NCBI GenBank assembly: GCA_036000845.1
Contig: DASYUW010000050.1
Span: forward strand, 8,238-72,237
Length of the DNA stretch: 64,000 nucleotides
Source of the DNA: Burkholderiales bacterium
GTDB lineage: Bacteria; Pseudomonadota; Gammaproteobacteria; Burkholderiales; JACQAP01
Direction of reading: 5' to 3'
The stretch's first letter is position 1. Each line of letters opens with the position of its first letter. The notes under the pieces were generated by a model. The model did not search any database. It saw nothing but the letters and a program-made list of their open reading frames with translations, and was not told the DNA's origin. Below, one piece after another: positions 1 through 64,000 of this stretch. The translations under genes and the position numbers were made by a program.

Positions 1-1651
1 CGTCGCGTTCCTCTGAGGGCTGCCACAGGGTGCACCGGGCGTCCGCCTTCCGGAGCCACATGAAGTTTCCGCCGGACTGCGACTGATCCATGCCGTCGAC
101 GCGCAGGGTGTTGTGGGCGGCGGTGCCGCGAAAATAGCGGCGCCACGGGCCTTGCGTGTGGTAGACGTAGGTCCCCGGGTCGATGAGGAACTCTTTACCC
201 CCGACTGACAGGGTGAATGCCAGGGCGTCAGCGTGGCCATGAGCCGCGGTCGTCTGATATCCCAAGGGACCGGCATCGGCGATCAGCCGGATCTCGTTCT
301 CGGTCTCGAAGCCGCAGCCGAGGATGTAGTAACCGCCGTGGGTGAAGGCACGCCGCACCGGTAGCTGAGCCCGGGTGCCATCGAGCAGCTCGAACGTGGA
401 TTCGGTGCCCTCGCCGAAAAGCCAGCGCGTCTTGTCATCCAGCTTTACCGCCTTCGCCTTGAAATCGCCGCGGCGAAACAGGACCGCGCCGGTCGCGAGC
501 AGCGAGCGGAATTTGCAGTGTCCGTCGTCCTGGGCAAGCCGCACGACGAAGGCGTCGTCGGAATCACCGATCATGGGCACGTTGCCGCCGGTATCGATGA
601 TCGACGCGAGATACTCGATCATCGTCTCGATACGCGACTCGTACGCCGCCGAGAATTTCTTCCCGTTCGCCCTTCCGGCCAGCAACGGGAGCAGCAGTAG
701 ATCGAGCTCGAACTGCTGATACGACACAGCCTGCTCGCGATTGACACCGTCCGGGGCGTTCTGCAGCAATGCCTCTCGTTCGAGGATCGCCTTGGCCGCT
801 TCAGTCCACCCGTGCGCCTCCGGCCAAAACGGCCATGTGACGGCTGCGATGAACAATCCCGCTGCTTCGCCGATGAGGTGATTGCCGGCCGATGAGTAAA
901 GCGAGAAGTGCCCGCGGATAAACTGCGCGTGCTGATAGACGGATTCCAGCCACCGTCGGCAGAAGCGCTCGCCCTCGGCGTCCTTGAAGAGCGGCGAGGA
1001 CGCCCCGCCGAGTAGCTGCCAGGCCACGGACCAGTTGATCAGCCTGATCGCCGGCTCGAGCGCGCTCGACCAGTTGGGTCCCATCCGGTAGGGGCAGGAG
1101 GCGAACCAGCTGTCCAGATGCTGGCGGATGACGTCGAAATACCGCGCGTTTCCGCTAAGAGCATAGGCCTGAGCCAGCGTCACGAGATGCAAGTGCCGGT
1201 TAGGTTCCCAGAGATATTTAATATCTCCGACGAGCTCGGGATTACGATAGTTAAGCAGTTTGCCGAAACTCAGCGGCGCTTCGACACCGGTCTTGGGATC
1301 CCGGTTCCAGCGTGGCGGCGAGCCAAGCTCGACGTCCCGCAGGGCAAAGACATCAAACCTGCCCGCGACAATGCGTTCCGCGGCCTGCAGGCAGTGCGCC
1401 GCGTTCGCTTGCGCCGGCGTGCGAATCCAGGGGCGGGATGCGCGCGTGACATCCGGGGGCGGGACAGCTGCGGAGCCCAAGAGGCCCCAACGCTCCCCCT
1501 GCATCGCCAGCGCTCGCAGTACGCGATGGTGTATTTCCGCGTACGTCATGCAGCGCAAACGGTTGACGTACCAGAACAGCCGTTCGGTCACGCCGGCGGT
1601 GAAGGAATACCGCAGCCGCCAGCGCGCGTCGACAACGTCATGCTCAAGCAT
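1..1651 (-). CDS. Heparinase II/III-family (alginate-lyase-like N-domain) protein, 5' part; C-terminus lies beyond window start
   Basis: Not in the ORF track because it runs off the edge. My translation of the minus strand from ATG 1651 reads MLEHDVVDARWRLRYSFTAGVTERLFWYVNRLRCMTYAEIHHRV... It contains WEPNRHLHL, LEPAIRLINW, SSAGNHLIGEAAGL, AAHGHADALAF and GTAAHNTLRVDG, a pattern I associate with heparinase II/III-like proteins of EPS loci. The start overlaps the upstream asnB-like stop by 8 nt. Confidence 0.7.
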   Translation of the reverse strand, partial: MLEHDVVDARWRLRYSFTAGVTERLFWYVNRLRCMTYAEIHHRVLRALAMQGERWGLLGSAAVPPPDVTRASRPWIRTPAQANAAHCLQAAERIVAGRFDVFALRDVELGSPPRWNRDPKTGVEAPLSFGKLLNYRNPELVGDIKYLWEPNRHLHLVTLAQAYALSGNARYFDVIRQHLDSWFASCPYRMGPNWSSALEPAIRLINWSVAWQLLGGASSPLFKDAEGERFCRRWLESVYQHAQFIRGHFSLYSSAGNHLIGEAAGLFIAAVTWPFWPEAHGWTEAAKAILEREALLQNAPDGVNREQAVSYQQFELDLLLLPLLAGRANGKKFSAAYESRIETMIEYLASIIDTGGNVPMIGDSDDAFVVRLAQDDGHCKFRSLLATGAVLFRRGDFKAKAVKLDDKTRWLFGEGTESTFELLDGTRAQLPVRRAFTHGGYYILGCGFETENEIRLIADAGPLGYQTTAAHGHADALAFTLSVGGKEFLIDPGTYVYHTQGPWRRYFRGTAAHNTLRVDGMDQSQSGGNFMWLRKADARCTLWQPSEERD

Positions 1652-3512
1652 ATTGTCGATGCCAGATTTCAAGGTTCAGCAGGGTCCATAGCAGCTTTTC
1701 GTGGTTTTGCCTGCCGTTCAGGTGCTCAGCCAGTACCTGGTCGAGAGTCCGAGCATCGTAATAGGCCCGGGTCATCGACGATGCGCTCTGCAGGTGATCC
1801 ACAAGGTACTCACGCATCTCGCCGCGGAACCATTCATTGACCGGGACCCGGAAGCCCACCTTGGGGCGCGTCAGGATGCGCTCCGGAATCAGCTGCTTGC
1901 CCGCTTCCCGCAATATCCACTTTCCGCACCAACCCCTGACGCGCAAGTTGTCGGGCAGCGAGGAAACGAACGCGGCCAGCTCGTGATCAAGAAAGGGGAC
2001 GCGCGCCTCTATCGAGGCGGCCATGGTCATACGATCTCCGCGCTCGAGCAGATTATCCGGCAGCCAACTCGTCTGGTCGAAGTAGAGGATGCGCCTCAGC
2101 GCGCTCGCACGCGGGTCCGCGTCGAACGGCGGCGCATCGTTGACCGGCGTACCATTCAGCCGCAGGACCGAGAGCCGGTCGCGTTCGGTACGATTGAGGG
2201 CGCCGAACCAGCGCACGTAACGCTCGCGCCAGTCCTCGATGTTCAGGTTCGTTACGGCCGTCTTGATCCTGCGAAATTCGTAGGGGAGCGCGTGGGTGAG
2301 CGGCTCTATGAAGCGGTGGCGCAGGTAGCCCGGGAGCAGCTGATAGCCCTGAGTAAATCGCTCGACAACGTGCTTGGGATAACCCCCGAGAATTTCGTCG
2401 CTGCCCTCCCCCGTCAGTACCATCTTGACGCTGCGGGCGGCTTCGCACGCCAGCATGTATATCGGGATGTCCGAGGGTTCGGACACCGGCGCATCCCGGA
2501 ACGCGACCAGTCGTGGAAGCCGATCGATGATGTCGCGGTTTGCCACCACGATTTCGTGGTGCTCGGTCCCGAGATGTGTCGCGACCTCGGCTGCGTAGCC
2601 AAGTTCGCTGTAGCTGTCTTCCGCGAAGCCCACCGAGAACGTCTTGACCATCGCGTTGTGACGGCTCATGAGCGCCACGATGGTCGAGGAGTCGAGACCG
2701 CCGGACAGGAAGGCGCCGAACGGCACGTCGCTCACCATCTGCAGCTTGACGGCCTCGTCCAGCCGGGACAGGAAGGTTTCGACGATATCGCGTTGCGGCT
2801 GCTGGCAATGACGCAGGCTGCGGTCCGGAGCCGACCAGTAGCGTTTCTCCTTGAGCTTCCCGCGTTCCCATGTGGCGGCGGTTCCCGGCATCAATTTCCG
2901 GATCCCGGAGAACAGGGTTTTCGGGCCCGGCACGTAGCGATAGGCGAGATAGTCCCAGACGGCCTCCAGGTCCACTGAAGGCTTGATGCCCGGGATGCGC
3001 AGCAGTGCCTTGATCTCCGAGGCGAAGTACAGCCCGCTCTCGTCTTCCCAGAAATACAGCGGCTTCTCGCCGAAGCGGTCCCGTGCCAGGAACAGGCGTT
3101 CGTTGCGCGCGTCCCAGATCGCGAACGCAAACATGCCGCGCAGGTGATGGACGACCTCGCCTTCCCAGTGTTGGTAGGCGCGCAGCAGCACTTCGGTGTC
3201 GGAGTCGCGCGTGAAGCGGTAACCGAGCCGGCTCAATTCGTCGCGCAGCTCGCGGAAGTTGTAGATCTCCCCGTTGAAGGTCAGCGCAAGGCCGGCATCC
3301 GTGTCGCACATAGGCTGATGCGCTCCTTCCGGATCGATGATTGCCAGCCGTCTGTGCCCGAGAAATACGTGGTGTCCGGTGCCGGCACAGCGGAAGTGGC
3401 AGGTGCCCTCGTCGTCCGGCCCGCGATGGGCGATCGCCTGCAGCATCGACGCGAGCGTGTCCGCCGCGAGCGCGCGCTCTGGTGTAGCTATCCATCCCGC
3501 GATTCCGCACAT
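1644..3512 (-). CDS. Asparagine synthase (glutamine-hydrolysing) family amidotransferase, exosortase-locus paralog 1
   Basis: Track ORF is 1644..3590. The N-terminal nucleophile motif MCGIAGW begins at 3512, directly after the stop of the upstream GT gene. It has a class-II GATase N-domain, the SGGLDSS PP-loop and a C-terminal Asn-synthase domain. Confidence 0.9.
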   Translation of the reverse strand: MCGIAGWIATPERALAADTLASMLQAIAHRGPDDEGTCHFRCAGTGHHVFLGHRRLAIIDPEGAHQPMCDTDAGLALTFNGEIYNFRELRDELSRLGYRFTRDSDTEVLLRAYQHWEGEVVHHLRGMFAFAIWDARNERLFLARDRFGEKPLYFWEDESGLYFASEIKALLRIPGIKPSVDLEAVWDYLAYRYVPGPKTLFSGIRKLMPGTAATWERGKLKEKRYWSAPDRSLRHCQQPQRDIVETFLSRLDEAVKLQMVSDVPFGAFLSGGLDSSTIVALMSRHNAMVKTFSVGFAEDSYSELGYAAEVATHLGTEHHEIVVANRDIIDRLPRLVAFRDAPVSEPSDIPIYMLACEAARSVKMVLTGEGSDEILGGYPKHVVERFTQGYQLLPGYLRHRFIEPLTHALPYEFRRIKTAVTNLNIEDWRERYVRWFGALNRTERDRLSVLRLNGTPVNDAPPFDADPRASALRRILYFDQTSWLPDNLLERGDRMTMAASIEARVPFLDHELAAFVSSLPDNLRVRGWCGKWILREAGKQLIPERILTRPKVGFRVPVNEWFRGEMREYLVDHLQSASSMTRAYYDARTLDQVLAEHLNGRQNHEKLLWTLLNLEIWHRQYA

Positions 3513-3513
3513 G

Positions 3514-4656
3514 TCAGGCTGCCTCGCGCAGCCGACTTGCCGGCGTGCTCGCTCGGGCGCCGACGCCAGCCGGCAGGCCAAGGCCGGCATAGATTTCTTC
3601 CAGTTGCGGGATCACCCGGTCGGCTGCGAAGCGGAGCCGCACGGCCTCACGCGCGGCCGACGCGATGCGCGTCCCAAATTCCGGATCGTGCATCAGCCCG
3701 CGCAGCAGCCGCTCGAGCGTCGCGGTATCGCCAGGATTGAACAGAAGCCCGTTGACCCCGTCGGTCACGACGTCGGGAATGCCGCCCACCGCGGCCGCGA
3801 CGACCGGCACACCCACCGCCATTGCCTCCAGCAGACTCATCGGCAATCCTTCCGCAAGGGAAGGCAGAACAAAGGCCGTGGCGCCGCACATCAATGATTG
3901 CTTTTCGATCGGCCCGATCCAGCCGGGGAGGCTGACCGCATCTTCGATACCAAGCCGCCTGGCGTAGCGCGCAACGGACTCGAGATCCCCCTCACCGGCG
4001 CAAACGAGCTTGATGTCGGGAATCCGCGCCCGCAGCGTGGCGATCGCATCGAGCAGATCGAAGATCCCCTTTCCGCGTTCGAGGCGTCCGAGAAACAGCA
4101 CGACATTCCTGCAACGCGGCGCGCGGCCCTCCTCGACCACCGGCACCGGATTGGAAATGCAGACGATCCTCTGGTTTTCTGTCACCCTGCTGATCCAGGT
4201 CCGCCAGCGGTCGGACAAAACTATTACGCACACTGCCCGTCCGAGGAAAAAGCGGATGATCCGGCGCTGCGCTACGCCGCATTCCGCCTCGTAGAACTGT
4301 GCGAACCCTCCGCCGTGCAAATGAAAGATAAACGGGCATTTCGCTAGCATTCCAATCGTCATGAAAATCGCCTTGCGCCAGAAGCTCGCGCGCGAAGCGC
4401 TGTGCACATGGATAATCACGCGCCGCTCCCGGGCAAGAAGCAGGATGAACTTGAGCAGCGCCTTGACGGCGGTGAGCAGCTTGCGTAACGGGCCGCCATC
4501 GCAGTGGGTTGGGACGTAGTCGATCGGCCAGCGCTCGAAGAGGCCGTGCGCCCGGTAGGCATTGACGACCGCGGCGATGCCGCCCCGCGTTTCAAACGAG
4601 GTCCCGAGCATGATGAGGCGTCGGTACCCGGGCGTCGGCATGGGGGTCGGCGTCAT
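3514..4656 (-). CDS. Glycosyltransferase family 4 (GT-B, retaining)
   Basis: 380 aa. The C-terminal EGLPMSLLEAMAVGVPVVAAAVGGIPDVV motif is typical of GT4. ATGA start/stop overlap with the upstream gene. Confidence 0.85.
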   Translation of the reverse strand: MTPTPMPTPGYRRLIMLGTSFETRGGIAAVVNAYRAHGLFERWPIDYVPTHCDGGPLRKLLTAVKALLKFILLLARERRVIIHVHSASRASFWRKAIFMTIGMLAKCPFIFHLHGGGFAQFYEAECGVAQRRIIRFFLGRAVCVIVLSDRWRTWISRVTENQRIVCISNPVPVVEEGRAPRCRNVVLFLGRLERGKGIFDLLDAIATLRARIPDIKLVCAGEGDLESVARYARRLGIEDAVSLPGWIGPIEKQSLMCGATAFVLPSLAEGLPMSLLEAMAVGVPVVAAAVGGIPDVVTDGVNGLLFNPGDTATLERLLRGLMHDPEFGTRIASAAREAVRLRFAADRVIPQLEEIYAGLGLPAGVGARASTPASRLREAA

Positions 4657-6092
4657 CCCTTCACGGCTGCGCCAAAATAACCGCTGATGTCGAGGTGCTG
4701 GATCAGCATCTGGAACTTGCCCCGTGTCGTGCGCTCGATCCGCTCGACGCGCACGATTCTCGCCTCGCAGCTACCCTGGGTCTTGTCCCGGATCGCCGCG
4801 GCGATGCGCCGCTGCATTCCGACCGGCGGCGTGGCGGCCGTCACGATCTTCAGGGTCACCTCCCCCGGCCGCTCCTGCTCGTACTGGATGGCCTCGACCT
4901 CGGAGAGCTCGGGAAAATGCGCGGCCCCGAGAGTGGTGATCGAAATCAAACGATGGTCCTTGCACACCAGAAATTCCTGCAGCCTTCCCTCGATGCGTTC
5001 GCACACCGGATATCCGGGGAGCCTCGCGTGCTCCCGGTCGCTCAGCACCGCGACATCGCCAGTGCGGTAACGCACGAACGGCATCACTTTGTTGTCGAAA
5101 CTGGTGCCGACGACGTAGCCGAGCACGCCCGGCCGCGTAATCGGCCAGCCGTCGGCGTCCAGCAGCTCGAACCAGCCGTACTGGGGCCAGAAAAAATAGC
5201 GGTCGTCATCAGGCATCGAAGCGGCCATCAGCACCCGCTCGGAGTGCCCATAATGCTTGAGCACCGGGCAGCGGAACACTTCGCGGAACATCCGCATCTG
5301 GAAGCCGTAGACGTTCTCCGAATACAGCATCACGCCCTTTACGCCGCCGGTGAACTCGGGCAGAGGATTTGCCGCCAGCCAGCGCGCGAGCGGATACAGT
5401 GCGGAAGGATAGGCTTCGATGAATGCCGGCCGGTGGCGCGCGAGCGCTGCCGTGTAGCGCGGCATATAGCGCTTTTCCAGGTGGTCCGAGCTGAGGATCA
5501 GGTGCCGTTTGATCGGTTCAACCATCCACAGGCTGCCGTCGGGCCGCGCGGCGCTCGGCACGGAGCGACCCCGTATTGCCAGCGTCAGATCGTTCGGGCC
5601 GGCGCCGACTCGATCGCGGAAATCCTGGATGAACGCATACTCCTTTGGCCGCGACAAGTGCTTCTGAAGGTAAAATTGCATTGGGTTGTGGGTGGAGCCG
5701 CCGGTAAATACCTCGAGCCGCTGCGAGGCCGGCATCGCGCTCGACAGGTAGCGGAGGGGGTCGCGCTTGATGTCCATCCTGTCCGTGACGGGCAGCAGTG
5801 CCAGAATCTGCCGTGGGTCGTCGTGACGAGCGAGTAGCGCGCGGAATTGGCGGTAGGCGGGCACAGTCTGAATCGCCCATCGTAAATTCTCCTCCAGCTT
5901 TTGCAGCGCGAGGCGCATGGCGGCGTCGCCCGGCGACGACGCGATCTCATCCCGGAAGGTGTCGTAGGCGCCGCCCCATCGGACCACTCGCGGAAGCCAG
6001 GCGTAGGCACGCGCCGCCGCCGCCGCCCTCAGCCAGTTTGGCGCCTCGAGGTAATGTCTCAGCAGCGGGTACAGGAAATCTTCAATCGACAT
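4653..6092 (-). CDS. CapK / phenylacetate-CoA-ligase-like adenylate-forming enzyme
   Basis: Track ORF is 4653..6239. I prefer ATG 6092 (MSIEDFLYPLL), which gives about 479 aa. FTGGSTHNP sits in the P-loop position and VRYRTGD lies near the C-terminus. This type is common in capsule/EPS loci. The start is uncertain. Confidence 0.65.
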   Translation of the reverse strand: MSIEDFLYPLLRHYLEAPNWLRAAAAARAYAWLPRVVRWGGAYDTFRDEIASSPGDAAMRLALQKLEENLRWAIQTVPAYRQFRALLARHDDPRQILALLPVTDRMDIKRDPLRYLSSAMPASQRLEVFTGGSTHNPMQFYLQKHLSRPKEYAFIQDFRDRVGAGPNDLTLAIRGRSVPSAARPDGSLWMVEPIKRHLILSSDHLEKRYMPRYTAALARHRPAFIEAYPSALYPLARWLAANPLPEFTGGVKGVMLYSENVYGFQMRMFREVFRCPVLKHYGHSERVLMAASMPDDDRYFFWPQYGWFELLDADGWPITRPGVLGYVVGTSFDNKVMPFVRYRTGDVAVLSDREHARLPGYPVCERIEGRLQEFLVCKDHRLISITTLGAAHFPELSEVEAIQYEQERPGEVTLKIVTAATPPVGMQRRIAAAIRDKTQGSCEARIVRVERIERTTRGKFQMLIQHLDISGYFGAAVKG

Positions 6093-6408
6093 CGGTCCGC
6101 CGTACCGCGCTCGACGCGGTGAAACAACCCGCTCCCCAGCCGTTACGGCCGCCACAGCCGCTGGCGTTCCTTGCAAAGGCCCGGGATCGAACGCCCACTT
6201 CACATCGACAAAACAGCCGTGGCTGACAACCTTCCGCATGTAGGCTGACGCCGGCAGTTCGAGAAGCTACCATCCCCGCCGGTCGGCCGGCGTCGGACGC
6301 GCCGGCCGGTCAGCGCGCACCATCCAACTTCTCGATTACTTTCAGCAAATTGAGCCCGCGGGGCAAATGCCGCGACGAGCAACTTGATTGTGGCCCTCCG
6401 AAATGAAG

Positions 6409-6437
6409 AGTCCGTGATTCGGTGCAGGCCGATAGAA
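6409..6437. repeat. 29-nt direct repeat, copy A (AGTCCGTGATTCGGTGCAGGCCGATAGAA)
   Basis: 24/29 identical to 8249..8277. The two copies bracket the Ig/CBM-like gene. Confidence 0.7.
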
Positions 6438-6570
6438 CTATGCTCCGCGCCAAACTCGCGATTGATCCAGTCCAGATCGGGTGTGCTGGAATATCGCGAT
6501 TCAAGCGACGACCGGATATTCCGGGGAGTATTCCTTCGGCCGACGGCCCGCCCAGGGTGACCGGCTCTCC

Positions 6571-8187
6571 TCATGGGCGGGCGTCGAAAGCATCCACCAC
6601 GATGTAGGCGCTGCTCGAGGCCGCGTTCTTCCGGCCCGTCACTTCGATCGTCAGCGTATGGGTCCCGGCGGCAAGGCCCGACGTCCTGAAGATGGTGTCC
6701 TGGAGCCCGTCCGTAGGGGAATACGTATCGATCTCCGTCACGAAGGCTCCATCCAGGTATACGCGAGCGATCCCGGTCGTGCTTTTACGGCTGCCGATCC
6801 AGCTGACCGACGTCCCGCTGAAGGTGAACGTCGCTTGCGCGCCCGGCTCGCCGGATACCGTGACGGTCCTCATGCTCCACGCCCGGTTGAAGTTGCCCTG
6901 GTCCCAATTGCCGGTGTAGGTGATGGACGGATCTGTCTCTTCGAAGCGCCTTCCCAGCGTAGTTACGAGGAACGCATCCACCACGACCCGAGTACCCGTC
7001 GAATTCGCGTTCTTCCGGCCCGTCGCCTCGATCGTCAACGTATGGTTTGCATCGGCCATGGTCGGCGACGTGAAGACGATGGCCTGGACACGCTGGCCCG
7101 GATTGTACAGATCGACCTCGCCAGCGAAGCTGCCATCCAGGTATACGCTGGCGATTCCGGCATCGGGCCCGCGATAGCCGATCCAGCTGATCGAAGTTCC
7201 GATGAATGGCAACCTGGCTCGCGCGCCGGGCGTGGTCGAGTCCGTGGCGAACCAGCTACTCCACGGTTTGCTGTTGTCCCACGGGGTCCAGCCGGTGGTG
7301 AAGGACAGGTCTGGATCCGTATCCTGCAACTGCGAAACTACCGGTGCGGGCACGTCGAATGCATCCACCACGACCAGGGCCAACGGCGAACTGGCGGCCT
7401 GCGAATCACCGTTCTTCCGTCCGGTGGCTTCGATCGTCAACGTATGGCTGCTGTTGGTCAGGCCGCTCGCCGTGAAGATGGGCACGTGGATCTCGTTCGA
7501 CCTCATAAACATGTCGACTTCGGATACAAAGACTCCATCCACGAACACGCGAGCGATGCCGCTATCGTAGCCACGCATGCCGATCCATGTGACCGAGGTC
7601 CCGGTGAAGGTGAACGTGGCTTGCGCGCCCGGCGTCATGGATTCCGCGGCTGCCCCCCCGCTCCAGGCATACCAGCCGGTCCCGCGGAAATCGTCATCAC
7701 GCCGATTCCAACCGATACCGTAGCGCACCGACGCATCCGTTTCTTCATAGCGCTTTACCGCCTCCGGTGGCGGGGGAGCATTGGAAATCGTGATCGTTAC
7801 CGGCGCCGAGGTGGTCTGGTTTCCTGCGGCATCGCGGGCCACCGCCGTCAGAGTGTACGACCCATCCGGGATATTGTTCGTGTACGCGGTTGCCGTGTAG
7901 GGAGGAAAGTTGTCCTCCGCGTCGAAGTTGATTCCGTTGTACTTGAACTGGACACCCGCGACACCGACATTATCGGAGGCGTCGGCCGTCACGGTGATCG
8001 TGCCGGAAACAGTCGCCCCGGACGCGGGCGAGGTGATTCTGACCGTCGGCGGAGTGTTGTCCGGGCTGGCGCACGTTAAGCCTGGAATGCATGGCAGTAG
8101 CTGTGCGGAAGCCTGGGGCGGGATCCAGGCCAGGCTGATAATCACTAATGGGGCCGCCGCACAAACACCTTTCACAATTTTCAACAT
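6571..8187 (-). CDS. Secreted protein: signal peptide + Ig-like domain + three tandem carbohydrate-binding-module-like repeats
   Basis: 538 aa. N-terminus is MLKIVKGVCAAAPLVIISLAWIPPQASA. The Ig-like segment is PPTVRITSPASGATVSGTITVTADASDNVGVAGVQF. Three repeats of about 125 aa follow, each with ATFTFtGTSvsWIG...GIArVylDG...HTLTIEaTGRKN...VVVDAF. No catalytic domain is recognisable. Confidence 0.8.
   Translation of the reverse strand: MLKIVKGVCAAAPLVIISLAWIPPQASAQLLPCIPGLTCASPDNTPPTVRITSPASGATVSGTITVTADASDNVGVAGVQFKYNGINFDAEDNFPPYTATAYTNNIPDGSYTLTAVARDAAGNQTTSAPVTITISNAPPPPEAVKRYEETDASVRYGIGWNRRDDDFRGTGWYAWSGGAAAESMTPGAQATFTFTGTSVTWIGMRGYDSGIARVFVDGVFVSEVDMFMRSNEIHVPIFTASGLTNSSHTLTIEATGRKNGDSQAASSPLALVVVDAFDVPAPVVSQLQDTDPDLSFTTGWTPWDNSKPWSSWFATDSTTPGARARLPFIGTSISWIGYRGPDAGIASVYLDGSFAGEVDLYNPGQRVQAIVFTSPTMADANHTLTIEATGRKNANSTGTRVVVDAFLVTTLGRRFEETDPSITYTGNWDQGNFNRAWSMRTVTVSGEPGAQATFTFSGTSVSWIGSRKSTTGIARVYLDGAFVTEIDTYSPTDGLQDTIFRTSGLAAGTHTLTIEVTGRKNAASSSAYIVVDAFDARP
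6580..7752 (-). repeat. Three tandem ~380-bp intragenic repeats encoding the CBM-like modules
   Basis: The protein repeats cover aa 146-279, 286-407 and 414-536. The DNA-level similarity is visible, e.g. gcatccaccacga...ttcttccggcccgtc.c.tcgatcgtca.cgtatgg recurs three times. Confidence 0.8.
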
Positions 8188-8248
8188 GCATTGTCCCCTT
8201 CGAAGAGCGTTGAGACAGTCAACGTGATCATGACCGTCCTATATTGAG

Positions 8249-8277
8249 TGTCCGTGATCCGCGGCAGGCCGATTGAA
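8249..8277. repeat. 29-nt direct repeat, copy B (TGTCCGTGATCCGCGGCAGGCCGATTGAA)
   Basis: Lies 62-90 nt upstream of the Ig/CBM-like gene start. 24/29 identical to 6409..6437. Confidence 0.7.
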
Positions 8278-8459
8278 TGACGATCCCTGGAATCCCTGGT
8301 TACTCGTTACGGGGATTGTCGATCCTCAATGTGTATTTCCTGGGTGTCTGCCATGGTCCAGATGGACATTCGCACTCCCTGCGGGTTCTGCCCGTCCGGG
8401 GGCTTGCGTTCCTTACGACGCGGCATCATTCATCCCGCATTCAATAAATCCTGGTCCCC

Positions 8460-10388
8460 TTACGCCCATTTCTCGCGCCACATCTCGAACGCGAGGAGCA
8501 GCCACACCTTCTGCACGTCGAGGCGGTCGCGCCTGGGGCCGCCGTCCCTGAAATTGCTGAGCGCGCGCTCGACCACTTTCGGATCCAGGATCCCCGCGGC
8601 ACGCACCCGCCCGGGTGCCAGATAGGTGTCGAGCAGCGGCGAGAGCTCACCGCGCAGCCACCGCGACATGGGGATGCCGAATCCTTGCTTCGGACGTTCC
8701 AGGATTGCCCTGGGAACATAGCGGTACAGAACGCGGCGCAACAGGTGCTTGGTGCCGAGCGACCCGCGCCGCATACTGAGCGGCAGCCGCAAGGCAAACT
8801 CCACCAACCGGTGATCCAGCAGCGGCTCGCGCCCTTCGAGGCCCACCGCCATCGTCGTACGATCGACCTTGGTCAGAATGTCGTCCGGAAGATAGTGGCG
8901 AAGATCGCAGCAGCTCATGTGATCGGCGAAGCTTCGCGGATGGCCGTTCAGCACGGGGCGCTGAGGAACGAGCGCGCCGAGCAATTGCGCGCTTTCCGCC
9001 GGTGTCCACAACGACATGCCGAGATCGTAGAGTATTGCCGGGTCAGCTTCGGGAAGCACGACTCGCAGCTTTTCAAGGCGGTCGACGACCGCACGCCTTG
9101 CGGCGTGTCGCAACGGGGCCGGAGCAGGGAGTCGATCCAACAGTCCCTGCAACGACCGCGCGGGCAGCAACTGCAGCGCTTGCGACAGCGCAGTTCGTGC
9201 CGGCCGCGGCATCCGCGCGAGCATCCGCTCGCGGGCGAGCAGCACGCCGTAATGCTGGTAGCCGCTGAACAGCTCGTCCCCGCCGTCGGCCGAAAGTGCC
9301 ACCTTCACGCTCTCGCGCGCAACGCATGACACCAGGAAGGTCGGGACGCCGGACGAGTCTCCGAAAGGCTCGTCGAACAGATCGGCCCAGCGCGTGAGGA
9401 TTCTGACCATATCTGCCGGAGAAAGTATGTGTTCGGTGTGCTGAGTTCCCAGATGGGTGGCAACCCGCCGGGCCCAGCGCGACTCATCGAAGCCCGGGTC
9501 GGTGAAGCCGACGGTGAAGGTGCGCACCGATTGACCGGAATGGCGCTGCAGGATCGCGGTGACCAGCGACGAATCCAGCCCACCCGAGAGGAACACTCCG
9601 ACAGGCACGTCCGCAATCATGCGATAGCGGAAAGCGTCAATGAACATCGCTTCGAGCTGCTCTTCGAGCTCGCTCTCGGATCCCGCCAGCGGCTCGCGCG
9701 GCTCAAGCGTCGACCAGTAGCGGCGCGCCACCGGTTCGCCGGTGTCGCCCAGCTCCAGCCAGTGCCCCGGCAACAGCTTGCAGACTTGCCGGTAAATGCT
9801 GCGGGGCGCCGATATGTACCCGAACTGGAAGTATTCACTGAGCGCGCTACGGTCGATTTCGGCGCGCCATGCGTGGAAGGCGCGCAATGCCTTCAGTTCT
9901 GAGCCGAACCACAGCACGCGTCCGTCCCAGGCGTAGTACAGCGGTTTGACGCCGAGCCGGTCCCGGATCAGCCAGAGACGGCGCTCGCTTTCCCGCCACA
10001 GCGCGATCGCGAACATTCCGATGAATCGTTCGACTGCGGCGATCCCCCAGTGACGCAGCGCCGCGAGAACTACCTCGGAATCCCCGCTGCTACGAAAATG
10101 ATGTCCACGCTTTTCGAGTTCCGATCTGATCTCGACAAAGTTGTAGATCTCGCCGTTGAAGACCATGACGAGGTCCCCGTCGTCCGAGACCATCGGCTGG
10201 CGGCCCAGTGCGGACAGATCGAGGATCGACAGCCTCGTGTGGCCGAAAGCAACGCCCCCGCCGGTACGCACCCATGTTCCACTGTCGTCGGGGCCGCGTT
10301 GATGCAGGCTCCGCACCGCGGCCGGAAGATCGCGCAACCACGCGTCCGGCTGACCATCCCGTGTCCAGTATCCGGTGATCCCGCACAT
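8460..10388 (-). CDS. Asparagine synthase (glutamine-hydrolysing) family amidotransferase, exosortase-locus paralog 2
   Basis: 642 aa starting MCGITGYW. It has the SGGLDSS PP-loop and is collinear with AsnB. Confidence 0.9.
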   Translation of the reverse strand: MCGITGYWTRDGQPDAWLRDLPAAVRSLHQRGPDDSGTWVRTGGGVAFGHTRLSILDLSALGRQPMVSDDGDLVMVFNGEIYNFVEIRSELEKRGHHFRSSGDSEVVLAALRHWGIAAVERFIGMFAIALWRESERRLWLIRDRLGVKPLYYAWDGRVLWFGSELKALRAFHAWRAEIDRSALSEYFQFGYISAPRSIYRQVCKLLPGHWLELGDTGEPVARRYWSTLEPREPLAGSESELEEQLEAMFIDAFRYRMIADVPVGVFLSGGLDSSLVTAILQRHSGQSVRTFTVGFTDPGFDESRWARRVATHLGTQHTEHILSPADMVRILTRWADLFDEPFGDSSGVPTFLVSCVARESVKVALSADGGDELFSGYQHYGVLLARERMLARMPRPARTALSQALQLLPARSLQGLLDRLPAPAPLRHAARRAVVDRLEKLRVVLPEADPAILYDLGMSLWTPAESAQLLGALVPQRPVLNGHPRSFADHMSCCDLRHYLPDDILTKVDRTTMAVGLEGREPLLDHRLVEFALRLPLSMRRGSLGTKHLLRRVLYRYVPRAILERPKQGFGIPMSRWLRGELSPLLDTYLAPGRVRAAGILDPKVVERALSNFRDGGPRRDRLDVQKVWLLLAFEMWREKWA

Positions 10389-10398
10389 GGCCCGTGAC

Positions 10399-11946
10399 TC
10401 ACATCGCCGGTTTTCGGGCTTTTTGACCGTACATCATTCCGATCGCCAGCCACAGGAAGGCCTGCTCCGTTTTCGGCGTGAGGCTGCTGTCGGCAACAGC
10501 GGAGATCATAAAGCTCACCATTCCCGCCGCCGCCCCCAGGTAGAATCCCCGCAAGGTGGGGCTCAAGGACGGATCGACGCTCAGTGCGCGAAAGCCCTTC
10601 CAGAGGTGTACGAAATAGGCGCCAACAAGAATCAGGCCGGTTATTCCCATGTCGAGAACGATCTCCAGGTACGCGTTATGCGGATGCCCAACCCCCTTAA
10701 CCGTCACCTCGTCGGCTGCGCGCATGCCGTCGGACCAGAGAATCGACGAGAGGCCGCTGCCGTAAATCGGGCTGCGCAGCACGTCGGGCAGAAGCGGCAG
10801 CCAGATCTGCTCGATGCGACTGGAGCTGATCTTGTTGGATCCACTTCCAACCCCGTATGCAATGCGGTCATAGACTGCGTCGGGAAGGAGAAACAGCGCG
10901 GCCACCCCCAGGAGACCGAAAAAGACCAGGGTTTTCGCGTTGCGGCGCCACAGCAGGAACAGCACATTTGCCGTGATGAAACCCACGTAGGTGGCGCGCG
11001 AGAACATGAGCACGATCGCGACTGTCAGCATCGCCATCGACGCAAGCAGCACCAGCCTGAACCCGACTTCCTTCGAATCGGCCCACGTGAACAGCAGCAA
11101 CGCGTAGGCGATCAGGTACATTTTTCCCAGCTCATTGTCGTTTATCCCAAGCGCCAATGACATGAGCCCGCGCGCGCTGGTCGCCACCTCGAACAGCGTG
11201 AAGCCCGACAGGTGGACGAACACGATGCCCAACGAGCCCATCACCCCGATCGAGATCAGCATGGGGATCAGGAACTTTTCAGGCTTCTCGGACTTCGACA
11301 CCGCGGCCCCGACTAGCAGCGCGACTATCACTATCAACAGCGGCTTGGCCACCACGTCGCGGATATAGCCGGCCGTATCGTAAAAGTCGAGTACTTCTCG
11401 CATGTAGTAGTGAGGCGCTATGTCGCCGACATGGCGCGAACCCAGCGCGCCGGCAATCAGGAAGGGCACGAGATAGAGCCAGAGCAGCGGGCGCGGCATG
11501 AATCGACGGATGCTGCCATCGAACAGCCCGTGCAGGAGGCACGAGCCGAGTGTCCCGACCAGCACCGCGTTAAAGGGATTAAGGCCTGTAATACCGAGCA
11601 TCGCGTGCGGAAACATGTAGCTTCTCGAGATCGGCAGCAACAGGATGAGCAGGACGACCCCGATGCGAAAGTCGAGCAGAATAAAAACGCAGCCGATCAG
11701 CGAGATGGCCAGGTACAGTGCGTTCCAGTCGGCGACTGCAATTGCGGTTCCCCAAAAGACGCCGAGCAGCGCGATGCCCGCAATCAGGAACGATGTGAAA
11801 GCGGCACGGCGCCATGACCGCGCGTCGGCCTCCGGGCCGGCGTCGCGAAAAACCGCCGCGCGCCGCCAGAAGCCCCCCAGCCCTTCACGCAGCGAGGCGC
11901 GTAGTCGTGCCGCTGGTTGCCGGTAGTTCGAGAAGACTGCAGCCAT
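10399..11946 (-). CDS. O-antigen ligase/polymerase-like (Wzy_C-type) polytopic membrane protein, exosortase-A-locus type
   Basis: 515 aa with more than 10 hydrophobic helices and a large loop containing GHPHNAYLEIVLDMG (the O-antigen-ligase-like H-x-H-N motif region). Confidence 0.7.
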   Translation of the reverse strand: MAAVFSNYRQPAARLRASLREGLGGFWRRAAVFRDAGPEADARSWRRAAFTSFLIAGIALLGVFWGTAIAVADWNALYLAISLIGCVFILLDFRIGVVLLILLLPISRSYMFPHAMLGITGLNPFNAVLVGTLGSCLLHGLFDGSIRRFMPRPLLWLYLVPFLIAGALGSRHVGDIAPHYYMREVLDFYDTAGYIRDVVAKPLLIVIVALLVGAAVSKSEKPEKFLIPMLISIGVMGSLGIVFVHLSGFTLFEVATSARGLMSLALGINDNELGKMYLIAYALLLFTWADSKEVGFRLVLLASMAMLTVAIVLMFSRATYVGFITANVLFLLWRRNAKTLVFFGLLGVAALFLLPDAVYDRIAYGVGSGSNKISSSRIEQIWLPLLPDVLRSPIYGSGLSSILWSDGMRAADEVTVKGVGHPHNAYLEIVLDMGITGLILVGAYFVHLWKGFRALSVDPSLSPTLRGFYLGAAAGMVSFMISAVADSSLTPKTEQAFLWLAIGMMYGQKARKPAM

Positions 11947-11978
11947 CGTGTGACCCGCCGAATGTCGCGACCCGGTCC

Positions 11979-12662
11979 TCAGGAAGGCAAGGACCCGAGC
12001 AGCCTGGGAACGTCGTCCTGTCGCATCGCTCCCAGCAGCGCACTGATGAATTCCTCGTGCGCCATGAAGGCCTGCGTCGGGTTAGTGGAAATGCTCGATA
12101 CCCTGACCAGCATGCCGTCCGGGATGCGGCCGGACAGTCCGAACCTGAGCTGCACCAGGAGCCGCTGCAGCCGTCCCAGGACCACGCGGTTTCCCATGGT
12201 GAGCCAGTAGGTCACGGGCTCCGACCGCGCGCGCCGCACGGCGAGCATGCGCGTCACGGGAACAGATTTTCCCAAGAGGTAGAGGTTGTCATGCAGGACT
12301 TCCTTGATTTCGAATCCCTGCGCCGAGTAGCAAACCTCCTGCCAATGCGCTTTCAAGGCGTCGCTTTGATCGCCACCGTAAGCAATCGTCAGCATCATGC
12401 TCTCGCCCCGGGCGTTGACGTACGTGCGGCTCACAATCTGGCTGTACAGCCGGGCCAGATTGGCCTGTACGTCTGGCGCCGGAACAATCGGAACGATGCT
12501 CGGATCGATGATCCAGTCACCGAACGAGACTGGGACCATCTTTGCGAGATCAAAACCCGCAGTCTCATGCTGCGCGCGAGTAGGCTTGAGGGCGGACGCC
12601 GCGCCGGCGGCGAGAACCATGACCGTTCCGACCAACAGGAACTTCCAGTCGAAGTATTTCAT
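11979..12662 (-). CDS. epsI: EpsI-family exosortase-associated protein
   Basis: 227 aa with an N-terminal anchor (MKYFDWKFLLVGTVMVLAAGAASA) and FGDW...AYGGDQSDALKAHWQEVCYSAQGF, characteristic of the EpsI family. ATGA overlap with xrtA. Confidence 0.75.
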   Translation of the reverse strand: MKYFDWKFLLVGTVMVLAAGAASALKPTRAQHETAGFDLAKMVPVSFGDWIIDPSIVPIVPAPDVQANLARLYSQIVSRTYVNARGESMMLTIAYGGDQSDALKAHWQEVCYSAQGFEIKEVLHDNLYLLGKSVPVTRMLAVRRARSEPVTYWLTMGNRVVLGRLQRLLVQLRFGLSGRIPDGMLVRVSSISTNPTQAFMAHEEFISALLGAMRQDDVPRLLGSLPS

Positions 12663-13546
12663 TGCAGCGCCCCCGATCCGCGCAAAGGAGGCAGCCGATG
12701 CAGCAGGGCATCGAATCCGAGTAGCAGCAGCAACGCGGTTACGAACAGCGCCATGCCAGCCGATCCGTGAAAGAAGCTTTGTCCCGCGTCGTACCCGAGA
12801 TGAAACGTGACGAGGATCAGAATCAACACCCGGATGAAGTTTGCCGTGAACGCGATCGGCACGATACTCGCAAGCAGCAAGGCCGTGCGCGCATGGTTGC
12901 GGGAGGCGGTCAAATAGAGATACAGGAAGCCCAGCGCGGCCAGACTGTAGATCGAGTTCATCCCGGAGCAGGCGTCGGCTATCAGCATCTGGTACTGCCC
13001 GATGCTAAGCACCATCCCCGACCGCGCAATTGGATAGCCCAGGCCGTAAAGCATGGACTCGACCCCCTGCGCAACCAGGCTCTTCAACGGCCCGGTCATG
13101 GCTACGGTGACAAAACCGGGAAGCGGGACAAGAAATATAAGGAAGAAAAGCGGAAACCACAGCCTGCCCAGAGCGCGCCATCCCAGGAGCAACAGCACCA
13201 CGCCGCCCAAAACCGGGATGTGAGAGCCGACTTCGAACAGCGCGATGCCTTGCGAACGACCGGTAATATAGAGCACAAGCCCCAGCGCCAGCGCCACACT
13301 TCCGGCGAGCCTGGCGCCGCCCGCAGGGCGGGCTACGAGTGCGGCGCGGTGCCGCCATATCAGCCATGCCGTCACCGCGAGAATGATCGGACCGTGGGTA
13401 TGAGCCTCTTGCCTCCACAGGCCGTGCGCCAGATCGATATAGGTCGGCACATACATCAACGCCAGCCCCAGCGTCACAGGCAGCCAGCGGCACAAGCCTT
13501 CCACGTCCCACCCGGGAAAGACCCGCTGCTCCGGAACCGAGGACAT
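12659..13546 (-). CDS. xrtA: Exosortase A (EpsH/XrtA)
   Basis: Polytopic membrane protein with the exosortase catalytic signatures IADACSGMNSIYSL (Cys), TANFIRVLILI (Arg) and FHGSAGMALF (His). The track start 13564 is a TTG. I prefer ATG 13546, which is preceded by GAGG. Confidence 0.85.
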   Translation of the reverse strand: MSSVPEQRVFPGWDVEGLCRWLPVTLGLALMYVPTYIDLAHGLWRQEAHTHGPIILAVTAWLIWRHRAALVARPAGGARLAGSVALALGLVLYITGRSQGIALFEVGSHIPVLGGVVLLLLGWRALGRLWFPLFFLIFLVPLPGFVTVAMTGPLKSLVAQGVESMLYGLGYPIARSGMVLSIGQYQMLIADACSGMNSIYSLAALGFLYLYLTASRNHARTALLLASIVPIAFTANFIRVLILILVTFHLGYDAGQSFFHGSAGMALFVTALLLLLGFDALLHRLPPLRGSGALQ

Positions 13547-13560
13547 TAGCCAGCCTCGGA

Positions 13561-14457
13561 TCAAAACGCGTTGAATACAGTACCCACGATGTGAGCGCCC
13601 ATATCCCCCAGCTCTCGAATTACGCTTTTCGTATCTTCGAGATGAGTTCGGTCTTTGCGGGCCAGCACCATCGCGCTGCCTGACCGGAAAGCCACGGCTT
13701 GCGCATCTGCGTAGAGTTTCGCCGGCGGCGTATCAAAGAGGATGACGTCGAATTCATTCCGCAACTCGTGCAGCAAAACGGCGAGTGCAAGTCGCGACAG
13801 CAACTCCAGTGGGTTGGGTGGACGCGCACCGGCCGGCAATAGCCAGAGAGGCCCGAACTCGGGCACCGGCGCCACTGCGCTGCGATCAGCGCGGCCGGAG
13901 AGGACCGCCGAAAGGCCGATCCGGTCAGAGACGTTGAAGATCAGATGCTGTCGCGGTGAGCGCAGGTCGGCGTCGATCAGAAGCGTACGTTCGCCTAGCT
14001 GCGAAAAAGCTACGGCCAGATTGGCAGCCACATAGCTGCGCCCTTCACCAGAGGCCGGACTAACGATTGCCAGCACCCGGTGCTCGACCTTGGCGTTGGA
14101 CCAGCGGATCAGCAGTTGCGTGCGCAGCGCCCGTAGCTCCTCGGCGCGGGGGTGAAACGGGTCCAGCGCTACTACGAGTTCGCTGCCGATGCTTTCGTTG
14201 CCGGGCAGCAGATGGGGGAGATCATACTGTTTCGCAATCGCGCGATGCAGCTCATCCGCTGCGATCAGGCCCAGGCGAAGCGCCGCATCACCGAACCTTA
14301 ATCCCTCCTTCCGCTGCAGCTCCATTACCCGCTCGATGTCTCCGGGGCCGAGTCTTCCCTCCTCCGCCAGAATGCTACCGATCCTGCGGTCGTCACGCCC
14401 GACAACGCGTCCCGATGCTTCCATGGGCAGAACATTTTCCTGAGCATTCATCGGCAT
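13561..14457 (-). CDS. epsG: PEP-CTERM-locus tyrosine autokinase (BY-kinase, EpsG-type)
   Basis: 298 aa. Walker A-like SPASGEGRSYVAANLA, then LLIDADLRSP. The alternative start ATG 14451 has better RBS spacing. Confidence 0.8.
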   Translation of the reverse strand: MPMNAQENVLPMEASGRVVGRDDRRIGSILAEEGRLGPGDIERVMELQRKEGLRFGDAALRLGLIAADELHRAIAKQYDLPHLLPGNESIGSELVVALDPFHPRAEELRALRTQLLIRWSNAKVEHRVLAIVSPASGEGRSYVAANLAVAFSQLGERTLLIDADLRSPRQHLIFNVSDRIGLSAVLSGRADRSAVAPVPEFGPLWLLPAGARPPNPLELLSRLALAVLLHELRNEFDVILFDTPPAKLYADAQAVAFRSGSAMVLARKDRTHLEDTKSVIRELGDMGAHIVGTVFNAF

Positions 14458-14460
14458 TCC

Positions 14461-15888
14461 TCAGCGCGGACTCGGCAAAGCAGGTCTGGGACCGCCTGAC
14501 CGGCCAAGCAAATGGTTTCCGGCAGGCTGCCACGCGTTGAGCACGGCGAGCAGCGGCACGTCCAATTCCAGGTCGCTGCGCGAACGCACCCGGCGGTCGA
14601 ACATCTCCATCAGCATCACCATCCCGACGCCGAGCATCGTTCCCACCACCACCGACAAGGCGATGTTGAGTCTGACCCTGGGACTGGAAGGCTGGCGCGG
14701 CACGACCGCCGGGTTGAGCAGGGTAACGTTGGTTTGGCTGGCGCGGCTTTCGACCTGGCTGACGACGAAGCGCTGCATGGCGGTGTCGTAGGCCCGCTCG
14801 GCTGAATCGACGTTGCGCTTGAGCACCGTGAGCTCGTTGCGATTCTCCTTTAGGTCGAGCACCCGTGCGCGCTGCGCCGCCATCGCTTTCCTGGTTTCCG
14901 CCTCGCGCCGGCGGCTCTGGCGCGTCGAACTCTCGATTCCCGCCACGATCTTCTTCATTTCGGCGTCGAGTTTCTCGCGCAGGCTGTGGTTCTCGGAGAA
15001 TTGACTCTGATATTGCGGATGGTTGGCTCCGTATTGCGTGGCCAGTTCCTGCAACTTCGCTTCTCCGTGCAAGAGGTCCGCCTTCAGCTTCTGGATGAAC
15101 GGGTTGTCGAGAACCTCCGGCAGTCTGTCCGGCGACCTGCCCTGTTCGAGAACATCGCGCGCTTGCTGCTCCCGGGTTTGCCATTGGAGAGTCTGCTCCT
15201 GCGCTCTCCCCACTTGGGCTGACAGTTCTCCCAACCGGGTGTTCTCGACGTCGACGTGCTCGTCAGCCGAAACAATTCCTTGCCGCCTGTGATAATCGGT
15301 CAACTTGGCTTGAGCGTCCTCCAGATTGGCTCGCAGGCTCTTCAACTGTTCGTCGAACCATTCCGCTGCCTGCCGCGTCGGCTCCACGCGCAATTCAAGC
15401 ATCGTGTCGATATAGGCCTTGGAAAACAAGTTGGCGACCGCCGCCGAGAATTGGGGATCGCGGGAGGAATAGCTGACCTGGATGATGCTGCTCTGCGAGG
15501 TTTCCACTTTGAGCTTTTTGAGCAGGTTCTCTCCCAGCCAGTCCTCGATCGACCCCACGCCCCCAGCATCGTCCTCGAACGCCGCCCGCGCCGTCGGGCT
15601 TTCCGCGAGCTTCAGGTCGTGCACCACCTTGCGCGCTACTTTCTGGCTGGTGATGACATCCATCTGGGTCTGCATGTAGTTCATCCTCTCCTGCGGGAGG
15701 ATGAGCGGGCGCAGCGCAAGGCTCAACGACTGCTCGTCCTTGGCGTCCATCAACAGCGACACCGTCGCGGTATAGGTCTTGGGCAGCATCAAGCTCACCG
15801 CGCTGGCAGCCAGCACGGTGACAGCCAGGAGGAGGGCGAACACGCCGAACCGCGCGCGCAGTGCCGAGAGAAAGAGATAGGGGTTCAT
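14461..15888 (-). CDS. epsF: Polysaccharide chain-length determinant (Wzz/PCP, EpsF-type)
   Basis: 475 aa with N- and C-terminal TM helices flanking a long coiled-coil periplasmic region. It sits immediately upstream of the BY-kinase. Confidence 0.8.
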   Translation of the reverse strand: MNPYLFLSALRARFGVFALLLAVTVLAASAVSLMLPKTYTATVSLLMDAKDEQSLSLALRPLILPQERMNYMQTQMDVITSQKVARKVVHDLKLAESPTARAAFEDDAGGVGSIEDWLGENLLKKLKVETSQSSIIQVSYSSRDPQFSAAVANLFSKAYIDTMLELRVEPTRQAAEWFDEQLKSLRANLEDAQAKLTDYHRRQGIVSADEHVDVENTRLGELSAQVGRAQEQTLQWQTREQQARDVLEQGRSPDRLPEVLDNPFIQKLKADLLHGEAKLQELATQYGANHPQYQSQFSENHSLREKLDAEMKKIVAGIESSTRQSRRREAETRKAMAAQRARVLDLKENRNELTVLKRNVDSAERAYDTAMQRFVVSQVESRASQTNVTLLNPAVVPRQPSSPRVRLNIALSVVVGTMLGVGMVMLMEMFDRRVRSRSDLELDVPLLAVLNAWQPAGNHLLGRSGGPRPALPSPR

Positions 15889-15933
15889 GCGATGTTTGGT
15901 GTCGTACGCTGGTTGTTAGCCGGAGCACGCTCG

Positions 15934-16782
15934 TCAGAATAGACTTTCCCGGACGTAGATCACGTCATCGGCCCGCACCGGTTCGAAGAGTTTCGCCTCG
16001 AGTTTTCCCACCGTTCCATCCGTCATCCGGCGGTGGATCGTGAGCCCGCGAACGCTGCCGCGCGTCGTCAATCCACCGCCCAGAGAAAGCGCATGCATGA
16101 CAACCATGTTGGGCTCCAGACGGTAGGCGCCCGCGCGCTGAACTTCTCCGTAAATGTAGAAAACGGGTGCGCGCTGCACGAAAATCGTGTCGCCGTTTTG
16201 GACGTCGAAGTTCGCGGACATATCGCCGTTTCGGATCATCGCCGGGATGTTGATCTCCAGCTTTTTCTCCGAACCATTGCGGTCGGCCACGACGGTGACG
16301 GTATCGGCCCCGCCCGGGGTGATGCCGCCGGCGAGCGCCAGGATGTCGGTGAGCTTGGCGCTGGTATCATCGAGCGCATAGCGTCCGGGGCGGGCGACAT
16401 AGCCGAGCACAGATACCTGCCGGCTGCGCACCTGGATCACAGATACGTTCACCTGGGGATCCTTCATGTAACGCCCCTGCTTCAGTTGCTCGGCGATCCG
16501 GGCCCCCGCGCCCGCGGGCGTCTGTCCAGCGAGCGTGACCTCGCCGATCAGTGGAAACACGATCGTGCCTTGCTCCGAGATGCGCGTTTCGGTGGTGAGA
16601 TCCGGGTTCTGGAAGACCGTTACCCGAATGGTGTCACCCGCTCCGAGAGTCTCGCGGACAGCGGCATAGGCTTGAATTGCGAACGCCATCAGCGCGGCAC
16701 CGGTCAATGCGACGAGCCATCGCAATGCTCCGCGGGCAGGCATCAGTAATACGGACAATCTTGCTTCGCGTTTCGGGATCAC
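15934..16782 (-). CDS. epsE: Polysaccharide export protein (Wza/OPX, EpsE-type)
   Basis: 282 aa with a signal peptide. GDTIRVTVFQNPDL and FPLIGEVTLAGQTP (Poly_export motif) are followed by SLBB-like repeats. Confidence 0.85.
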   Translation of the reverse strand: MIPKREARLSVLLMPARGALRWLVALTGAALMAFAIQAYAAVRETLGAGDTIRVTVFQNPDLTTETRISEQGTIVFPLIGEVTLAGQTPAGAGARIAEQLKQGRYMKDPQVNVSVIQVRSRQVSVLGYVARPGRYALDDTSAKLTDILALAGGITPGGADTVTVVADRNGSEKKLEINIPAMIRNGDMSANFDVQNGDTIFVQRAPVFYIYGEVQRAGAYRLEPNMVVMHALSLGGGLTTRGSVRGLTIHRRMTDGTVGKLEAKLFEPVRADDVIYVRESLF

Positions 16783-16809
16783 CTTTCGATCCTCAATCTG
16801 GATTCGTGC

Positions 16810-17748
16810 CTATTTCAGCCCTGCAAGACCTCTCTTGATGTACCCGCCGTCATCGTCGGCACCGCCGCTTGGGGTCGCACTCGAGGGGGCAGGCTGCGGT
16901 AGTGGCACCGTATGAGCGGACGCGAATTCGCCGACGTACTCGATCTTCGCCTTTTCGCGCAGCTTCCTGATCTCCTCCTGGGCGACCTCGAGTCGCTTGC
17001 GACTGGCCAAGAACTGCTTGATGATCGGTGTGGCCTGCTGCTCATTCACAGGGGCTTCCTCGGCCCCCATCAGTTGCACGACCGATGCGCCGCGCGAGGT
17101 CGGACGCACGGCGATTTGCCCGTCTTTCATTTCATACATCTGAGGCAGGATGGCCAGCGGCACCTGCTCTGCAGGGCGGGTGGAAGTGGTGAGTGTGTAC
17201 GGCAACTCCCGAGATTTGAGCCAGGCCATGACACTGTTCAGGTCTTTCGCATTGGTCGCTTCTGCTTTCAGCCCGTGAAGCTTCTCCTGCGGCGCGACTA
17301 CCGCGAGCTCATGAACGCGATAGATGCGTCGCCTCTCGAACAACGCCGGGTTGTCTTTGTAGAATTTTGCGATGTTCTCCTGGCTATCTGTCGATGCCGC
17401 GATCGCCACCTTGTCGATGTAGGCCTGCGCCAGAATTTGTCTCTTTGCGCCTTCGATTGCCTGCATGACTTGCGGGTCGCGATCCTGCTTGGCTTCAAGC
17501 GCCTTTTGCATCAGAAGCTCCTGATCGATGATCCGCTCGAGAGCTTCACCAGCCGCCTGGTTGGCCTGTTCCGGTGCAATGTCGCGGCGGTGCGCAATCG
17601 CGTGATTGACCTGATGCACCGAAATCTCGTTGCGGTTGACTTTCGCGGCGATCTGGCTGGAAGTCGTCTTCTCATCGGCTTTGCCGCACGCGGACAAGGC
17701 GACTGCGATGGCGATCAGCGCCGAAGGTGTGAATAGTCTCTTGACCAT
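16810..17748 (-). CDS. epsD: EpsD-family peptidyl-prolyl isomerase-like lipoprotein (SurA/PrsA-like)
   Basis: 312 aa with a lipobox (IAVALSAC) and a SurA-N-like helical region followed by a parvulin-like region. First gene of the epsDEFGHI string. Confidence 0.7.
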   Translation of the reverse strand: MVKRLFTPSALIAIAVALSACGKADEKTTSSQIAAKVNRNEISVHQVNHAIAHRRDIAPEQANQAAGEALERIIDQELLMQKALEAKQDRDPQVMQAIEGAKRQILAQAYIDKVAIAASTDSQENIAKFYKDNPALFERRRIYRVHELAVVAPQEKLHGLKAEATNAKDLNSVMAWLKSRELPYTLTTSTRPAEQVPLAILPQMYEMKDGQIAVRPTSRGASVVQLMGAEEAPVNEQQATPIIKQFLASRKRLEVAQEEIRKLREKAKIEYVGEFASAHTVPLPQPAPSSATPSGGADDDGGYIKRGLAGLK

Positions 17749-17871
17749 GGCTGGTGAACCTTCATGAGAGAGACGGTTGAGCGATCCCTGGTCCTGACGG
17801 TCTTGCAGTTCGCTTTCCGTCGGAACCGACGTCCAGATTACTCACGCCATGTTTATTGGTGATCTTCCGGT

Positions 17872-17889
17872 CTAGTCCGATCGGACTAG
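17872..17889. promoter_or_regulatory. Perfect 18-bp palindrome CTAGTCCGATCGGACTAG upstream of epsD (candidate operator)
   Basis: The sequence read directly is its own reverse complement. It lies about 125-140 bp upstream of the epsD start in a 425-bp non-coding gap. Confidence 0.5.
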
Positions 17890-18173
17890 CTCTGGCACAC
17901 AGCGACGCAGGTAGCGTAAGGGCCTTTGCCCAAAGAGGGGCTCCTTTAAAAAGCTCAATTTTCCGGGATCCGCTCAGACAGCGTTGGCGAAACGACGAGG
18001 GCGGGTTCTTTTGAACATCGAGAAGGTGTGCTGCTAACGGCTGTGCCTGGCGAGCACCGGCACAGTCGTTACCCGCGGTGTTTGACATCCGCTCGCACCA
18101 ACCAAGGCTGAGCGGTGCAGGTGATATCAGGTTTGAAAAATGGCGCGCCGCACCCCGGCGCGCAATAGATAGA

Positions 18174-18692
18174 TCAGGCCGTAACCAGACTGGTTTTGCG
18201 GCGTGTCATGAATCCCACGACCACGAGGCCAGCGAGCAGCATCATCCACTCGGCGGGCTCGGGCATCGCCGCGATCGCGAACTGGAAGCCGCCGCCCAAC
18301 CCCCCGTCGGCTACTCCCGAAATCCGGGCGGAATAGTCGCCACCGGCGAGAACCGTCGCCAGATCGATCAGGCTGCCATCCAGAGATGTAGTCGTAGCCA
18401 ATGCCGAGCCGGTGGCACCGGAGCCCGTGAACAGCTCAAGCGTCAGATTACTTACAGTTCCCACTGTCGGTGTTCCATCTGGCGCGATGCCGACTGCACT
18501 GGCCAGTACCGTGTGATTACTCCCGTCGACCGTAAAGTTGAAGATTTCCGCGAAGGACGATTCAGCGAAAAAATCGGTCTGCACTTGGCTGTCCGACGAG
18601 AGTGTTCCTAGATCCGTTACGGTTTGAGCTTGGGCCGATCCCATGACGCCCGTAGCCGCGACCACCACTAGTAGAATCTTGAGCAACTTCAT
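18174..18692 (-). CDS. PEP-CTERM-anchored secreted protein (FxDxF-like family)
   Basis: Start chosen at MKLLKILLVVVAATGVMGSAQA (signal peptide). The C-terminus MPEPAEWMMLLAGLVVVGFMTRRK is the PEP motif + TM helix + Arg-rich tail, i.e. an exosortase sorting signal. An FAEIFNFTV motif lies near the N-terminus. Confidence 0.85.
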   Translation of the reverse strand: MKLLKILLVVVAATGVMGSAQAQTVTDLGTLSSDSQVQTDFFAESSFAEIFNFTVDGSNHTVLASAVGIAPDGTPTVGTVSNLTLELFTGSGATGSALATTTSLDGSLIDLATVLAGGDYSARISGVADGGLGGGFQFAIAAMPEPAEWMMLLAGLVVVGFMTRRKTSLVTA

Positions 18693-18858
18693 GGCTTTCT
18701 CCTGACATACTGACATATCATGGAAATGGAACCTTGCATCAGCTTCAATTTATCTGCGCTCTATTACGGAGGTAAGCCGCGCGGGCCCGCCGACTATGCC
18801 CCAGTCGGACTATCACCCTCCTTCTCAGGTTGGGTTTCGGGCCCGGTTGCTCTCCAGC

Positions 18859-19425
18859 TCAAGGAGGAGGCAGTTCGCCGCACATCTCACCCTCCATTGG
18901 CGCCGGCGATGGTCCCTTGGTGGACTTATTCTCCTTATGAAGCTGGATGTTGCCACCGCCGCCGGTCGGGCCGGGAGGGCCCAATTCTCGCGTGGAAAGA
19001 TGGTATCCGCTGCTCAGCCGGAGCCCGAACCTGTCACTGCCGCCTGGCTCGTCGTTGTCCTCCATCCTGACCCGGAACCTCAAAATAGATCTGCTTCCAT
19101 TGACGGTGACCTCGCCGAACCCGCAGATATCACGCGCCTTCGGGAACGCGGGGTCCATGAGATACCCCGTGATTTCCGTGCTTTTCAGGTGACCGGGTGG
19201 GTTGGTGCTATGGTCGAGAACGTTCACATGCCCCCAGAACGCGCCATTCTTGCATCCGCCGTGAGCGCCAAAATTGACAAATTGGCCCGAGTCGCCTATT
19301 ACCCATCCGCCGCCGGTTATGAAGTCGCACGGCGCCGGAACGAAGTGGGCATTGGCAGACCCGGCTGTGAGCGCCCCGGCCAGCACCAGAGGCGCGGCGA
19401 CCAGCATGTAGATGATTCTACGCAT
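18859..19425 (-). CDS. Secreted protein of unknown function (possibly post-COAP-1-type domain)
   Basis: Start at MRRIIYMLVAAPLVLAGALTAGSANA. Motifs are CDFITGGGW, FGAHGGC, WGHVNVLDH, DNDEPGGSDRF and GGGNIQLH. It sits 34 nt downstream of the preceding gene. Confidence 0.6.
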   Translation of the reverse strand: MRRIIYMLVAAPLVLAGALTAGSANAHFVPAPCDFITGGGWVIGDSGQFVNFGAHGGCKNGAFWGHVNVLDHSTNPPGHLKSTEITGYLMDPAFPKARDICGFGEVTVNGSRSILRFRVRMEDNDEPGGSDRFGLRLSSGYHLSTRELGPPGPTGGGGNIQLHKENKSTKGPSPAPMEGEMCGELPPP

Positions 19426-19458
19426 TGTGTTGCTCCTCTCGTATGACTGTTGCATGAC

Positions 19459-20100
19459 TTAGATACCGGCCTTGGCGGATCCGATGACGACATCGGTCAA
19501 GCCGTCGAAGGTCCTGATGTGCAGGGCGTTAACGATGATGCCGTCAGCCGTCTGAATTTGCTCATTCAGGATGACGCTCAGACCGGCTATCGAAATCTGC
19601 TGGTTCGGAACGCCGGCGGGAACAATGGACATGCCGCCGATCGTGAGCCCTTCAATGCTCGTCAGACCGGTGCTGCCTGCATCCGACACTGCCAGCGCTC
19701 TCGACATGATGGCATCCGCCGAGATGCCTACACCGGCCACTGACATGGCCAGATTTCCCAGCGAGGCTTCGGAAGCAACCTGATCGGTCCATCCCATCGT
19801 GACGGCGTGCAAGGCCTCTGCGCTGAGCAGACCGGGGATGCTTCCCGTGGGTTGACCGGTGCCGAGCGGGTCGGCGGGATCGGTGAGCGTGCCGGTATTC
19901 GCGAGACTGGTGACGGTTCCCAAAACAACGGCTGTGACCGCGCTCGCCTGCCCGGTGAGCGTTTGCGTTGAGCCGGTGAGCAACTGCGTGGTGTCGGCGA
20001 GAAGCTGCGCGCTGCCGGCTCCAGGCCATGCCAGCAGTCCCGCCAGGACTCCCGCAACGACCGCGGCCATACCCCTTCTGGACGAATTTCTCTGATGCAT
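19459..20100 (-). CDS. Secreted Thr/Gly/Ala-rich protein of unknown function (possibly choice-of-anchor-P-type)
   Basis: Start ATG 20100 is preceded by AAGGAGG at optimal spacing (MHQRNSSRRGMAAVVAGVLAGLLAWPGAGSA). The C-terminal region GLSVILNEQIQTADGIIVNALHIRTF is distinctive. Confidence 0.6.
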   Translation of the reverse strand: MHQRNSSRRGMAAVVAGVLAGLLAWPGAGSAQLLADTTQLLTGSTQTLTGQASAVTAVVLGTVTSLANTGTLTDPADPLGTGQPTGSIPGLLSAEALHAVTMGWTDQVASEASLGNLAMSVAGVGISADAIMSRALAVSDAGSTGLTSIEGLTIGGMSIVPAGVPNQQISIAGLSVILNEQIQTADGIIVNALHIRTFDGLTDVVIGSAKAGI

Positions 20101-20522
20101 AGTGAATAGCCTCCTTAGTTCAGTTTTCAAACTGCCTGAGCAGCTTCGACGTGACCGGAATAACTGGCCACCACTCTCTATATCTATGCACGGCTATCCC
20201 CACGTCATCTTCTTCTACCTGCTTGGCCGAATGCGTTGAGGTTCGATGTCGCGTGAGCCACGACGCTCCGGTCCTTTTCGCGGAAAATGCCCGCTGCATA
20301 GGACATGAGTGTGATCCACGCTCCATTACAGAACTAAGCCGCGAAGCGCACCGACCGCGTCCCAATCGGACCACCGAACATGCACCAATCGGACTAACGT
20401 CTTGGGAGTGTCGTACCGTTGGGTGGGATGTGTGCTGTACCCGATTTTCGGGACAGCTACGAACGCAGCTTCAGCAGGCGGGGCAGGCCGCAGCGTCCTG
20501 CCTACCTTGATCAGTGTTTGCC

Positions 20523-20648
20523 TCATCGACGGACGTCAAAAGCATCCACCACCACATAGTTATTCGTGGCAGCAGTGTTCTGCCGGCCCGTCGCTTCGAT
20601 GAGTGCGCGCCGCGAGCCAGCTTGCGGACGCGCCGCGATCTCTGCGCC
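20523..20648 (-). pseudogene. Relic 3' end of a CBM-like-repeat gene (paralog of 6571..8187)
   Basis: My translation is GAEIAARPQAGSRRALIEATGRQNTAATNNYVVVDAFDVRR*, which matches the repeat ending (HTLTIEATGRKN...VVVDAFDV). It has no start codon. It begins at, and in frame with, the stop codon of the CPBP gene. Confidence 0.7.
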
Positions 20649-21383
20649 TCACCATAGGTGCCAGTTTCGGGTAGCGAGAACCCAAATTCCGAGTGCGCCG
20701 TTGGTAATCGCATGCGACGCGATTGGAACCCACAGGTTCCCGGTTCGGATGTACACCCAGTTGTAGAGCAGGCCCGCTATCAGCCCGGCAAACCAGAGCG
20801 AATGCTCCGATGCAAACAGCGCTGCCGTCAGCACGAACGCGCGGGGACTGGTACGCCGCGGATCAGCCGCGCTGAAATCCCGGGCGTCCAGCCACCGGAG
20901 AAGAAATGATCGCCAGAATAGCTCCTCCATAACGGGCACGACCAGGGCCAGCTCGGCCAAGCGCAGGCTGGCGAGGATGAGGTCGATCCCGCCGTCGCGG
21001 CCGGTGGGATCGAATACCCTGGTGCTCCCGAATACGGCCCAGCCGCTGTCGAAGCGAATCCACACCACAAATACCACCAGTCCGGAACCGATAGCGAGCA
21101 GCCACTGATGCGGCTTCACGTCGCCGATTGCACTGAGTTCCCCATAGCCGCGCCAAAAACAGGCGAGGGCCAAGGTAACAGCCACGGTCCGGAGCACGTT
21201 CAGCCAGCGCAGATTCCACTCGGCGTGCTGCGGAGCCATTTCATGGACGAGCGATGAAAGTGCAACGAAAGCGATGAAAATAGCGAACGGAGTTACCCGC
21301 ATCACCGCAGGATGCGCCAGCGCTGCCGCAATTTTCTGACGATGATTCAGGCGCATGAGTTTCGTCCCAAATCGCTCGCGCAT
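20649..21383 (-). CDS. CPBP-family intramembrane glutamic endopeptidase (CAAX-protease-related, PEP-CTERM-locus type)
   Basis: 244 aa. VPVMEELFWRSF (the EExxxR motif), FASEHS and IASHAITNG are the CPBP/Abi signatures. Confidence 0.85.
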   Translation of the reverse strand: MRERFGTKLMRLNHRQKIAAALAHPAVMRVTPFAIFIAFVALSSLVHEMAPQHAEWNLRWLNVLRTVAVTLALACFWRGYGELSAIGDVKPHQWLLAIGSGLVVFVVWIRFDSGWAVFGSTRVFDPTGRDGGIDLILASLRLAELALVVPVMEELFWRSFLLRWLDARDFSAADPRRTSPRAFVLTAALFASEHSLWFAGLIAGLLYNWVYIRTGNLWVPIASHAITNGALGIWVLATRNWHLW

Positions 21384-21821
21384 CGCTTTCGTTTCGGCCG
21401 TGCGGAGCAGAAGCGGGAAATCGCCTCACACGATGTGATGCCGCCTAGGGACCTTCGAATTCGTGGCGGTTTGGACGTCCCCTGAACCTAAGGGTCAGGC
21501 TGGCCGCGCCCTGAATCGGCCGCTCCAGCGCCGCAGCTAAGCGGCAACGGCTGCGCGGGCTGCAGCGACGGACTCTCATTTACCCGATCCGCTTGCATTC
21601 CGAAGGGAGTTATCGCGAAGCGAGGAATGGTGGCCGCTGTGGAAATTGAAGAGCTGCCAGCTCCGCGACTCGCGGTGATCCATGCCGCCTACTCGACACG
21701 CACGCACTGCCTCGTCGGGACGGGCCTGGCTTGCTCCTTCCACCGGCAAGCGCTTTGCAGATTATGGGGCCAAGGTGATGACGGTTCGGGCGTCTGCCGC
21801 GACGCCCGTAGTCAAAAAGGA

Positions 21822-22046
21822 CTAGTGTCCTGTCCCGCTGATTCGTGGGATAACTTTCGAACCTTGAAAGCCAGCCTTCTGATGAATTTGACAGCAATCC
21901 ACTTTGGTCGGAAAACCCGCGAAATCGGCGTCAGGCAAGGCGCGAGTCCTTGACAGTGGCGGGGCCCCACGGCGAGGACTCGTAACACAGCATGGCGCCG
22001 ATTCTCGTCGGGTTTTCAGCCAGGAGTCAGCGGGACAGGACACTAG
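21822..22046. mobile_element. MITE copy 1 (225 bp) with perfect 20-bp terminal inverted repeats CTAGTGTCCTGTCCCGCTGA
   Basis: The left end ctagtgtcctgtcccgctga and right end tcagcgggacaggacactag are exact reverse complements. The internal part is about 85% identical to 56510..56676, with an extra ~60 bp at 21842..21909. No ORF. Confidence 0.8.
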
Positions 22047-22064
22047 GGTCCCGCCGCCGCCGGA

Positions 22065-22178
22065 TCAGGTGTTCAACATGCGAAGCACCACCGACTTGCC
22101 GACCGCCTGAGTGAGGTTCAGCACCTCCAGATTGCGCAGGATCTTCTGCACGCGGTTCTTCACCGTCAGCGGACTGGT
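22065..22178 (-). pseudogene. Relic C-terminal LuxR-type HTH (EpsA paralog fragment)
   Basis: My translation is TSPLTVKNRVQKILRNLEVLNLTQAVGKSVVLRMLNT*. EpsA ends ISPLTVKNHVQKILRKLNVVNRAQAVGKGLDLRILKP*. An in-frame stop lies immediately upstream, so only 37 codons survive. Confidence 0.75.
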
Positions 22179-22509
22179 TCAGCCGGAGCACATGTTAGTC
22201 GATGAAAAACCAGAAGGTTTTGCGTGGGGCGAAGTCATCGCGTTTCGTGTCCATCCAATGGAAGGGAGGAACGCGGAATGAGGGCATGGTCGTCGCTGCG
22301 GAGGGCTGCGGGACGGATCCGGGCCGCCGCCATAGTTCTTTGGAACTAGGCCGCCGCTCTACTGGTGTCTCCAATCACGCGCTACCCTTCGCTGGGAATG
22401 GTGGCGCACAGGATCGTGCGGAGCGCCATTCCATCCATTGCCAAAGACCGCCGCTCCATATACAGGATAGGCCCGGCACGGAATCCAATTCCGCCGCCCC
22501 GATCAAGCC

Positions 22510-23904
22510 TTGCTCGCCACACACCATACTCAGCCACGTCTTCTAGCCAGCCAGCTCGCGCCTGGCACTCTGGTGCGGGTGTCCCTCGATCCCCTGGTGG
22601 CAATCGGCATGCTTCTCGCCTCCATCCACGCGTTTGACGAGGAGTTCGGGGGTTCCTACCTGATCCTCGCGCTCCTCGTGTTTTCGCTGACCTTTCCTGG
22701 CAGCTCCCCGAAGAGCACCAGCATTCGGGGGCTGGTGGGCGACGTCTTGGCGGGCTGGGTCGTTGTCGTCGCCCTTCTGGTCCTCCTGGGATGGGCTACG
22801 CAGACACTCGGCTCCTTCGACCCGCGCGTCATCCTCGCCTGGCTGTGTGCCACGCCCATTGCACAGTTCATCGCGCATCTCGTTGTGCCGGCCGTTCTAC
22901 CGCGGCTGCTGGCAGCGGAGAACCTGCAACGGGTCGCGGTCATCGCCGGGGGTGGCGAGCTCGGCTGCAAACTCGCCGATCGCATTCGCACCATGCCCTT
23001 TCTCGGCATTGGTTTTGCCGGCTATTTCGACGACCGAAGTCACGAGCGCATGCAAGGCATCTCTCAGGACGAGTGTCTCGGCAAACTCGGCGAGCTCGCC
23101 GCTTACGCGAAATCGCATCGCGTGGACCTGATCTACATCACGCTGCCGATGGCTTCGCAGCCACGCATCCTGAAGCTGCTCGAGGAATTGCGCGATACCA
23201 CGGCATCGATCTACTTCACGCCCGACATCTTCCTGTCCGACCTGATCCAGGCACGCGTGGACGCGATCGGTGAGATACCCGTCGTCGCCGTCTGCGAAAC
23301 GCCGTTCTACGGTATCAACGGCCTGATCAAATGGGCAAGCGACATCGTCCTCGCGTCGACCATCCTGGTCCTGATCTCGCCGCTGCTGCTTGCGATCGCG
23401 ATCGGCGTGAAACTGAGCTCCCCGGGATCGGTGCTCTTCAAGCAGCGTCGTTACGGCCTCGATGGCAGAGAAATCATCGTCTACAAGCTTCGTACGATGA
23501 CCGTTCTCGAGGACGGCGACGTGGTCAGGCAGGCTACGCGCAACGACCCCCGAGTGACACCCTTCGGCGTATTCTTGCGGCGATATTCGCTCGATGAGCT
23601 GCCCCAGTTCATCAACGTGCTGCAAGGACGCATGAGCGTGGTCGGGCCGCGCCCTTACGCGGTCGCCCACAACGAAATGTACCGCAAGTTAATCAATGGT
23701 CACATGATCCGGCACAAGGTCAAGCCGGGCATCACTGGCTGGGCGCAGGTGAACGGCCTGCGCGGTGAACCCGACAACATCGACCAGACGAAGGTGTGCA
23801 TCGAGTATGACCTGGCCTATCTGCGCAACTGGTCACTCCAGTTCGACCTGCAGATAGTGCTGAAAACCATCTTCTTCGTGCTGAAGAGGGCAAACGACCA
23901 CTGA
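22510..23904 (+). CDS. epsB: Undecaprenyl-phosphate hexose-1-phosphate transferase (WcaJ/EpsB-type priming sugar transferase)
   Basis: N-terminal TM helices, a central Rossmann-like domain and a C-terminal bacterial sugar transferase domain (LDELPQFINVLQGRMSVVGPRP...KPGITGWAQVNG). The track start is a TTG. The true start is uncertain (GTG 22573 is possible). Confidence 0.85.
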   Translation: MLATHHTQPRLLASQLAPGTLVRVSLDPLVAIGMLLASIHAFDEEFGGSYLILALLVFSLTFPGSSPKSTSIRGLVGDVLAGWVVVVALLVLLGWATQTLGSFDPRVILAWLCATPIAQFIAHLVVPAVLPRLLAAENLQRVAVIAGGGELGCKLADRIRTMPFLGIGFAGYFDDRSHERMQGISQDECLGKLGELAAYAKSHRVDLIYITLPMASQPRILKLLEELRDTTASIYFTPDIFLSDLIQARVDAIGEIPVVAVCETPFYGINGLIKWASDIVLASTILVLISPLLLAIAIGVKLSSPGSVLFKQRRYGLDGREIIVYKLRTMTVLEDGDVVRQATRNDPRVTPFGVFLRRYSLDELPQFINVLQGRMSVVGPRPYAVAHNEMYRKLINGHMIRHKVKPGITGWAQVNGLRGEPDNIDQTKVCIEYDLAYLRNWSLQFDLQIVLKTIFFVLKRANDH

Positions 23905-23923
23905 GCCATCGGGCCCCGCTGCA

Positions 23924-24079
23924 ATGGGAGAAACACCGCGTGCATATATCCCCTTGGGGGTGCGCCATCGGCTGAAGAACCCGGGGAAGATTCCGCTGCA
24001 GATCATCGAAATCCAGTCCGGCGCGTATTTCGTCGAGAATGAAATCGTACGCCTTGAAGATGCCTATCACCGTGTCTGA
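23924..24079 (+). pseudogene. Relic cupin C-terminus of mannose-1-phosphate guanylyltransferase/mannose-6-phosphate isomerase (ManC/XanB/AlgA-type)
   Basis: A 51-codon ORF below the track cutoff: MGETPRAYIPLGVRHRLKNPGKIPLQIIEIQSGAYFVENEIVRLEDAYHRV*. This matches the conserved end of type-II PMI/GMP enzymes (H-R-x-x-N-P-G...EVQ-G-Y..EDDIVR..D.YGR). The ~430 aa that should precede it are absent. Confidence 0.6.
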
Positions 24080-24470
24080 AAGAAACCCAGCGGTGCTCGA
24101 CCTCATCTCGCATCCGTTGTTGCGGTGTCTTTGCCTGGCGCTCGCAGCGGCGATGACCTTCCAGCTGTTTTACACGGGATCCGATCCCGCTGCGGCCGCG
24201 TTGATCCCCGCACCACCGTGGGACAAGCTCGCGCACTTCGTCGTCTACTCCGCTATTACGGTGCTATTGTGGTTCGGAACAGCGGGGCGCGCGCCGCTTG
24301 CGGTGATCGCAGCCATAGTCGCCGTCGGCGCACTCGATGAATTGCACCAGGGGAGCATTCCGGGCCGGGTCGCCGATGCGGCGGATTTTGTAGTGGACGT
24401 CTGCGCCGCAATTGGCATCGGCGCCGTAATGCTGCTGCGTGATGCGCGACGAAAGACCGATGACAGGTAG
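24039..24470 (+). CDS. VanZ-like family membrane protein
   Basis: DKLAHFVVYSAITVLLWF...GALDELHQGSIPGRVADAADFVVDVCAAIGIG is the VanZ-like signature. The start is uncertain. GTG 24093 would avoid overlap with the cupin relic. Confidence 0.6.
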   Translation: MKSYALKMPITVSERNPAVLDLISHPLLRCLCLALAAAMTFQLFYTGSDPAAAALIPAPPWDKLAHFVVYSAITVLLWFGTAGRAPLAVIAAIVAVGALDELHQGSIPGRVADAADFVVDVCAAIGIGAVMLLRDARRKTDDR

Positions 24471-24510
24471 TGCCGCAGTTACCGTGGCGCCCGCCGTACC
24501 GCTTCGCCTC

Positions 24511-25812
24511 CTAGAATCCCAGTCGAGCACTCACGCTGAAAATTTCGGCTTTATAATCGCCGGAAACGAACGTCGACGAGCGCGTTTCGCGCCGTACAGC
24601 CATCTCAAGCGTGACCGACCTTACGGGCCGGTAAGACACCGCCAACCCGGCCGAACGCACCTGATCGGTCCGGGGCGGTACCGTGCTCACCACCTGCCCC
24701 GGGTCACCACGATATTCTCTCTCGCTGTACTCATAGGCTCCCGACAATCTGACCTTCTCCGTCGGCCGCAGCGACGGGCGCAGTGCGGCACCCTTGACGA
24801 GCACGAAGCTTGTATTGACTTGCTCCGTCGCGCTGACGTCTCGTTGGGCGATGGCGCTCAGCGTGAGCTTTCCGGTAGCCATCCAGTCGTACGCGGCGTG
24901 GAATATCGAGCCGGTGAAGTCGCGCTCCGGCAACTGGTCGTGGCTCCGGCTGATCCAGCCGGCACGCGCGCTCACGTGCGAACGACCCGTCAGGGTCAAG
25001 TCGGTGATGGCAGCCACCCTGTACTGCCGGTACGCGTTGTCGATAACGATTGTCCCCACCGTCTGGCTGTTCGGAAAGCGGGCCTCCTCAACCCTCATGT
25101 TGAGGCCAACCTGGTTATTGGCCGGCGTGAAGTAGCTTGCGGTGAGATCGGTGCCATCGATGCCGATGTCGTTAACCTGGAACTCGAAAACTTCGTTCGA
25201 CTGCTCGAGTCTGCTCACTTCCCCCTGCAACCGCCAGCGCGGCGTCAACGTATACGCGGCATTGAAGAACGTCCGTTGAGTCTTGAGGGGATTGGGTGTA
25301 CTGCTTTGTACATCACCCTGGATGTTGGCCAACGACGACAACGCAAGGGTTTCGGTATATCCCAGCTCGCCGCTAAGCTGGTTGCCGATCTGCCACTGCC
25401 AGATTGCTCGCCCGTCGTGACCGTCGAAATTGAGAACGGTAAACCGGTCGTAATTCGTGTTGTTCAGCGTCAGACCGCCCGTAAAGCGCTGTCGGCTCAC
25501 CGGCACGTCGAGGTTGAATCCGAACGACGTGGTGCGGTAGGTATCCCCTGGCGAGCCCAGAACAGCCGCCGGATCGCTTTGGCTGGAGATTCGGAATACG
25601 TTATCGTCGTGGGTGACTGCTTCCGAAACGAACAGCTCGAGCCGGTCGCCCCACAAGGCGTCGGCATCGGCCACCGGCGCCATGCCGCCGACGAGCAGCA
25701 ACGCCGTACTCAAGCTTCGCGGCCAGGCCCCATTACGCCGTGGCGCGGCGCCACCTGCCCCGCCCCGCCGCTCACCACAGATGCCGGCTTCCGGTAACAA
25801 GAATCCCCCCAA
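24511..25812 (-). CDS. epsL: Exosortase-locus outer-membrane beta-barrel protein (EpsL-like)
   Basis: Alternating beta-strand pattern, aromatic girdle residues and a C-terminal ...FSVSARLGF (terminal Phe, an OMP signature). The signal sequence is around LLLVGGMAPVADA. The exact start is uncertain. Confidence 0.65.
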   Translation of the reverse strand: MGGFLLPEAGICGERRGGAGGAAPRRNGAWPRSLSTALLLVGGMAPVADADALWGDRLELFVSEAVTHDDNVFRISSQSDPAAVLGSPGDTYRTTSFGFNLDVPVSRQRFTGGLTLNNTNYDRFTVLNFDGHDGRAIWQWQIGNQLSGELGYTETLALSSLANIQGDVQSSTPNPLKTQRTFFNAAYTLTPRWRLQGEVSRLEQSNEVFEFQVNDIGIDGTDLTASYFTPANNQVGLNMRVEEARFPNSQTVGTIVIDNAYRQYRVAAITDLTLTGRSHVSARAGWISRSHDQLPERDFTGSIFHAAYDWMATGKLTLSAIAQRDVSATEQVNTSFVLVKGAALRPSLRPTEKVRLSGAYEYSEREYRGDPGQVVSTVPPRTDQVRSAGLAVSYRPVRSVTLEMAVRRETRSSTFVSGDYKAEIFSVSARLGF

Positions 25813-26127
25813 TTCTCGCTGCGCCGCTCCGGGTAACCGTGCCCGAATTCAAGCGGGCACTGCAGCCACCGCCGCCGGAAGCAGTACGATCAGCCAGTGC
25901 AGGGCGCAAAAGGAACTTTACCGGCCGGATTCGGACAGCCGCAAAGACAGCGCGATGAATGCGATGGACTGGGCGAACGCCGCGACCGGCGCCGTCGCCG
26001 GACAGGCCAAGACCATCCGACATTCATGATAACGGGCCAAGTCAGTCGCCAGCAAATGGGCAGGCCCCGATCCGACCCTTCCCCAGAGGGGTGGCGGGTG
26101 CGACCCCGCGTCTGCGACCGGCTCAAC

Positions 26128-26217
26128 TCAGATCGAGAAGATGCGCCGACGGGCCACCGCGCACATGGCGAGCAAGCCTGCGATCAGCAAGACAAACGTA
26201 GTATCGAGTTCGCGCAT
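26128..26217 (-). CDS. Candidate 29-aa membrane micro-protein MRELDTTFVLLIAGLLAMCAVARRRIFSI
   Basis: Below the track cutoff. ATG 26217 is preceded by GGAAGGAGA at about 7 nt. It is a single TM helix followed by RRR, like the tail of a PEP-CTERM signal without the PEP. There is no homology evidence. Confidence 0.3.
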   Translation of the reverse strand: MRELDTTFVLLIAGLLAMCAVARRRIFSI

Positions 26218-26384
26218 AGCGCGTCTCCTTCCGTCCTTCCATAAAGTGACGACACAAGTTAGCGCTACCGCCTTACACCAAGTTGCTGCGGCCCCCGCCT
26301 CGGCTCAGCCCGCCCTGGCTATGCACCGCCGCGCGGAACAACGATGCGCCCAGTACCGCGCCACCCCCGGGAGGGGGTCGGCCG

Positions 26385-27245
26385 TCAGGGCTTCAGGATG
26401 CGCAAATCCAGACCTTTGCCGACCGCTTGCGCACGGTTGACCACGTTCAGTTTGCGCAGAATTTTCTGCACGTGGTTCTTCACGGTCAGCGGACTAATGT
26501 TGAGAATGGTCCCGATCTCGAAGTTGCTCTTGCCGAGGTAGATCCATCTCAGAATCTCCTGCTCCCGTAGCGTGACGTTGGTCGCTTCTGCAGGCTTCGG
26601 ACCGTCGTTACTTTTGGTGCGGCCATTGATCTGTGTGCGCACCCATGCCGAGTGCAGAAACGGCACTGCCAGTTGCGCGAGGTAGGCCTGCTTTGACCCG
26701 ATCGTTCCCCGCCTACAGGCAAAGGTGAAAAAGCTGGTCACCCGGCCGTCGGCGTCGTGGGTGCCGTGCGCCAGGAGCTGTGTAGCCCCCATGCGCTCCA
26801 GTTCCCGCGCAAAGGCACCGTTAGCAAACTGGCCGCCATTACCCCCCTCGCAGATCACGGGGCGAAAATGGCGTTCCTCCCAGGCCTTGATCAGGCTCGG
26901 CGCGACCAACGCATCGCGCAGGAACATCTCGCCAAAAATTGCAGGATCCGGTGCGATCGTCGAAAAGCTGTCGGCGCGAAATGACAGCGGTTCGCCGTCG
27001 CGCAGCGCGCAGATCAGCGCCTCATGCCTGATCAGACTTTGCAGCAATCCCTGCGTCCAACTGAAGAAATGCGCGCGCTCATGCACCCTGAGCGATGCAT
27101 CCAAGTTGAGCATGAGCGTTTCGAGCTGGAGTGCGTCCAATGCCTCGGGAAATCCGCTCGCGCTGCCGTTCCCCGTCGCGAGGTCTGGACATTCAATGGG
27201 ATGAGGCTCGCGCTGCTGCGCTAATTCTGGTTGACTGTGTCGCAC
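26385..27245 (-). CDS. epsA: LuxR-family transcriptional regulator, EpsA-type
   Basis: 286 aa. The C-terminal HTH is REQEILRWIYLGKSNFEIGTILNISPLTVKNHVQKILRKLNV. The N-terminal ~200 aa are not a receiver domain. It sits at the edge of the eps locus. Confidence 0.8.
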   Translation of the reverse strand: MRHSQPELAQQREPHPIECPDLATGNGSASGFPEALDALQLETLMLNLDASLRVHERAHFFSWTQGLLQSLIRHEALICALRDGEPLSFRADSFSTIAPDPAIFGEMFLRDALVAPSLIKAWEERHFRPVICEGGNGGQFANGAFARELERMGATQLLAHGTHDADGRVTSFFTFACRRGTIGSKQAYLAQLAVPFLHSAWVRTQINGRTKSNDGPKPAEATNVTLREQEILRWIYLGKSNFEIGTILNISPLTVKNHVQKILRKLNVVNRAQAVGKGLDLRILKP

Positions 27246-27588
27246 GACACCTTCGCCAAGGAAGGAAACAACCGCAATATAGACGCGTGCATATTACGCA
27301 GATGTGACACGGAAACCCCGGCACGATCGGGCCGCCAGACATTCCGCAGCCTCTTCTTTATCATGGACATTTGACGGACGTCGCGAGGCGGCCGAACGGG
27401 CCCTTGCAACTCGCAGGGCCGAATACCGATCGTCCGCCCGATGCGCTTTCAAGCGGCCGGCCATGGTCCACCAGGCGTATCAGTTCGTTGCGAAGAAAAC
27501 CGCCCGGTCCCAAGCCACTGCGAAGGACTTCGCGGTAGTCCGATAGGGCTATCGCGGTCGGACTCCCACTACATCGTTAGAGAATTTT

Positions 27589-28281
27589 TCAGTTCGCCTC
27601 GATCCGGAAACGGTATCCGGCTCCGCGTACCGTCTCGATCGCCTTATCGTGCCCAGTCGGTGCCAGCCCCTGGCGAAGCCTGCGGATGTGGACGTCAACC
27701 GTACGTTCTTCGACGAATGCGTCGTGGCCCCAGATTTCATCGAGGAGTTTGGCGCGGCTGAAGATGCGGCCGGGGTGCGTCATGAAAAAATGCAGCAAAC
27801 GGAATTCGGTGGTCCACAAATCGATTGCGCGGTCGCCGGCAGTGACGCGGCGCGCCGCGGGATCCAGTTGAAGACCTGCGATCTCGACCACGTCGTCGGC
27901 GAGTTGCGGCGTGCGCCTGCGCATTACCGCCTTGATACGTGCAAGCAACTCGCGCCCGGAATACGGCTTGGTTACGTAATCATCCGCTCCGCCCTCCAAC
28001 GCCGCCACCTTGTCCTGTTCTTCCGCGCGCTCGCTGATCAGGACAATCGAGATGTCCCTGGTACGTTGATCTCTGCGCAGCTGGCGCGCGAACGGAAGCC
28101 CCGGAATGCCCGGCAACACCCAGTCGAGCAAAACCAGGTCGGGACGGACCTCGCGTACCAGCGCCTCGGCCTGCGCGACGTCGCCGGCGCAGCGTACCTT
28201 GTATCCGGAATTCTGAAGATTGGCCGTAAGCATCTGACGAGCAGATGCCTCGTCTTCGACTACCAGGATGGAACCGTCCAT
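27589..28281 (-). CDS. OmpR/PhoB-family response regulator
   Basis: Start MDGSILVVEDE at 28281 is preceded by AAGGAGAAAG. The receiver (DLVLLDWVLPG) is followed by a winged-helix output domain (TVDVHIRRLRQGL...VRGAGYRF). Confidence 0.9.
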   Translation of the reverse strand: MDGSILVVEDEASARQMLTANLQNSGYKVRCAGDVAQAEALVREVRPDLVLLDWVLPGIPGLPFARQLRRDQRTRDISIVLISERAEEQDKVAALEGGADDYVTKPYSGRELLARIKAVMRRRTPQLADDVVEIAGLQLDPAARRVTAGDRAIDLWTTEFRLLHFFMTHPGRIFSRAKLLDEIWGHDAFVEERTVDVHIRRLRQGLAPTGHDKAIETVRGAGYRFRIEAN

Positions 28282-28489
28282 GGCTTTCTCCTTCTTTGTT
28301 TGACCGGTCCTGAGAAGCTCGAGCCGCGAATCCACTTCAACAGGCGAGAAACTCGTGCAGCCCGTCGCTCTTCCCATTACGGTACGGTTGACGCTCGCAT
28401 GGTAGTGGCCCGCCATCCGGACCACTATACGGCGCTAACCTGATTTTTTTGTAGCAGGATCGTGTCCCACTGTAGCGGTCTATCTACAG

Positions 28490-29614
28490 CTACGCCTGTG
28501 GACGCGACATCGGGATCGCTACGGACACTGTGGTGCCGCGACCGGAGGTGCCCCGGATGCTCACCTCGCCGCCGAAAAGCTGTGCACGTTCCTGCATGCC
28601 CAGCAGGCCGAGCGACCTGTTACCTTGAATTTGACTTTCGGATATTCCGATTCCATCGTCCGCCACTTCGAGTTTGAGAAAATCGCCGGAAATGCTCAGC
28701 TGGACGTTGACACTGCTCGCCTTCGCATGGCGCGCAATGTTCGTCAGGATTTCCTGGAATATCCTGAACACGGCGGTCGATAATTCCTTGTCCGGAACTG
28801 CCTGGTCTTCCGGAAGCTTGATCCGGCAACGCATCCCCATGCGTTTCTGGAACTCCTTTGCCTGCCAGCCGATCGCCGCAACCAGCCCCATATCGTCGAG
28901 AATCTCTGGCCTCAGGCCGGTCGAAATCCTTCGAATAAGGTGCATCGTGGAATCGATGAGGCGGCACATGGTTTCGGTTTTCTCCACAAGCTGCGTCTCG
29001 GTTCCGGCAAGCCGCTTGGCCAGCCACATGATGTCCATCTTAAGACCGGTCAGCACCTGTCCGAGCTCGTCGTGGATCTCGCGTGCAATTCGGGCACGCT
29101 CCTCTTCGCGTATGGATATAAGGCGCGCGGCCAGCGCTCGCAACTGCACCTCTGACTCCCGCAATTGCGCCTCTGCAATTTTTCTCTCTTTGATTTCGTT
29201 GGTCAACGCCGCGTTCTTCTTGTGCAGATCGACGAATACCGACACCTTCGATCGCAGCACCTCCGGCACCAGCGGCTTCATCAGGTAATCCACGGCGCCG
29301 ACTTCGTATCCACGGAATGCGGATTCCATTTCCCTCGACACCCCGGTCAGAAAGATGATCGGTGTGTGCCGGGACCGTTCGCGCCGGCGAATCATGCCGG
29401 CGGTTTCGAAGCCATCCATCCCGGGCATGCGCACGTCGAGAAGAATGACGGCCGGGTTGTGCTTGAGCACAAGGCGTAACGCCTCTTCGCCGGACTGCGC
29501 ACGCAGCAGGTTTTGCCCCAGCGGTTCCAGCAGGCCTTCGAGCGCCAGCAAATTCTTGGGCTCGTCGTCGATCATCAGAATATCCACCTTCGAGTCGTCC
29601 ATGCGAGATTTCAT
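28490..29614 (-). CDS. Soluble hybrid sensor kinase: N-terminal receiver + HisKA_3 + HATPase_c
   Basis: The last 374 aa of track ORF 28490..30505. Receiver: ILMIDDEPKNL...VILLDVRMPGMDG...MKP. A coiled coil follows, then the H-box EEERARIAREIHDELGQ (NarX/DesK type) and the ATPase region (LEVADDGIGI...GLLGMQERAQLFGG). No TM or sensor domain. Confidence 0.85.
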   Translation of the reverse strand: MKSRMDDSKVDILMIDDEPKNLLALEGLLEPLGQNLLRAQSGEEALRLVLKHNPAVILLDVRMPGMDGFETAGMIRRRERSRHTPIIFLTGVSREMESAFRGYEVGAVDYLMKPLVPEVLRSKVSVFVDLHKKNAALTNEIKERKIAEAQLRESEVQLRALAARLISIREEERARIAREIHDELGQVLTGLKMDIMWLAKRLAGTETQLVEKTETMCRLIDSTMHLIRRISTGLRPEILDDMGLVAAIGWQAKEFQKRMGMRCRIKLPEDQAVPDKELSTAVFRIFQEILTNIARHAKASSVNVQLSISGDFLKLEVADDGIGISESQIQGNRSLGLLGMQERAQLFGGEVSIRGTSGRGTTVSVAIPMSRPQA

Positions 29615-29773
29615 CCTCCAGTCGGCAAGATTACCAATAAGTATCCGTGGATAAAAGCAGGCTACCTTGCATCCCCGATGACATTGCGTACCATACCGGC
29701 TTGTCTGAAAGGCTCGCCCCATCCCGGGAAGTCCATGCCCCGTCGTGATACGCAGACCGTGACAGTGTCCTTT

Positions 29774-30703
29774 ATGCGCACCTTGGTCCTGGTTTTCTCT
29801 ACAGCGACAGTGCTGGCGGCCTGCGCTTCTCCGTGGCGCGAACAGGTTGTCGCGCTCCCGGCTGAAACATTGCCGACATCCGGATTCTCCTCGCTCACGC
29901 TCATCCCCACCGACAATCCGACCTTCGCCTACCGCGCGCTCGCCGAGCGCGTGCCGGCCATTCTGTCGGTGTGGAGCACCGACGAGACCGCGGTACGGGA
30001 TGCGTGCGACGCGCACGAGCCGAGAGGCAACGGCAAGGAATCCCCGGCCGTGGTGCTCGTTCCTTCCGCCAACCAATACGTGCTGTGGCGTCCGGCACTT
30101 GCCGACGCGAAAGTGGAAGAAGCGATGCAAAGCTACGCCCGCGTGACCGCGCAGGACGCGCGTCGGCCGTTCTACGGCGACCCCGAGCGCCGCAACCTCG
30201 AACCGGCGTGGCGCTGTTTCCGTTTCACCCGCTTCGTCAATCGGGACGATGACGCCCCGGCATTCGACTTCGTCGGACAGCTGCGGCTCGGGGACAGCGG
30301 CGACTACGTGCAGGTGCGACCGCTGCGTCTGTACGTCGCTCCGGGAGCCCAGCGCCACCTCGCGATCGGCCTGCGGCTGGAGGCCGTGTGGCGGCAGGGA
30401 AACATCGGCAAACTGGAGACCGTGTTCGAACCGGTGTTGCTGGCGATGCGATTGAAACCCAACGTCGAGGAGTTGCACTACTTCCTGGATAAGTACTGGG
30501 AGCACTACCCGATTCTGCCGGTGGTCCCGGTATCGATGGATGCGCGCGGCCGACCGGTGCAGACGGCGCCGGCCACGGTGACCGTGACCGCGGTCGAGTT
30601 TCGCAAGCCCGACCAGGCGAAGGAAGCGCTGCTACGTACGGCACGCAGCTCCGGAGATCACCTGGGCGCACTGATCGCAGCCGCGCTGGCGGCAGATCGA
30701 TAG
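29774..30703 (+). CDS. Lipoprotein of unknown function
   Basis: Start chosen at MRTLVLVFSTATVLAAC (lipobox LAAC) inside track ORF 29513..30703. No motif I recognise. Divergent from the hybrid kinase. Confidence 0.55.
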   Translation: MRTLVLVFSTATVLAACASPWREQVVALPAETLPTSGFSSLTLIPTDNPTFAYRALAERVPAILSVWSTDETAVRDACDAHEPRGNGKESPAVVLVPSANQYVLWRPALADAKVEEAMQSYARVTAQDARRPFYGDPERRNLEPAWRCFRFTRFVNRDDDAPAFDFVGQLRLGDSGDYVQVRPLRLYVAPGAQRHLAIGLRLEAVWRQGNIGKLETVFEPVLLAMRLKPNVEELHYFLDKYWEHYPILPVVPVSMDARGRPVQTAPATVTVTAVEFRKPDQAKEALLRTARSSGDHLGALIAAALAADR

Positions 30704-30741
30704 CTGCAGGAAGCAAACCGCCGACGCGGCGCCGGACCGGT

Positions 30742-31251
30742 TCACGGCGTCGCGTCGCCGCCTCGATTTGCTCCGTCCCGTCGCATACGCAGGCGCAGCG
30801 TGCCGTCGGCCTGCGACACTTGGAAATGACGCAGGAAATTCTGACCGAGGAGGCCTTCTCCATCATGCGCCGGCATCACCGCAACGGTAAGGCCGGAAAG
30901 CTCGAACACGTCCGCCTTTACGGTCTGGTTTCTCACCACCCGGCCCTCGACAGTGCCGTTGGCGGTGCTGAAATAGCCGGGGATTCCTTCCGGCAATCCG
31001 GCCGAACGGGCGAACTCCGCGCCGACCGATACGTAACTGGCGCCAGTGTCGATCATGAATCGCAGAGGCACGCCGTTCACCGCACCATCGAGGTAGTGGT
31101 GACCGTTGCGCGAGACCGGTATCGCGATCTCCTGCCTTCCACCGGCCAGCGAACGCGCGACCGGCGGCGGCACCATCATGCGCTCGGTCATGAGATAACC
31201 GGCGAACACCAAGCCGACCCAGACCGCGGTCCAGAACAGATGTCCCTTCAT
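30742..31251 (-). CDS. Membrane-anchored retropepsin-like (clan AA, DTGA-type) aspartic protease
   Basis: 169 aa with one N-terminal TM helix and the motif FMIDTGASYVSV. Confidence 0.8.
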   Translation of the reverse strand: MKGHLFWTAVWVGLVFAGYLMTERMMVPPPVARSLAGGRQEIAIPVSRNGHHYLDGAVNGVPLRFMIDTGASYVSVGAEFARSAGLPEGIPGYFSTANGTVEGRVVRNQTVKADVFELSGLTVAVMPAHDGEGLLGQNFLRHFQVSQADGTLRLRMRRDGANRGGDATP

Positions 31252-31263
31252 CTGAAGCGGTGC

Positions 31264-31467
31264 TGGTGATTGGTGACTGGTGATTGGTAATTAGAGAAAA
31301 ACAGGACTCAGGACGCGGGATTCAGGACTCAGTGAAAAGAAAGCCAGATATTGAATGCAGGACTCGATGAAAAAACACTTCCGACCGACCGCTTTGCTCC
31401 CTCTCTCCGGTACCCGGGTAGAGGGCCGGGGTGACGGGCAAGTCCTGAGCCCTGAATCCTGAGCCCC
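31264..31467. repeat. Heptamer-array element: TGGTGAY x4 (31264-31291), CAGGACT-type x4 (31302-31332), and inverted AGTCCTG-type x3-4 (31441-31467)
   Basis: Read directly: TGGTGAT TGGTGAC TGGTGAT TGGTAAT; CAGGACT CAGGACG CGGGATT CAGGACT; AGTCCTG AGCCCTG AATCCTG AGCCCC. The last two arrays are mutually complementary across a ~108-nt spacer. Confidence 0.75.
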
Positions 31468-31474
31468 GTCTTTA

Positions 31475-32035
31475 TTATCCCGTGGTCCGGCGCAGGTATT
31501 CGCCAGTGCGGGTGTCGATTTCGATCTTGTCGCCGATGGCGCAGAACAGCGGCACGCGCACTTCGAAGCCGGTGGCGATCTTGGCGGGCTTGAGCACCTT
31601 GCCCGAGGTATCGCCGCGCACCGCCGGCTCGGTGTAAGTGACCTCGCGCACCACCGTGTTGGGTAGTTCCACCGAAATCGCCCTGTCGTCATAGAACACC
31701 ACCTGGCAGGGCAGGCCTTCCTCGAGGTAGTTGAGCGCGTCGCCCATGTTCTCCTTGTCCACCTCGAACTGGTTGTACTCGGCGTCCATGAACACGTACG
31801 AGGGCTCGGAGTAATACGAATACGTCAGTTCCCTGCGGTCGAGGACCAGGTTCTCGAGCTTTTCGTCGGCCTTGTAGACCACCTCGCTGACGCCGCCGGT
31901 CAGCAGGTTCTTGAGTTTCATCTTCATGACGGCTGAGTTGCGGCCGCCCTTGTTGTATTCGGCGCGCTGCACGACCATCGGATTCTTGCCGACCATGATT
32001 ACGTTGCCGGCGCGCAGTTCCTGTGCCTGTCTCAT
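31475..32035 (-). CDS. efp: Elongation factor P (Arg32 type)
   Basis: Start [15 protein letters not shown]. The loop [21 protein letters not shown] places Arg at the modified position. Full-length collinearity with EF-P. Confidence 0.95.
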
Positions 32036-32091
32036 CGTGTTTCCTGACAAATCAACAAATAGTGGGTTGGGCGAAAAGAAAAAGCGTCGAA

Positions 32092-33213
32092 TTATAGCCT
32101 TTCCGCACAAAATTTAGCCAGATTCCCAGCCAGATCGCCGGGTCCGGCGAGTCGTTGTTCCCAGGCCTGCGCCAATTCCCGATATTCCGGCCCGCTGCAG
32201 GCCGTCCAGGCTGCCGCCAGCCCATCGACCGCGGCAAAACCGTTCCACACCGCCCACAGTTTGGCCAGATTTGCGCTGGTGCCGGGCCCGGCATGCTCGA
32301 GATAGCGTGCCAGGAAGGCCTCGACCTTCAACCGGTGCGCATCGCCGGCCTGCGGATAGGCCTGCCAGACCAACGGTCGGGCCGCCAACTGCGCACGTAC
32401 GAAGGAATCCTCGCCGCGCACGAAATTCCAGTCGCAGGACCACAGTACGCGGTCGTAGTCGTATTGCGAAAGAAAGGGGAGCATTTGCGCAATGAGCGTG
32501 CCGACCCGCCCGCCTCCCGCCAGGCCGCGTGCCGCGAGCACATCCGCGGCCGCGGTGCCGGCAAACGCAAGCGCGCGCACCGGGCGCCCGCCGGTAGCCC
32601 AGACGTCCAGGAGCGCAGCGACCGGCGCCTCGGGATAGCAGAACAGCGAGACCAGCTGCTCGCCGTGGGCCCGCGGCAGCACGCCGAGCGACGCCAGAAA
32701 CTGCGCCACGCCGCCCGCGTCGGACTGGAATGCCAGCCGCCGCGCGGCCAATCCCTTTTCGACCAGCACGCCGCCGGTACCGGGGACAAAGCCAGGGAAG
32801 AAGAAGTACTTCGTCAGAGGCAGCCGCTGATGCGGCGACGGCAGGCCATGGCAGCCGCCGACCCAGGGTTCGGCGCTCAGATATTCGAGATTGATCCACA
32901 CCGGCGACCGTGCACGCCCGGCCATGGCCTCGACAAACGAAGCCGGCAATTCGCAGCCGAAAGTCTCCACCACCATATCGGCAGGCTCCACCGCCGGAAA
33001 CGGCGTGATCCAGCGCCGCACCTCGACGCCGTCGAGCGACTGCGCACCGCTTCCGGGATCGAGCGCCGGCGCCAGCCGCCCGAAGGTCGCCAGATCATCG
33101 ACCCAAAGCCGCACCGCGGCGCCGTGTTCGGCGGCAAGCTGGCGCGCCAGCCGCCAGCTAACACCGATGTCGCCGAAATTGTCGACGACGTTGCAGAAGA
33201 GATCCCAGCGCAT
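32092..33213 (-). CDS. earP: EF-P arginine-32 rhamnosyltransferase EarP
   Basis: [31 protein letters not shown] is the hallmark EarP N-terminus. The gene is adjacent to the Arg-type efp. The track start 33219 is a TTG; I prefer ATG 33213. Confidence 0.85.
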
Positions 33214-33217
33214 AGGC

Positions 33218-33305
33218 AAGGATGAAGGATGAGGGATGAAGGATGAAGGAAAGTCAAAAGCCTTTGAACTTACTTCATCCTTCTGCCTTCCGCCTTCATA
33301 CTTGC
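33218..33305. repeat. Heptamer-array hairpin, AAGGATG family (copy 1)
   Basis: Left arm: AAGGATG AAGGATG AGGGATG AAGGATG AAGGAAA. Right arm: TACTTCA TCCTTCT GCCTTCC GCCTTCA TACTTGC. The arms are largely complementary. The loop-proximal ttgaacttacttcatcc is shared with 60793-60809. Confidence 0.8.
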
Positions 33306-33307
33306 TT

Positions 33308-34045
33308 TCAGGCCATCCCCCCGTTGATCGAGATGACCTGGCCGGAGATGTAGCCGGCTTCGTCGGACGCCAGAAATGCGGCCAGCGCCGCGACTTCCTC
33401 GGGGGTGCCGGCGCGTTTCATCGGCACCATCGCATCGATCGTTTCTTTGGGGAAAACCTGCGCGGTCATCGGCGTGGCGATGATTCCCGGCGCAATCGCG
33501 TTTACTGTGACGCCGCGCGAGGCCAGTTCAAGCGCCAGCGACTTGGTGGCGCCGTGCAGGCCGGCCTTTGCCGCCGCGTAGTTGACCTGGCCGCGGTTGC
33601 CCATCACGCCGGTCAGCGAGGAGATGTTGATGATGCGGCCCCAGCGGGTTCCCATCATCGGTAGCAGCAATGGCTGGGTGACGTTGTAGAAGCCGTTGAG
33701 CGACACGTCGATTACGCGATCCCACTGCTCGCCGCGCATTCCGGCGAGTGGCGCGTCGTCGTGCACGCCGGCGTTGTTGACGAGCACCTGGATCGGCGCC
33801 TCGTCGATAAGCGCGCCGAGCGCTCTGGCGGCGTCGCCGCGGTCGGTTACGTCGAAAGCGATTGCCTGCGCCTTCGCCCCGCCTGCGCGCAATTGCGTGG
33901 CGAGCTCCTCAGCGGCCCCAAGCCGGTTGTTGGCGTGCACGATCACCTCCAAGCCCCGGGCGGCGAGCATGCGGCAGATCGCCACGCCGATTGCACCGCT
34001 ACCGCCGGTCACCAATGCGCGTTTCGCCCTCGTTGAATCAATCAT
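33308..34045 (-). CDS. fabG: 3-oxoacyl-ACP reductase (FabG/ApeQ-like SDR)
   Basis: 245 aa. TGGSGAIG cofactor motif, NNAG, and the catalytic YAAAKAG. Confidence 0.9.
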   Translation of the reverse strand: MIDSTRAKRALVTGGSGAIGVAICRMLAARGLEVIVHANNRLGAAEELATQLRAGGAKAQAIAFDVTDRGDAARALGALIDEAPIQVLVNNAGVHDDAPLAGMRGEQWDRVIDVSLNGFYNVTQPLLLPMMGTRWGRIINISSLTGVMGNRGQVNYAAAKAGLHGATKSLALELASRGVTVNAIAPGIIATPMTAQVFPKETIDAMVPMKRAGTPEEVAALAAFLASDEAGYISGQVISINGGMA

Positions 34046-34179
34046 TGCCGAATTCTGCCGGAAATATTCTCTTGGGTCTGCGGTTTACGGCGGGTAATAT
34101 TCGCCACACGACACGAACCCGCCTTACTACCGGAAATGTCGACGACAGCATCGCAAATCTGCGCTCCGGGTATGCCGGC

Positions 34180-35517
34180 GTGAGCGCGCCGGCTGCAGCG
34201 ACGCAATTCGCCGCTTCACACTGCGACGTGTTCGTTCTCGGCGGCGGTCCCGCCGGTTCGACCATCGCCGCCCTGCTTGCCGAACGCGGCTGGAACGTGG
34301 TGATCGCGGAGAAGGAGCACCATCCGCGCTTCCACATCGGCGAATCGTTGCTTCCGATGAACCTGCCGATGCTGGACAGGCTCGGGGTCAGGGAGCAAGT
34401 GGAGCGCGTCGGCTTGATCAAGTACGGTGCCGAGTTCACTTCGGCGCAGCACGGCGCGCCGGTCACCCTCAATTTCTGCAGCGCCTGGGACAAGGCTTTC
34501 CCCCATTCTTACGAGGTGCGCCGCTCCGTCTTCGACCACATCCTGTTCAGCAACAGCATCGCCAGGGGCGCGCACGCTTTCGAGGAGTGCCGGGTGACCG
34601 GCGTGGAGTTTGCGTCCGGCGAAGACGTGCGCGTCCGCGCCGCGCAGAAAGAAGGCGGCGCCCGCGAATGGCGTGCCCGCTTCTTCGTCGACGCCTCCGG
34701 CCGCGACACGTTCCTGGCCAACCGCTTCGGCATCAAGCGGCGCAATTCCCGCCACAACAGTGCGGCGATTTACGGCCATTTCGAGGGGGCGAAGCGCCTG
34801 CCGGGCAAAGAGGAAGGCAACATCAGCATCTTCTGGTTCGAGCACGGCTGGTTCTGGTTTATTCCCCTGCTCGACGGGGCGACCAGCGTCGGCGCGGTGT
34901 GCTGGCCGTATTACATGAAGACCCGCAAGACCGATCCTGCGCGCTTCCTGCTCGACACCATCGCGCTATGCCCTGCACTGGCAGAACGGTTGCGCGATGC
35001 AACGCTCACCGCCGGGGCCACCGCCACCGGCAATTACTCGTATTACTCCGAGCGCATGTACGGCGATCGCCACATCATGCTCGGCGACGCGTTCGCATTC
35101 GTGGACCCGGTGTTCTCTTCCGGTGTAATGCTGGCGATGAACAGCGCCTTCCTCGGCGCCGAGGCGGTGGATGCCAGCCTCCGCGATCCGGCCACGGCCG
35201 ACGCGGCCCTGTGCAGGTTCGACGAAAACGTGCGCGCCGGAGTGAAGGAGTTCTCCTGGTTCATATTCCGCATGACCAATCCGACCATCCGCGACCTGTT
35301 CATGGGACCGAAGAACCTGCTGCGCATGGAAGAAGCGCTGCTGTCGCTTCTTGCCGGGGACCTGTTCCGCGGCACGCCGATCCAGTGGAGCCTGCGCGCC
35401 TTCAAGTGCGTGTATTACCTGAACAATCTCGCTCATCCGTGGCGCAGCTTCAATGCCTGGCGCAGACGCAAGCGGGCGATACGCGACCGGCAGGACGAGT
35501 CGCCGGCACACGCGTGA
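34180..35517 (+). CDS. FAD-dependent halogenase-like oxidoreductase
   Basis: VFVLGGGPAGS (the GxGxxG FAD site) and GWFWFIPL (the WxWxIP motif of flavin-dependent halogenases). The track ORF starts at 33862 but overlaps fabG antisense; I use in-frame GTG 34180. The start is uncertain. Confidence 0.75.
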   Translation: MSAPAAATQFAASHCDVFVLGGGPAGSTIAALLAERGWNVVIAEKEHHPRFHIGESLLPMNLPMLDRLGVREQVERVGLIKYGAEFTSAQHGAPVTLNFCSAWDKAFPHSYEVRRSVFDHILFSNSIARGAHAFEECRVTGVEFASGEDVRVRAAQKEGGAREWRARFFVDASGRDTFLANRFGIKRRNSRHNSAAIYGHFEGAKRLPGKEEGNISIFWFEHGWFWFIPLLDGATSVGAVCWPYYMKTRKTDPARFLLDTIALCPALAERLRDATLTAGATATGNYSYYSERMYGDRHIMLGDAFAFVDPVFSSGVMLAMNSAFLGAEAVDASLRDPATADAALCRFDENVRAGVKEFSWFIFRMTNPTIRDLFMGPKNLLRMEEALLSLLAGDLFRGTPIQWSLRAFKCVYYLNNLAHPWRSFNAWRRRKRAIRDRQDESPAHA

Positions 35518-36389
35518 TGCGGCGGCGAGGGGGCAGGATTCCGCCACTGCGATGGAATGCCCTCCCGTGCGGTGGGCTGGCGCTTGCCATGATAGTTGCA
35601 ACGCCTCTCGCACGCGCAGCCGAACTGCCACTCTGGGAAGCCGGGGCAGGCACAGCGGTCATCGACTTTCCCGACTACCGCGGAGCGGACGAGCGTCGGG
35701 TACTTGCGCTCCCCTTCCCCTACATCGTCTATCGCGGCGAGTTGTTGCAGGCCAACCGCGAGGGGCTGCGCGGGCAGTTCTTTAGGACCGACCGGGTGGA
35801 TCTGCACCTGAGCGTGAACGGCTCGATCCCCGTGGACAGTTCCGACAACGCCGCCCGCCGCGGCATGCCGGACCTGGATCCGACGCTGGAGATCGGGCCG
35901 CGACTCGATCTCAATCTCCTGCGCAAACCCGACCATGGCATCGAAATGACGTTACGCCTTCCGGTGCGTACTGTGATCGCGTCGGACTTCTCGCACTCGA
36001 AAAACATCGGCTGGATATTCCAGCCACAACTCAATGTGGACTTTCGCGGTATCTGGCCGGGTGAAGGCTGGAACCTCGGCCTGGCGGCGGGGCCGCTATA
36101 CGGCGACAGGCGTTATCATAATTATTTCTACGGCGTCGCGCCGGCTTTCGACACGCCGCAGCGTCCCGCGTTCAACGCCGAAGGCGGCTACGCCGGCAGC
36201 CAGATTCTCGGCGCCGCCAGCAAGCGCTTTCCCTCCTTCTGGGTGGGCGGTTTCGTGCGGCTGGATACGCTCGCGGGTGCAACCTTCGAAGCGAGTCCTC
36301 TGATCCGGAAAAATGACTCGTTTGCGGCAGGCTTTGCGATCGCGTGGATACTCGGAAGGTCGGATAGGATAGTCGAGGCGGAAGATTAA
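35517..36389 (+). CDS. MipA/OmpV-family outer-membrane protein
   Basis: ATGA-type overlap (TGATG) with the preceding stop. The signal peptide ...ATPLARA is followed by DFPDYRGADERRVLALPFPYIVYRG, typical of the MipA family. Confidence 0.75.
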   Translation: MRRRGGRIPPLRWNALPCGGLALAMIVATPLARAAELPLWEAGAGTAVIDFPDYRGADERRVLALPFPYIVYRGELLQANREGLRGQFFRTDRVDLHLSVNGSIPVDSSDNAARRGMPDLDPTLEIGPRLDLNLLRKPDHGIEMTLRLPVRTVIASDFSHSKNIGWIFQPQLNVDFRGIWPGEGWNLGLAAGPLYGDRRYHNYFYGVAPAFDTPQRPAFNAEGGYAGSQILGAASKRFPSFWVGGFVRLDTLAGATFEASPLIRKNDSFAAGFAIAWILGRSDRIVEAED

Positions 36390-37316
36390 ATGCGTTTGCA
36401 CCGGACAACGAATGAGCCTTCATGGAGGCATCGGCGGCAGCCGGCCTCGGCAGGGCACGACATGACCATGCCGCAAGGATCGCCGGACCGCGGCCTTGAG
36501 CGGCCGCCGCTGTGGTTCCCGGCCCGCTCGGCGCGCCTAGCTTACGAATACTTCGTTTTTTGCTTCGGATACCTATACTTCGGCGCCGGGTGTGCCCTGG
36601 TTTCCCTGGTCAGCATGGTGTTGCACCCGCTCCTTCCTGCCCGCTTCGGCGTGCCGCTGGGCCGATGGATGACGGGCGTGCATTTTCGCGGCTTCCTGGC
36701 ACTGCTCAGGGCGAGCGGGCTGGTGCGTATCGACCTCGCCGCGCTCGACCGGCTCTGTGGCGAGCACTCGATCATCATCGCGCCCAACCACCCCTGCCTG
36801 CTCGACGCCGTTTTCGTGCTCTCGCGGCTTCCGCAGGCAGCCTGCATCATGAAAGCGGCGATCTGGGACAACCTGTTCCTCGGCGGCGGCGCGCGTCTGT
36901 CTGGCCACATCCGCAACGACGCGCCGATCAACCTGGTGCGGCTGTCCACCCGGGAACTGCGCGCGGGAAACCAGTTGCTGGTGTTCCCGGAAGGCACGCG
37001 TACGCGCGCGGCGCCGGTCAATGCCTTCAAAGGCGGGTTTGCATTGATGGCGAAGAAATCCGGCGCTGCGGTGCAGACGATATTCATCGAAACCAACAGC
37101 GCGTTTCTGTGCAAGGGCTGGCCGCTGCTGAAAAAACCGGACTTCCCGCTGTTCTATCGAGCGCGCCTGGGCATGCGCTTTAGTGGCGAAAGCGACGTGA
37201 AGGCGTTCGTGTTGAAACTGGAAAACTATTATCGCCGGGCACTCTCCACGCCGATCCCGGTTGAGCCAACGACGGCTCGCGAATCGCGCCGGGCCGCCAC
37301 GTCGAGGTCTCTATAG
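36390..37316 (+). CDS. Lysophospholipid (PlsC-type) acyltransferase
   Basis: IIAPNHPCLLD (the HX4D motif) and VFPEGTRT. An alternative start is ATG 36453. Confidence 0.8.
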   Translation: MRLHRTTNEPSWRHRRQPASAGHDMTMPQGSPDRGLERPPLWFPARSARLAYEYFVFCFGYLYFGAGCALVSLVSMVLHPLLPARFGVPLGRWMTGVHFRGFLALLRASGLVRIDLAALDRLCGEHSIIIAPNHPCLLDAVFVLSRLPQAACIMKAAIWDNLFLGGGARLSGHIRNDAPINLVRLSTRELRAGNQLLVFPEGTRTRAAPVNAFKGGFALMAKKSGAAVQTIFIETNSAFLCKGWPLLKKPDFPLFYRARLGMRFSGESDVKAFVLKLENYYRRALSTPIPVEPTTARESRRAATSRSL

Positions 37317-37396
37317 GAGGCATTGCGGTCTAGAATGGCGGTTGTGCAACCCCGGCATGACGCCGCCAGATAACTCCAACAAAAAAGCAGTCCGCC

Positions 37397-38188
37397 ATGC
37401 CTGACCGCTCCAAGACACATCTAGTTCTGATCCCCAGTTACGACACCGGTGACAAGGTCCTGGAAACAGTCCGCAAAACGCAGCGTCTCTGGGAGCCGGT
37501 GTGGGTGGTGGTGGATGGGAGCACCGACGGCACTGCGGAGCGACTGCAGGCCCTCGCCCGCGCCGACGCCGGACTGCGGGTGTTCGTGCTGCCCCGCAAC
37601 CAGGGCAAGGGTGCCGCAGTACTGCACGGCCTGCGCGCGGCGGTCGCGCAAGGCTACACCCACATACTGACCTTGGACGCCGACGGCCAGCACCCGGCCG
37701 AGCGCATCCCGGCATTCATGCAAATGTCGGCGCTGCAGCCCGAGGCGCTGGTGCTGGGCAAGCCGATGTTCGACGCCACAGCCCCCAGGCTGCGGGTGAT
37801 GGGCCGGCGCATTTCCAACTGGTGGGCAAATCTCGAGACGCTTTGGGCGGGTATCGGCGACTCGCTGTTCGGCATGCGCGTCTACCCGGCTGCGGCGCTG
37901 CTGCAGGTGATGGAGTCGCAGCGCTGGATGCGGCGTTTCGACTTCGACGTCGAAGCCGCGGTGAGGCTGGTATGGGGTGGCGCCCATCCGGTCAACCTGC
38001 CAGCGCCTGTCCGCTATTTCCGCCCCGAGGAAGGCGGCGTGTCACATTTCAACTACCTGCGCGACAACGCGCTGCTGAGCTGGATGCACACCCGGCTGTT
38101 CTTCGGGTTCCTGATAAGGTTGCCGGTATTGATCGCAAAGAAGCTGAGAACAGAGAGGACAGGGGAAAGAGGAAAGACAAAAGCTTAA
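37397..38188 (+). CDS. Glycosyltransferase family 2 (DPM1-like)
   Basis: LVLIPSYDTG...VVVDGSTDGT...LTLDADGQH is the GT-A DxD architecture. The last ~14 codons lie in the heptamer array. Confidence 0.85.
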   Translation: MPDRSKTHLVLIPSYDTGDKVLETVRKTQRLWEPVWVVVDGSTDGTAERLQALARADAGLRVFVLPRNQGKGAAVLHGLRAAVAQGYTHILTLDADGQHPAERIPAFMQMSALQPEALVLGKPMFDATAPRLRVMGRRISNWWANLETLWAGIGDSLFGMRVYPAAALLQVMESQRWMRRFDFDVEAAVRLVWGGAHPVNLPAPVRYFRPEEGGVSHFNYLRDNALLSWMHTRLFFGFLIRLPVLIAKKLRTERTGERGKTKA

Positions 38189-38270
38189 AACCCAAGGAAC
38201 GGGCTCGGCATCGGTCCGTTCTGCTTTTTCTTGCCTCTTTTAACTTTTCTCTTTTGTCTCGCTTCTTCCC
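38146..38270. repeat. Heptamer-array hairpin, purine-rich variant, between convergent genes
   Basis: Left: GAGAACA GAGAGGA CAGGGGA AAGAGGA AAGACAA AAGCTTA. Right: TGCTTTT TCTTGCC TCTTTTA ACTTTTC TCTTTTG TCTCGCT TCTTCCC. Both stop codons (38186-88 and 38240-42) lie inside the element. Confidence 0.75.
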
Positions 38271-40579
38271 GTCAGAATCGCGGCGAACACCAGGCTTAGA
38301 AAGGCACCGATCGCGACCGTGGAGCCGATGGCCGACAGTACCGGGGTGCTGGCGAAACCGATGACGCCGAAGCCGATGACTGTGGAGAGATTGCAGAGCA
38401 ACAGCGAGGTCACGGTACGCTCCGGGATGGCGTTGGCCATGTTGCGGCGCTCGAAGAACAAGGTGTAGTTGGAACCGACACCAATCACCAGCAGCAGCGC
38501 GACCACATGGAAGATGTTGAGCCGGTCGCCACCGGCAATCAGGATCGCGACGGTGACGATGACAGCGGCGGTGAGCGGCGCAAGCACTTCCCAGGAACGC
38601 CGCAATGATCGCAGCGCTGCCGCCAGCAGTAGCACAATCGCGGCCGCACCGAACAGCGCGAACTGCAGCACCCTCGCCAGGTAGCCCTGATACAACGCAT
38701 CGGATTCGCGCTTGAGGTCGAGCAACACCACCCCTTGCGGACCGAAGCGCTCGATTTGCTGTTCCAGCGCGACGGTGTCGGTCACGCCCCGCAGCGGCAG
38801 CATCGCAAACCACTGTGCGCGCCGTTGAACCAGCAGCGCCTCCAGCTTCAACGCCAGCGCTGTGCCCTGCAGGTCCGCACGCACCAGCGCGGGCTGCCTC
38901 TTCGCCGCTTGCGCTTCTTCGACGAACGGCGTAAATACCCCGGCGCGAAACGGCAGACCCTCCGCAGCTTTGGCCAGATCGCGCCGCAGTTTTTCGGCGT
39001 CCGGTATCGCCCTCTGGCGGGCCCGTTGTGCGGCCACGCTCGGAAGATAGTGCGCCGGGGAATCGTAGCCCGCCAGCACTCCAGCGGACTGGAGTCCGGC
39101 GAGTACAACACCCACGCGTTCGGCCGTTTCCAGCGCTGCCTGCTCGGAATCGCCCGTTACCACGACCAGCTGACGCACGTCCGGCGCTCCAAGATCGCTG
39201 CGCAATGCCTCGTCCATGCGTTGATCGGACGCCGATACCGGGCTCAGGCCGGACAGGTCGTCGTTCCACGGTGTTGCACCCTGCAAGGTCAGCCATACGG
39301 CCAGCACGAGAACAATCCCAATCAACGGCACGCGCAATGCGCGGCCGCGCGCGATCAGGCGCAACAGCACCGGCGCCAGCGTGCCCACGGCCCTGACGCT
39401 ATAGCCACGCGGCACCAGTTCGGGCAATACCCAGCGCGTCACCGCCGCCGCCGTCACCAGTCCGGCGATCGAGAACAGCCCGAGCTGCGCCAGCCCTGGG
39501 AATCCGGAGAACAGCATCGCGGCGCAGCCCAACACCGAGGTGAGCACGCCCAGCCGCAACGTCGGCCAAATGCGCTTGAGCGCGGCTTGCGGCGGGCTGC
39601 CCGGCGCCGTGTTGGTGAACAGGTAAATCGCGTAGTCAACCGCCTCGCCGATCAGTGTGGCGCCGAAGCCGAGGGTCACACCGTGCACCGAGCCGAAGCC
39701 CAGGCTAACCGCAGCGATACCGGCCAGCACCCCGCTGGCCACCGGCACCAGTGTCAGCGCGAGCACCCGCACCGAGCGATACGCGATCAGTAGGCCTGCG
39801 GACACCAGGACTGTGGCAATCAGGGAAAAACGCAGCGCATCCTGCTTGATGCCGGCGCGGGACCTGACCGCAAAGACGCCCGGTCCGCTGACTAGCAAGC
39901 GCGCGCTGTCGGCACGCTGTTCGTGCACCGCCTGCTCGAAAGCCGTGCGGATCGCTGCATGCGCCTGCTCCTGCGCGTCCAGGTCGAAACCCGGGGCGCG
40001 GGTCTGAGCCAGCAGCAGCGCGCGGCTACCGTCGCGCGAGAACCAAACGTCGCCGCGCTTGTCCGGCCCGCCTTCCTCGCGCAATTGCTCGAGCAGACGC
40101 AGGAACTCCCCGGTCGGGTCGCGCGGCAATAGCGGCCCAACAAGCATGCTCGCCGGCGAACCGAGCAGGTCGAGCTGGCGCTCCAGCGCCGCGCGCAGGC
40201 CGGTGACGCTGAAGCGTTCCGGCGCCACCGCCCCGCTGAGCAGATAACGATTGCGCAGCAGGAATTCACCGTCGACGCGCAGCCGGTCCTGCGCACCGTT
40301 GGCAACGTGGGCAAAACGCGCATCGTGCTCCAGCCGGGCGGCCAGTCCCCGGCTTACGGCGGCGAGCCGGTCCTGCGGCGCGCCTTCGATTCCGACTAGG
40401 GTCAGCCGCGACACCACGCCGTCGCGCAGTTCGTCCACCAGCATCTGCTGCGCCGGTGTGGGGGAACGCGGTAGAAAGGCCGCGAGATCGGTGCTGAACT
40501 GCGTGCGCGCGATGACGAAGATGCAGGCGGCCACAAGCGCGAGCCACATACCGATGGCCAGCCGTGCCGGAGATGTCAC
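38240..40579 (-). CDS. MMPL/RND-superfamily exporter (ApeM-like)
   Basis: About 780 aa with two 6-TM bundles and two large periplasmic loops. Start assigned to GTG 40579, which forms a GTGA overlap with the upstream stop. The longer N-terminus in the track (40729) is Arg/Pro-rich and implausible. Confidence 0.8.
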   Translation of the reverse strand: MTSPARLAIGMWLALVAACIFVIARTQFSTDLAAFLPRSPTPAQQMLVDELRDGVVSRLTLVGIEGAPQDRLAAVSRGLAARLEHDARFAHVANGAQDRLRVDGEFLLRNRYLLSGAVAPERFSVTGLRAALERQLDLLGSPASMLVGPLLPRDPTGEFLRLLEQLREEGGPDKRGDVWFSRDGSRALLLAQTRAPGFDLDAQEQAHAAIRTAFEQAVHEQRADSARLLVSGPGVFAVRSRAGIKQDALRFSLIATVLVSAGLLIAYRSVRVLALTLVPVASGVLAGIAAVSLGFGSVHGVTLGFGATLIGEAVDYAIYLFTNTAPGSPPQAALKRIWPTLRLGVLTSVLGCAAMLFSGFPGLAQLGLFSIAGLVTAAAVTRWVLPELVPRGYSVRAVGTLAPVLLRLIARGRALRVPLIGIVLVLAVWLTLQGATPWNDDLSGLSPVSASDQRMDEALRSDLGAPDVRQLVVVTGDSEQAALETAERVGVVLAGLQSAGVLAGYDSPAHYLPSVAAQRARQRAIPDAEKLRRDLAKAAEGLPFRAGVFTPFVEEAQAAKRQPALVRADLQGTALALKLEALLVQRRAQWFAMLPLRGVTDTVALEQQIERFGPQGVVLLDLKRESDALYQGYLARVLQFALFGAAAIVLLLAAALRSLRRSWEVLAPLTAAVIVTVAILIAGGDRLNIFHVVALLLVIGVGSNYTLFFERRNMANAIPERTVTSLLLCNLSTVIGFGVIGFASTPVLSAIGSTVAIGAFLSLVFAAILTGRSETKEKS

Positions 40580-41199
40580 CGGTCTTCCCCGTAAACCCTC
40601 ATCACTGACCGATCGCCGTTGGCTTCGTGGACCTCGATCAGATCCACGCGGTCGCGGCTTCCCCCGATCCTGATCAGGCTGATCACCGTACGCATCTCCT
40701 TGTCGCGCGGCACCAGGTACAACCGCCACTGCGCCGGCCCGCCCTCCAGGTCGACACGATAGAAACGCTCGAGCGCCTGGATATCGCCGCTCAAGGTCGA
40801 GCGTATGCTTTCCACGAAGGCACGCAACACCGGGTAATCCTGCAGCCTCAGGCTGCGGCTCTCCCGGCGTGCCGGATTTTCGATGGTGAGCTTGTCGCCG
40901 TCCAGCGTGAGTGTTTCCGGCCTGGGCGAGTGAGTGCGTTTCTCCAGCCGGCCGGGCGCGCTATAGGTCAGCGTTCCACGCAACTCCAGCGGCGCGTTCA
41001 GGACCTTCAGATACTTGCGCTCGACGAAGCGCGCTTTTGAACTCCGGACTTGGCTCAGGTCGCGCATCAGTTTCTCCAAACTCCAGCCTGCGGCCGGTTC
41101 CTGTGCCCATGAACAGGCGCCGCCCAGCAGTCCGGCGATGAAGATCAGCGCGGCCACCGCGGCTTCAGCGCGATGCCGTCGTATCGGCCCAGAAGTCAT
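40576..41199 (-). CDS. LolA-like outer-membrane lipoprotein-carrier-fold protein (ApeL-like)
   Basis: Start MTSGPIRRHRAEAAVAALIFIAGLLGGACSWA (signal peptide). ARFVERKYLKVLNAPLELRGTLTY is typical of the LolA-like proteins of these clusters. Confidence 0.65.
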   Translation of the reverse strand: MTSGPIRRHRAEAAVAALIFIAGLLGGACSWAQEPAAGWSLEKLMRDLSQVRSSKARFVERKYLKVLNAPLELRGTLTYSAPGRLEKRTHSPRPETLTLDGDKLTIENPARRESRSLRLQDYPVLRAFVESIRSTLSGDIQALERFYRVDLEGGPAQWRLYLVPRDKEMRTVISLIRIGGSRDRVDLIEVHEANGDRSVMRVYGEDR

Positions 41200-42067
41200 A
41201 GAAGTTGAACCAGTTGTAGGGTGCCAGCCGACAGTAGTGCTCGATGCGTCTGGCGTAGAGTTCGGTCCACTGGCGCAAGGTCGCATCGCGCGTGGCGCGT
41301 TCCAGCTTCGGTGCGTCCACGAGGCGTTCGAAACACAGGTCGTAGCAGTTGCCGCCGCGGTACAGCCCCACCATCAGCACCACCGGCCGGCCCAGCAGCG
41401 CGGCAATGCGGAACGGCGCCACCGGAAACTGCGCCGGCTCGCCTAGGAACGGCACTTGCACCGTCGCCGAGTTGTCCAACCCGCGATCTCCCAGCATGCC
41501 GACCCAGTCGCCGCGCTCGAAACGCTGGCGCAACTCAAGCATCGATTGTGGCGAACCCAGGCCGATCACCGTCCCTTCCAGTTCCGGATTAATGGCTTTG
41601 GCCAGCGCGTTGACGCTGGGGTTGGCGTGCTCGAACATCGCCAGGCTTACCTGTACCCGGCGGTCGCGGCCAAGCGCGCGCAACACTTCGAAGCTGCCGA
41701 GATGGGCGCCAAGCAGAAGGCAGTTTTCACCGCGCGCCATGGTCTCGAGCAGAATTTCCTCGCCATGGATCCGTACATCGAACTGGTCGAACCGATCGCG
41801 CAGCAGGAACATGCGATCGAGCGCAACGGTCGCGAAATAGTAGTAATGGCGAAACAGGTCGGCGATCCCGGGCCGGCGTCCGAGCACCTTACCCAGATAT
41901 TTCCTCGACGCCGCCTTGGCCTTGACCGAGAAAATCAGAAAGTAGGCGCACACCGGATACAGCAGCGCCCGCGCGACGGGGCGGCCCAGGCCAAGCGCTA
42001 CCCCGACCAGCAGACGGATCGCCGCGGCGTTGGAGCGCTCGCGTTGCTCGAGCCATTGCCGGCTCAA
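41165..42067 (-). CDS. LpxL/HtrB-family lipid acyltransferase-like protein
   Basis: 300 aa. LLGAHLGSFEV is the HX4E motif of the late lipid A acyltransferase family. The TTG start forms a TTGA overlap with the upstream stop. Confidence 0.7.
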   Translation of the reverse strand: MSRQWLEQRERSNAAAIRLLVGVALGLGRPVARALLYPVCAYFLIFSVKAKAASRKYLGKVLGRRPGIADLFRHYYYFATVALDRMFLLRDRFDQFDVRIHGEEILLETMARGENCLLLGAHLGSFEVLRALGRDRRVQVSLAMFEHANPSVNALAKAINPELEGTVIGLGSPQSMLELRQRFERGDWVGMLGDRGLDNSATVQVPFLGEPAQFPVAPFRIAALLGRPVVLMVGLYRGGNCYDLCFERLVDAPKLERATRDATLRQWTELYARRIEHYCRLAPYNWFNFYDFWADTTASR

Positions 42068-43722
42068 GCCGCATCCTCGCGCTGCGAGGCTCCGGATCGC
42101 AGGGTTCCGCTCAGCACGACATCATCCCCGACCCTGCACTCGAACCGGATCGCGCCCGGCCCCTGGAGTTCGAAGCGGATCAGCACCTCTTCGCCGGGAC
42201 GCACCGGACGCAGAAACTTTGCCGAATTCACCGTGCAGCCGGAGTCGGGAAGCTGAAACTGCCCGGCGGCGGCGGCGATGACTTCGTCGAGCAACACTGC
42301 CCCGGGGATGATCGGGTTCCCCGGGAAATGTCCTTGCGCCGCCGGATGGTCCGCGGGAAAGCGCCGGTGGACGATGGCGGCGCGACGCCCGGCTGCCGAC
42401 GTCGATGTCCGCACAAGGCGCGTGAGCGCCTTACGTGGCAGCTTTCCGGTGGCATCGCGCGGCAGCGCATCGACGAAAACCAGCGGCCGCGGCAGGAACA
42501 CCGGATCGATCCTCTGCCGCAGCGCCTGCAGCAGCGCCTCCCGCGACAGCGCCGGCGCTACCACAAACGCGGCGAGCCGGGTGACCCCTTCGCTGCCTTC
42601 GTCCGGCATGAAGAACACGCCGTCCTGCACTCCTTCGATGCCGTTTAGCTGATGGTTGAGATACGCGAGCGAGCTACGTTTTCCGGCGACATTGACCAGG
42701 TCCGCGCTGCGTCCGTGCAAAACGAAAGTCCCCTGGCCGCGCAATTCGATCACGTCGGTGAACGGCACTTCGGCTTCGATGTGACCGCCCTTTACCAGCA
42801 CTTGGTCCCCTTGCCTGCGCAATTGCAGATCCGGCAGGCTGTGCCACTCGGGGCCCTGCACCGTGCGCCGGGAAGCAACCATTCCCGCCTCGGTAAAGCC
42901 GTAGATCTCATGCAGCGGCGCGGCATAGCGCGCCTCGGCCTGCGCCGCCAACTCCGGAGACAGCGGCGCGGTGGCGCAGATGATGAGCTTGAGCGGCGGC
43001 AATTCGATGTCCCCGGCAAGCAGCGTGCGCAGATGCACTGGAGTGGTGACCAGCACGCGATTGCCGGGAATGTCCGCAAGCGCCGCACGCACGTCGGCCG
43101 GATAGAATGGTCGCGCCGCATGCAGCGCCAGCCCGTTGTGCAGCGCCAGCAGAACGGTGGACTCCAGTCCGTACATGTGCTGCGGCGGAACGGTGCCGAC
43201 CAGCGTGACCGCACGATCGCCATCCAGCCCGAAACGCCGTGCCTCGCAGACGGCTCCGCACGCAAGCGCGCCCCAGGTCTTCCGGTGCGGCGTGGGGCGG
43301 CCGGTCGAGCCGGAGGTGAAGGCAATCGCCGCGACCTGGTCCGGCGGGAATGCCGGCACGGTGCTCGAGCCTTTCCGCGCTGTGTCGGATTTCGGATACG
43401 CCACCTGTTCGATGCGATGGTCCTGCCGCGGCGCGTCCGTCAGCACATACAGTTCAGGGTAATCGCACTCGAGCTGGCGCAGCATTTCCGGCGCCTGGTT
43501 CGGCGGCAGCAGGCTGACTTGTCCGCGCGCCAGAGCCGCCGCCAGGCCGACCGCGAAGCGGTAGCGGTCGGCGCAGTAGTTGACCAGAAAGCGCCGCGAC
43601 GGAAGCTGTTCCGCCACGCACTCGATGTCGCCCAGAAAATCCGCCACGGTTGCGGCGTGCGACCCGCGCCGGGCAATCACGTCGTTTGCCTGGCGATGGC
43701 TGATCAGGGGAATCGCCGCCAT
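42064..43722 (-). CDS. AMP-dependent aryl/acyl ligase (ApeH/XanA2-like) fused to a C-terminal FabZ/hot-dog dehydratase-like domain
   Basis: The adenylation domain (FTSGSTGRPTP; YGFTEAG; GKLPRKAL) is followed by ~130 aa with HFPGNPIIPGAVLLDEVI, the hot-dog dehydratase signature. Confidence 0.85.
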   Translation of the reverse strand: MAAIPLISHRQANDVIARRGSHAATVADFLGDIECVAEQLPSRRFLVNYCADRYRFAVGLAAALARGQVSLLPPNQAPEMLRQLECDYPELYVLTDAPRQDHRIEQVAYPKSDTARKGSSTVPAFPPDQVAAIAFTSGSTGRPTPHRKTWGALACGAVCEARRFGLDGDRAVTLVGTVPPQHMYGLESTVLLALHNGLALHAARPFYPADVRAALADIPGNRVLVTTPVHLRTLLAGDIELPPLKLIICATAPLSPELAAQAEARYAAPLHEIYGFTEAGMVASRRTVQGPEWHSLPDLQLRRQGDQVLVKGGHIEAEVPFTDVIELRGQGTFVLHGRSADLVNVAGKRSSLAYLNHQLNGIEGVQDGVFFMPDEGSEGVTRLAAFVVAPALSREALLQALRQRIDPVFLPRPLVFVDALPRDATGKLPRKALTRLVRTSTSAAGRRAAIVHRRFPADHPAAQGHFPGNPIIPGAVLLDEVIAAAAGQFQLPDSGCTVNSAKFLRPVRPGEEVLIRFELQGPGAIRFECRVGDDVVLSGTLRSGASQREDAA

Positions 43723-43759
43723 GGAGATCGCATGCGTGGATCAGTTGCGGGCCAACCCG

Positions 43760-44449
43760 CTAGCGGTTGCGGACCGGATCCTGCGCCGATCCGGCGAATT
43801 CCCGGAACGCCCGGACCACCGTCGGAATGGAGGCATGGGAAAAATCCGGATAACGCAGCAGCCGGTAAGCGTACTCGCCCAGGTACATGGCAGCGACCAG
43901 AGGCAGGTTCAGCACGTTGGCAAACAACGACCAGGTCGCCAGCGGTGCCAGGGCGAACAGCAGCACCGAAGTCAGCGCCATCCCGGCGAAGAACAGGCAC
44001 CACGCCCAGGTGACGCGGCGCGTGTAGCCTTTGATTTCATCCGGCAACGCGCCGTGCACGTAAGTTGCGAGCCGCGTGATCAGCGCCTCGTTTCCAGCCC
44101 GCAGCGTACGGCCGAAATACCACAGCAGAAAAAAGTAGACCGAGACATGCGTGAGTGGGTATACGATGGCCGGGCTGGCACCGGCGGCACGCCACGCCCA
44201 CCAGCCTGCGAAAGCAGCCGCGCCCAGCGCCAGCAAACCAATCCGGCCCCGCCTTGAACGGGAAAGGAACCATACCAGCAATGCGATCAGCGGCGCCGCC
44301 ATGAGCCATTCACCCAGGCCGCTGTCCGGACGCGCCGAAACCGTCAGATGAACCAGCAACGGATAGGCGATCAGCGCCGCCGCCAGCAACACGCCGCGGC
44401 GGCGGCCGGCACGGCCGCGCCGCTCAGCGGGCTCGATGGCGTTGGACAT
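43760..44449 (-). CDS. Polytopic membrane protein of APE-type clusters (ApeG/COG4648-like)
   Basis: 229 aa with 5-6 TM helices. The position between the ACP and the ligase is as in aryl-polyene clusters. Confidence 0.55.
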   Translation of the reverse strand: MSNAIEPAERRGRAGRRRGVLLAAALIAYPLLVHLTVSARPDSGLGEWLMAAPLIALLVWFLSRSRRGRIGLLALGAAAFAGWWAWRAAGASPAIVYPLTHVSVYFFLLWYFGRTLRAGNEALITRLATYVHGALPDEIKGYTRRVTWAWCLFFAGMALTSVLLFALAPLATWSLFANVLNLPLVAAMYLGEYAYRLLRYPDFSHASIPTVVRAFREFAGSAQDPVRNR

Positions 44450-44699
44450 GCTCGTTCAGGCAGCGCAGCGAGTTGAAGGTCTTGACGTTGTCGTTGTCGT
44501 CGGATCGCAGCTGAAAACCGTATTTTTTGGATACCGCCAGGGCGATCTCCAGGATGTCGATCGAATCCAATCCCAGACCCTCGCGGTACAGGGGTGCATT
44601 CGGGTCGATCTCGCCGGCGGCAATTTCCAGGTTCAACGCCGCCACGATCAGCCCGGCAAGTTCGCGTTCCTGAGCGGTCATGGGCTCGACTGTGTCCAT
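44424..44699 (-). CDS. Acyl carrier protein
   Basis: 91 aa. GLGLDSIDILEIALAV contains the phosphopantetheine-attachment Ser (the DSxD/L motif). Confidence 0.85.
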   Translation of the reverse strand: MDTVEPMTAQERELAGLIVAALNLEIAAGEIDPNAPLYREGLGLDSIDILEIALAVSKKYGFQLRSDDNDNVKTFNSLRCLNEHVQRHRAR

Positions 44700-44891
44700 G
44701 TTCTGCGATCTTTTCCTTTGAAATTCAGCCGGTGCATGCGTCGTTTCGGATTATAACCGCTTGACTTGACCCGGGACCCGCGACGCGGCGGCGCACCCGC
44801 ACGTTGACGCACTATCCCGCGGCACGTAACCTCGCCGGCGAACCGCTGCGACGTCGCGGCCGGTCAACGCACATCAACAGGAACCCGCGCA

Positions 44892-46088
44892 GTGCAGCGT
44901 CTTTTCTTCAGCCGCATGGCGATCGCCAGCAGCGCCGGCATAGGACTCGAGGCCAGCCTGGACGCCCTGCGCGAACGGCGCTCGGGACTCGCACCCTGCA
45001 GATTCGAAACCGCGGAACTCGAGACCTGCGTCGGCCAGATACCCGACGAGCGGCTGGCGCCGGTACGCGCCGACCTGGCTGCGTTCGATTGCCGCAACAA
45101 TCGCATCGCCCAGCTTTGCCTCAGGCAGGACGGTTTCGAAAACGCGGTGATCGAGTCTCGTGAGAGGCACGGGGCCGGCCGTATCGGTGTTTTCCTGGGC
45201 ACGAGCACATCGGGGATCCTCTCGACCGAACTCGCTTATCGCCGCCGCGATCCGGCAAGCGGCGCGTTGCCGCCGGACTTTCGTTACGCCGGCACGCAGA
45301 ACAGCTTTTCGCTTGCCGGCTTCGTCCAATCCTACTTCGCCTTGACTGGTCCGGCGGTGGCGGTGTCCACCGCGTGTTCTTCGAGCGCGAAAGTATTTGG
45401 CAATGCGGCGCGCATGATAGCCGCGGGGCTGTGCGACGCCGCCCTGGTCGGCGGCGTGGACAGCCTTTGCCTGACCACGCTTTACGGTTTCGGTTCGCTG
45501 GGCCTGTTGTCTGCGTCGCCCTGCCGCCCTTTCGATGCGGAGCGCGATGGCATCTCGATCGGCGAGGGCGCAGGCTTTGTGCTGCTGGAAAAATCCGATG
45601 CGCATGCCCCGCCGGATGCGGTCAGGCTGCTCGGCATCGGCGAAAGCGGCGATGCCTACCACATGTCCTCTCCCCATCCGGACGGACTGGGCGCACGGCT
45701 GGCGATGGAACGCGCCCTGAAGGATGCGGGCACCACCCCGCAAGCAATCGACTACATCAACCTGCACGGCACCGGCACCCGGAGCAACGACGCCACCGAG
45801 GACAAGGCGGTGTTCGCGCTGTTCGGCGGCGACGCGCCGTGCAGTTCGACCAAAGGCTGGACTGGACATGCTTTGGGCGCCTGCGGCGCGATCGGGGCGA
45901 TCATCTCGGCCTTGGCGATCGAGCGCGGATTCCTTCCAGGCAGCGTGAATACGCGCACGATCGATCCATCGATGAAGGCAAGGTACCTGCTGGAAAACCG
46001 GCCCGCGAGAGCAAACCTTGTCATGAGCAACGCTTTCGGTTTCGGCGGCACCAACTGCAGCCTGGTGCTGGGACGGGCGGGCGGATGA
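44892..46088 (+). CDS. Beta-ketoacyl-ACP synthase (KS; FabB/F-like, ApeO/R-like)
   Basis: 398 aa with the active-site triad context VSTACSSS (Cys), DAYHMSSPH (His) and NLHGTGT (His). GTG start. Confidence 0.9.
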   Translation: MQRLFFSRMAIASSAGIGLEASLDALRERRSGLAPCRFETAELETCVGQIPDERLAPVRADLAAFDCRNNRIAQLCLRQDGFENAVIESRERHGAGRIGVFLGTSTSGILSTELAYRRRDPASGALPPDFRYAGTQNSFSLAGFVQSYFALTGPAVAVSTACSSSAKVFGNAARMIAAGLCDAALVGGVDSLCLTTLYGFGSLGLLSASPCRPFDAERDGISIGEGAGFVLLEKSDAHAPPDAVRLLGIGESGDAYHMSSPHPDGLGARLAMERALKDAGTTPQAIDYINLHGTGTRSNDATEDKAVFALFGGDAPCSSTKGWTGHALGACGAIGAIISALAIERGFLPGSVNTRTIDPSMKARYLLENRPARANLVMSNAFGFGGTNCSLVLGRAGG

Positions 46089-46879
46089 GAGTCTTCGTCG
46101 AGAGCGTCGGCATCCTTGCCCCGGGGCTGGCCGGATGGGCGGCAAGCCGTGCGGTGCTTGCCGGGACGGCGCCCTACCGTGCTTCCGCGCTGCAGCTCCC
46201 CAGTCTGGATGTGCTGCCTGCGGTGGAGCGTCGGCGCACCGGCCTGCCAGTCAAGCTGGCCATTGCGGTGGGACAGGACGCGCTCGTCGGCAGCGCCAGA
46301 TCGGGCGCCGAATTGCCCACGGTGTTCACTTCCTCGGGCGGTGACGGCGAAATCATCCAGGAAATTTGCGTCACCCTCGCGGGGACGGAACGGCAGGTGT
46401 CGCCGACGCGATTCCACAATTCCGTTCACAACGCGCCGTCCGGCTATTGGGGCATCGCCATGCAGTCGCGCGCGCCCTCCACTAGTCTGTGCGCATTCGA
46501 CTGGAGCTTTACGGCGGGGTTGATCGAGGCCGCTACCCAGGCGAGCGTTGCAGCGGACGCGGTCCTGATGATCGCCTACGATCTGCCTTATCCCGAACCG
46601 TTGCGCGGCGTACACCCTGTATCGGCGCCGTTCGGGGCAGCGCTGCTTCTCACCCGCGATCGTGACAGCCGTTCGATCGCCGGACTGGAACTCGTTGTCA
46701 ACCGCGATCGAAGCCGCACTTCCCGCCACGACGATGCCGGACTCGAAAGCCTGCGCCGGGGAAATTCCAGCGCGCGCGGCCTGCCGCTGCTTGCCGCGCT
46801 GGCCAGGCAGCGTCCGGACGACGTGGTGCTGGAATACGTAGCGGGAAACATGATCGACGTCGCGGTGTCGCCGTGCTGA
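46085..46879 (+). CDS. KS-like chain-length-factor partner (no catalytic Cys)
   Basis: ATGA overlap with the KS stop. MRVFVESVGILAPGL...FHNSVHNAPSGYW is typical of the truncated KS partner in APE-type clusters. Confidence 0.7.
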   Translation: MRVFVESVGILAPGLAGWAASRAVLAGTAPYRASALQLPSLDVLPAVERRRTGLPVKLAIAVGQDALVGSARSGAELPTVFTSSGGDGEIIQEICVTLAGTERQVSPTRFHNSVHNAPSGYWGIAMQSRAPSTSLCAFDWSFTAGLIEAATQASVAADAVLMIAYDLPYPEPLRGVHPVSAPFGAALLLTRDRDSRSIAGLELVVNRDRSRTSRHDDAGLESLRRGNSSARGLPLLAALARQRPDDVVLEYVAGNMIDVAVSPC

Positions 46880-47304
46880 TCGCCGGGCCCCGCATCCGCG
46901 AACTGATTCCGCACGCGGGGGCGATGTGCTTGCTGGATTCGGCGTTAAGCTGGGATGTCGAACGCATCTGTTGTACCGCGAGCAGCCACCGCGACCCCGC
47001 CAATCCGCTGCGCCGCAACGGCCGCCTCGCCGCCGTCTGCGGGATCGAGTACGCGGCACAGGCGATGGCGCTGCACGGCGCGCTCACCGCGCTGGAAGGA
47101 AGACAGGCCCCCGCAGGACTGCTCGCCAGCGTGCGCGAGTTGGTCTGCAACGTCGGCTACCTGCATGATGTGGAACGCGACCTGGTGATCGAGGCCGCGC
47201 GCCTGCTCGGCGACGAATCGCGGGTGATCTACCAGTTCCGCGTCACCGACGGCGGCAACGAATTGATCTCCGGTCGCGCCGCGGTCGTGCTCGATGTCGG
47301 TTGA
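46873..47304 (+). CDS. Hot-dog-fold 3-hydroxyacyl-ACP dehydratase (ApeP-like)
   Basis: 143 aa. The LIPHAGAMCLLD N-terminal motif and AAVCGIEYAAQAMALHG are characteristic. GTG start overlaps the upstream stop. Confidence 0.7.
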   Translation: MLIAGPRIRELIPHAGAMCLLDSALSWDVERICCTASSHRDPANPLRRNGRLAAVCGIEYAAQAMALHGALTALEGRQAPAGLLASVRELVCNVGYLHDVERDLVIEAARLLGDESRVIYQFRVTDGGNELISGRAAVVLDVG

Positions 47305-47371
47305 ACTCTCGGTCGAATCGTGTTCCGGGTTTGCAGTTTTTTTCGAGCTCTTGAATTCGCTCTGGGAAAAG

Positions 47372-47403
47372 AAAACGCCCGCTTTCGCGGGCGTATTGAT
47401 TTC
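47372..47403. terminator. Bidirectional intrinsic terminator (best for htpX on the minus strand)
   Basis: ACGCCCGC-TTTC-GCGGGCGT stem-loop. On the minus strand it is followed by TTTTCTTTTCCC. Confidence 0.7.
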
Positions 47404-47418
47404 GACGGCAGGGAGCGA

Positions 47419-48306
47419 TCAGCGCTGCGCGCGCAATGCCTCGATGCGCTCGTCGAGCGGCGGGTGCGACATGAACAGGCGCTTGATGCCCCAGCCGTCG
47501 CCGCCGTTGATGCCGAAAGCCTTGATCTGGTCCGGCAGTTGCGAAGGCATGTGCGCCTGCTTCAGCCGCCGCAGTGCGGCGATCATCTTCTCGCGGCCCG
47601 CCAGCGCAGCGCCGCCGGCATCGGCGCGGAACTCGCGCCGGCGGCTGAACCACATCACGATGATGCTGGCCAGGATGCCGAGTACCAGTTCGGCGATGAT
47701 CGAGGTGATCCAGAAAGCCGGACCGTGGCCGCGCTCGGTCTTGAAAACGGTCTTGTCGACGATGTTGCCGATAATGCGCGACAGAAAGATCACGAATGTG
47801 TTCACTACGCCCTGGATCAGCGCCAGCGTCACCATGTCGCCGTTGGCGACGTGGGTGACTTCGTGGCCGAGCACGGCTTCGGCCTCGTCGCGGGTCATGT
47901 TGCTGAGAAGTCCGGTGCTGACCGCGACCAGCGCATTGTTCTTGTTTATTCCCGTGGCAAATGCGTTGACCTCCGGCGCGTTGTAGATCGCCACCTCGGG
48001 AATCCCGATGCCGGCCTGGCGGGCCTGGCGCTGCACCGTCTGCACCAGCCACTGTTCGGCTTCGCTGCGCGGGCTGTCGATGACCTTGGCGCCGGTCATC
48101 ATCTTGGCCGACCACTTGGACATGGCGAGCGAGATAAAAGCGCCGCCGAAACCGATCACCGCGGCGAAAACCAGCAGCGCGTTCAAATCCAGTCCGCCGC
48201 CGGATTCGGCGAGGATGCGGTCCACCCCGAGCAGCCTCATGGTGATGCTCAGGACAAAGACGACCGCCAGGTTGGTAATCAGGAAAAGAACGACGCGCTT
48301 GATCAC
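47419..48306 (-). CDS. htpX: Zinc metalloprotease HtpX
   Basis: [10 protein letters not shown] (HExxH), an N-terminus [18 protein letters not shown] collinear with E. coli HtpX, and a C-terminal [10 protein letters not shown]. Start taken as GTG 48306. Confidence 0.9.
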
Positions 48307-48377
48307 AAGTGACCCTTTCAAATAAAAGTTGATTCTTTAGAGCAAGACCGAAACTTCCAGTTCCGCATGACAGCCCC

Positions 48378-50273
48378 TTATCCGCCAGCGGTCAATTGCT
48401 CGAGCTCGGCGGACAACACAAGCCAGCGCTCCTCCGCCTCGTGCAACCTAGCCGCCACCTGTACCTGCTCCAGCAGGCAGCGCTTCAGGTCGTCTTTGCG
48501 GCTGTCGCCGTACATATCGGGGGAGGCGATCAGCTTTTCAAGGCGCACCCTTTCGGTCCCCAGCGCCTCGATGTCCCGCTCCGCCGATTTGAGCCGCGCC
48601 TCGAGCGGCTTGCGCCGGGCAGAGCGCCGGTTGCGCTCCTCGGCTTCGAGCCGTTTCTGCTCCTTGCGGCCGACCACGGGCTCCGCAGCGGCGCTTTCGG
48701 CCTGTTCCCTGGCGCGCAGCCGTCTGGCATAGTCCTCCAGGTCGCCGTCGAAGGGCTCGACCGTGCCGCGCTCCACCAGCCACAGTTCGTCAGCGGTGGC
48801 TCGCAGCAGGCTGCGGTCGTGCGACACCAGCACCAGTGCGCCCTCGTAATCCTGGAGCCCGAGGGTCAGCGCGTGGCGCATTTCCAGGTCCAGATGGTTG
48901 GTGGGTTCGTCCAGCAGCAGCAGGTTCGGCCGTTGCCAGACGATCAGCGCCAGGGCGAGCCGGGACTTTTCGCCTCCCGACATCGGCGCCACCGGTTCGG
49001 TCACCTGATCGCCGTGGAAATCGAAACCGCCGAGAAAATTGCGCAGGTCCTGCTCGCGCGTCCTGGGCGACAGCCACATCAGGTGCCACAGCGGGCTCTC
49101 CTCGGGGCGCAACTGCTCCAGCTGGTGCTGCGCGAAGTAACCGATCTGCAGGCCTTTGCCCTCGACCCGCTCTCCGGTGAGCGGCGCCAGCGCGCCCGCC
49201 AACAACTTCATCATCGTCGACTTGCCGGCGCCGTTGCGGCCAAGCAGGCCCAGCCGGGTGCCGGCCCGCAGCGTCATCCCGATTCCGCCCAGGATGGTTG
49301 CATCGCCGTAGCCGGCTTCGACGCCGTCCAGCGTCAGCACCGGATCGGGCTGCACCACAGGCTGCCGGAACGCGAACTCGAACGGCGTATCCACGTGCGC
49401 GGCGGCGATTCTCTCCATTCGGGCGAGCGCCTTGATGCGGCTCTGCGCCTGGCGCGCCTTGGTGGCCTTGGCCTTGAAACGGTCGACGAAGGACTGCAGG
49501 TGGGCGATTTCGCGCTGCTGCTTGAGGAAAGTGGCCTGCTGCTGCGCCAGTTGCGCGGCGCGCTGCGTCTCGAACGCCGAATAATTACCCGAATACAGCC
49601 GCAGGCGTTGGCCTTCGATGTGGCAGATGGCGTCGGCCACCGCATCGAGAAAATCGCGGTCGTGCGAGATCAGCAGCAACGTCCCCGGGTAACTGGAAAG
49701 CCACTGCTCTAGCCAGACGATAGCGTCGAGGTCGAGGTGATTGGTCGGCTCGTCCAGCAGCAGAATGTCCGAGCGGCACATCAGTGCGCGCGCCAGGTTC
49801 AGCCGCACGCGCCAGCCGCCAGAGAACTGCGCGACCGGCCTGTCGATTTCGGAATACGAGAAGCCGAGGCCATGCATCAGCTGCGCTGCGCGGGCGCGCG
49901 CTGAATAAGCGCCGATGCGCTGCATGTCTTCATGCAATTCGCCGATTCGCGTGCCGTTGTGCGCCTGCTCCGCGACCAACAGTTCGCCTTCGAGTTGCCG
50001 CAGTTCCGCGTCGCCGTCGAGCACGTACTCGATCGCGGCCTGATCGGTGGCGGGAGTTTCCTGCGCAACGTGCGCGAGCACCAGCCCGGGCTGAATTTCG
50101 AACCCGCCCGCGTCCTGGTGAATCTCGTCGAGGAGCAGCGCGAACAGGCTGGACTTGCCGCTGCCGTTGGCGCCGGTGACGCCGATCTTCTGGCCGCTAT
50201 TGAAGGTGAGACTCGCGCCTGCGAACAGTAGCTTGATGCCGCGGCGAAGTTGCAGGTCGCGCAGAACGATCAT
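48378..50273 (-). CDS. yheS: ABC-F family ATPase, YheS-type
   Basis: Start MIVLRDLQLRRG at 50273. It has two ABC cassettes (GANGSGKSSL, GRNGAGKSTM; LSGGWRVRL, MSGGEKSRL), a linker and a C-terminal coiled coil. It is collinear with E. coli YheS as I recall it. Confidence 0.85.
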   Translation of the reverse strand: MIVLRDLQLRRGIKLLFAGASLTFNSGQKIGVTGANGSGKSSLFALLLDEIHQDAGGFEIQPGLVLAHVAQETPATDQAAIEYVLDGDAELRQLEGELLVAEQAHNGTRIGELHEDMQRIGAYSARARAAQLMHGLGFSYSEIDRPVAQFSGGWRVRLNLARALMCRSDILLLDEPTNHLDLDAIVWLEQWLSSYPGTLLLISHDRDFLDAVADAICHIEGQRLRLYSGNYSAFETQRAAQLAQQQATFLKQQREIAHLQSFVDRFKAKATKARQAQSRIKALARMERIAAAHVDTPFEFAFRQPVVQPDPVLTLDGVEAGYGDATILGGIGMTLRAGTRLGLLGRNGAGKSTMMKLLAGALAPLTGERVEGKGLQIGYFAQHQLEQLRPEESPLWHLMWLSPRTREQDLRNFLGGFDFHGDQVTEPVAPMSGGEKSRLALALIVWQRPNLLLLDEPTNHLDLEMRHALTLGLQDYEGALVLVSHDRSLLRATADELWLVERGTVEPFDGDLEDYARRLRAREQAESAAAEPVVGRKEQKRLEAEERNRRSARRKPLEARLKSAERDIEALGTERVRLEKLIASPDMYGDSRKDDLKRCLLEQVQVAARLHEAEERWLVLSAELEQLTAGG

Positions 50274-50312
50274 GACTTGCGAGTCAAGGGTTGAAGCGGG
50301 AGGAAACGCAGA

Positions 50313-50389
50313 TGGGGTGGCTGATGGGACTCGAACCCACGACAACCGGAATCACAATCCGGGACTCTACCAACTGAGCTACAGCCACC
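50313..50389 (-). tRNA. tRNA-His (GTG)
   Basis: Reverse complement is G-GTGGCTGTAGCTCAGTTGGTAGAGTCCCGGATTGTGATTCCGG...GGGTTCGAGTCCCATCAGCCACCCCA. It has the extra G-1, the anticodon loop TTGTGAT and an encoded CCA. Confidence 0.9.
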
Positions 50390-50417
50390 ACTGAAACGTT
50401 TGCCGCGTGGGGTGCGC

Positions 50418-50494
50418 TGGCGTGCCCGACAGGAATCGAACCTGTAACCCCCAGCTTAGAAGGCTGGTGCTCTATCCGGTTGAGCTACGGGCAC
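50418..50494 (-). tRNA. tRNA-Arg (TCT)
   Basis: Reverse complement is GTGCCCGTAGCTCAACCGGATAGAGCACCAGCCTTCTAAGCTGG...CAGGTTCGATTCCTGTCGGGCACGCCA. Anticodon loop CTTCTAA. Confidence 0.9.
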
Positions 50495-50524
50495 GACTCT
50501 GAACCGGGCACGACTCTCGCTATC

Positions 50525-50601
50525 TGGTCGGGGTGGAGAGATTCGAACTCCCGACATCCTGCTCCCAAAGCAGGCACGCTACCAGGCTGCGTTACACCCC
50601 G
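50525..50601 (-). tRNA. tRNA-Pro (TGG)
   Basis: Reverse complement is CGGGGTGTAACGCAGCCTGGTAGCGTGCCTGCTTTGGGAGCAGG...GGGAGTTCGAATCTCTCCACCCCGACCA. Anticodon loop TTTGGGA. Confidence 0.9.
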
Positions 50602-50687
50602 GAGGGTCGCAACTATACCGATCAGAGGGTTAAAGGTCAATTTGAAGGTCCCGAAGGCATTGCGTTTTCGCGGCGTTGAAACTAAGC

Positions 50688-50716
50688 TTGCACCCCCCTG
50701 CTATTTCTGCTATTAA
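50688..50716 (+). promoter_or_regulatory. Candidate sigma70 promoter of dksA (TTGCAC-17 nt-TATTAA)
   Basis: -35 at 50688-50693 and -10 at 50711-50716, with 17-nt spacing, about 30 nt upstream of the dksA ATG. Confidence 0.45.
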
Positions 50717-50745
50717 AGCGATTTTTTTTCGGACCGAACTGGCGA

Positions 50746-51168
50746 ATGACGACCGAATTTCACACGAACTTCAAGCCTTATGTGCCGAAAAAAGGCGAGG
50801 CTTACATGAATCCGAAGCAGCTCGAACACTTCAGGAAAATGCTCAATCAACTGAAGATCGAACTCTCGCAGGACATCGACCGCACGGTGCATACGATGCA
50901 GGACGAGGCGACTGTGTTCGCCGATCCGAATGATCGGGCGAGCCAGGAATCGGATATGGCCCTGGAACTGCGCAATCGCGATCGCGAGCGCAAGCTGATC
51001 AAGAAAATCGACGAAACGATCGCCAAGATCGACGCCGGCGAATATGGCTACTGCGAAAGCTGCGGCATCGAGATCGGTCTGAAGCGCCTGGAAGCACGTC
51101 CCACCGCCACCCTTTGCATCGACTGCAAGACCCTCGACGAGCTGAGGGAAAAGCAAGTGGCGAAATAA
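50746..51168 (+). CDS. dksA: RNA polymerase-binding transcription factor DksA
   Basis: 140 aa. YMNPKQLEHFRKML, coiled-coil tip acidic residues (DPNDRASQESD) and the C4 zinc finger CESCGIEIGLKRLEARPTATLCIDC. Confidence 0.95.
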   Translation: MTTEFHTNFKPYVPKKGEAYMNPKQLEHFRKMLNQLKIELSQDIDRTVHTMQDEATVFADPNDRASQESDMALELRNRDRERKLIKKIDETIAKIDAGEYGYCESCGIEIGLKRLEARPTATLCIDCKTLDELREKQVAK

Positions 51169-51340
51169 CTTCGCCGCTTGCTTTCAGTGAAGGCTAACCT
51201 GTCCCTTGGCAGGTTATGCCGGAACTAAAATCCCCACACGAAATAACTTCGCCGCTTGCTTAGTGAAGGCTAACCTGGCCACGCAGTGGTCAAGCTACGT
51301 GCGAAGCACGGCCGGACCTAAAAGCAAGTGGCGAAGTAAC
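51149..51340 (+). repeat. Repeat cluster in the dksA 3' region: two ~40-nt direct repeats plus a displaced copy of the dksA 3' end
   Basis: CGAAATAACTTCGCCGCTTGCTT(TC)AGTGAAGGCTAACCTG occurs at 51161-51201 and 51239-51277. AAAAGCAAGTGGCGAA(A/G)TAAC occurs at 51149-51169 (the dksA stop region) and 51320-51340. Confidence 0.75.
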
Positions 51341-51377
51341 ACTCGGCCGCTCAACCTCTCGCTATCCGAAACAAGTC

Positions 51378-51410
51378 AACGCCCCGCCCATGCGGGGCGT
51401 TGTCGTTTTC
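51378..51410 (+). terminator. Intrinsic terminator downstream of dksA
   Basis: AACGCCCCGC-CCAT-GCGGGGCGTT followed by GTCGTTTTCC. Confidence 0.75.
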
Positions 51411-51545
51411 CATCGGACGTCGCTAGGCGCTTGTCATGAACCGTCATATGCGGAACTTTGTGGTTGTGGCCCTTGACAAACGCATGTCAGCAACCCCAGT
51501 CCGCAACCGGCACCCCGACAACCTTGCGGCCATTTGGAGATGAAA

Positions 51546-51848
51546 ATGCTTGCGAAAATTCAGAACCCCCGCGGTATCCGCCGGCGTCTCGGCATGAATC
51601 AACAGGAATTCTGGGGGCGCATCGGCGTGACCCAGAGCGGCGGTTCGCGCTACGAAAGCGGCCGCAACATGCCAAAGCCTGTGCAGGAACTGCTGCGCGT
51701 GGTGCACGTGGATCAGATCGATCTGAAAAAAATCAACAAGAGCGACGTCGCCGTGATTTCCTATCTGAAGACCGTCGAGCCGGCGCTGTATCGCCGCCTG
51801 AAGACCGAAGCAACCAGCCACGTGTCGCGGCGCCGCGCTCGCCGCTGA
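51546..51848 (+). CDS. Small XRE-type helix-turn-helix protein
   Basis: IRRRLGMNQQEFWGRIGVTQSGGSRYESGRNMP is a Cro/C1-type HTH. Start ATG 51546 lies 6 nt after GGAG (the track start TTG 51534 is less likely). Confidence 0.65.
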   Translation: MLAKIQNPRGIRRRLGMNQQEFWGRIGVTQSGGSRYESGRNMPKPVQELLRVVHVDQIDLKKINKSDVAVISYLKTVEPALYRRLKTEATSHVSRRRARR

Positions 51849-51851
51849 CCG

Positions 51852-52715
51852 TCAGGGGGTAACCTTGACCTCCAGGCCCAGCGGGCGGATTTTGTCCGCA
51901 AAGGCGTCCAGCCACCCAAACGGGAGGGCGCTGAGGCGCTTGGCTTCCGGCTGAAACGATTGCCGCGCCAGACCGTACAGCAGCACGCCCCGCAGCGGCA
52001 GTCCTTCGGCAACACACTCGCGCAGGAAGTCGAGGTAAGCCTGTTGCTCGGCCACTTCGGGGGGGGCGCCATCGATCGCAAACACACAGGTCTGTATCCA
52101 GGTCGGGCACAGGCGCACCGCAATCTCGAGGTTTGCGCGCATCCTGGCGACGTCCGTGCGGGTATTGTTGACCTTGCGCAAGCCCGATTTGGTGGCACGG
52201 TCCACCTTGAACCACACTTGTCCGCTGAGCGCCGCCAGTTTCCTGACTCCGGCCTGAACGCCGGCGCGCTGCATCAGACTGCCATTGGTGATCAGCACCG
52301 TTTTGACCCCTGCCGGCACCCCGGTTTGTCGCCGCACCTCCCCGACCAGGTCCACCACGCTCTCGAATTCCCTGGCACTGGTCGGTTCGCCGTTCCCCGA
52401 AAGCGCAATATCGTTCAGGCGACGTGCTTCGACCGGCACGCGCGCGGAAAGGAAATCGCCGTGCAACACGTCTTGCAGAAATCCGGAGAGTTCGCGCTTG
52501 AGCTTGCCTAGATCCACCGGCGGCGGAGCGCCACGGGTGAGGCCCGGAACCTGGCAGTAGATACAACGCCAGTTGCAAGCATTGTTGACGTTGAGATTGA
52601 TACCCACGGAAACGCCGCCCGCGCGCCGAGACACCACCGGGTACACGTAGGTCAGTCCCGCGTTTGCGCGGTCATGGTCCGCAACCGTCAAGGGGCCGCG
52701 TCGTGATTCGGACAT
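51852..52715 (-). CDS. Radical SAM protein, function unknown
   Basis: 287 aa. NNACNWRCIYCQVP is the CxxxCxxC cluster motif, followed by SGNGEPT (a SAM-binding GGE-like motif). Confidence 0.8.
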   Translation of the reverse strand: MSESRRGPLTVADHDRANAGLTYVYPVVSRRAGGVSVGINLNVNNACNWRCIYCQVPGLTRGAPPPVDLGKLKRELSGFLQDVLHGDFLSARVPVEARRLNDIALSGNGEPTSAREFESVVDLVGEVRRQTGVPAGVKTVLITNGSLMQRAGVQAGVRKLAALSGQVWFKVDRATKSGLRKVNNTRTDVARMRANLEIAVRLCPTWIQTCVFAIDGAPPEVAEQQAYLDFLRECVAEGLPLRGVLLYGLARQSFQPEAKRLSALPFGWLDAFADKIRPLGLEVKVTP

Positions 52716-53086
52716 GTATCGTTGTAGTGCGGCGTTGAAGCGCCTCTGGAGAGACTCAAGCGTGTTCCAGTTTCTGATTTAGAATTCGTAGCTTACGAGA
52801 GACATCGAGCGCCCGGAGACGGCACATCGCCATCCCCGCATGGCTTCCGGACCGGCCCCGGCACCCACTCGCGATGTCCCGTCTATATTGCATTATCGAG
52901 ACCGTACACGGTGCCGGGCAATAAATGTCCATACCAGGCTTAGGGAAAAAAGTCTCACGAGCATGTTGCCGGCAGCCGGAGACGGCGATCCGTGCCGCTC
53001 GCTGATACCCATATCCGTGTCCGCTCCGCAGGGACTGGTTGGAACCGGTACCCTGCCCGCACGCAGTTGCTCGCGATTGCCCCGGA

Positions 53087-53101
53087 TCATGATTATCATG
53101 A
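53087..53101. promoter_or_regulatory. 15-bp palindrome TCATGATTATCATGA upstream of tpx (Fur-family-box-like core ATGATAATCAT)
   Basis: Read directly. It lies about 110 bp upstream of the tpx ATG and matches the central 11 nt of the classical 19-bp Fur box, with partial flank matches. Confidence 0.35.
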
Positions 53102-53208
53102 GCGCGAAATCAGCGTTTCCGTCTGGGGCCGCGCGCTCCCGAGCACCAGAATCGCAGGGCTGCACCAAAGGTCAAGAGGAGCAAGAACAATTTTTGGAGG
53201 GAACTGCA

Positions 53209-53841
53209 ATGAAGAATGCATTTGTCGCATCGCTCACGCTGGCGGGCCTGTTGGGACTGGGCGCAGGCGTTGCGCTCGCTGCCGGCGAGGAAGTCCAGGG
53301 CATCAAGGTAAACAAGGAAAGCAGCGCGGCCGGCGACGGCAACAGCGTCCTGATGAAAGGCAGCCCGCTGCCGTTGCGCGGTCAGGCGGTCAAGGTGGGT
53401 GAACCGCTTCCTGCCGCGATCGTTACCGGCGCCAACCTTGGGCCGGTCAATATGGCCGATGGAAGCGGCAAGGTGCGCATAATCAGCGTCGTGCCTTCCG
53501 TCGATACGCCGACGTGCGAGGCACAGACCCACCTGCTCAGTGAGAAGGACCGCAAGCTAGCCGACCAGGTCGAAATGGTTACGGTGAGCATGGATCTGCC
53601 GTTCGCGCAACAGCGTTTTGCGAAAGAGGCAAAGATCAAGAACGTAACGTTCTACTCGGATTACAAGACCGGGGAATTCGGGATGAACAACGGCTTGCTG
53701 ATCGAACCGCTGCACCTGCTGGCGCGCGCCGTGATCGTCACCGACAAGAACAACGTGGTGCGCTACATCCAGGTCGTGCCGGAAGTCACCCAGCTTCCCG
53801 ACATGCCGGCGGCGATGAATTTCGCCAAGACGCTGCTGTAA
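53209..53841 (+). CDS. tpx: Thiol peroxidase (Tpx, atypical 2-Cys peroxiredoxin) with signal peptide
   Basis: Start MKNAFVASLTLAGLLGLGAGVALA follows GGAGGG. SVVPSVDTPTCEAQT contains the peroxidatic Cys context. The longer track ORF (52840) is rejected. Confidence 0.85.
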   Translation: MKNAFVASLTLAGLLGLGAGVALAAGEEVQGIKVNKESSAAGDGNSVLMKGSPLPLRGQAVKVGEPLPAAIVTGANLGPVNMADGSGKVRIISVVPSVDTPTCEAQTHLLSEKDRKLADQVEMVTVSMDLPFAQQRFAKEAKIKNVTFYSDYKTGEFGMNNGLLIEPLHLLARAVIVTDKNNVVRYIQVVPEVTQLPDMPAAMNFAKTLL

Positions 53842-53862
53842 CCGATCCGGTATTCGGAATGC

Positions 53863-53891
53863 AAAAGGCCCCGCCAAACGCGGGGCCTTTT
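53863..53891 (+). terminator. Intrinsic terminator of tpx
   Basis: AAAAGGCCCCGC-loop-GCGGGGCCTTTT. Confidence 0.8.
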
Positions 53892-53896
53892 GATTG

Positions 53897-54015
53897 TGGC
53901 GGAGGGTAAGTGTCAAGATGCTCGCGTAGCGAGCCTCTTTAGGCGCCCGCTAACCGGTCGTCGGCCGCGTTAAGCGCGCGCCCAGCGCGGCGAGGCGCCA
54001 TACGAACCCACGATC
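53897..54015 (-). pseudogene. Interrupted partial copy of the tRNA-Ser 3' half (T-arm-like piece 53998-54015, acceptor 3' end 53897-53910)
   Basis: TGGCGGAGGGTAAG is 13/14 identical to the real 3' end TGGCGGAGGGTGAG. The reverse complement of 53998-54015, GATCGTGGGTTCGTATGG, compares with the real ATCGGGGGTTCGAATCC. About 85 nt of GC-rich palindromic sequence lies between the two pieces. Confidence 0.55.
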
Positions 54016-54021
54016 ACACAG

Positions 54022-54111
54022 TGGCGGAGGGTGAGGGATTCGAACCCCCGATACCCTTGCGGGTACGCTGGTTTTCAAGACCAGTGCATTCAACCGCTCT
54101 GCCAACCCTCC
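54022..54111 (-). tRNA. tRNA-Ser (TGA)
   Basis: Reverse complement is GGAGGGTTGGCAGAGCGGTTGAATGCACTGGTCTTGAAAACCAGCGTACCCGCAAGGGTATCGGGGGTTCGAATCCCTCACCCTCCGCCA. It has a long variable arm and the anticodon loop CTTGAAA. Confidence 0.9.
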
Positions 54112-54186
54112 GCTGCAATAACTCTGCCGGTTTTAGCTCCGGCTAACCTGAAGGTTACCCTACCCTAGCGCAAGCTTTGCGTGCGC

Positions 54187-54222
54187 CAAGACCGGTGCAT
54201 TTAACCGCTCTGCCACCCTTCC
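54187..54222 (-). pseudogene. Partial copy of tRNA-Ser 5' half (acceptor to anticodon loop), unit 1
   Basis: 32/36 identical to 54076-54111. Similarity stops inside the anticodon loop. It is the first of two tandem units of about 106-111 bp. Confidence 0.7.
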
Positions 54223-54292
54223 GTATCACGCCTGATTTAGCTCCGACATAACCTGGAAGGTTAGTCTACGCAAGCGCCGGCTTTGCAGGCGC

Positions 54293-54328
54293 CAAGTCAG
54301 GTGCATTCAACCGCTCTGCCAACCCTCC
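54293..54328 (-). pseudogene. Partial copy of tRNA-Ser 5' half, unit 2
   Basis: 33/36 identical to 54076-54111. The flanking sequence (GGCGC..GCAAAGC...TAACCT..AGGTTA...GGAGCTAAA) is shared with unit 1. Confidence 0.7.
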
Positions 54329-54445
54329 GAAGGGCGCAAATGATACGCGCATGGCCCGCGCCCGCCAAATGAGGCGTTGAAACTTTGACCCCGGTTAAGT
54401 AGTCTTATGACCTGTAAATTCCATCCCTGAGGAGCCTGTAACCAT

Positions 54446-55132
54446 ATGCAACCAGAAATCCAGTACGGTGCGCAATCGACCCAGCTGACGCTTGTGCAGA
54501 ACAAGGTGTTGCGAAACACCTACATGCTGCTTGCACTGACCATGGTTCCAACGGTGATCGGAGCGCTGGTGGGCATGGCCACCGGCGGTATCATCATGCA
54601 ACACCCGATCATGATGTCGCTGGCAATGATCGCCGGTGTAATCGGCTTGCAATTTGCCATCGCCGCGAATCGCAACAGTGGCCTCGGCGTGGTTCTGCTG
54701 CTCGGGATGACGTTCATCCTCGGCTGGTGGCTCGGACCCCTGCTCAACGTCGCGCTGTCGTTCAGGAATGGCCCGCAACTGATCGGCATGGCCGCCGCAG
54801 GCACAGGCGGCATTCTGCTGGCGATGGGCGCGATTGCCACCACCACGAAGAAGGACTTCAGCTTCATGGGCAAATTCCTGTTCGTGGGCATGGTCGTTCT
54901 GCTGCTTGCCATGATCGCCAACATGTTCTTCCAGATTCCGGCGCTGGCCCTGACGCTTTCTGCGCTGGTAATCGTGGTGTTCTCGCTGTTCCTGTTGCAC
55001 GACGTCAGCCGCATCGTCAATGGTGGCGAGACCAACTACATCATGGCGGCAACAGGTGTGTACATGAGCCTGTTCAACATTTTCGCCAACCTGCTGCAAC
55101 TGCTCATGGCATTCTCCGGCGAACGCGACTGA
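54446..55132 (+). CDS. yccA: Bax-inhibitor-1/YccA-family membrane protein
   Basis: 228 aa with 7 TM helices. NKVLRNTYMLLALTM and GGETNYIMAATGVYMSLFNIFANLL are collinear with E. coli YccA. Confidence 0.85.
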   Translation: MQPEIQYGAQSTQLTLVQNKVLRNTYMLLALTMVPTVIGALVGMATGGIIMQHPIMMSLAMIAGVIGLQFAIAANRNSGLGVVLLLGMTFILGWWLGPLLNVALSFRNGPQLIGMAAAGTGGILLAMGAIATTTKKDFSFMGKFLFVGMVVLLLAMIANMFFQIPALALTLSALVIVVFSLFLLHDVSRIVNGGETNYIMAATGVYMSLFNIFANLLQLLMAFSGERD

Positions 55133-55146
55133 TTCTGCCGCGCCTC

Positions 55147-55179
55147 AAAAAAAGGGCAATCCTCGGGTTGCCCTTTTTC
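55147..55179. terminator. Bidirectional intrinsic terminator between yccA and rlmD
   Basis: AAAAAAAGGGCAA-TCCTCGG-GTTGCCCTTTTTC. Confidence 0.8.
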
Positions 55180-55194
55180 ATTCCGACTACCTCC

Positions 55195-56508
55195 TCAAAT
55201 CATCTCGAACAAGGCAACCGATTCCACGTGTGAGGTATGCGGGAACATGTTCACCACGCCCGTCGCGGACAGCCGATAGCCGTGTGAATGCACCAGCACC
55301 GCCGCGTCGCGCGCTAGCGTCGCCGGATTGCAGGATACGTAGACGATGCGCGCGGGCGGCGATCCACCAATCGCCTTCACCAGCTCGATGGCCCCGTCGC
55401 GAGGCGGATCGATCAGCACCCGATCAAAAGGCGCAAGCCCGCGCCAGTCGTCTCCAGTGATGGTAAACAGGTCGCACTCGACGAACCTGCACCGTGCTTC
55501 CAGCCCGTTGCGCACGGCGTTCTCGCGGGCGCGCTGCAGCAGTCCGGGATTGCCTTCGATGCCGGCAACCTGTGCGCCGCACCTGGCGATCGCCAGCGAG
55601 AAATTTCCCAGGCCGCAGAAAAAGTCGCCGATGTGATCTTCCGGCTGCGGGTCCAGCAGCGTGATCGCCCGCCGCACCAGCGCCCGGTTAATCTCGTGAT
55701 TCACCTGGGTGAAATCGGTGGGATTGAACGGAAAAGTGAGATCGAAATCGGGAATCCGGTACTGCAGCGGCGGCGCATCCAGCGGAAAGAAGGGATAGAT
55801 TGAATCCGGACCCTTCGGCTGCAGGAAAAGCTGCACCCGATGCTGGACCGCGAACTGCCTGAGCTTGTCCTGATCGGAGGCGTCAGGCGGCTCCAGGACG
55901 CGCAGCACCAGAACATCAACCGCATCGCCGATGGCCAGTTCCACCTGCGGCAGACGCTCGCGGATGGACAGCGAGGCGATCAACTGCCGCAGCGGTACCA
56001 GCAATGCGGAAATGCGAGCCGGCACGACCTCGCAAGTCCGCATGTCGGCCACGAAGCTGCTGTGACGTTCGCGAAAGCCGACCAGCGTGCCTTTCTTTGC
56101 GACGTAGCGCGCCGAGAAGCGCGCGCGGTAGCGGTACTCCCAGGTCGGACCATGAATCGGGGAAAGCATGGTCCCAGCTGCTATTTTGCCGATGCGGGCC
56201 AGATTTTCCTCGAGGACGCGCTGCTTCGCGGCCACCTGCGCACGCGGCTCCAGGTGCTGCATGCTGCAGCCGCCACAGACGCCGAAATGGCGGCAACGCG
56301 GCACGACGCGCGAGGCCGAAGCGCGTACGATTTTTTTTGCCTCGGCGAACTCGTAATTTTGTTTGCGCAGAAAGGATGCGAACTCGACCACTTCGCCGGG
56401 AAGCGCGCCTTCGATGAAAATCACCTTGCCGTCCGCATGCGCAACACCCCGACCTTCCTGGTCGAGTGACTCAACCAGCACCGCAGGCCCGACCGATTCG
56501 CATTTCAT
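55195..56508 (-). CDS. rlmD: 23S rRNA (uracil1939-C5)-methyltransferase RlmD (RumA)
   Basis: 437 aa. TRAM N-domain, the 4Fe-4S ligands CRHFGVCGGC, the SAM motif DFFCGLGNFS and a catalytic Cys in YVSCNPAT. Confidence 0.9.
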   Translation of the reverse strand: MKCESVGPAVLVESLDQEGRGVAHADGKVIFIEGALPGEVVEFASFLRKQNYEFAEAKKIVRASASRVVPRCRHFGVCGGCSMQHLEPRAQVAAKQRVLEENLARIGKIAAGTMLSPIHGPTWEYRYRARFSARYVAKKGTLVGFRERHSSFVADMRTCEVVPARISALLVPLRQLIASLSIRERLPQVELAIGDAVDVLVLRVLEPPDASDQDKLRQFAVQHRVQLFLQPKGPDSIYPFFPLDAPPLQYRIPDFDLTFPFNPTDFTQVNHEINRALVRRAITLLDPQPEDHIGDFFCGLGNFSLAIARCGAQVAGIEGNPGLLQRARENAVRNGLEARCRFVECDLFTITGDDWRGLAPFDRVLIDPPRDGAIELVKAIGGSPPARIVYVSCNPATLARDAAVLVHSHGYRLSATGVVNMFPHTSHVESVALFEMI

Positions 56509-56509
56509 A

Positions 56510-56676
56510 TTAGTGTCCAGTCCCGCTGATCATCGATCGGAAAACCCGCGAAATCGGTGTCAGGCAAGGCGCGAGTCCTCGCCGTGCGTGTCGGAGCGCG
56601 GAAGAGGACTCGTAACACAGCATGGCGCCGATTCTCGTCGGGTTTTCAGCCACGAATTAGCGGAACAGGACACTAG
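56510..56676. mobile_element. MITE copy 2 (167 bp), same family as 21822..22046
   Basis: Ends are TTAGTGTCCAGTCCCGCTGA ... TTAGCGGAACAGGACACTAG. The internal imperfect palindrome gaaaacccgcgaaatcgg...ccgattctcgtcgggttttc is shared with copy 1. It fills the whole gap between the rlmD start and the exonuclease stop. Confidence 0.8.
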
Positions 56677-57449
56677 GCCTGCCAGCCGTCCAGAAATTCA
56701 CGCCAGTACGCTTCCGTGGACTTGGACAGTGTCGAGCGCACCAGATCGCATTCGCGCCGGTACTGTGCCTCGTCGAGCGCACCACGGACCAACTGGAAAC
56801 GCTGATAAACGAGGTAAGTATTGGCGACGTCGGTCTCACAGTAATGCCTGATCGCTTCGATTCTGCCTGCCTGGTAGGCGTCCCAGACTTTCGAGCCGTC
56901 CATGCCGAGTTTTCCCGGAAGCCCGAGCAGTTGCGCGATCTGGTCGAGCGGCGCATTGCCACGGCCTTGGTACATCGCCAGCACATCCATCAGGTCGAGA
57001 TGACGGCTGTGGTAACGGCTGATGTAATTGTTCCACTTGAAGTCGCGGTCATCCTCGCCCATGTCCCAGTAGCGCACGGCACGCACGCCGTGGATCAGCG
57101 CGCGGTAATTGAGCACCGGCAGATCGAAGCCGCTACCGTTCCAGGAAACTAGCTGAGGGGTGTACTTCTCGATGCCATCGAAGAAGCGCCGGACCAGTTC
57201 CTGTTCGGGTTCATCCGCCTCGCCCAGAGACCACACGCGAAAGCTGTCGCGATCTCGCAGCGCGCAGGAGATTGCCACAACGCGATGCAGGTGTAGCGGC
57301 AGGAAATCGCTGCCGGTGGCCTCGCGCCGGCGATCAAACGTCGCTTGCGCCACTTCGGCATCGCTGGTGTGCGGTCCATGGCCGTACAGGCGCCGCAGCC
57401 CTTCGATGTCGGGGATGGTTTCGATGTCAAATACCAGAACAGGAGTCAT
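56673..57449 (-). CDS. DnaQ-fold 3'-5' exonuclease (PolB-exonuclease-domain-like)
   Basis: 258 aa. VLVFDIETIPD (ExoI), SWNGSGFDLPVL (ExoII) and HYCETDV (ExoIII-like). The stop codon TAG lies inside the terminal CTAG of the MITE. Confidence 0.75.
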   Translation of the reverse strand: MTPVLVFDIETIPDIEGLRRLYGHGPHTSDAEVAQATFDRRREATGSDFLPLHLHRVVAISCALRDRDSFRVWSLGEADEPEQELVRRFFDGIEKYTPQLVSWNGSGFDLPVLNYRALIHGVRAVRYWDMGEDDRDFKWNNYISRYHSRHLDLMDVLAMYQGRGNAPLDQIAQLLGLPGKLGMDGSKVWDAYQAGRIEAIRHYCETDVANTYLVYQRFQLVRGALDEAQYRRECDLVRSTLSKSTEAYWREFLDGWQA

Positions 57450-57739
57450 GCCAGCCGGAGGCGATTGTCAAGCCGTGTAAGCGCGTCGGGAGGACATCAC
57501 CCGGTCCCTGCGCGCGGTAGAAACGCGTCAGGATATCGGAAAGCACGCCAGTCACTCCACATGCCGTCTTCGCATCGCGCGCGCGGATTCCCTCTCAATC
57601 TGCGGCGTGGCCCGCCGCTCATGCGGCGCAACAATGCACTGCGAGACCGGACGAGGGTATGCCGATTTCCGCGTTCATCTTCGTCGACTATTTCGCCCAC
57701 TGGCTTGGAATCGGTCGCGCGCTCTTGGCGGCCAAAGTA

Positions 57740-58651
57740 CTACTCGGCGGGGAACACCCCGGTGGAGAGATAGCGGTCGCCACGGTCGCAAACGATGGTA
57801 ACGATGGTGGCGTTCTCCACTTCCCGAGACAGCTGCAGCGCCGCCCACAACGCACCGCCGGAAGAAATGCCGGCGAAAATGCCTTCTTCCTTTGCCAACC
57901 GGCGCGCCATCTCCTCGGAGTCGGCCTGGCTGACATCGATAACCCGGTCCACACGTTTACGGTCGTATATTTTCGGGAGGTAGGCCTCCGGCCATTTGCG
58001 GATGCCGGGAATCTGTGAACCTTCGGTCGGCTGACAGCCGACGATCTGGATCCCTGGATTCTTTTCCTTGAAGAAGCGCGAGCAGCCCATGATCGTGCCG
58101 GTGGTGCCCATGCTGCTGACGAAGTGGGTGATCTGGCCGCGGGTGTCGCGCCAGATTTCCGCGCCGGTGCCTTCGTAATGCGACAGCGGATTGTCGGGGT
58201 TGGAGAACTGGTCCAGGATCAAACCTTCGCCGCGCGCCTGCATCTGCTCCGCTTTGTCACGTGCCGTTTCCATCCCGCCTTCCTTCGGCGTCAGCACGAA
58301 CTTTGCGCCGAACGCCGCCATGGTCTGCCGACGCTCCACCGACAGATGCTCTGGCATCACCAGCACCATGCGGTAGCCGCGCATCGCCGCCACCATCGCC
58401 AAGGCAATGCCGGTGTTGCCGCTGGTCGGTTCGATCAGCGTGTCGCCGGGTTTGATCTGCCCGCGTTCCTCCGCGCGCCGGATCATGTACAGCGCAGGAC
58501 GGTCCTTCACCGATCCCGCAGGGTTGTTGCCCTCGAGTTTGGCGAGGACGACGTTGCTGGTCTTGCCTGGGATGCGCTTCAGGCGCACCAGAGGCGTATT
58601 GCCCACGAAGTCGTCGAGGGTTTGATAGGCACTGACGGGATTGCGATCCAT
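57740..58651 (-). CDS. cysM: Cysteine synthase B (O-acetylserine sulfhydrylase B)
   Basis: Start MDRNPVSAYQTLDDFVGNTPLVRL. KLEGNNPAGSVKDRPA contains the PLP Lys. The length and the end are CysM-like rather than CysK-like. Confidence 0.85.
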   Translation of the reverse strand: MDRNPVSAYQTLDDFVGNTPLVRLKRIPGKTSNVVLAKLEGNNPAGSVKDRPALYMIRRAEERGQIKPGDTLIEPTSGNTGIALAMVAAMRGYRMVLVMPEHLSVERRQTMAAFGAKFVLTPKEGGMETARDKAEQMQARGEGLILDQFSNPDNPLSHYEGTGAEIWRDTRGQITHFVSSMGTTGTIMGCSRFFKEKNPGIQIVGCQPTEGSQIPGIRKWPEAYLPKIYDRKRVDRVIDVSQADSEEMARRLAKEEGIFAGISSGGALWAALQLSREVENATIVTIVCDRGDRYLSTGVFPAE

Positions 58652-58714
58652 GGAAATATGATACTCGCGCGGCCTTGGGAGCGGAGAACTCACTGAACGC
58701 GGCTGACGAAATTA

Positions 58715-59713
58715 CTAGCGCACGGCGTCGAGCAGCCACTCGACGTAGCGCGTGACGCCGGTTTCGACGTCGAAGAGCGGTGCGGCGTATCCGGAGGCGC
58801 GCAGCTTGCCGAGATCGGCCTCGGTATAGTTTTGGTACTTTTCCCTGAGGCCGGCGGGAAACGATACGTACTCGATCATTCCCTGCGACCTGAGTTCCGC
58901 AAGACTGAGCGGGTTCTTGTCTTCGGAACGCCGCAACGCGTTGATGGTTGCAACCGCAATGTCGTTGAAGGTCTGCGAAGCGCCGGTGCCGCAGTTGAAA
59001 ATGCCCGTCTTCTTGGGATTATCGAGGAAATACAGATTCACCTTCACGACGTCCTCGACCGAGATGAAGTCGCGCCGCTGCTCGCCTGCGGCGTAGCCGC
59101 CGCTGCCATCGAACAGCTTCACCTTTCCGGTTTCCCGGAACTGGTTGAAGCAATGGAAAGCAACGGAAGCCATTCGCTCCTTGTGCGCTTCACGAGGGCC
59201 ATAAACGTTGAAGTAACGCAGCCCCACCACCTGCGCCGTGTTGTCCTCCCAGCGCCGGCGCACCAACTGGTCGAACAGAAACTTCGAGTAACCGTAGACA
59301 TTCAGCGGCTTCTCGTTCTCTCTGCCCTCCTTGAAAACCGGTCCGGATCCGTATACCGACGCCGAGGATGCATAGATCAGCGGCACCGCCTCCGCCTGAG
59401 CGTACGCCAGCAAGTCCACCGAGTAACGGTAGTTGTTCTCCATCATGTAGCGCCCATCGGTCTGCATCGTGTCCGAGCAGGCGCCCTGGTGAAGGATGGC
59501 CGCGATTTCGCCGTCGAAGGAGCCCGCATCGAGCAACGCGCGGAAGTGCTCCTTGTCCAGGTAATCGGCGATCTCGCAATCCACCAGGTTGCGGAACTTC
59601 TCGGCGCGCGTGAGATTATCCACCGCAAAAATGCCGGTCTCGCCGCGCGCGTTCAGGGCCTTGACGATATTGGAGCCGATAAATCCTGCCGCGCCAGTGA
59701 CAACGATGTACAT
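58715..59713 (-). CDS. hldD: ADP-L-glycero-D-manno-heptose 6-epimerase
   Basis: 332 aa. [21 protein letters not shown], the YGYSK catalytic motif, collinear with RfaD/HldD. Confidence 0.9.
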
Positions 59714-59804
59714 GCGAACGATCCAGAAATGCTAGTGACGAGGGATAAAAAATGACGATTGAACGACGGACATCGTGAATCGAACGACGCCCGCGGCGTA
59801 TCCG

Positions 59805-59846
59805 CACTTCATGCTTCCGCCTTCAGCCTTCATCCTTGACCTTCGA
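59805..59846. repeat. Solo CCTTCA-type heptamer array overlapping the hldA stop
   Basis: CACTTCA TGCTTCC GCCTTCA GCCTTCA TCCTTGA CCTTCGA. There is no complementary AAGGATG arm nearby. Confidence 0.65.
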
Positions 59847-60792
59847 ACAATTCTTCGGGGTGAACCACGGCGGTGCCGAGCTTGCCCACGACGATTCCGG
59901 CCGCCTTGTTGGCGAACTGCACTGCCTCGGCGAAGCCGGCGCCGGCCGCAAGCATCACGCCGAGTACGGCAATGACGGTGTCTCCGGCGCCGCTGACATC
60001 GTATACTTCGCGCGCCACGGCGGGCACGTGCAGCCGCTGCTGGTCGCCATACAGCGTCATGCCCTCCTCGCTGCGTGTGATCAACAGAGCATCCAGCCCC
60101 AGTTCACGGCGCATCTTCTGCGCTCTTTCGGCGAGATCGTCCTCGCTTTTCCAGCGTCCCGCCACTTCGCGGAACTCTGCGCGGTTGGGTGTGACCAGCG
60201 TCGCGCCGCGATAGCGGCTGTAATCGTCTCCCTTCGGATCGACCAGCACCGGCTTTCCCGAGGCACGCGCCAGCTCGATCATCTTCTCGATGTGCCTGAG
60301 CCCGCCCTTGCCGTAGTCGGACAGGATCACCACGTCCGCTTTCGGCAGTCGCGACTCGAAGTCGGCGAGTTTGGACATCAGCACTTCATGCCCCGGCTCG
60401 GTTTCGAAATCGATGCGCAGCAACTGCTGCTGGCGGCCGATCACGCGCAACTTGATGGTGGTGGCGAGCCCGGGATCGCGATGCATCTGAGCGGTGATAC
60501 CATCGGCCTCGAGCAGGCGCTGGAGGCAATCGCCGGCTTCGTCCTGCCCGACCACTGACAGCAGCGCAGCCTGCGCACCGACAGCGACGATGTTGCGCGC
60601 AACGTTGGCCGCGCCGCCGAGGCGCTCCTCGGTGCGCCCCACCTTCACCACCGGCACCGGCGCCTCCGGCGAGATCCTGCTCACCTCGCCGAACCAGTAG
60701 CGGTCGAGCATCACGTCCCCGACCACCAGTACCTGCGCGGAACGTAAGGATGAAGGGTGAAGGATGAAGGATGAAGGAGGGTCCGAAGCCAT
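59830..60792 (-). CDS. hldA: D-glycero-beta-D-manno-heptose-7-phosphate kinase (stand-alone HldA, RfaE domain I)
   Basis: VLVVGDVMLDRYWFGEVSRISPEAPVPVV and a PfkB-family C-terminus (DVSGAGDTVIA). There is no adenylyltransferase domain. The first ~16 codons (MASDPPSSFILHPSSL) are encoded by the heptamer array, so the true start is uncertain (GTG 60726 is possible). Confidence 0.85.
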   Translation of the reverse strand: MASDPPSSFILHPSSLRSAQVLVVGDVMLDRYWFGEVSRISPEAPVPVVKVGRTEERLGGAANVARNIVAVGAQAALLSVVGQDEAGDCLQRLLEADGITAQMHRDPGLATTIKLRVIGRQQQLLRIDFETEPGHEVLMSKLADFESRLPKADVVILSDYGKGGLRHIEKMIELARASGKPVLVDPKGDDYSRYRGATLVTPNRAEFREVAGRWKSEDDLAERAQKMRRELGLDALLITRSEEGMTLYGDQQRLHVPAVAREVYDVSGAGDTVIAVLGVMLAAGAGFAEAVQFANKAAGIVVGKLGTAVVHPEELFEGQG

Positions 60793-60868
60793 TGAACTTA
60801 CTTCATCCTTCCGCCTTCATCCTTGCCCTTATCCCTTCCGCCTTCATCCTTGGCCTTCATGGCCTTCC
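60746..60868. repeat. Heptamer-array hairpin, AAGGATG family (copy 2, largest)
   Basis: Left: AAGGATG AAGGGTG AAGGATG AAGGATG AAGGAGG. The loop is gtccgaagccattgaac. Right: about 10 heptamers of the CCTTCNN type (TACTTCA TCCTTCC GCCTTCA TCCTTGC ...) running into the ugd stop codon. Confidence 0.8.
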
Positions 60869-62179
60869 CATTGAGAAATACTCGAACCCCGCTTCCCGCA
60901 TCAAAGCCGGATCGTACAGGTTGCGCCCGTCGAACACGATCGGCGCCTTGAGGCGTCGCTTCATGTCGTCGAGATCCGGGCTGCGAAATTCCTTCCACTC
61001 GGTGACGATGATCAGCGCGTCCGCGCCATCGAGCGCCGCCGTGGTGGACGGGGCGAAGTGCACCGCCGGTTCCTTCGCGAAGACCTGCTTTGCCTCCTTC
61101 AGCGCGACAGGATCATAGACGCTCACGCTGGCGCCGCGGGCTAGCAGGCCGTTGATCACCACGCGGCTCGGCGCCTCGCGCATGTCATCGGTGTTCGGCT
61201 TGAAAGACAGGCCCCACACGGCGAACCTGCGGCCGTCGAGATGCTCACCGAAACGCATGCGCACCTTCTCCAGAATGCGCTGCTTTTGCGTGCGGTTCAC
61301 CTTCTCTACCGCATCCACAATGGTCATTTGCATGCCGTACTCGCCGGCGGTGTGCTGCAGCGCCTGGATGTCCTTGGGGAAGCACGAACCGCCGTAACCC
61401 ACGCCGGCATAAAGGAAGTGATAACCGATTCGCTGGTCGGAGCCGATTCCATGACGGACCGCCTCGATATTTGCGCCGAGTTTTTCGGCAAGATTGGCCA
61501 GCTCGTTCATGAAGGAAATACGGGTGGCGAGCATCGCGTTGGCGGCGTACTTGGCAAGTTCCGCCGACCTGAGGTCCATCACCAGAAGGCGGTCGTGATT
61601 GCGCAGGATCGGCGCGTACAGCTGGCGCATGATCTGCGTGGCGCGCTCGTCGCTGCTGCCGACCACGATGCGGTCCGGGCGCATGAAATCGTTGACCGCC
61701 GCGCCTTCCTTGAGGAACTCCGGATTGGAAACCACGCTGAACGGCAGCTTCATGCCGCGGTTCTTCAATTCCTCGTCGATCACCGCGCGAACCCGTTCCG
61801 CGGTGCCCACCGGTACCGTTGACTTGTTCACCACCACGCGATAGTCGTCCATGTAACGGCCGATGCTGCGGGCGCCGCCGAGCACGTGGCGCAGGTCCGC
61901 TGAGCCGTCCTGGTCGGCCGGCGTGCCCACGGCGATGAATTGCAGGCTGCCGTGCGCGACACTTTCCTCTACATCGGTGGTGAAGCGTAATCGACCTGCC
62001 GCGGCGTTGTGTCTGACCAGATGCTCCAGCCCTGGCTCGTAGATTGGAATGCCGCCGGTGTTGAGCGTCGCGACTTTCTGCTCATCGAGGTCGAGACAGA
62101 CCACGTCATTGCCAAGATCGGCAAAACAGGCGCCCGATACAAGTCCGACGTATCCGCTGCCGATGATGGTTATCTTCAC
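60857..62179 (-). CDS. ugd: UDP-glucose 6-dehydrogenase
   Basis: 440 aa. [20 protein letters not shown] and the catalytic GGSCFPKD. Confidence 0.95.
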
Positions 62180-62889
62180 TTACCGTTCTCCAGTGTAGCC
62201 ATTTCCGAATTGATTCGTGCCAGCACCTCAAGAGGCTGCGCTGAGCGGGTGACTGGCCGGCCGATGACCAGATAGCTCGACCCGGATTCGAGCGCTTGGC
62301 GCGGCGTCATCACGCGCATCTGGTCGCCCACCGAGTCTTCGGGCAGGCGAATTCCCGGCGTAATGCGCAGAAACGCTTCGCCCAAATGCTGACGGATCGC
62401 GCCGGCCTCGTGCGCGGCGCACACCACGCCGTCCAGGCCGCACTCCCCTGCCAGTACGGCGAGACGCAATGCTTCGTCGCGCGGCGTGGCATCGATCCCA
62501 ACTTCATGCAAATCCTTCTCCACCATGCTGGTCAGCACGGTCACGGCGATCAACCGCGGCCTGCCTGGCGCGGTCCCGATCGCGTCGCGCGCCGCCTGCA
62601 TCATCGCCCGTCCACCGAGCGCGTGCACGTTCAGCATCCACACGCCCAGACCGGTAGCCGCCTTGCATGCCTGCGCCACAGTATTCGGAATGTCGTGAAA
62701 TTTCAGATCGAGGAAGATATCGAAGCCGCGTTTCGCAAGCATTGCAACAAATTCCGGTCCTGCCGCGGTGAACAGCTCCTTTCCGACCTTGAGCCGGCAG
62801 GCCGAGGGCTGGAGGCGATCCACCAAAACCGTTGCCGACCTCGCGTCCGCGTAGTCGAGCGCGACGATGATCCGGGAACTGGTTGTCAA
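62176..62889 (-). CDS. pyrF: Orotidine-5'-phosphate decarboxylase
   Basis: RIIVALDY...LKVGKELF...[10 protein letters not shown] are the PyrF motifs. Start assigned to TTG 62889 (a TTGA overlap with the lapB stop). The longer N-terminus in the track is implausible. Confidence 0.85.
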
Positions 62890-64000
62890 GAAGCTAGCTC
62901 CCGCTCTTCGGTGCGCCTGGGGGAGTAGGTTTCCCAGCCGTTGCAGGCTGGACAGTGCCAATAGAACTGGCGTGCCTTGAAACCACAATTGTCGCAGCAG
63001 TAAAGCGCCAGGCTCCTGGTGTGCTGGTGCACCAGGTTCTTGATCAGCTGGAGGTCCTGGCGGCGCTCGGCAGGCACCTCCAGTAGTTGGGCTTCGAGCA
63101 GCTTGTCCAGTCCCAGCAGCGTGGGATTACGCGCCAGCTCGTCGCGCACCAGGCGGTAAGCCGAATCCGCGCCGCGTTGCTCGAGCTCGCCCTCAAAAAT
63201 GGCGTTGAGCAGGTCGAGTGAAGGATAGCTGCCGAGATAGCCGCGCAGCAACTGCAGCCCGTCAGATTCCCGTCCGAGGTTGCGATAGGCAAGCAGCAGC
63301 TTGTCGGCAACCAGCGAGAAATACGCGGGATTCTGCCCCTCGATTCGTTTCCAGGCTTCGACCGCCTGTTCGTTGTTCTTCCGGGCCAGCTCGATGTCGC
63401 CAAGCAGGATGTTGGCACGGGCGCACTTTCGGTTGACGTTTAGCGCCTCCAGTAGATAGTCGCGCGCCGCCTCCCAGCGTGAATGGGTCATCTCCCCAAC
63501 GGCGAGCTCGCAGTAGAAATTGGCGATATCCACGGCGCTTGACTGGCCGACCACCGCATCCATCCTGCGCGAGGCCTCGATCGCTTTTTTCCAGTCCTTC
63601 TCCTGCTCGAAGATCTCCAGCAGGAACTTCAGCCCCTGCTGTTCATACTGCGTGCCCTGCAGCTTTCCGAACATCTCTTCGGCGCGATCGAGCAACCCGG
63701 CCTTCAGATAGTCCTGCGCCAGCTCGTACAGCGCAGTGACCTTCTGATCCGGTGCCAGATCGGGCCGGCCGAGCAGATTCTCATGCATGCGGATCGCTCG
63801 CTCCACTTCGCCGCGCCGCCGGAACAGGCTACCCAGCGCAAAATGCAGTTCGATGGTCTGCGGATCGACCTTCACCACCTCGATGAAGGCTTCGATCGCC
63901 TTGTCCGGCTGCTCATTGAGCAGGAAGTTCAGGCCCTTGAAATAGGAAAGCGGAAGCGCGCGAGATTCGGACAACAGTTGCTTGATGTCCACCCGCGCCG
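62886..64000 (-). CDS. lapB: Lipopolysaccharide assembly protein LapB (YciM), N-terminus beyond window end
   Basis: TPR repeats followed by the C-terminal rubredoxin-like [21 protein letters not shown]. The reading frame stays open to position 64000, and the N-terminal TM helix expected from E. coli LapB is missing from the window. Confidence 0.85.

Follow-up and report, generated by a model that had tools for sequence, protein, structure and literature searches.

Heptamer arrays forming a long-range inverted pair behind efp in an uncultured Burkholderiales lineage, a local example of the heptamer pairs described in Xanthomonas

G-rich heptameric repeats with the units GGGAATC or GGGGAYT have been described in intergenic regions of Xanthomonas and Nostoc, where most arrays contain about four units (Rehm et al., 2015, PMC4692102). 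The G-rich strand is the coding strand when an array overlaps a stop codon or lies within 50 bp of it, and the non-coding strand when an array lies within 50 bp of a start codon; 70–75 convergent inverted pairs were counted per Xanthomonas genome (PMC4692102). The length and sequence of the repeats differ between close relatives while the repeat type is preserved. Transcript starts and stops in Xanthomonas were more frequent at these repeats than at control repeats, and neither a link to mobile elements nor a regulatory role was found (PMC4692102). As summarised in PMC4679880 and PMC4692102, the survey of Mrazek, Guo & Shah (2007) identified heptamers as the commonest class of long simple repeats (units of 5–11 nt) in many bacteria, located between genes, listed Burkholderia species among the genomes richest in such repeats, and proposed polymerase slippage with a footprint of ~7 nt as their origin. 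A literature search for follow-up work on heptamer pairs returned nothing beyond Rehm et al.

Heptads are also known from other contexts. The ribbon-helix-helix protein omega/ParB of pSM19035 binds contiguous, non-palindromic 7-bp units (5′-WATCACW-3′), of which at least four are needed, in direct or inverted orientation (PMC9499535). Heptanucleotide repeats upstream of the hmw adhesin genes of Haemophilus influenzae are reported to act together with an RNase III-targeted element of the 5′-UTR (PMC12721329, PMC8262952), and TAACTGA repeats are reported from Beggiatoaceae (PMC4679880).

We analyzed a 64-kb stretch of DNA (hereafter the window) in which efp and a gene encoding a retropepsin-like protease lie in succession on the minus strand, separated by a 223-nt spacer (31252–31474; Table 1). 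An exact-sequence look-up of the EF-P protein returned no record; the Pfam domains EFP_N, EFP, and Elong-fact-P_C were found on the efp of contig L081, a gene identical to that of the window. The gene ends in a double TAA, with the stop codon at 31475–31477 (minus strand) and a second in-frame TAA at 31472–31474. No Shine–Dalgarno (SD) motif is visible upstream of the protease gene.

Table 1. Coordinates of the features of the efp–protease spacer, its flanking genes, and the sister sites in the window.
Feature	Position in window	Strand	Basis or remark
Retropepsin-like aspartic protease, 169 aa, next gene downstream of efp	30742..31251	minus	ORF; Pfam Asp_protease_2 / gag-asp_proteas; homologues
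Array A, TGGTGAT TGGTGAC TGGTGAT TGGTAAT	31264–31292 (units 31264–31291)	plus-strand letters	TRF
U-tract UUUUUCUCU (U5CUCU)	31293..31301	minus	directly past 3′ arm
Array B, CAGGACT CAGGACG CGGGATT CAGGACT, then CAG	31302–31329 (with CAG to 31332)	plus-strand letters	TRF
Insert between arrays B and C, 108 nt	31333–31440	minus	folds into small hairpins of its own
Isolated CAGGACT unit	31358–31364	minus (AGUCCUG on transcript)	single leftover 3′-arm unit
Inner hairpin ccctctctccggtacccgggtagaggg	31399–31425	plus	sequence
GC-rich inner hairpin CCCTCTCTCCGGTACCCGGGTAGAGGG, then CCGGGGTGACGGGC	31399..31439	plus	homologous sequence after efp in L084 and L001
Array C, AGTCCTG AGCCCTG AATCCTG AGCCCCG	31441–31468	plus-strand letters	read as complement of array B
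efp, elongation factor P, 187 aa	31475..32038	minus	ORF; EF-P relatives found
S2, short-chain dehydrogenase (SDR) stop (33308) to earP ATG (33213)	33216..33305	minus	TRF, inverted pair, orthologues
S3, between convergent glycosyltransferase (GT2) and MMPL-family transporter genes	38135..38275		TRF, fold z = −5.0 plus strand
S4, half-site AAGGCUG AAGGCGG AAGCAUG, overlaps rfaE stop	59801..59837	minus	TRF, fold
S5, ugd (UDP-glucose dehydrogenase) stop (60857, within array) to rfaE	60746..60860	minus	TRF, inverted pair; z = −5.7, −4.0

The spacer is a composite non-coding element, neither a gene nor a single mobile sequence. A helix of ~30 bp between two degenerate heptamer arrays (four RGGAYKC units and their complement) closes over a 108-nt insert, which contains an older GC-rich hairpin, and the next gene has a G-poor leader made up of a separate (AAUCACC)4 array. 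On the efp transcript, array C represents the G-rich 5′ arm (CGGGGCU CAGGAUU CAGGGCU CAGGACU, minus strand), which starts 6 nt past the efp stop and is preceded by the A-run AAAGA. Array B represents the C/U-rich 3′ arm (31302..31332, minus strand) and reads CUGAGUCCUGAAUCCCGCGUCCUGAGUCCUG. Array A is transcribed as AUUACCA AUCACCA GUCACCA AUCACCA and ends 12 nt 5′ of the protease ATG. TRF called array A with a period of 7, 4.1 copies, 86% matches, and a score of 44, and array B with the same period, 4.4 copies, 75% matches, and a score of 41. Array C was too degenerate to be called by TRF, its adjacent units agreeing at only 6/7, 5/7, and 4/7 positions, and is recognizable solely through its complementarity to array B. 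The isolated unit at 31358–31364 occupies a position equivalent to that of the proximal of two 3′ arms in L083. The three arrays, the isolated CAGGACT, the inner hairpin, and the 108-nt gap all read as the first-pass annotation of this DNA had described them.

The inner GC-rich hairpin resembles an E. coli intergenic repeat (ccctctccctgtgggagagggccggggtgagggc) in weak matches of ~80% identity (E = 0.3). It is also the sole match of a regular-expression scan of both strands for the G-quadruplex motif (at least four G3 runs), which was found in no heptamer array of the window. A 31-codon ORF begins at 31368 on the plus strand, with the isolated CAGGACT ahead of it as an SD-like motif; this stretch of the spacer is not conserved in L083 or L089.

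The proposal that arrays B and C form a long-range inverted pair was borne out by a repeat search, in which 31297–31329 and 31441–31473 pair over 33 nt with 76% complementarity and 111 nt separating the arms. The best ungapped inverted-repeat score of the spacer is 13, compared with 7.4 ± 1.0 in 1,000 dinucleotide shuffles, none of which reached 13. Its period-7 self-match score is 13 versus 3.7 after shuffling (0/300 shuffles as high); periods 5, 6, and 8–12 are at chance level, and period 4 is slightly raised (8/300 shuffles reach its value). Heptamer periodicity is over-represented in the window as a whole, where period 7 accounts for eight arrays of at least three copies and 100 first-order Markov randomizations of the 64-kb sequence give an expectation of 0.22. 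At other periods that are not multiples of three, the window contains no array of at least three copies except for one period-14 call, which overlaps a period-7 array.

The predicted structure is more stable than expected by chance, and neither of the two findings that the first-pass annotation had named as refuting its view, a lack of period-7 excess and an unstable fold, was obtained. Folding of 31290–31480 in the efp sense gave −76.0 kcal/mol (z = −3.3, 0/200 shuffles), compared with −65.9 kcal/mol (z = −2.3) for the antisense strand, and the arms alone gave −46.0 and −35.9 kcal/mol, respectively. The sense-strand fold of the arms includes six G–U pairs that would be A–C mismatches on the antisense strand. 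This strand asymmetry, which was tried as a test of RNA-level selection, favors the sense strand for the efp hairpin of the window and does not do so in L083 (arms −39.4 versus −38.6 kcal/mol, the strand difference being absent) or at the other sites. At S2, S3, and S5 the antisense strand folds equally well or better, so that a reading at the RNA level is not required. A search of the window against Rfam at gathering score returned four tRNAs and no other family, and a permissive search of 31150–33400 left the efp hairpin without any hit and S2 with sub-threshold microRNA-precursor look-alikes only.

Canonical intrinsic terminators have loops of 3–8 nt. The efp hairpin has terminator-like flanks, with an A-run before the 5′ arm and a U-run after the 3′ arm, and combines a stem with a U-run as intrinsic terminators do: the 3′ arm ends in ...GAGUCCUG, followed by UUUUUCUCU, and the arms-only stem amounts to −46 kcal/mol. 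The compact loop is lacking, with 108 nt lying between the arms. The U-tract UUUUUCUCU pairs partly with the A-run ahead of the 5′ arm. A consensus scan of the efp–protease spacer identified neither a compact terminator nor a sigma-70-like promoter on either strand.

Relatives of the locus were collected by two protein searches and by contig look-ups. The 3′ arm and the U-tract recur twice in L083 and also in L089, whereas L001 has them with one unit; the U-tract of L083, L089, and L001 reads CUUUUCUCC, UUUUUCUCC, and UUUCUCU, respectively. In L083, a 5′ arm is also found directly behind the efp stop, and the same long-range pairing is predicted. The copy number of array A varies from 8 units in L001 to 5 in L089 and 3 in L083. 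In other relatives, the site of this array is still taken up by the 3′ end of a DJC28_CD-like gene. Such an ORF lies in the spacer of relatives whose protease is 87–94% identical, the protease gene of relatives overlaps the upstream DJC28-like ORF as ATGA, and L002 retains the last ~70 nt of the ORF beside a different repeat-armed hairpin. These comparisons indicate that a DJC28-like gene is present in relatives and that its remnant ends at the efp spacer. A base-by-base account of the presumed deletion of this gene was abandoned, as the post-efp hairpin and the last ~20 nt before the ATG were the only parts that aligned convincingly in a global comparison with L084.

The efp hairpin is missing or replaced in L084, L085, L088, L090, L091, and L098. 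A replacement is also apparent in L082, where the protease protein is identical and DNA identity is 99.8% all the way to array A; this contig ends inside the spacer, and the 71 nt standing in place of the hairpin had no match among the window and the lineage loci compared. Relatives whose protease is 80–100% identical have at least four unrelated spacer types, and in close relatives the place of the hairpin is taken by a gene, other repeats, or unrelated sequence, not by an empty site. Judging from these spacers, the efp hairpin looks dispensable. Within the 64-kb window and the lineage loci compared, the CAGGACT unit was found only at the efp spacer, and a single mobile sequence was rejected as the identity of the efp hairpin on that ground and on the lack of matches to the 71 nt replacing it in L082.

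Four further sites, to which the first-pass annotation had likewise pointed, do exist in the window (33216–33305, 38135–38275, 60746–60860, and the half-site 59801–59837; S2, S3, S5, and S4 in Table 1). The five sites share a common build, in which a G-rich heptamer arm, a loop, and a C-rich heptamer arm are set against ORF ends, while the units differ. The earlier view, in which the sites form a class of structures and are not a single mobile sequence, is upheld by this sharing of one build by different units and by the in-place expansion, contraction, and change of units in orthologues. The arms of S2 are (GAAGGNN)4 and (CCUUCAU)4, separated by a loop of 23 nt. Those of S3 consist of AGAGGAA and TTCTCTT units around a compact hairpin that resembles a terminator, with T-runs on each strand, and both neighboring ORFs terminate within the arms (38188 and 38240). 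S4 is a remnant in the window, without excess folding, since the full hairpin is present at this place in L095. At three sites, stop codons are located within arrays.

The units had been called unrelated, which is only partly right: S2, S4, and S5 share the unit AAGGATG/GAAGGCG, and all units share a purine-rich core of the type nAGGnnn. The two full hairpins of the AAGGATG family, S2 and S5, share the loop as well. Positions 33208–33305 of the window are 92% identical over 98 nt to the ugd–rfaE hairpin of locus L097, and S2 of the window is closer to S5 than to the orthologues of S2. Contig L081, otherwise identical, carries the entire 105-nt S2 module as a tandem duplication. The AAGGATG hairpin family is a dispersed repeat, represented in 64 kb by the full copies S2 and S5 and by the half-site remnant S4. 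A true MITE-like element with defined terminal repeats exists elsewhere in the window. Heptamer arrays also mislead gene calling: rfaE homologues have been annotated with 307–345 aa, and the rfaE ORF of the window is extendable into the array.

The S2 hairpin is present in all seven SDR–earP orthologues, in which it is built from three unit types and folds on the sense strand with z from −3.3 to −9.5. Double compensatory changes affect 8 of 21 basal pairs, with both arms changing, and 91.8% of the alignment cells are paired versus 41–59% when the partners are slid (0/500 shuffles reach the observed value). Compensatory changes of this kind can come from template switching without selection. 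Pairing is conserved among the S2 orthologues and G-run length is not. The 3′ arm consists of 4 units in the window compared with 6–7 in L091, and L088 and L090 differ by one unit. The helix ends 0–8 nt from the SDR stop and 0–8 nt from the earP ATG in 7/7 orthologues, and the SDR stop codon itself is paired in the helix of L083, L088, and L090. No purine-rich motif was found upstream of the earP ATG in the orthologues compared. Mini-ORFs in the 5′ arm of S2 are not conserved among the orthologues.

Throughout 210 kb of lineage DNA, the partner of a G-rich array always lies downstream and that of a C-rich array always upstream, and the G-rich arm comes first in 9/9 independent pairs. Most arrays in this DNA have 3–5 units, with the TRF score threshold biasing against shorter arrays. 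The arms had been placed right behind a stop codon; this is true of the stop-side arm and incomplete as a description of the pair, because the C-rich arm adjoins the next start as closely as the G-rich arm adjoins the stop and the order of the two is fixed. The observation made in the first-pass annotation is confirmed, and its interpretation is partly supported.

Our best reading, held tentatively and with slightly less than even confidence, is that the efp element is a hairpin built by slippage that serves as a putative 3′ stem-loop or terminator of efp. The comparisons between relatives suggest that the arrays arise and turn over in place through replication slippage in 7-nt steps, which would be an instance of the bias towards heptamers seen generally among the long simple repeats of bacteria. 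They probably grew in a spacer where other relatives keep the small DJC28_CD-like gene. The pairing of the arms may be maintained by selection or by arm-to-arm template switching, and a G-rich arm beside the upstream ORF end would be the sole tolerated orientation. In the efp mRNA, the G-rich arm would emerge straight after the double stop, the C-rich arm would pair with it, and U5CUCU would follow. The helix might then function as the 3′ stem-loop of efp, either as a weak or leaky intrinsic terminator or as a ribonuclease barrier or processing site, and either role would set the transcription and message stability passed on to the protease gene downstream. The start region of that gene may be kept unstructured by its G-free heptamer leader. 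Because S2, S4, and S5 have no U-tract, termination cannot account for the class as a whole.

A serious rival to the reading as an efp 3′ stem-loop is a neutral by-product, in which heptamer slippage and arm-to-arm template switching (quasi-palindrome correction) build and homogenize hairpins in slack intergenic DNA. This is possible, although we lean against it, and the same holds for its detailed form, in which the functionless arrays expand until coding sequence is met and selection removes only the harmful orientations. The neutral account agrees with the high variability of the efp spacer, which has at least four unrelated types beside proteases that are 80–100% identical, with the occupation by arrays of a site of gene loss, and with the stop codons within arrays at three sites. 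The independent expansion of arms (6–7 units opposite 4 in L091), the decay of S4 in the window, the lack of a consistent strand preference in folding, and the failure of Rehm et al. to find a regulatory role for the Xanthomonas repeats point the same way. It is less easily reconciled with an S2 hairpin that persists at one position with three unit types in 7/7 orthologues, with a strict G-first orientation at 9/9 sites, which needs at least purifying selection, or with a U-tract kept behind the 3′ arm in three or four relatives. A further reading, that the hairpins are selected, self-renewing intercistronic RNA structures, appears unlikely to us. Slippage would then supply length variants, the arms would co-evolve, and a helix spanning from the upstream stop to the downstream start would set operon polarity or couple the translation of SD-less genes such as earP, with the G-first order arising from avoidance of SD-like decoys before starts and of C-rich Rho-loading tracts after stops.

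Three more specific explanations fare worse. We consider it very unlikely that the hairpin is a miniature mobile element of MITE or REPIN type, that is, a non-autonomous hairpin inserting behind genes. The AAGGATG hairpin, found at three sites in 64 kb with a shared loop in the full copies S2 and S5, would fit such an element, as would the greater similarity of S2 in the window to S5 than to its own orthologues, the tandem duplication of the 105-nt module in L081, and the presence or absence of the efp hairpin among near-identical strains; but the CAGGACT unit occurs nowhere else in the window or the other loci compared, L083, L089, and L001 have orthologues of the 3′ arm, the U-tract, and array A with unit numbers changing in place, neither target duplications nor terminal repeats distinct from the arrays were seen, and the Xanthomonas repeats are not associated with mobile elements (PMC4692102). 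Slightly less probable still is translational coupling, in which the helix would juxtapose the upstream stop and the downstream start so that terminating ribosomes open or bypass the stem and start the SD-less downstream gene. The S2 helix is suitably placed, lying 0–8 nt from both the SDR stop and the earP ATG (7/7) with the stop paired in L083, L088, and L090, there is no purine-rich motif before the earP ATG, and the ATGA overlap of the DJC28-like and protease genes in relatives implies an ancestral coupling. The 3′ arm of the efp hairpin, however, is ~50 nt from the start codon, the start codon at S4 in L095 is ~35 nt past the arm, and S3 lies between convergent genes. The least probable of these explanations is that the arrays are protein-binding sites, either with one protein per heptad (ribbon-helix-helix omega/ParB, 5′-WATCACW-3′) or with GGA motifs that titrate a CsrA-type protein from the plus-strand transcript. 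The array A units AATCACC and AGTCACC nearly fit WATCACW, at least four contiguous heptads are the functional form in pSM19035 (PMC9499535), five RGGA motifs occur within 65 nt on the plus strand, and most arrays have about four units as in Xanthomonas. Nevertheless, one sequence-specific protein cannot explain a class that includes TGGTGAT, CAGGACT, AAGGATG, and AGAGGAA in one genome, no promoter-like site was found near the spacer on either strand, and S2 orthologues keep pairing and not G-run length. The related idea of a G-quadruplex was dropped, since the motif occurs in no heptamer array of the window.

Long simple repeats in many bacterial genomes are most commonly heptamers, and the convergent pairs of Xanthomonas lie near stops and starts without a role having been found for them. 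Beyond Xanthomonas, the present lineage offers many units per genome, no quadruplex potential, and relatives in which both arms switch unit while the hairpin stays. Such switching without quadruplex potential points away from a quadruplex explanation and suggests that what is conserved is the helix together with the orientation rule. Should the helix determine transcript ends or couple translation, these elements would represent a layer of operon tuning that is widespread and has been overlooked. Should they be neutral products of slippage and template switching, they would provide a clean natural example of how new hairpins, potentially terminators, arise in the scars of gene loss. If the reading as selected RNA structures is true, the heptamer excess across bacteria would have a function.

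With intrinsic (Rho-independent) terminators and with REP-type 3′ stem-loops, which stabilize upstream messages, the efp hairpin shares a G+C-rich helix directly past the stop with an A-run before and a U-run after it. Unlike an intrinsic terminator, its helix of ~30 bp closes over a 108-nt insert and is not called by a consensus scan. Similar to REP, BIME, REPIN, and MITE sequences, the elements are intergenic imperfect palindromes behind genes, and the AAGGATG hairpin is dispersed; in contrast to them, the arms consist of tandem heptamers that vary in number in place, and the efp unit is confined to one locus in the window and the loci compared. The dispersed near-identical copies expected of REP, REPIN, or MITE sequences were not found for the CAGGACT arm in 64 kb of its own genome and the loci compared. 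Array A comes close to the omega/ParB heptads with its AATCACC and AGTCACC units, whereas that system belongs to a Gram-positive plasmid and the other arrays of the window have unrelated units. We know of no omega/ParB-type heptad-binding protein in the host lineage. The hmw and TAACTGA repeats are likewise transcribed intergenic 7-nt repeats near starts, and through RNA structure or processing their copy number can tune expression; they differ in being single, unpaired direct arrays, each built from one unit and lying upstream of particular genes, with phase variation or a proposed translational control as their role. The survey of Mrazek et al. (2007), as summarized by later papers, is statistical; for the paired-arm build and the orientation rule, the sources are Rehm et al. 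and the present analysis.

The efp hairpin is a local example of the heptamer inverted pairs already described in Xanthomonas and is not new as a type. The efp site matches those pairs (Rehm et al., 2015) in all features except the unit sequence and the G-quadruplex potential. Its units are tandem heptamers at about four per array (4.1 and 4.4 copies), its G-rich arm lies 6 nt past a stop, the non-coding strand is the G-rich one in array A, which is 12 nt away from the protease ATG, and the placement rule for stops and starts holds at the other four sites of the window too. The pair is convergent and G-rich-first, as are 9/9 paired sites in 210 kb, and length and sequence vary while the type is kept (efp hairpin in the window, L083, and L089; S2 in seven orthologues). 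The consensus GGGNATC or GGGGAYT is fitted by only one of the eight efp-hairpin units (GGGATTC, in shifted register). Four or more G3 runs occur in no heptamer array of the window, and the quadruplex idea put forward for Xanthomonas consequently does not transfer. Different from Xanthomonas, the unit changes from site to site, the host is an uncultured Burkholderiales lineage, and compensatory change in both arms is documented here across orthologues.

The efp element is real, non-random and well defined. The heptamer arrays, lone CAGGACT unit, 108-nt gap and small hairpin that the first-pass annotation placed at 31264-31467 all read as claimed in the spacer (31252-31474) between efp and a retropepsin-like protease gene; earP lies upstream of efp, and an exact-sequence look-up of the window EF-P returned no record. 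Tandem Repeats Finder recovered array A (period 7, 4.1 copies, 86% matches) and array B (period 7, 4.4 copies, 75% matches) and made no call for array C, which is too degenerate and can be recognised solely through its complementarity to B. The long-range inverted pair proposed for these arrays was retrieved by repeat search at 31297-31329 and 31441-31473 (33 nt, 76% complementary), and the inverted-repeat score of 13 (7.4 +/- 1.0 in shuffles) was reached by none of 1000 dinucleotide shuffles of the spacer. The period-7 score (13 vs 3.7) was likewise reached in 0 of 300 such shuffles; periods 5, 6 and 8-12 were at chance level and period 4 slightly above it. As anticipated, region 31290-31480 folds beyond shuffles on both the minus (-76.0 kcal/mol, z = -3.3) and the plus strand (-65.9 kcal/mol, z = -2.3). 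With a tetraloop linking them, the arms by themselves reach -46.0 kcal/mol in the efp sense and -35.9 on the other strand, a gap that is due to six G-U pairs on the efp-sense strand.

Positions of the heptamer sites, neighbouring genes and other repeats in the window
Feature	Position	Strand	Description
Retropepsin-like aspartic protease gene	30742-31251	minus	169 aa
Array A	31264-31291		TGGTGAT TGGTGAC TGGTGAT TGGTAAT
Array B (3' arm)	31302-31329		CAGGACT CAGGACG CGGGATT CAGGACT
Lone CAGGACT unit	31358-31364
Small hairpin	31399-31425		ccctctctccggtacccgggtagaggg
Array C (5' arm)	31441-31468		AGTCCTG AGCCCTG AATCCTG AGCCCCG; 108-nt gap before
efp	31475-32038	minus	TAA end plus second in-frame TAA
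S2	33216-33305		between short-chain dehydrogenase (SDR) stop and earP start
S3	38135-38275		between convergent glycosyltransferase (GT2) and MMPL-family transporter genes; both ORFs end within arms (38186-38188, 38240-38242)
S4	59801-59837		half-site overlapping rfaE stop
S5	60746-60860		between ugd (UDP-glucose dehydrogenase) and rfaE; ugd stop inside array
MITE-like element, first copy	21822-22046
MITE-like element, second copy	56511-56675		59-nt internal deletion
tRNA cluster	50313-50601	minus	His-GTG, Arg-TCT, Pro-TGG
tRNA-Ser(TGA)	54022-54111
106-nt tandem repeat	54076-54330		2.4 copies, 79% matches

In efp transcript order, the spacer leads from UAA UAA AGA C into the G-rich 5' arm GGGGCUC AGGAUUC AGGGCUC AGGACU, the 108-nt insert, the C/U-rich 3' arm CUGAGUCCUGAAUCCCGCGUCCUGAGUCCUG and UUUUUCUCU, followed by A AUUACCA AUCACCA GUCACCA AUCACCA and GCACCGCUUCAG AUG; the U-run is partly paired with the A-run ahead of the 5' arm. 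The insert comprises a GC-rich hairpin followed by CCGGGGTGACGGGC, and homologues of this hairpin stand after efp in the relatives L084 and L001. At 31399-31439 (CCCTCTCTCC...GGGTAGAGGGCCGGGGTGACGGGC) it has ~80% identity to an unannotated Escherichia coli intergenic repeat, ccctctccctgtgggagagggccggggtgagggc, between flgG and flgH of strain 06-00048, which we take to be of the BoxC type, and it encloses the sole G-quadruplex-type motif of the spacer.

The anticipated excess of heptamer periodicity is evident in the 64-kb window, where eight period-7 arrays of at least three copies occur against 0.22 in first-order Markov randomisations and none of period 5, 8, 10 or 11 reaches three copies. 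They group at five sites, the efp hairpin and the four others of like build that had been postulated (S2, S3, S5 and the half-site S4). S2 (z = -6.2, sense strand), S3 (z = -5.0) and S5 (z = -5.7) fold far better than shuffles, and S4 shows no fold excess. Only 11 such arrays were identified in ~621 kb around efp in 78 other betaproteobacteria, i.e., ~1.8 per 100 kb compared with ~12 per 100 kb in the window. The closest genome relatives of the window are uncultured Burkholderiales MAGs; the two closest in the efp-neighbourhood set (L001 and L002) carry four of these arrays within 15 kb as well as inverted pairs of period 8 and 9. Across 210 kb of lineage DNA, the partner lies downstream of every G-rich paired array and upstream of every C-rich one (9 of 9 independent sites, no exception; two-sided binomial p ~0.004), and, with the nearest ORF end as reference, unpaired arrays, e.g., array A, obey this rule too.

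Full S5 hairpins are present in L097 and L095, L093 has the G-rich array alone, and S4, a remnant in the window, is a full hairpin in L095. The window S2 is 92% identical to the L097 S5 hairpin over 98 nt, loop included, and unlike its own orthologues in L083-L090, so that the AAGGATG hairpin of S2, S4 and S5 is a dispersed family that has spread through conversion or transposition. The first-pass view that the units are unrelated holds only in part, since S2, S4 and S5 belong to this one family; its suggestion of a structure class rather than one mobile sequence is supported for the efp site.

Several other features were observed in the window. At S3, the last 10-15 codons of the glycosyltransferase and transporter ORFs are repeat-derived (...KKLRTERTGERGKTKA and ...LTGRSETKEKS before the stop). 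Close homologues of rfaE (heptose-7-phosphate kinase; P0121-P0126) are annotated with 307-345 aa versus the typical 308, and the window rfaE ORF can be extended upstream at 60740-60792 through the C-rich arm as far as an ATG within the loop, suggesting that the length spread is a gene-calling artefact caused by the repeats. The MITE-like copies are ~90% identical, have ~20-nt terminal inverted repeats (TAGTGTCCnGTCCCGCTGAT) and are unrelated to the heptamer hairpins. Because the 106-nt repeat abuts and overlaps tRNA-Ser(TGA), it suggests partial tandem duplications of the tRNA gene end, as left by integrating elements.

All seven S2 orthologues encode a repeat-armed hairpin at the same place, with units of three types: GAAGGNN / CCTTCAT (window, L091), GAGGGNN / CCCTCNN (L083, L084, L085) and CGAGGTW / CCTCGNN (L088, L090). 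Each folds far beyond shuffles on both strands (sense z -3.3 to -9.5). Aligning the basal 38 nt of each arm gave 21 consensus pairs, eight with compensatory double changes, and 91.8% of cells paired versus 41-59% with slid partners, neither the pairing nor the covariation score being matched by any of 500 shuffles, in a sample of seven sequences from only about three lineages from which the structure itself was derived. Between L088 and L090 the number of 5' units differs by one, and L091 has six to seven perfect CCTTCAT units versus four in the window. The helix ends 0-8 nt from the SDR stop and 0-8 nt from the earP ATG (33211-33213), so placed that the stop codon lies directly across the helix base from the ATG and the C-rich arm 0-8 nt before it; a Shine-Dalgarno-like or purine-rich ribosome-binding motif before this ATG is absent in 7 of 7 relatives (L083-L091 and the window). 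The JGI metagenome contig Ga0376049_0000244 (L081) is otherwise near-identical to the window (1 mismatch in 20.5 kb), and in it the entire S2 module (105 nt), which takes in the context of the SDR stop and the initial 7 nt of earP, is tandemly duplicated (L081:7836-8045 vs window 33207-33311). Its copies differ by one base, which makes a TAG, and a 6-codon mini-ORF (MRSESK and stop) starts at the duplicated ATG.

The efp spacer is extremely plastic among relatives. L083 (protease ~90% identical) retains its build, with GGGACTC AGGACGC AGGCTCG directly after the efp stop, two 3' arms each followed by CTTTTC, a 3-unit array A and long-range arm pairing predicted as in the window. In L089 the 3' arm and TTTTTCTCC are retained and array A has five units; in L001, a single CTGAGTCCTG unit and TTTCTCT remain, with an array A of eight units. 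A DJC28_CD-like ORF, whose stop overlaps the protease ATG as ATGA, occupies the spacer of L084, L091/L092 and L098 (protease 94% identical); its last ~70 nt remain in L002 beside a different hairpin with arms of 9-nt repeats (ACGGAGGAC / TCCTCCGTG). L088 and L090 contain only a direct 8-nt array and L085 other content. Array A is flanked by TCTA(A)TTACC and ACCGCTTCAGATGA, the ends of the last codons of this ORF in relatives, and we infer that the window spacer is a scar of gene loss that heptamer repeats have colonised; reconstructing the deletion base by base gave no convincing result. L082, from a sister sample, encodes an identical protease with 99.8% identical DNA up to array A and diverges fully at 31291, which is also its contig end, so the difference reflects either true variation between strains or an artefact or chimera of assembly. 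Upstream of array A, L082:1-71 is unrelated sequence with a direct repeat of GTTCTGCGAACGCTGA.

From the directly observed repeats, pairing, flanking A- and U-runs, in-place turnover, class-wide complementarity and orientation rule, we tentatively favour, at somewhat short of even confidence, a slippage-built hairpin acting as the efp 3' stem-loop or terminator. The arms would be created and resized by slippage in 7-nt steps, a step for which a polymerase-footprint idea of Mrazek et al. is relayed in PMC4692102 and PMC4679880, and their complementarity maintained by selection for the helix or by arm-to-arm template switching. Helix and U-run could then form a 3' stem-loop serving as a leaky terminator, as a barrier to exonucleases or as a site of RNase III-type processing; each of these would separate efp from the downstream protease gene, and the G-free leader would keep the region around the protease start unstructured. 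The orientation rule might represent purifying selection that removes G-rich, SD-like decoys ahead of start codons and C-rich, G-poor tracts for Rho loading behind stop codons.

Weak points of the stem-loop reading are the insert, which is unlike a canonical terminator, a sense-strand folding advantage that is not consistent across sites, and the hairpin itself, which appears dispensable in many relatives. That it is a purely neutral by-product is a serious but less probable alternative. The remaining probability is shared by a mobile element, a coupling device, and protein-binding heptads, a GGA sponge or a quadruplex. Array A is similar to the WATCACW heptads to which ribbon-helix-helix omega/ParB proteins bind (PMC9499535), a likeness that is a lead only. 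The S2 orthologues speak against a quadruplex as a conserved property because they conserve pairing but not G-run length. A multi-copy REP or MITE was rejected for the efp copy, as, within the window and the relatives' loci searched, the CAGGACT-type arm occurs at this locus only, and an Rfam search of the hairpin matched no family.

Among described systems, the nearest is the G-rich heptamer repeat found in Xanthomonas and Nostoc (Rehm et al., 2015; PMC4692102), which has ~four units per array between genes, forms 70-75 convergent pairs per Xanthomonas genome, differs between Xcc and Xac with its type kept, and has no mobile-element association; transcripts start or stop at these heptamers more often than at control repeats, and no function has been found. 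The efp hairpin shares all architectural features of these repeats, including a strand rule exactly as reported there, but neither fits the GGGNATC consensus nor has four G3 runs, their two sequence features. It therefore looks like, and by analogy may work like, this class, outside that sequence family. An excess of heptamers was noted in 2007 for Burkholderia and further genomes (Mrazek, as cited in PMC4679880). Nothing in the efp element is categorically new or mechanistically proven; it is best seen as part of this described, functionally unexplained heptamer phenomenon, to which this analysis usefully adds covariation across unit types, arrays that lack quadruplex potential and a strict rule of orientation.

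Follow-up and report, generated by a model that had tools for sequence, protein, structure and literature searches.

The window, by which we mean the whole 64,000-nucleotide stretch analysed here, carries three related sites built of heptanucleotide repeats, and, as predicted, all three lie at gene ends: between an SDR gene ('fabG') and earP, between ugd and hldA, and between hldA and hldD (sites 1, 2 and 3 with copies 1, 2 and 3; Table 1). The host is Burkholderiales-like, its EarP and HldA having relatives in MAGs of Burkholderiales/Betaproteobacteria. Arrays of other heptamers, one of them unpaired, are found in the same window.

Table 1. Heptamer arrays of the window and the genes adjoining them
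Feature	Position	Strand	Remarks
Unpaired (A/G)TCACCA x4 array	31259-31292	-	mRNA-strand array; its end is 7 nt upstream of an Asp-protease-family gene (ATG, 31251)
CAGGACT x4 array facing AGTCCTG	31297-31473		111 nt between arms; just downstream of efp
earP	32092-33213	-	PF10093; downstream of copy 1
Hairpin copy 1	33216-33305	both flanking genes -	fills the entire SDR ('fabG')-earP spacer (SDR stop 33308, earP ATG 33213)
Copy 1 AAGGATG x5 array	33216-33258	+	mRNA: 3' pyrimidine arm CCUUCAU; TRF, AAGGATG x4.7 at 33218-33250
Copy 1 CCTTCNN array	33263-33305	+	mRNA: 5' purine arm; TRF, CCTTCCG x2.7 at 33279-33297
AGAGGAA-type array facing TTCTCTT-type array	38154-38270		third heptamer type; overlaps the convergent 3' ends of a glycosyltransferase gene (37397-38188, +) and an MMPL protein gene (38240-40729, -)
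Decayed copy 3	59805-59846	-	purine array only; partner arm degenerated
hldA	59830-60792	-	PfkB-family heptose-7-phosphate kinase; between copies 2 and 3
Hairpin copy 2	60737-60860		ugd/hldA junction; repeat, inverted-repeat and folding searches
Copy 2 paired stem	60737-60841		~105 nt; more pyrimidine-type units continue to 60860
Copy 2 AAGGATG x4.7 array (TRF)	60746-60778		faces CTTCATC-type units at 60801-60860
Copy 2 loop	60784-60800		homologous to the copy 1 loop
ugd stop	60857-60859		within the purine units of copy 2

The original prediction described runs of AAGGATG-type heptamers facing CCTTCNN-type runs at sites 1 and 2, and both TRF and the inverted-repeat finder recovered them, the latter returning at site 1 two 43-nt arms that are 79% complementary. 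The loop-proximal string ttgaacttacttcatcc is indeed common to copies 1 and 2, and the third site, read on the + strand, has the CCTTC-type arm alone. No repeat period other than seven was enriched in the window, and the 19-mer GAAGGATGAAGGATGAAGG (up to 3 mismatches) gave 11 matches, all within the three sites, where 100 shuffles predict none. Folding with RNAfold, proposed earlier as a check, yielded -45 to -62 kcal/mol (z = -4.4 to -6.2) for the hairpins of ~90 (copy 1) and ~105 bases (copy 2), with 0/200 shuffles as stable; no significant structure was detected at site 3 (z = -0.14). Sites 1 and 2 are stable heptamer-array hairpins and site 3 is a decayed third copy, and the suggestion of one hairpin-forming repeat family is borne out by the homologous loop and the folding.

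The flanking genes all lie on the minus strand, so in the mRNA the AAGGATG run seen on the + strand becomes the CCUUCAU arm abutting the downstream start, and the complement of the CCTTCNN run forms the mRNA purine arm. In copy 1 this purine arm (GUAUGAA GGCGGAA GGCAGAA GGAUGAA) begins 3 nt past the SDR stop, and the pyrimidine arm stops 2 nt short of the earP AUG. The mini-ORF ATGAAGGATGAAGGATGA that had been assigned to the purine arm is consequently situated on the antisense strand. Copy 3 reads GAAGGUC AAGGAUG AAGGCUG AAGGCGG on the mRNA strand and provides the end of the hldA reading frame, stop codon included.

The ugd stop of site 2 overlaps an ATG (ATGA) that starts a 20-codon ORF. This ORF closes with a UAA, and 5 nt further on, in frame, comes the loop ATG (60792) from which the 320-aa hldA ORF starts. 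The native HldA N-terminus (MRREAL... in relatives) is replaced by residues from the loop and the pyrimidine arm, and the mechanical ORF does begin MASDPPSSFILHPSS, the low-complexity stretch pointed out earlier. With an extra 7-nt unit, the related locus L131 has the upstream 20-codon ORF fused to hldA, for a product of 345 aa. Two other relatives, L133 and L134, have spacers of 0-11 nt at the positions of copies 2 and 3; relative to these empty sites, ~25 nt are replaced in the filled site 2, with no target-site duplication visible, and an orthologous decayed copy of site 3 is carried by L132. These comparisons show sites 2 and 3 to be lineage-specific gains within a ugd-hldA-hldD operon that is tight apart from them. 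Being recent and having overwritten a native start codon, they resemble an invasive element more than an evolved regulator.

Dispersal and change of the hairpin family

Absence elsewhere would have pointed to chance low-complexity sequence; this explanation fails because the element does occur elsewhere. The window loop was found in 14 further copies with at least 11 distinct flanks (soil metagenomes), two contigs each holding two same-loop copies 5-12 kb apart, and GAAGGAT hairpins were found in more than 120 genome stretches from ~90 MAGs and at least 10 phyla, as well as in real phages. Among annotated collections the clearest match was a Thiodictyon plasmid, where an unannotated, identical pyrimidine array of 34 nt lies upstream of puhC; beyond it there were weak matches in Kovacikia and phage PA5oct alone. 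Searched for literally in the literature, neither the repeat nor the peptide strings turned up in any paper. Rfam 15 gave tRNAs only for the window, with the hairpins matching just miRNA-precursor models far below threshold, and nothing overlapping the hairpins of 18 other loci.

The family is built of 5' purine 7-mers (GAAGGAU/GAAGGCG), a family-specific loop of ~20-25 nt and complementary 3' pyrimidine 7-mers. Unit number and unit type both vary. Compared with the window, L131 has one unit more (+7 nt), and L001-L003 carry a 105-nt tandem duplication, in L001 without clean microhomology. The double-substitution unit AAGGCGG is present at 31/68 loci, far above every single-substitution variant, and L140 has the same loop with arms of GAGGG/CCCTC instead. 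Similarly, the arrays of the orthologous SDR-earP spacer are of GAGGGNN type in L124 and L126 and of GTGACTG/AATCACC type in L128, and this spacer keeps an array hairpin down to 64% EarP identity. Comparison of spacers and flanks shows copies arising in new spacers and later gaining or losing single units by slippage, with units also evolving in concert in the two arms while the loop stays recognisable.

Covariation across 13 copies (RNAalifold) was almost nil, the copies being too alike for it to be informative. A uORF running through the purine arm to the loop UAA was read by eye in 9/14 subfamily copies. As a conserved feature it was rejected: class-wide, an ORF opened by an ATG in the purine arm extends as far on the antisense strand as on the sense strand, and the asymmetric element lies in both orientations relative to the genes around it (sense in 4 cases, antisense in 2, convergent in 1).

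Polarity, placement and shape of the class

Related loci (836 kb) contained 306 period-7 arrays versus ~15 for other periods, and 122 facing array pairs were counted in the related loci examined. The median ungapped stem is 30 bp and the median loop 22 nt. The purine arm is 5' in 47/52 hairpins made of other heptamers (47:5), and in viral contigs the purine-first pattern was present at 23 sites and its mirror image at none.

Placement was equally regular. On 74/98 incoming sides, vs 4/393 shifted controls, a stop codon is no more than 10 nt from the base of the helix; an in-frame ATG is present at -8 to +20 nt on 55/105 outgoing sides vs 66/364 controls. The median distance from helix to next ATG is 20 nt, and most ATG-abutting hairpins have no Shine-Dalgarno (SD) sequence. 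Out of 90 classified spacers, 71 were co-directional, 12 convergent and 7 divergent. In L063, five hairpins directly adjoin tRNA genes on both sides, and real phages show the same bracketing, in company with TerL and major head genes. A T-run of at least 4 follows only 12% of the sides.

Several further signals were sought. Many 3' arms are stop-free (96/117), but 5'-arm stops in all frames and a stop-free 3' arm were discarded as an independent signal because purine/pyrimidine composition fully explains the pattern. Stem mismatches carried no sense-strand RNA signature (G.U 38 vs A.C 38), and sense and antisense MFE did not differ across the class; for copy 1 they are -45 and -51.9 kcal/mol, respectively. 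No recurrent mobilising gene was found within +-4 kb of ~120 hairpins; a RAYT would normally be encoded once, at another place in the genome. The commonest recurrent neighbours (ABC-F, NtrC, histidine kinase, TPR, IF2) are generic. Unpaired arrays, set against starts and stops, merely displayed the polarity once more; this analysis was noisy because many of them were hairpin halves.

Relation to known repeats

Since 2007, heptanucleotide repeats have been reported to be, in many bacterial genomes, the long simple-sequence repeats with the strongest over-representation; reports of STRRs date back to 1990. The window family has the traits of an STRR-like class: a 7-nt unit repeated at least three times (4.7 copies by TRF at both sites), a close complementary array (inverted repeats and folding), an intergenic position mostly between co-directional or convergent genes, and unit variation in the same spacer (L131; L124, L126, L128). 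Like cyanobacterial STRRs, it consists of 7-bp tandem units forming foldable intercistronic spacers of co-transcribed genes, there hupS-hupL and the nif operon. STRR units are reportedly CCCCAGT, TTGGTCA and CAACAGT, whereas those of the window family are GAAGGAT/GAAGGCG, in an uncultured Burkholderiales host, and are accompanied by a conserved loop of non-repeat sequence and by scattered paralogues. STRR1-3 proper was excluded on these units and on the host, which is not a heterocystous cyanobacterium.

REP/BIME/REPIN, ERIC and Correia elements are dispersed palindromes restricted to transcribed spacers and seldom found in divergent ones; their hairpins are co-transcribed, can stop exonucleases or undergo RNase III cleavage, and vary in presence by strain. 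Unlike the present family, REPs have no 7-nt periodicity inside; they possess a conserved head and a RAYT transposase. MITEs have terminal inverted repeats and target-site duplications. No duplication was seen here at site 2, and no recurrent transposase near the hairpins; the MITE class was rejected because site 2 shows no duplication relative to L133/L134 and the 105-nt duplication of L001 lacks clean microhomology. The intercistronic RNase III sites of T7, irregular ~25-30-bp hairpins separating the genes of a long polycistronic transcript, offer a working analogy only: window-type hairpins likewise occur in phage structural modules, but T7 sites are not built of tandem repeats.

Other heptanucleotide arrays have been described in some detail. 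In cyanobacteria, a 7-bp STRR hairpin lies between hupS and hupL, and transcript stabilisation or translational coupling was proposed for it (PMC2670836); the title of Jackman & Mulligan 1995, as cited there, calls STRR spacers 'highly variable but structured'. For the Xanthomonas GGGAATC repeats (also Nostoc GGGGAYT), Rehm et al. 2015 counted ~185 arrays per genome and 70-75 convergent pairs, with 89-93% of arrays intergenic, most in co-directional spacers (16% convergent, 7-8% divergent), near the end of the upstream gene, and differing in length and sequence between sister species (PMC4692102). Their convergent pairs correspond to the G/purine-arm-first hairpin layout. In contrast, these G-tract units were studied as G-quadruplex formers and GAAGGAT cannot form G4, and neither loop homology nor cross-phylum distribution was reported by Rehm et al. 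(PMC4692102). TAACTGA repeats of Beggiatoaceae and cyanobacteria (MacGregor 2015) are nearly all intergenic and oriented, often end 1 nt before the start and are scattered across phyla, with translational regulation and cold-shock-protein binding proposed, but their unit is another one and nearly all are direct repeats with no arm facing them (1 inverted/170) (PMC4679880). Multicopy families in Geobacter metallireducens, with 4-5 tandem heptanucleotide units, were annotated as putative regulatory; their units are GGACCGG and MTYCTGA, some copies are intragenic, and a polarity or bracketing analysis was not reported (PMC2700814). Overall, the window family is best read as a dispersed, self-complementary heptanucleotide repeat of STRR-like build and REP-like genomic placement. 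It is a new sequence family within a widespread and long-noticed class of heptanucleotide-repeat inverted arrays.

Possible roles of the hairpins

The original prediction likened the two arms to SD and anti-SD strings. AAGGA is literally the 5-nt SD core, and to that extent the likeness stands, but it does not define the class: among 46 other unit types, 4 had a match of at least 5 nt to the 16S tail vs 6.4 expected from letter-shuffled units, that is, from base composition, and with no excess over these the SD/anti-SD property was rejected class-wide. In the mRNA, the arm adjoining the start is the pyrimidine one; the SD-like arm is paired and lies 60-90 nt upstream of the earP start, not 5-10 nt, and a hairpin sequestering the ribosome-binding site was rejected on that distance. 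No SD was found between copy 1 and the earP ATG, the 15 nt upstream being CCUUCAUCCUUGCCU. It is very improbable that the purine arm titrates or recruits 30S with the pyrimidine arm imitating the 16S 3' tail. Arrays in the earP spacer of relatives (GAGGG, GGUGAU) are SD-like too, and in L132 a purine-only GAGGCGN x4 array gives hldA its SD-like stretch, GTG start and first codons and so acts as its ribosome-binding site; yet the two arms pair with each other, the purine arm as first read is on the antisense strand, and the hairpins occur in either orientation and between tRNA genes, in regions that are not translated. At class level the SD/anti-SD reading is largely refuted. Bidirectional intrinsic terminators are no more credible. 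A stable stem directly after stop codons, the 12 convergent cases and a pyrimidine-rich 3' arm, which by our own inference would form a weak RNA:DNA hybrid, fit such a function, but T-runs are rare, the terminator scan flags no hairpin, the window copies are not followed by a T-run on the mRNA strand, and an intrinsic terminator was rejected for these copies. Moreover, 71/90 spacers are co-directional with the next ATG mostly within ~20 nt, leaving no room for a promoter, and hairpins lie inside tRNA arrays.

A role as binding arrays, either for a reader of single-stranded 7-mers (a cold-shock or S1-type OB-fold acting on the pyrimidine arm) or as ends for a mobilising enzyme, we hold to be quite unlikely. 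The strict 7-nt period, units conserved across phyla, solo pyrimidine arrays just upstream of starts (the unpaired array of the window; Thiodictyon puhC) and CspB, for which one protein per heptamer is cited in PMC4679880, are consistent with it; against it, unit diversity is extreme within and between genomes, no transposase-like or other gene recurs near the hairpins, and the gained site 2 has no target-site duplication. Slightly less improbable, though still unlikely, is translational coupling or occlusion, in which the helix would join stop and start and hide the latter until a terminating ribosome melts it and re-initiates, or in which +-7 nt would switch the frame of a small ORF. Stop and ATG are both only a few nt from the helix base, mostly without SD, the ATGA overlap and 20-codon ORF of site 2 and the fusion in L131 have the expected form, and coupling has already been proposed for cyanobacterial STRR hairpins (PMC2670836). 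This does not account for hairpins between tRNA genes and between convergent genes, for the equal reach of purine-arm ORFs on both strands or for the varying orientation of the asymmetric element. Selfish or neutral DNA without cell function, generated by 7-nt slippage and template-switch 'correction' of quasi-palindromes, is possible, if on the unlikely side. Such arrays would persist where least harmful, in short transcribed spacers with the purine arm first, and symmetric stem mismatches (G.U 38 vs A.C 38), an asymmetric element with no orientation rule, lineage-specific sites 2 and 3 with copy 3 decayed, unit-number polymorphism and a 105-nt duplication inside one population, and other units in the orthologous spacer of relatives all point the same way, as does the slippage proposal of Mrazek as cited in PMC4679880 and PMC4692102. 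However, mutation alone does not predict a strict, strand-symmetric polarity (47:5, 23:0). Particular units and unit order conserved across classes and phyla, several copies within compact phage structural modules and the retention of an array hairpin at the SDR-earP spacer also count against this reading.

Tentatively, we favour a REP-like, self-folding spacer element that is co-transcribed in operons and probably serves as double-stranded RNA punctuation, a function inferred from its anatomy. Copies would be transcribed within polycistronic RNAs; with the purine arm made first, the C-rich arm would pair once synthesised, and the spacer would close into a helix of ~30 bp, flush from the upstream stop (or tRNA 3' end) to the downstream start (or tRNA 5' end). 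Rather than a canonical terminator, this helix would most plausibly be operon punctuation: a candidate double-stranded target of RNase III-type processing, for which a helix of at least 20 bp is a prerequisite that the median stem exceeds, or a candidate structure protecting the 3' end. Translation of the downstream gene could be affected as a side effect, its start region being occluded by the helix. Against punctuation stand the symmetric stem mismatches with near-nil covariation, the slightly better folding of both window copies on the antisense than on the mRNA strand, and the invasive look of the recent sites 2 and 3. Punctuation explains neither the exact 7-nt preference nor the identity of units across phyla. 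Cross-phylum conservation of units (GAAGGAU/GAAGGCG) in a pan-bacterial and phage class of fixed polarity would imply a dedicated agent not yet discovered, either a trans-acting reader of 7-nt single-stranded units (for operon punctuation or as a Rho/RNase shield) or a transposase-independent copying precisely between stop and start; we regard this as improbable.

The window offers a clean comparable case, with same-loop paralogues, an orthologous spacer with other units, empty sites and strain-level unit polymorphism, and the measured rules (purine-first order, flush stop/start or tRNA/tRNA bracketing, no U-tract, presence in phages) permit concrete experiments. The hairpins also bear on annotation: gene callers run ORFs through the stop-free pyrimidine arm and produce spurious 'SSFILHPSS' N-termini, so that the resulting HldA models are 320 or 345 aa long instead of ~308 aa.

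Heptamer arrays of the window and their gene setting

On the plus strand, about five AAGGATG units face CCTTCNN units at sites 1 and 2 (see table). Each of the two gives a long, irregular hairpin (-45 to -62 kcal/mol; z-scores of -4.4 to -6.2) that 0 of 200 shuffles equalled in stability, and the structure of site 3, a single arm, is not significant. The 19-mer GAAGGATGAAGGATGAAGG, allowing up to 3 mismatches, matched 11 times in the window, always within these three sites, against a chance expectation of none, and enrichment of tandem repeats was found for period 7 only. The arrays of the original prediction, including a third site with one arm only, are confirmed. Hairpins 1 and 2 also have a loop in common that is not built of repeats and, on the minus strand, reads GAAGTAAGTTCAA(A/T)GGCTT.

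The host is an uncultured Burkholderiales lineage, with Burkholderiales or Betaproteobacteria MAGs as the closest named EarP and HldA relatives. All genes flanking the three sites lie on the minus strand, in the runs SDR ('fabG', adh_short)-earP-efp and ugd-hldA (PfkB)-hldD-cysM-like, so that the purine arm is 5' and the CCUUCAU arm 3' in the mRNA. At site 1 the purine arm starts 3 nt past the SDR stop and the last base of the CCUUCAU arm lies 2 nt ahead of the earP AUG. The SDR gene closes a cluster of ApeI-like, LolA_3, MMPL, glycosyltransferase, acyltransferase, MipA and FAD-halogenase-like genes. Since this cluster is of aryl-polyene type, the gene is probably not the housekeeping fabG it was first taken for.

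Three additional window arrays have units unrelated to AAGGATG, and one of them, AGAGGAA/TTCTCTT, codes K/E/R/G-rich C-terminal tails of both convergent genes. Separately, a longer repeat re-copies the 5' part of its neighboring tRNA, and could be an integrative-element attachment-site scar or a local duplication.

Positions of repeat elements and neighboring features in the window and in comparison loci
Feature	Source	Position	Setting
AAGGATG/CCTTCNN hairpin, site 1	window	33216-33305	SDR-earP
AAGGATG/CCTTCNN hairpin, site 2	window	60737-60860	ugd-hldA
Single arm, site 3	window	59805-59846	hldA-hldD
CAGGACT/AGTCCTG hairpin	window	31297-31473	
ATCACCA x4 solo array	window	31259-31292	ends 7 nt ahead of start codon
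AGAGGAA/TTCTCTT hairpin	window	38154-38270	overlaps ends of two convergent genes
106-nt unit x2.4	window	54022-54330	beside tRNA-Ser(tga)
Aryl-polyene-type cluster	window; L001	33308-~45000; 1-9800	
Solo pyrimidine array	L167, Candidatus Thiodictyon syntrophicum plasmid pTs485	1495-1535	puhB-puhC
TCCTTTG ... ACAAAGG hairpins	L149, viral contig	3351-3444; 5438-5497	one between convergent genes
Array of >20 tRNA genes	L063, Pyrinomonadaceae	700-7210	most spacers 7-21 nt
YrlA (Y RNA-like) match	L063	7076-7207	immediately past last tRNA
Two Acido-Lenti-1 RNA matches (RF01687)	L099, Planctomycetota MAG	95-199	opposite strands, 15 nt between
Purine-only GAGGCGN x4 array	L132, HldA relative	2987-3019	ugd-hldA junction
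Site 2 alleles (+7 nt in L131 only)	L131; window	130-260; 60792-60860	
105-nt spacer unit, tandemly duplicated	L001; L002; L003 (window's population)	9795-10005; 4505-4715; 415-625	SDR-earP

Dispersed copies and class-wide rules

Scanning metagenomes for the loop's 21 specified bases recovered 14 copies on 13 contigs, representing at least 11 distinct sites when sorted by flanks. One copy (L141) is the ortholog of site 2, another (L140) places the window-type loop between GAGGG/CCCTC arms, several are enclosed by an outer GAGGGNN hairpin, and two contigs each have a pair of copies within 5-12 kb. At least 120 genome stretches matched the pattern GAAGGATGAAGG-N(3-33)-CTTCATCCTTC; the matches listed came from Acidobacteriota, Planctomycetota, Chloroflexota, Burkholderiales, Gemmatimonadota, Verrucomicrobiota, a Calothrix, Thioalkalivibrio and others. 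Among the resulting hairpins, the unit AAGGCGG was present in 31 of 68 loci; it is a double substitution of AAGGATG, yet some threefold more frequent than any variant with one substitution. The Thiodictyon array, which carries no annotation in its record and stops about 10 nt ahead of the puhC ATG, is identical to the pyrimidine arm of site 1 over 34/34 nt. The dispersed loop copies, the AAGGCGG excess and this 34-nt identity show that GAAGGAT hairpins are a genuine sequence family rather than independent drift, and confirm the suggestion that the window copies are one family.

The wider class follows consistent rules. Within 836 kb around the genome matches we found 306 period-7 arrays versus about 15 for periods 5, 6, 8 or 9; 134 of the 306 have other, very diverse units, mostly as facing pairs. 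A purine-first order is the rule: among hairpins built from units other than that of the search, 47 carry the purine/G-rich arm on the 5' side and 5 on the 3' side (binomial P ~1e-9, our own arithmetic), and viral contigs contain the purine-first pattern in 19 stretches (23 sites) and no match to its mirror image. Because an inverted repeat reads alike on both strands, this polarity is valid for transcription from either side. The two hairpins of viral contig L149 are rare pyrimidine-first exceptions.

Placement is equally regular. The stop codon of the incoming gene falls within 10 nt either side of the helix base on 74/98 sides versus 4/393 shifted controls, and the first in-frame ATG of the outgoing gene falls at -8 to +20 nt on 55/105 sides versus 66/364 controls, mostly with no SD between arm and ATG. 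Hairpins occupy 71 co-directional, 12 convergent and 7 divergent spacers, with a median ungapped stem of 30 bp and a median loop of 22 nt; a T-run of at least 4 follows only 12% of hairpin sides. In the Pyrinomonadaceae tRNA array, exactly the five long spacers (82-87 nt) bear one heptamer hairpin apiece, flush with the tRNA ends, with related loops and differing units (GAATGAT, GAACGAT, GTAAAAA, GAAGGAT). Bona fide phage contigs encoding a large terminase subunit along with a major head protein (L155 and L161, from IMG/VR) carry 2-4 hairpins per 6-12 kb, bracketed as elsewhere. Overall, the elements are confined to short transcribed spacers, flush against CDS or tRNA, in hosts and phages. On L161, the mechanical TerL ORF begins within a pyrimidine arm (MTLHPSSFILPPS...).

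Turnover at orthologous spacers

Arrays at the SDR-earP spacer differ among relatives: GAGGGNN/CCCTCNN with a longer loop in L126 and L124 (79-83% EarP identity), GTGACTG/AATCACC in L128 (64%) and no clear array in L127 (83%). In all four, pyrimidine-side sequence reaches the earP ATG without an SD. In the window's own population, the duplicated 105-nt unit, single in the window, spans the SDR stop, the hairpin and earP ATGCGCT; one T->G difference makes a TAG that closes an otherwise in-frame 35-codon EarP extension.

The ugd-hldA and hldA-hldD junctions measure only 0-11 nt in L133 and L134 (86-87% HldA identity). L132 (92%) has a decayed copy of site 3 at hldA-hldD and, at ugd-hldA, a purine-only array (GAAGGCG CGAGGCG TGAGGCG AGAGGCG) that supplies the SD-like motif, GTG start and codons 1-5 (MRREA) of hldA and may be a seed or remnant of copy 2. 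These differently built junctions identify copies 2 and 3 as lineage-specific gains. Copy 2 has replaced the native hldA start (MRREAL... in relatives, HldA ~308 aa). In the window allele, an ATG overlapping the ugd stop (ATGA) opens a 20-codon uORF ending at a loop UAA, and an in-frame loop ATG 5 nt further on starts a 320-aa HldA. One additional GAAGGCG unit in L131 alters the frame through the purine arm and fuses uORF and hldA into a single continuous 345-aa ORF, a difference resembling a potential phase-variation switch. The unit differences between orthologous spacers, the extra unit and the duplication show that units change by slippage and homogenize within an element while loops stay recognizable.

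Function and precedents

The elements are thus self-complementary heptanucleotide repeats, dispersed and evolving in concert. In most co-directional cases the next ATG lies too close to the helix for a promoter to fit in between, and hairpins are therefore likely co-transcribed with their flanking genes. The RNA would immediately form a helix of some 30 bp, and with the purine arm first the C-rich arm would never be unpaired; in spacers that are not translated, it would thereby escape both Rho loading and single-strand nucleases. Helices this long are classic RNase III substrates and barriers to 3' exonucleases. On these grounds the best functional reading is structured operon punctuation (processing or stability), with the occluded downstream start damped as a side effect.

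The main rival holds that these are selfish slippage or palindrome products, merely tolerated in their present form. Consistent with it are the recent invasive gains, a symmetric spectrum of sense-strand stem mismatches (G.U 38 vs A.C 38, no bias) and a variable orientation of the asymmetric subfamily elements (4 sense, 2 antisense, 1 convergent). Strict polarity, conservation of units across phyla, the persistence of arrays between SDR and earP and their occurrence in compact phage modules point to more than neutrality. The exact 7-nt unit length is explained by neither model. RNAalifold found almost no covariation among 13 copies, sense and antisense MFE did not differ, and purine-arm ORFs reach equally far on both strands class-wide. 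The hairpins gave no Rfam family match, their neighbor genes no recurrent transposase-like family and gained site 2 no visible target-site duplication.

The proposal of SD- and anti-SD-like arms was right in that AAGGA is an SD core, and the three unit types found between SDR and earP, in the window and relatives, resemble different portions of the SD consensus; as a class mechanism it is unsupported, since 46 other unit types gave 4 matches of at least 5 nt to TAAGGAGGTGATC versus 6.4 expected from letter-shuffled units. Base composition accounts for the stop-codon pattern of both arms (3' arm free of stops in 96/117 hairpins, 5' arm with stops in at least two frames in 95/117). Intrinsic terminators were rejected: the U-tract is absent and a terminator scan flagged no heptamer hairpin.

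Heptanucleotide repeats themselves have been described before. The 7-bp STRR repeats of cyanobacteria form hairpins in the hupS-hupL spacer (PMC2670836, which cites Jackman & Mulligan 1995 under a title naming 'highly variable but structured intergenic regions'), and heptanucleotide SSRs outnumber the other long SSR classes in many genomes, Burkholderia being among the richest (Mrazek 2007, as summarized in PMC4679880). TAACTGA arrays end adjoining start codons (PMC4679880), multicopy heptanucleotide families occur in Geobacter metallireducens (PMC2700814), and Xanthomonas GGGAATC arrays form 70-75 convergent pairs with spacer statistics very similar to those of the present class (PMC4692102). 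With the class already published and neither the GAAGGAT repeat string nor its peptide shadow in any paper of the literature searched, the window elements are a new sequence family within a known, unexplained class. The case renders this long-standing puzzle experimentally tractable, with function so far inferred only. Judged by the literature searched, four points are new as general rules: the polarity statistics, the bracketing by stop/start codons and by tRNAs, the phage occurrence and the cross-phylum unit conservation.

Follow-up and report, generated by a model that had tools for sequence, protein, structure and literature searches.

The arc-type pigment clusters have been described in Azoarcus sp. 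BH72 (arcA–arcV), Dechloromonas aromatica RCB (Daro_4173–4199), Variovorax paradoxus S110 and Sideroxydans lithotrophicus ES-1, and can be divided into three modules (PMC3949708). The first carries genes for a halogenase, XanB2, a MipA-family protein, a PlsC-type acyltransferase and a family-2 glycosyltransferase (GT2); the second for an acyl carrier protein (ACP), a membrane protein, an AMP ligase, a dehydratase (DH), an LpxL-like acyltransferase, a LolA-like protein and an exporter; the third for a ketosynthase (KS), a truncated KS and a DH, to which a ketoreductase (KR) is added. There is one pair of KS and chain-length factor (CLF), and one ACP. Azoarcus knockouts of arcK and arcT are colourless, and ArcT adenylates both 3- and 4-hydroxybenzoic acid (3-HBA and 4-HBA); arcuflavin is described without a halogen although arcA is present (PMC3949708).

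Type II polyketide synthase (PKS) logic also governs the pig/xan cluster of Xanthomonas campestris (XanA2, XanB2, XanC, XanH/FabG3 and the halogenase XCC4001) and the pigment cluster of Lysobacter enzymogenes OH11 (ORF16/ORF17; PMC3691225). These rely on an aryl-acid:ACP ligase with a dedicated ACP, a CSSS-motif KS with a half-size CLF-like partner, two FabA/FabZ-like DHs and a FabG-type KR, accompanied by a LolA-like protein, an exporter, acyltransferases and a glycosyltransferase, while XanB2 supplies 3-HBA. In Xcc, loss of xanB2 abolishes the pigment unless 3-HBA is supplied, and the KR FabG3/XanH is needed for pigment (PMC6859482). A third system, the ape cluster of Escherichia coli CFT073 and Xenorhabdus doucetiae (ApeA–R), encodes no chorismatase and starts from a 4-hydroxyphenyl unit; the roles given below to lipid-anchoring and export genes are drawn from the structure of its aryl-polyene lipids (APELs; Grammbitter et al.; bioRxiv 10.1101/2020.12.19.423268).

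The locus considered here comes from an uncultured, Alcaligenaceae-like bacterium and lies on a metagenome contig, of which a 64-kb stretch (the window) was analysed. Fourteen genes, all intact, lie side by side at positions 33308–47304 and form four transcription units. Genes were assigned by Pfam and NCBIfam profile searches and from a near-identical metagenome contig whose called genes came with precomputed Pfam hits; these searches reproduced the gene set originally proposed for the region, with the same boundaries. More than 587 relatives of the AMP-ligase gene exist, most of them from Betaproteobacteria, and the synteny is conserved across the 80 related loci that were examined. The features are as follows.

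33218–33297, minus strand: hairpin in the spacer from the KR stop codon to the EarP start codon; AAGGATG heptads plus complement (TRF)
33308–34045, minus strand: 3-oxoacyl-ACP reductase (KR/FabG; adh_short_C2, 7e-56); alternative start 34015
34180–35517, plus strand: flavin-dependent halogenase (Trp_halogenase, 7e-25); start uncertain (34015, 34138 or 34180)
35589–36389, plus strand: MipA/OmpV-family outer-membrane beta-barrel protein (PF06629, 1.4e-36)
36462–37316, plus strand: PlsC-type (lysophospholipid/glycerol-phosphate) acyltransferase (PF01553, 2.5e-12)
37397–38188, plus strand: GT2 (PF00535, 8e-19)
38196–38222, plus strand: terminator-like hairpin where the GT2 and MMPL genes converge (10-bp stem, then T-rich tail)
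38240–40549, minus strand: MMPL/RND-type exporter (PF03176, 4e-10; HpnN/HAE3-like in NCBIfam)
40576–41157, minus strand: LolA-like periplasmic lipid carrier with signal peptide (LolA_3, 1.7e-19; Flexirubin LolA2, 2.5e-13)
41165–42067, minus strand: LpxL/lipid-A-type acyltransferase (Lip_A_acyltrans, PF03279, 1.6e-11)
42064–43722, minus strand: aryl-acid:ACP (AMP) ligase fused to an ApeI-like DH (AMP-binding, 1e-21; FabA, 6e-4)
43760–44449, minus strand: 229-aa multi-pass inner-membrane protein, in the ArcU/ApeG position within the ACP/ligase interval
44424–44699, minus strand: dedicated ACP (PP-binding, 3.5e-8; DSI serine kept)
44700–44915, no strand: divergent intergenic region between ACP and KS operons (from gene layout)
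44916–46088, plus strand: KS (ketoacyl-synt N and C domains)
46085–46879, plus strand: truncated KS-like CLF partner (PF13723, Ketoacyl-synt_2, 5.8e-26)
46873–47304, plus strand: ApeP-like hot-dog DH subunit, 143 aa (PF22817)
47375–47394, both strands: bidirectional terminator between the ApeP-like gene and HtpX (8-bp G+C-rich stem)

The KS exceeds the NF006618 cutoff (524 bits against 407), keeps the CSSS, HGTGT and GHALGA motifs and finds ApeO (6QSP_A) as its top PDB match (6e-72; 246 bits, a margin of about 60 bits over any FabF); its counterparts are ArcK, Lysobacter ORF17 and ApeO. The CLF-like protein matches 7F28_A (1.6e-12) and ApeC (6QSP_B, 1.9e-7) and corresponds to ArcJ, Lysobacter ORF16 and ApeC. 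In most of the loci its gene is followed by that of the ApeP-like protein (counterpart ArcI), which matches the ApeI:ApeP dehydratase entry 6QSR_B (E = 0.0025). The fusion protein, seen in 23 of the 80 loci, consists of a ligase at about residues 1–440 and a DH domain at about 445–552 (encoded at about 42064–42390); the latter is ApeI-like (PF22818), with residues 453–545 matching FabZ. It keeps the TSGSTG and HFPGNPIIPG motifs, and its counterparts are ArcT plus ArcS, XanA2, and ApeH plus ApeI. The ACP (128 bits with NF006617, cutoff 70; counterparts XanC, ArcV and ApeE) has as top PDB match 9LS6_A, an 'acyl carrier protein' (1.2e-12), and the KR (355 bits with NF004200, cutoff 273; counterparts XanH/FabG3, ArcH and ApeQ) retains its GxxxGxG and YxxxK motifs. 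The ArcA counterpart is the halogenase, whose top PDB match is CndH (3E1T, 1.4e-58), with PltA and CmlS also matched; GGGPAG, WFWFIP and K81 (KYGAEF) are kept, and by sequence the protein falls in the class holding the carrier-protein-dependent enzymes CndH and PltA.

Among the genes with putative roles in anchoring and export, the PlsC-type acyltransferase (counterpart ArcD, ApeD-like role) keeps HPCLLD (HX4D) and FPEGTR motifs, the LpxL-like acyltransferase (ArcR) HLGSFE (HX4E) and the GT2 (ArcE; an identical protein occurs on JGI contigs) its DAD motif. The LolA-like protein corresponds to ArcQ and ApeL, the exporter to ArcP and ApeM. The MipA gene had been singled out originally; its family assignment stands, and it is no oddity, as arc-type clusters regularly carry one (arcC, Daro_4195, Slit_373) and many of the 80 loci do too; its position here is shared with the Azoarcus and Dechloromonas clusters. 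A membrane protein lies between ACP and ligase in most loci; here it is indeed multi-pass, but Pfam and NCBIfam searches returned no match, and its earlier label, 'COG4648-like', derives only from that position.

The cluster is bordered on the left by EarP (32092–33219) and EF-P, and on the right by the bidirectional terminator, which marks its border, HtpX and an ABC-F protein. Operon ends carry terminators. The spacer hairpin beyond the KR gene (−42.9 kcal/mol, z = −5.5 by RNA folding), which carries a 105-bp tandem duplication in a near-identical contig (L081), is probably a terminator or attenuator of the KR transcript. Both divergent promoters, of the ACP and KS operons, presumably lie in 44700–44915, where a search for a sigma-70 consensus found none. 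The open reading frames at 34038–34493 (minus strand) and 36034–36303 (plus strand) match no family, overlap real genes and were rejected as spurious.

Gene order is collinear with the arc clusters: the three modules recur in the shared order, the first without XanB2, again with one KS/CLF pair and one ACP. The Variovorax ligase is apparently DH-fused, as here, whereas Azoarcus divides between two unlinked loci what is gathered here in 14 kb. Relative to arc clusters, the locus lacks XanB2, a methyltransferase, a polysaccharide deacetylase, an adjacent two-component regulator and dialkylresorcinol (DAR) genes. It has the enzyme types of the Xanthomonas and Lysobacter clusters set out above (Lysobacter ORF16/17 match its CLF-like/KS pair) and shares a halogenase with Xanthomonas, but gene order differs, XanB2 is absent and between the halogenases of Xanthomonas and of the arc type identity is only about 26% (Table S4, PMC3949708); xanthomonadins are O-methylated, whereas no methyltransferase is encoded here. 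ApeO, ApeC, ApeI/ApeP, ApeE, ApeH, ApeL and ApeM all resemble counterparts in the locus, the order from ACP through membrane protein, ligase, DH, acyltransferase and LolA to MMPL is collinear with ape, and a chorismatase is lacking in both; a second KS (ApeR), second ACP (ApeF), thioesterase (ApeK), DUF3261 LolB-like protein (ApeN) and methyltransferase (ApeB) are absent here, and the halogenase and MipA barrel are absent from the E. coli type. A cultured insect symbiont, Burkholderia (Caballeronia) sp. RPE67, carries the same 14 gene types on plasmid p1 (BRPE67_DCDS06160–06310), including the ligase–DH fusion (ligase 49% identical) and a halogenase–MipA junction without XanB2, but has a deacetylase and a methyltransferase between exporter and KS, and its KR and ACP genes adjoin the halogenase arm.

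The original prediction listed several components as missing, and all are absent. By tblastn, the whole 64 kb, beyond the cluster as well as within it, holds no homologue of XanB2, the methyltransferase or the polysaccharide deacetylase; no second KS or ACP was found, and there is no thioesterase or DUF3261 gene, since no ORF of the 14 kb is left over. A thioesterase, a second ACP and a DUF3261 lipoprotein are, however, not 'missing' here, because published arc-type gene tables lack them too: they define the E. coli/Xenorhabdus subtype. The real peculiarities are the absences of XanB2, methyltransferase and deacetylase. Membership of the aryl-polyene (APE) superfamily, as first proposed, is borne out by the matches to 6QSP and 6QSR and by the collinearity with arc clusters, and the subtype can now be given: the locus is very likely a type II PKS/FAS-like cluster that belongs to the xanthomonadin/arcuflavin branch and is functional.

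That the locus might instead be an evolutionary remnant, in which loss of XanB2 and methyltransferase left a decaying PKS without substrate that no longer makes pigment, is suggested by the absence of these genes and the deacetylase from 64 kb, by a sister locus (L075; flanks >90% identical) that still has XanB2 and methyltransferase at the exact junctions, and by the colourless phenotype of Xcc xanB2 mutants (PMC6859482). In the closest relative, L004, moreover, the KR breaks off after codon 62, a hint that decay of the cluster is possible in this lineage. Yet all 14 ORFs are full length with every catalytic motif kept, and dN/dS against L004 is 0.11–0.31 for every cluster gene, in the range of neighbouring housekeeping genes: the cluster is under purifying selection. 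Clusters of cultured Caballeronia and Burkholderia strains likewise lack XanB2, which could also sit elsewhere in the genome, as in the split arc loci of Azoarcus, and 4-HBA is at hand in any ubiquinone-making proteobacterium. We therefore regard decay as improbable.

Two other readings keep the cluster active and change its product. The nearest system with experimental data, Azoarcus BH72, uses unlinked arc and dar loci to make a DAR ester, and Dechloromonas, Variovorax and Sideroxydans combine both cluster types (PMC3949708); a polyene esterified to dialkylresorcinol rather than built into a glycolipid, as in arcuflavin and flexirubin, with darAB elsewhere in the genome, is nevertheless doubtful here. 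Neither DarA nor DarB (a FabH-like KS III) nor a second KS appears among the Pfam-scanned ORFs of the window, DAR genes occur in only 16 of 39 arc-type genomes (Table S7, PMC3949708), and the retained GT2, PlsC and LpxL genes are explained by the APEL glycolipid model (bioRxiv 10.1101/2020.12.19.423268). Less likely still, the ligase might load a non-aromatic acid, so that the product would be a polyunsaturated fatty-acyl lipid, conjugated or halogenated, with no aryl head group. None of the genes provides a source of aryl acid, the ligase reaches no NCBIfam equivalog cutoff, and for the Xenorhabdus APE machinery a second product has been proposed, a conjugated fatty acyl chain that lacks the aryl group (bioRxiv 10.1101/2020.12.19.423268); but the nearest NCBIfam similarity is to 4-coumarate ligase, identity to arc-type ligases is 45–69% (Aromatoleum, 54–55% over the ligase domain), ArcT accepts 3-HBA and 4-HBA (PMC3949708) and the halogenase class includes phenol- and pyrrole-halogenating enzymes.

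For the aryl-polyene glycolipid, we infer substrate, halogenation, anchor chemistry and localisation as follows. The ligase would adenylate a hydroxybenzoic acid and load it onto the dedicated ACP, an activity known for its homologues ArcT and XanA2; because XanB2 is lacking, the starter is most likely 4-HBA from the UbiC/ubiquinone pathway, or external 3- or 4-HBA. Iterative malonyl extension would be carried out by the KS with its ApeC-type CLF-like partner, each round being completed by reduction by the KR and dehydration by the ApeI-like (ligase-fused) and ApeP-like pair; there being no enoyl reduction, an ACP-bound aryl polyene would result. The CndH/PltA-class halogenase probably adds chlorine or bromine to the ring of the still ACP-bound substrate, and without a methyltransferase the phenol would stay unmethylated. 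The PlsC- and LpxL-type acyltransferases and the GT2 may attach the polyene through an ester bond to a glycosylated (lyso)phospholipid anchor like that of the Xenorhabdus APE lipids. Several observations count against this pathway: no halogenated product is reported from any betaproteobacterial arc-type cluster, a starter-acid synthase (XanB2) is found neither in the cluster nor in the 64 kb, the L004 KR is truncated, the 229-aa protein has no family match and a promoter consensus is wanting.

The locus is an ordinary, intact copy of a widespread cluster for membrane-bound yellow aryl-polyene pigments of the xanthomonadin/arcuflavin type. It stands out only by the absence of genes for starter acid, methylation and deacetylase, which many sister clusters carry, and it probably makes an aryl-polyene lipid that is halogenated but not methylated. 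Transport of this lipid to the outer membrane would fall to the membrane protein, the MMPL pump, the LolA-like carrier in the periplasm and the MipA barrel; there, pigments of this kind guard against light and reactive oxygen.

Among bacterial biosynthetic gene clusters, those for aryl polyenes (APE) are some of the most widespread, and their pigments protect against light and oxidative stress. The genes at window 33308-47304 form a compact member of this well-known, widely distributed family, without genes for starter-acid synthesis, methylation or deacetylation. G+C content is 0.64-0.67 across the cluster and 0.59-0.65 in its flanks, and shadow ORFs are abundant; at 65% G+C, GC3 and self-trained codon scoring did not distinguish real genes from shadow ORFs on the opposite strand. 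Genes were resolved by Pfam and NCBIfam scans of candidate ORFs, and the resulting models agree with the independent gene calls and precomputed Pfam matches of L081, a near-identical JGI contig with 100% identity over the cluster. The ORFs at 34038-34493, 34216-34845, 34966-35631, 35433-35936 and 45752-47059 on the minus strand and at 36034-36303 on the plus strand were rejected, as they overlap family-matched genes and have no family matches themselves. The cluster so defined consists of 14 genes in four transcription units, the third of which converges on the second and diverges from the fourth.

Genes and terminator-like hairpins of the cluster (window coordinates, strand, identity)
33308-34045, minus, FabG-type ketoreductase (KR), unit 1
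~34180-35517, plus, halogenase, unit 2
35589-36389, plus, MipA, unit 2
36462-37316, plus, PlsC-type acyltransferase, unit 2
37397-38188, plus, GT2, unit 2
38196-38222, terminator-like hairpin at the convergent GT2/MMPL junction
38240-40549, minus, MMPL pump, unit 3
40576-41157, minus, LolA-like protein, unit 3
41165-42067, minus, LpxL-like acyltransferase, unit 3
42064-43722, minus, AMP ligase fused to ApeI-like dehydratase, unit 3
43760-44449, minus, 229-aa membrane protein, unit 3
44424-44699, minus, acyl carrier protein (ACP), unit 3
44916-46088, plus, ketosynthase (KS), unit 4
46085-46879, plus, chain-length-factor (CLF)-like protein, unit 4
46873-47304, plus, ApeP-like dehydratase, unit 4
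47375-47394, both strands, terminator-like hairpin 3′ of the last gene

EarP (TIGR03837, 458 bits) and EF-P abut the cluster on the left, and HtpX and an ABC-F ATPase on the right, so the limits of the original prediction delimit it exactly. The two hairpins are the only sites used from a terminator scan whose yield barely exceeded expectation (17 found versus 12.4 expected), and a sigma-70 promoter scan found no promoters in the cluster.

The APE core set of Grammbitter et al. comprises KS, ACP, CLF, a dehydratase (DH) pair, KR and a transporter, and every one of these genes is found here. The KS is matched best among PDB structures by ApeO of Xenorhabdus (6QSP_A, 6e-72) and next by the KS chain of 7F28 (chain B, 4e-68), both some 50-60 bits above any FabF; it scores 524 bits against NF006618 (cutoff 407) and keeps the motifs CSSS, HGTGT and GHALGA, with the Cys-His-His triad of an ApeO/ApeR-type ketosynthase. 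Its half-size CLF-like neighbour (264 aa; PF13723, 5.8e-26), the start codon of which overlaps the KS stop at 46085-46088, matches ApeC (6QSP_B) and 7F28_A in the PDB comparison. The hot-dog dehydratase pair is of ApeI/ApeP type: the last 110 residues of the ligase match PF22818 (ApeI-like), as well as FabZ structures, and the DH motif HFPGNPIIPG is present, while the 143-aa protein is assigned to PF22817 (ApeP-like) in the precomputed L081 table, gave no match in a plain Pfam scan, and matches chain B of the ApeI:ApeP structure (6QSR_B, E=0.0025). A dedicated ACP and a FabG-type KR both lie inside the cluster; the former (NF006617, 128 bits, cutoff 70) keeps its DSI motif, and its best PDB match (1.2e-12) is 9LS6_A, an entry named 'acyl carrier protein'; the latter (NF004200, 355 bits, cutoff 273) keeps YxxxK. 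Export would fall to an MMPL/RND protein (PF03176, 4e-10) with a LolA-like carrier (LolA_3, 1.7e-19). In a motif check, catalytic motifs were present in every enzyme, including TSGSTG in the ligase, HPCLLD and FPEGTR in PlsC, HLGSFE in the LpxL-like protein and DAD in GT2. The cluster is thus as originally observed, and its assignment to the APE superfamily is borne out by the complete core set and by the ApeO, ApeC and ApeP structure matches.

The 'halogenase-like flavoprotein' has its best PDB match in CndH (3E1T, 1.4e-58), also matches ChlB4, PltA and CmlS, and keeps GGGPAG and the signature WFWFIP; the lysine of its KYGAEF aligns to CndH's conserved segment IKRGGTF. It is a genuine flavin-dependent halogenase. 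The 229-aa membrane protein, labelled 'COG4648-like', has no family match in Pfam or NCBIfam, and that label stands by position: its place between ACP and ligase, that of arcU and apeG, is conserved in most of 80 related loci.

Within the APE superfamily, the cluster is to be weighed against the subtype known from E. coli and Xenorhabdus (ape genes) and that of the arcuflavin (arc) genes of Azoarcus BH72. The cluster lacks ApeR (a second KS), the tandem ACPs ApeE/F, ApeK (thioesterase), ApeN (DUF3261) and ApeB (methyltransferase). No KS or ACP paralogue occurs in the 64-kb window, and all 14 ORFs are assigned to functions other than ApeR, ApeF, ApeK, ApeN or ApeB; the cluster therefore lies outside the E. 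coli/Xenorhabdus-type subtype. The thioesterase, second ACP and DUF3261 protein that had been listed as missing are indeed absent, but as features of that subtype they are not missing from this one, and published arc-type gene tables contain no thioesterase, tandem ACP or DUF3261 (PMC3949708). There is instead a single KS/CLF pair and a single ACP, the aryl-AMP ligase adjoins ACP and membrane protein in the order arcV-arcU-arcT-arcS, and the halogenase-MipA-PlsC-GT2 arm follows the order of arcA-(arcB)-arcC-arcD-arcE and of Daro_4197-4193 of Dechloromonas. The dialkylresorcinol genes darAB are specific to arcuflavin and flexirubin, and no DarA/DarB-like proteins were found among the ORFs of the 64-kb window scanned with Pfam.

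In Azoarcus BH72, arcA encodes the halogenase, arcB XanB2, arcC MipA, arcD an acyltransferase and arcE a glycosyltransferase, with further modules arcV-arcP and arcK-arcH (PMC3949708). The arc clusters of Azoarcus BH72, Dechloromonas, Variovorax and Sideroxydans carry the same modules as the window (PMC3949708), so MipA is a normal member of the arc subtype. In a search of one genome for each species, more than 587 relatives of the ligase were found, and the best 80 of these are mostly from Betaproteobacteria (Burkholderiales, Ralstonia, Paraburkholderia, Caballeronia, Cupriavidus, Thiobacillus, Aromatoleum and Gallionella), together with Steroidobacteraceae. When all 14 proteins were compared with these 80 loci by tblastn, the same three modules were found almost everywhere. 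The ligase-DH fusion is no rarity, as it occurs in 23 of these best 80 loci, and apparently also in Variovorax S110; the same gene set, fusion included, is carried by plasmid p1 of the cultured Burkholderia sp. RPE67. The closest locus, L004 from an uncultured Alcaligenaceae MAG, has 79-94% amino-acid identity and an identical layout and HtpX...EarP chromosomal context.

Relative to sister loci, the window has no XanB2, methyltransferase or polysaccharide deacetylase gene. XanB2 is a chorismatase, the source of 3-HBA and 4-HBA in clusters that carry it. Tblastn with the XanB2 proteins of two related loci (L075 and L002) found no real XanB2 in 64 kb, in agreement with the predicted absence of a chorismate-derived starter-acid enzyme; the sole match, at 35406-35522 (E=5e-4), is out of frame on the conserved 3′ end of the halogenase gene and was discarded. 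No SAM methyltransferase, as had likewise been predicted, and no polysaccharide deacetylase was matched near the exporter or elsewhere in the 64-kb window. The sister locus L075, with flanking genes 92-95% identical to those of the window, carries an FkbO/Hyg5-type chorismatase (XanB2; PF21168, 3e-31) between halogenase and MipA, and a methyltransferase and ApeI-like DH between MMPL and GT2; the window DNA joins directly across both insertion points (35507 to 35625 and 38113 to 38271). Among the best 80 of the more than 587 relatives, a deacetylase is present in 54 loci, a methyltransferase in 29 (of the type in locus L044) plus three (L075 type), and XanB2 was detected in only 15; in most other loci, deacetylase and methyltransferase are placed after the exporter. 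The halogenase is also joined directly to MipA in L021, L029 and L032 (Caballeronia/Burkholderia) and in RPE67. Since it was found in only these 15 loci, and is missing from the complete RPE67 cluster and the Caballeronia halogenase-MipA junctions, XanB2 is common in the subtype but not universal.

An origin on a mobile element or plasmid was considered and rejected. The G+C content is barely raised, and the chromosomal context recurs in related MAGs (EarP/EF-P...HtpX/ABC-F flanks in full in L001 and L004, in part in L002, L005, L006, L009 and L075), so the cluster is long-resident at this site. In comparison with L004, dN/dS (Nei-Gojobori) is 0.11-0.31 for all cluster genes and 0.15-0.33 for the flanking housekeeping genes; values like those of the housekeeping flanks, together with intact motifs, argue for maintained function. 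Against L075, dS is 0.15-0.24 for ABC-F, HtpX, MMPL and halogenase, 0.41-0.49 for MipA, PlsC and GT2, and rises sharply, to 0.83-1.2, in the stretch that runs from LolA up to and including the CLF-like gene (window 40576-46879; L075 4391-10448). The dehydratases are also placed differently: L002 has ApeI-like and ApeP-like parts in one ORF downstream of MMPL, the site of the DH in L075 and L009, whereas the window has one fused to the ligase and one after the CLF-like gene. This jump in dS and the differing DH placement indicate that the cluster is mosaic, recombination having replaced its central block in either the lineage of the window or that of L075.

The 88-bp spacer between EarP start and KR stop (window 33205-33310) is made up of 4.7 copies of the heptad AAGGATG together with their complement, and its fold is a long hairpin (-42.9 kcal/mol, z = -5.5). 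In L081 (5706-5915) the spacer is present as a perfect 105-bp tandem duplication in an otherwise identical contig; this 77-kb public JGI contig, Ga0376049_0000244, differs from the window by one mismatch and this 105-bp indel over the 20.7 kb shared. By coordinates the window would run past the end of the contig, and it therefore derives from a sibling assembly of one population. In L004, homology in the KR gene ends after codon 62, and the remaining 3′ two-thirds are replaced by a different short-repeat block (16366-16666). This tempers the argument for maintained function, as it may reflect either genuine decay in the L004 lineage or an error of MAG assembly. The spacer looks like a hypervariable repeat hairpin. 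To its left lie EF-P and then the arginine rhamnosyltransferase EarP (window 31475-33219), preceded at 27589-31290 by an OmpR-type response regulator, a putative hybrid histidine kinase (Response_reg, HisKA_3 and HATPase_c) and a retropepsin-like aspartyl protease (gag-asp_proteas, 30742-31290). The L081 caller splits the kinase ORF and places a 309-aa gene with no annotation on the other strand, at ~window 29774-30703. The two-component system (27.6-30.6 kb) is not claimed as an arcW/arcX-like regulator, because the aspartyl-protease gene, EF-P and EarP separate it from the cluster.

Window 1-27300 is occupied by a large exosortase/PEP-CTERM-type exopolysaccharide locus. It encodes a heparinase II/III-like protein, two asparagine synthases, GT4, a Wzy_C O-antigen-ligase-like protein, DUF3485 (EpsI-like), exosortase EpsH (12659-13732), a P-loop ATPase, a Wzz/GNVR chain-length protein, Poly_export/SLBB, a PPIase, an Rce1-like CAAX protease, a Bac_transf priming transferase (22471-23904), a beta-barrel porin and a LuxR-type regulator. 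ORFs of 191, 199, 244 and 537 aa (window 18174-20193 and 4653-6266) have no Pfam match, and the three small ones (191, 199 and 244 aa), which adjoin the Rce1-like protease, could be candidate PEP-CTERM substrates.

Judged from its homologues ArcT and XanA2, the ligase would load a hydroxybenzoate onto the ACP, and KS/CLF, KR and the ApeI/ApeP-type DH pair would build the polyene with no enoyl reduction, steps modelled on work in Lysobacter, Xanthomonas and Xenorhabdus. As XanB2 is absent, the likeliest starter would be 4-HBA from the ubiquinone pathway; ArcT takes 4-HBA in vitro (PMC3949708). Clusters of the E. coli type start from a 4-hydroxyphenyl unit and likewise lack a chorismatase. CndH and PltA, the closest structural relatives of the flavoprotein, work on substrates bound to carrier proteins, which makes halogenation of the ACP-bound aryl unit plausible. 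Arcuflavin itself is described without a halogen (PMC3949708). On the APEL model, the polyene most likely becomes attached to a glycosylated phospholipid through the two acyltransferases and GT2, and this lipid most likely reaches the outer membrane by way of the membrane protein, MMPL, LolA-like protein and MipA.

It is conceivable, if rather unlikely, that the trimmed cluster makes a new APE-lipid chemotype, with the MipA barrel as outer-membrane acceptor replacing the LolB-like DUF3261 protein. The product could then be a polyene primed with 4-HBA, chlorinated or brominated but left unmethylated, and carried on a sugar-lipid anchor with an N-acetylated sugar, and the poorly understood MipA/OmpV family would gain a role in lipid insertion. 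As a record of arc-type genes in an uncultured Alcaligenaceae-like lineage, the cluster is a small conceptual addition. With 14 genes, none of them for starter-acid synthesis, methylation or deacetylation, this compact variant is kept under purifying selection, and may offer a minimal template for heterologous expression, through which the presumed action of arc-type halogenases on ACP-bound aryl polyenes and the part of MipA in export could be approached.
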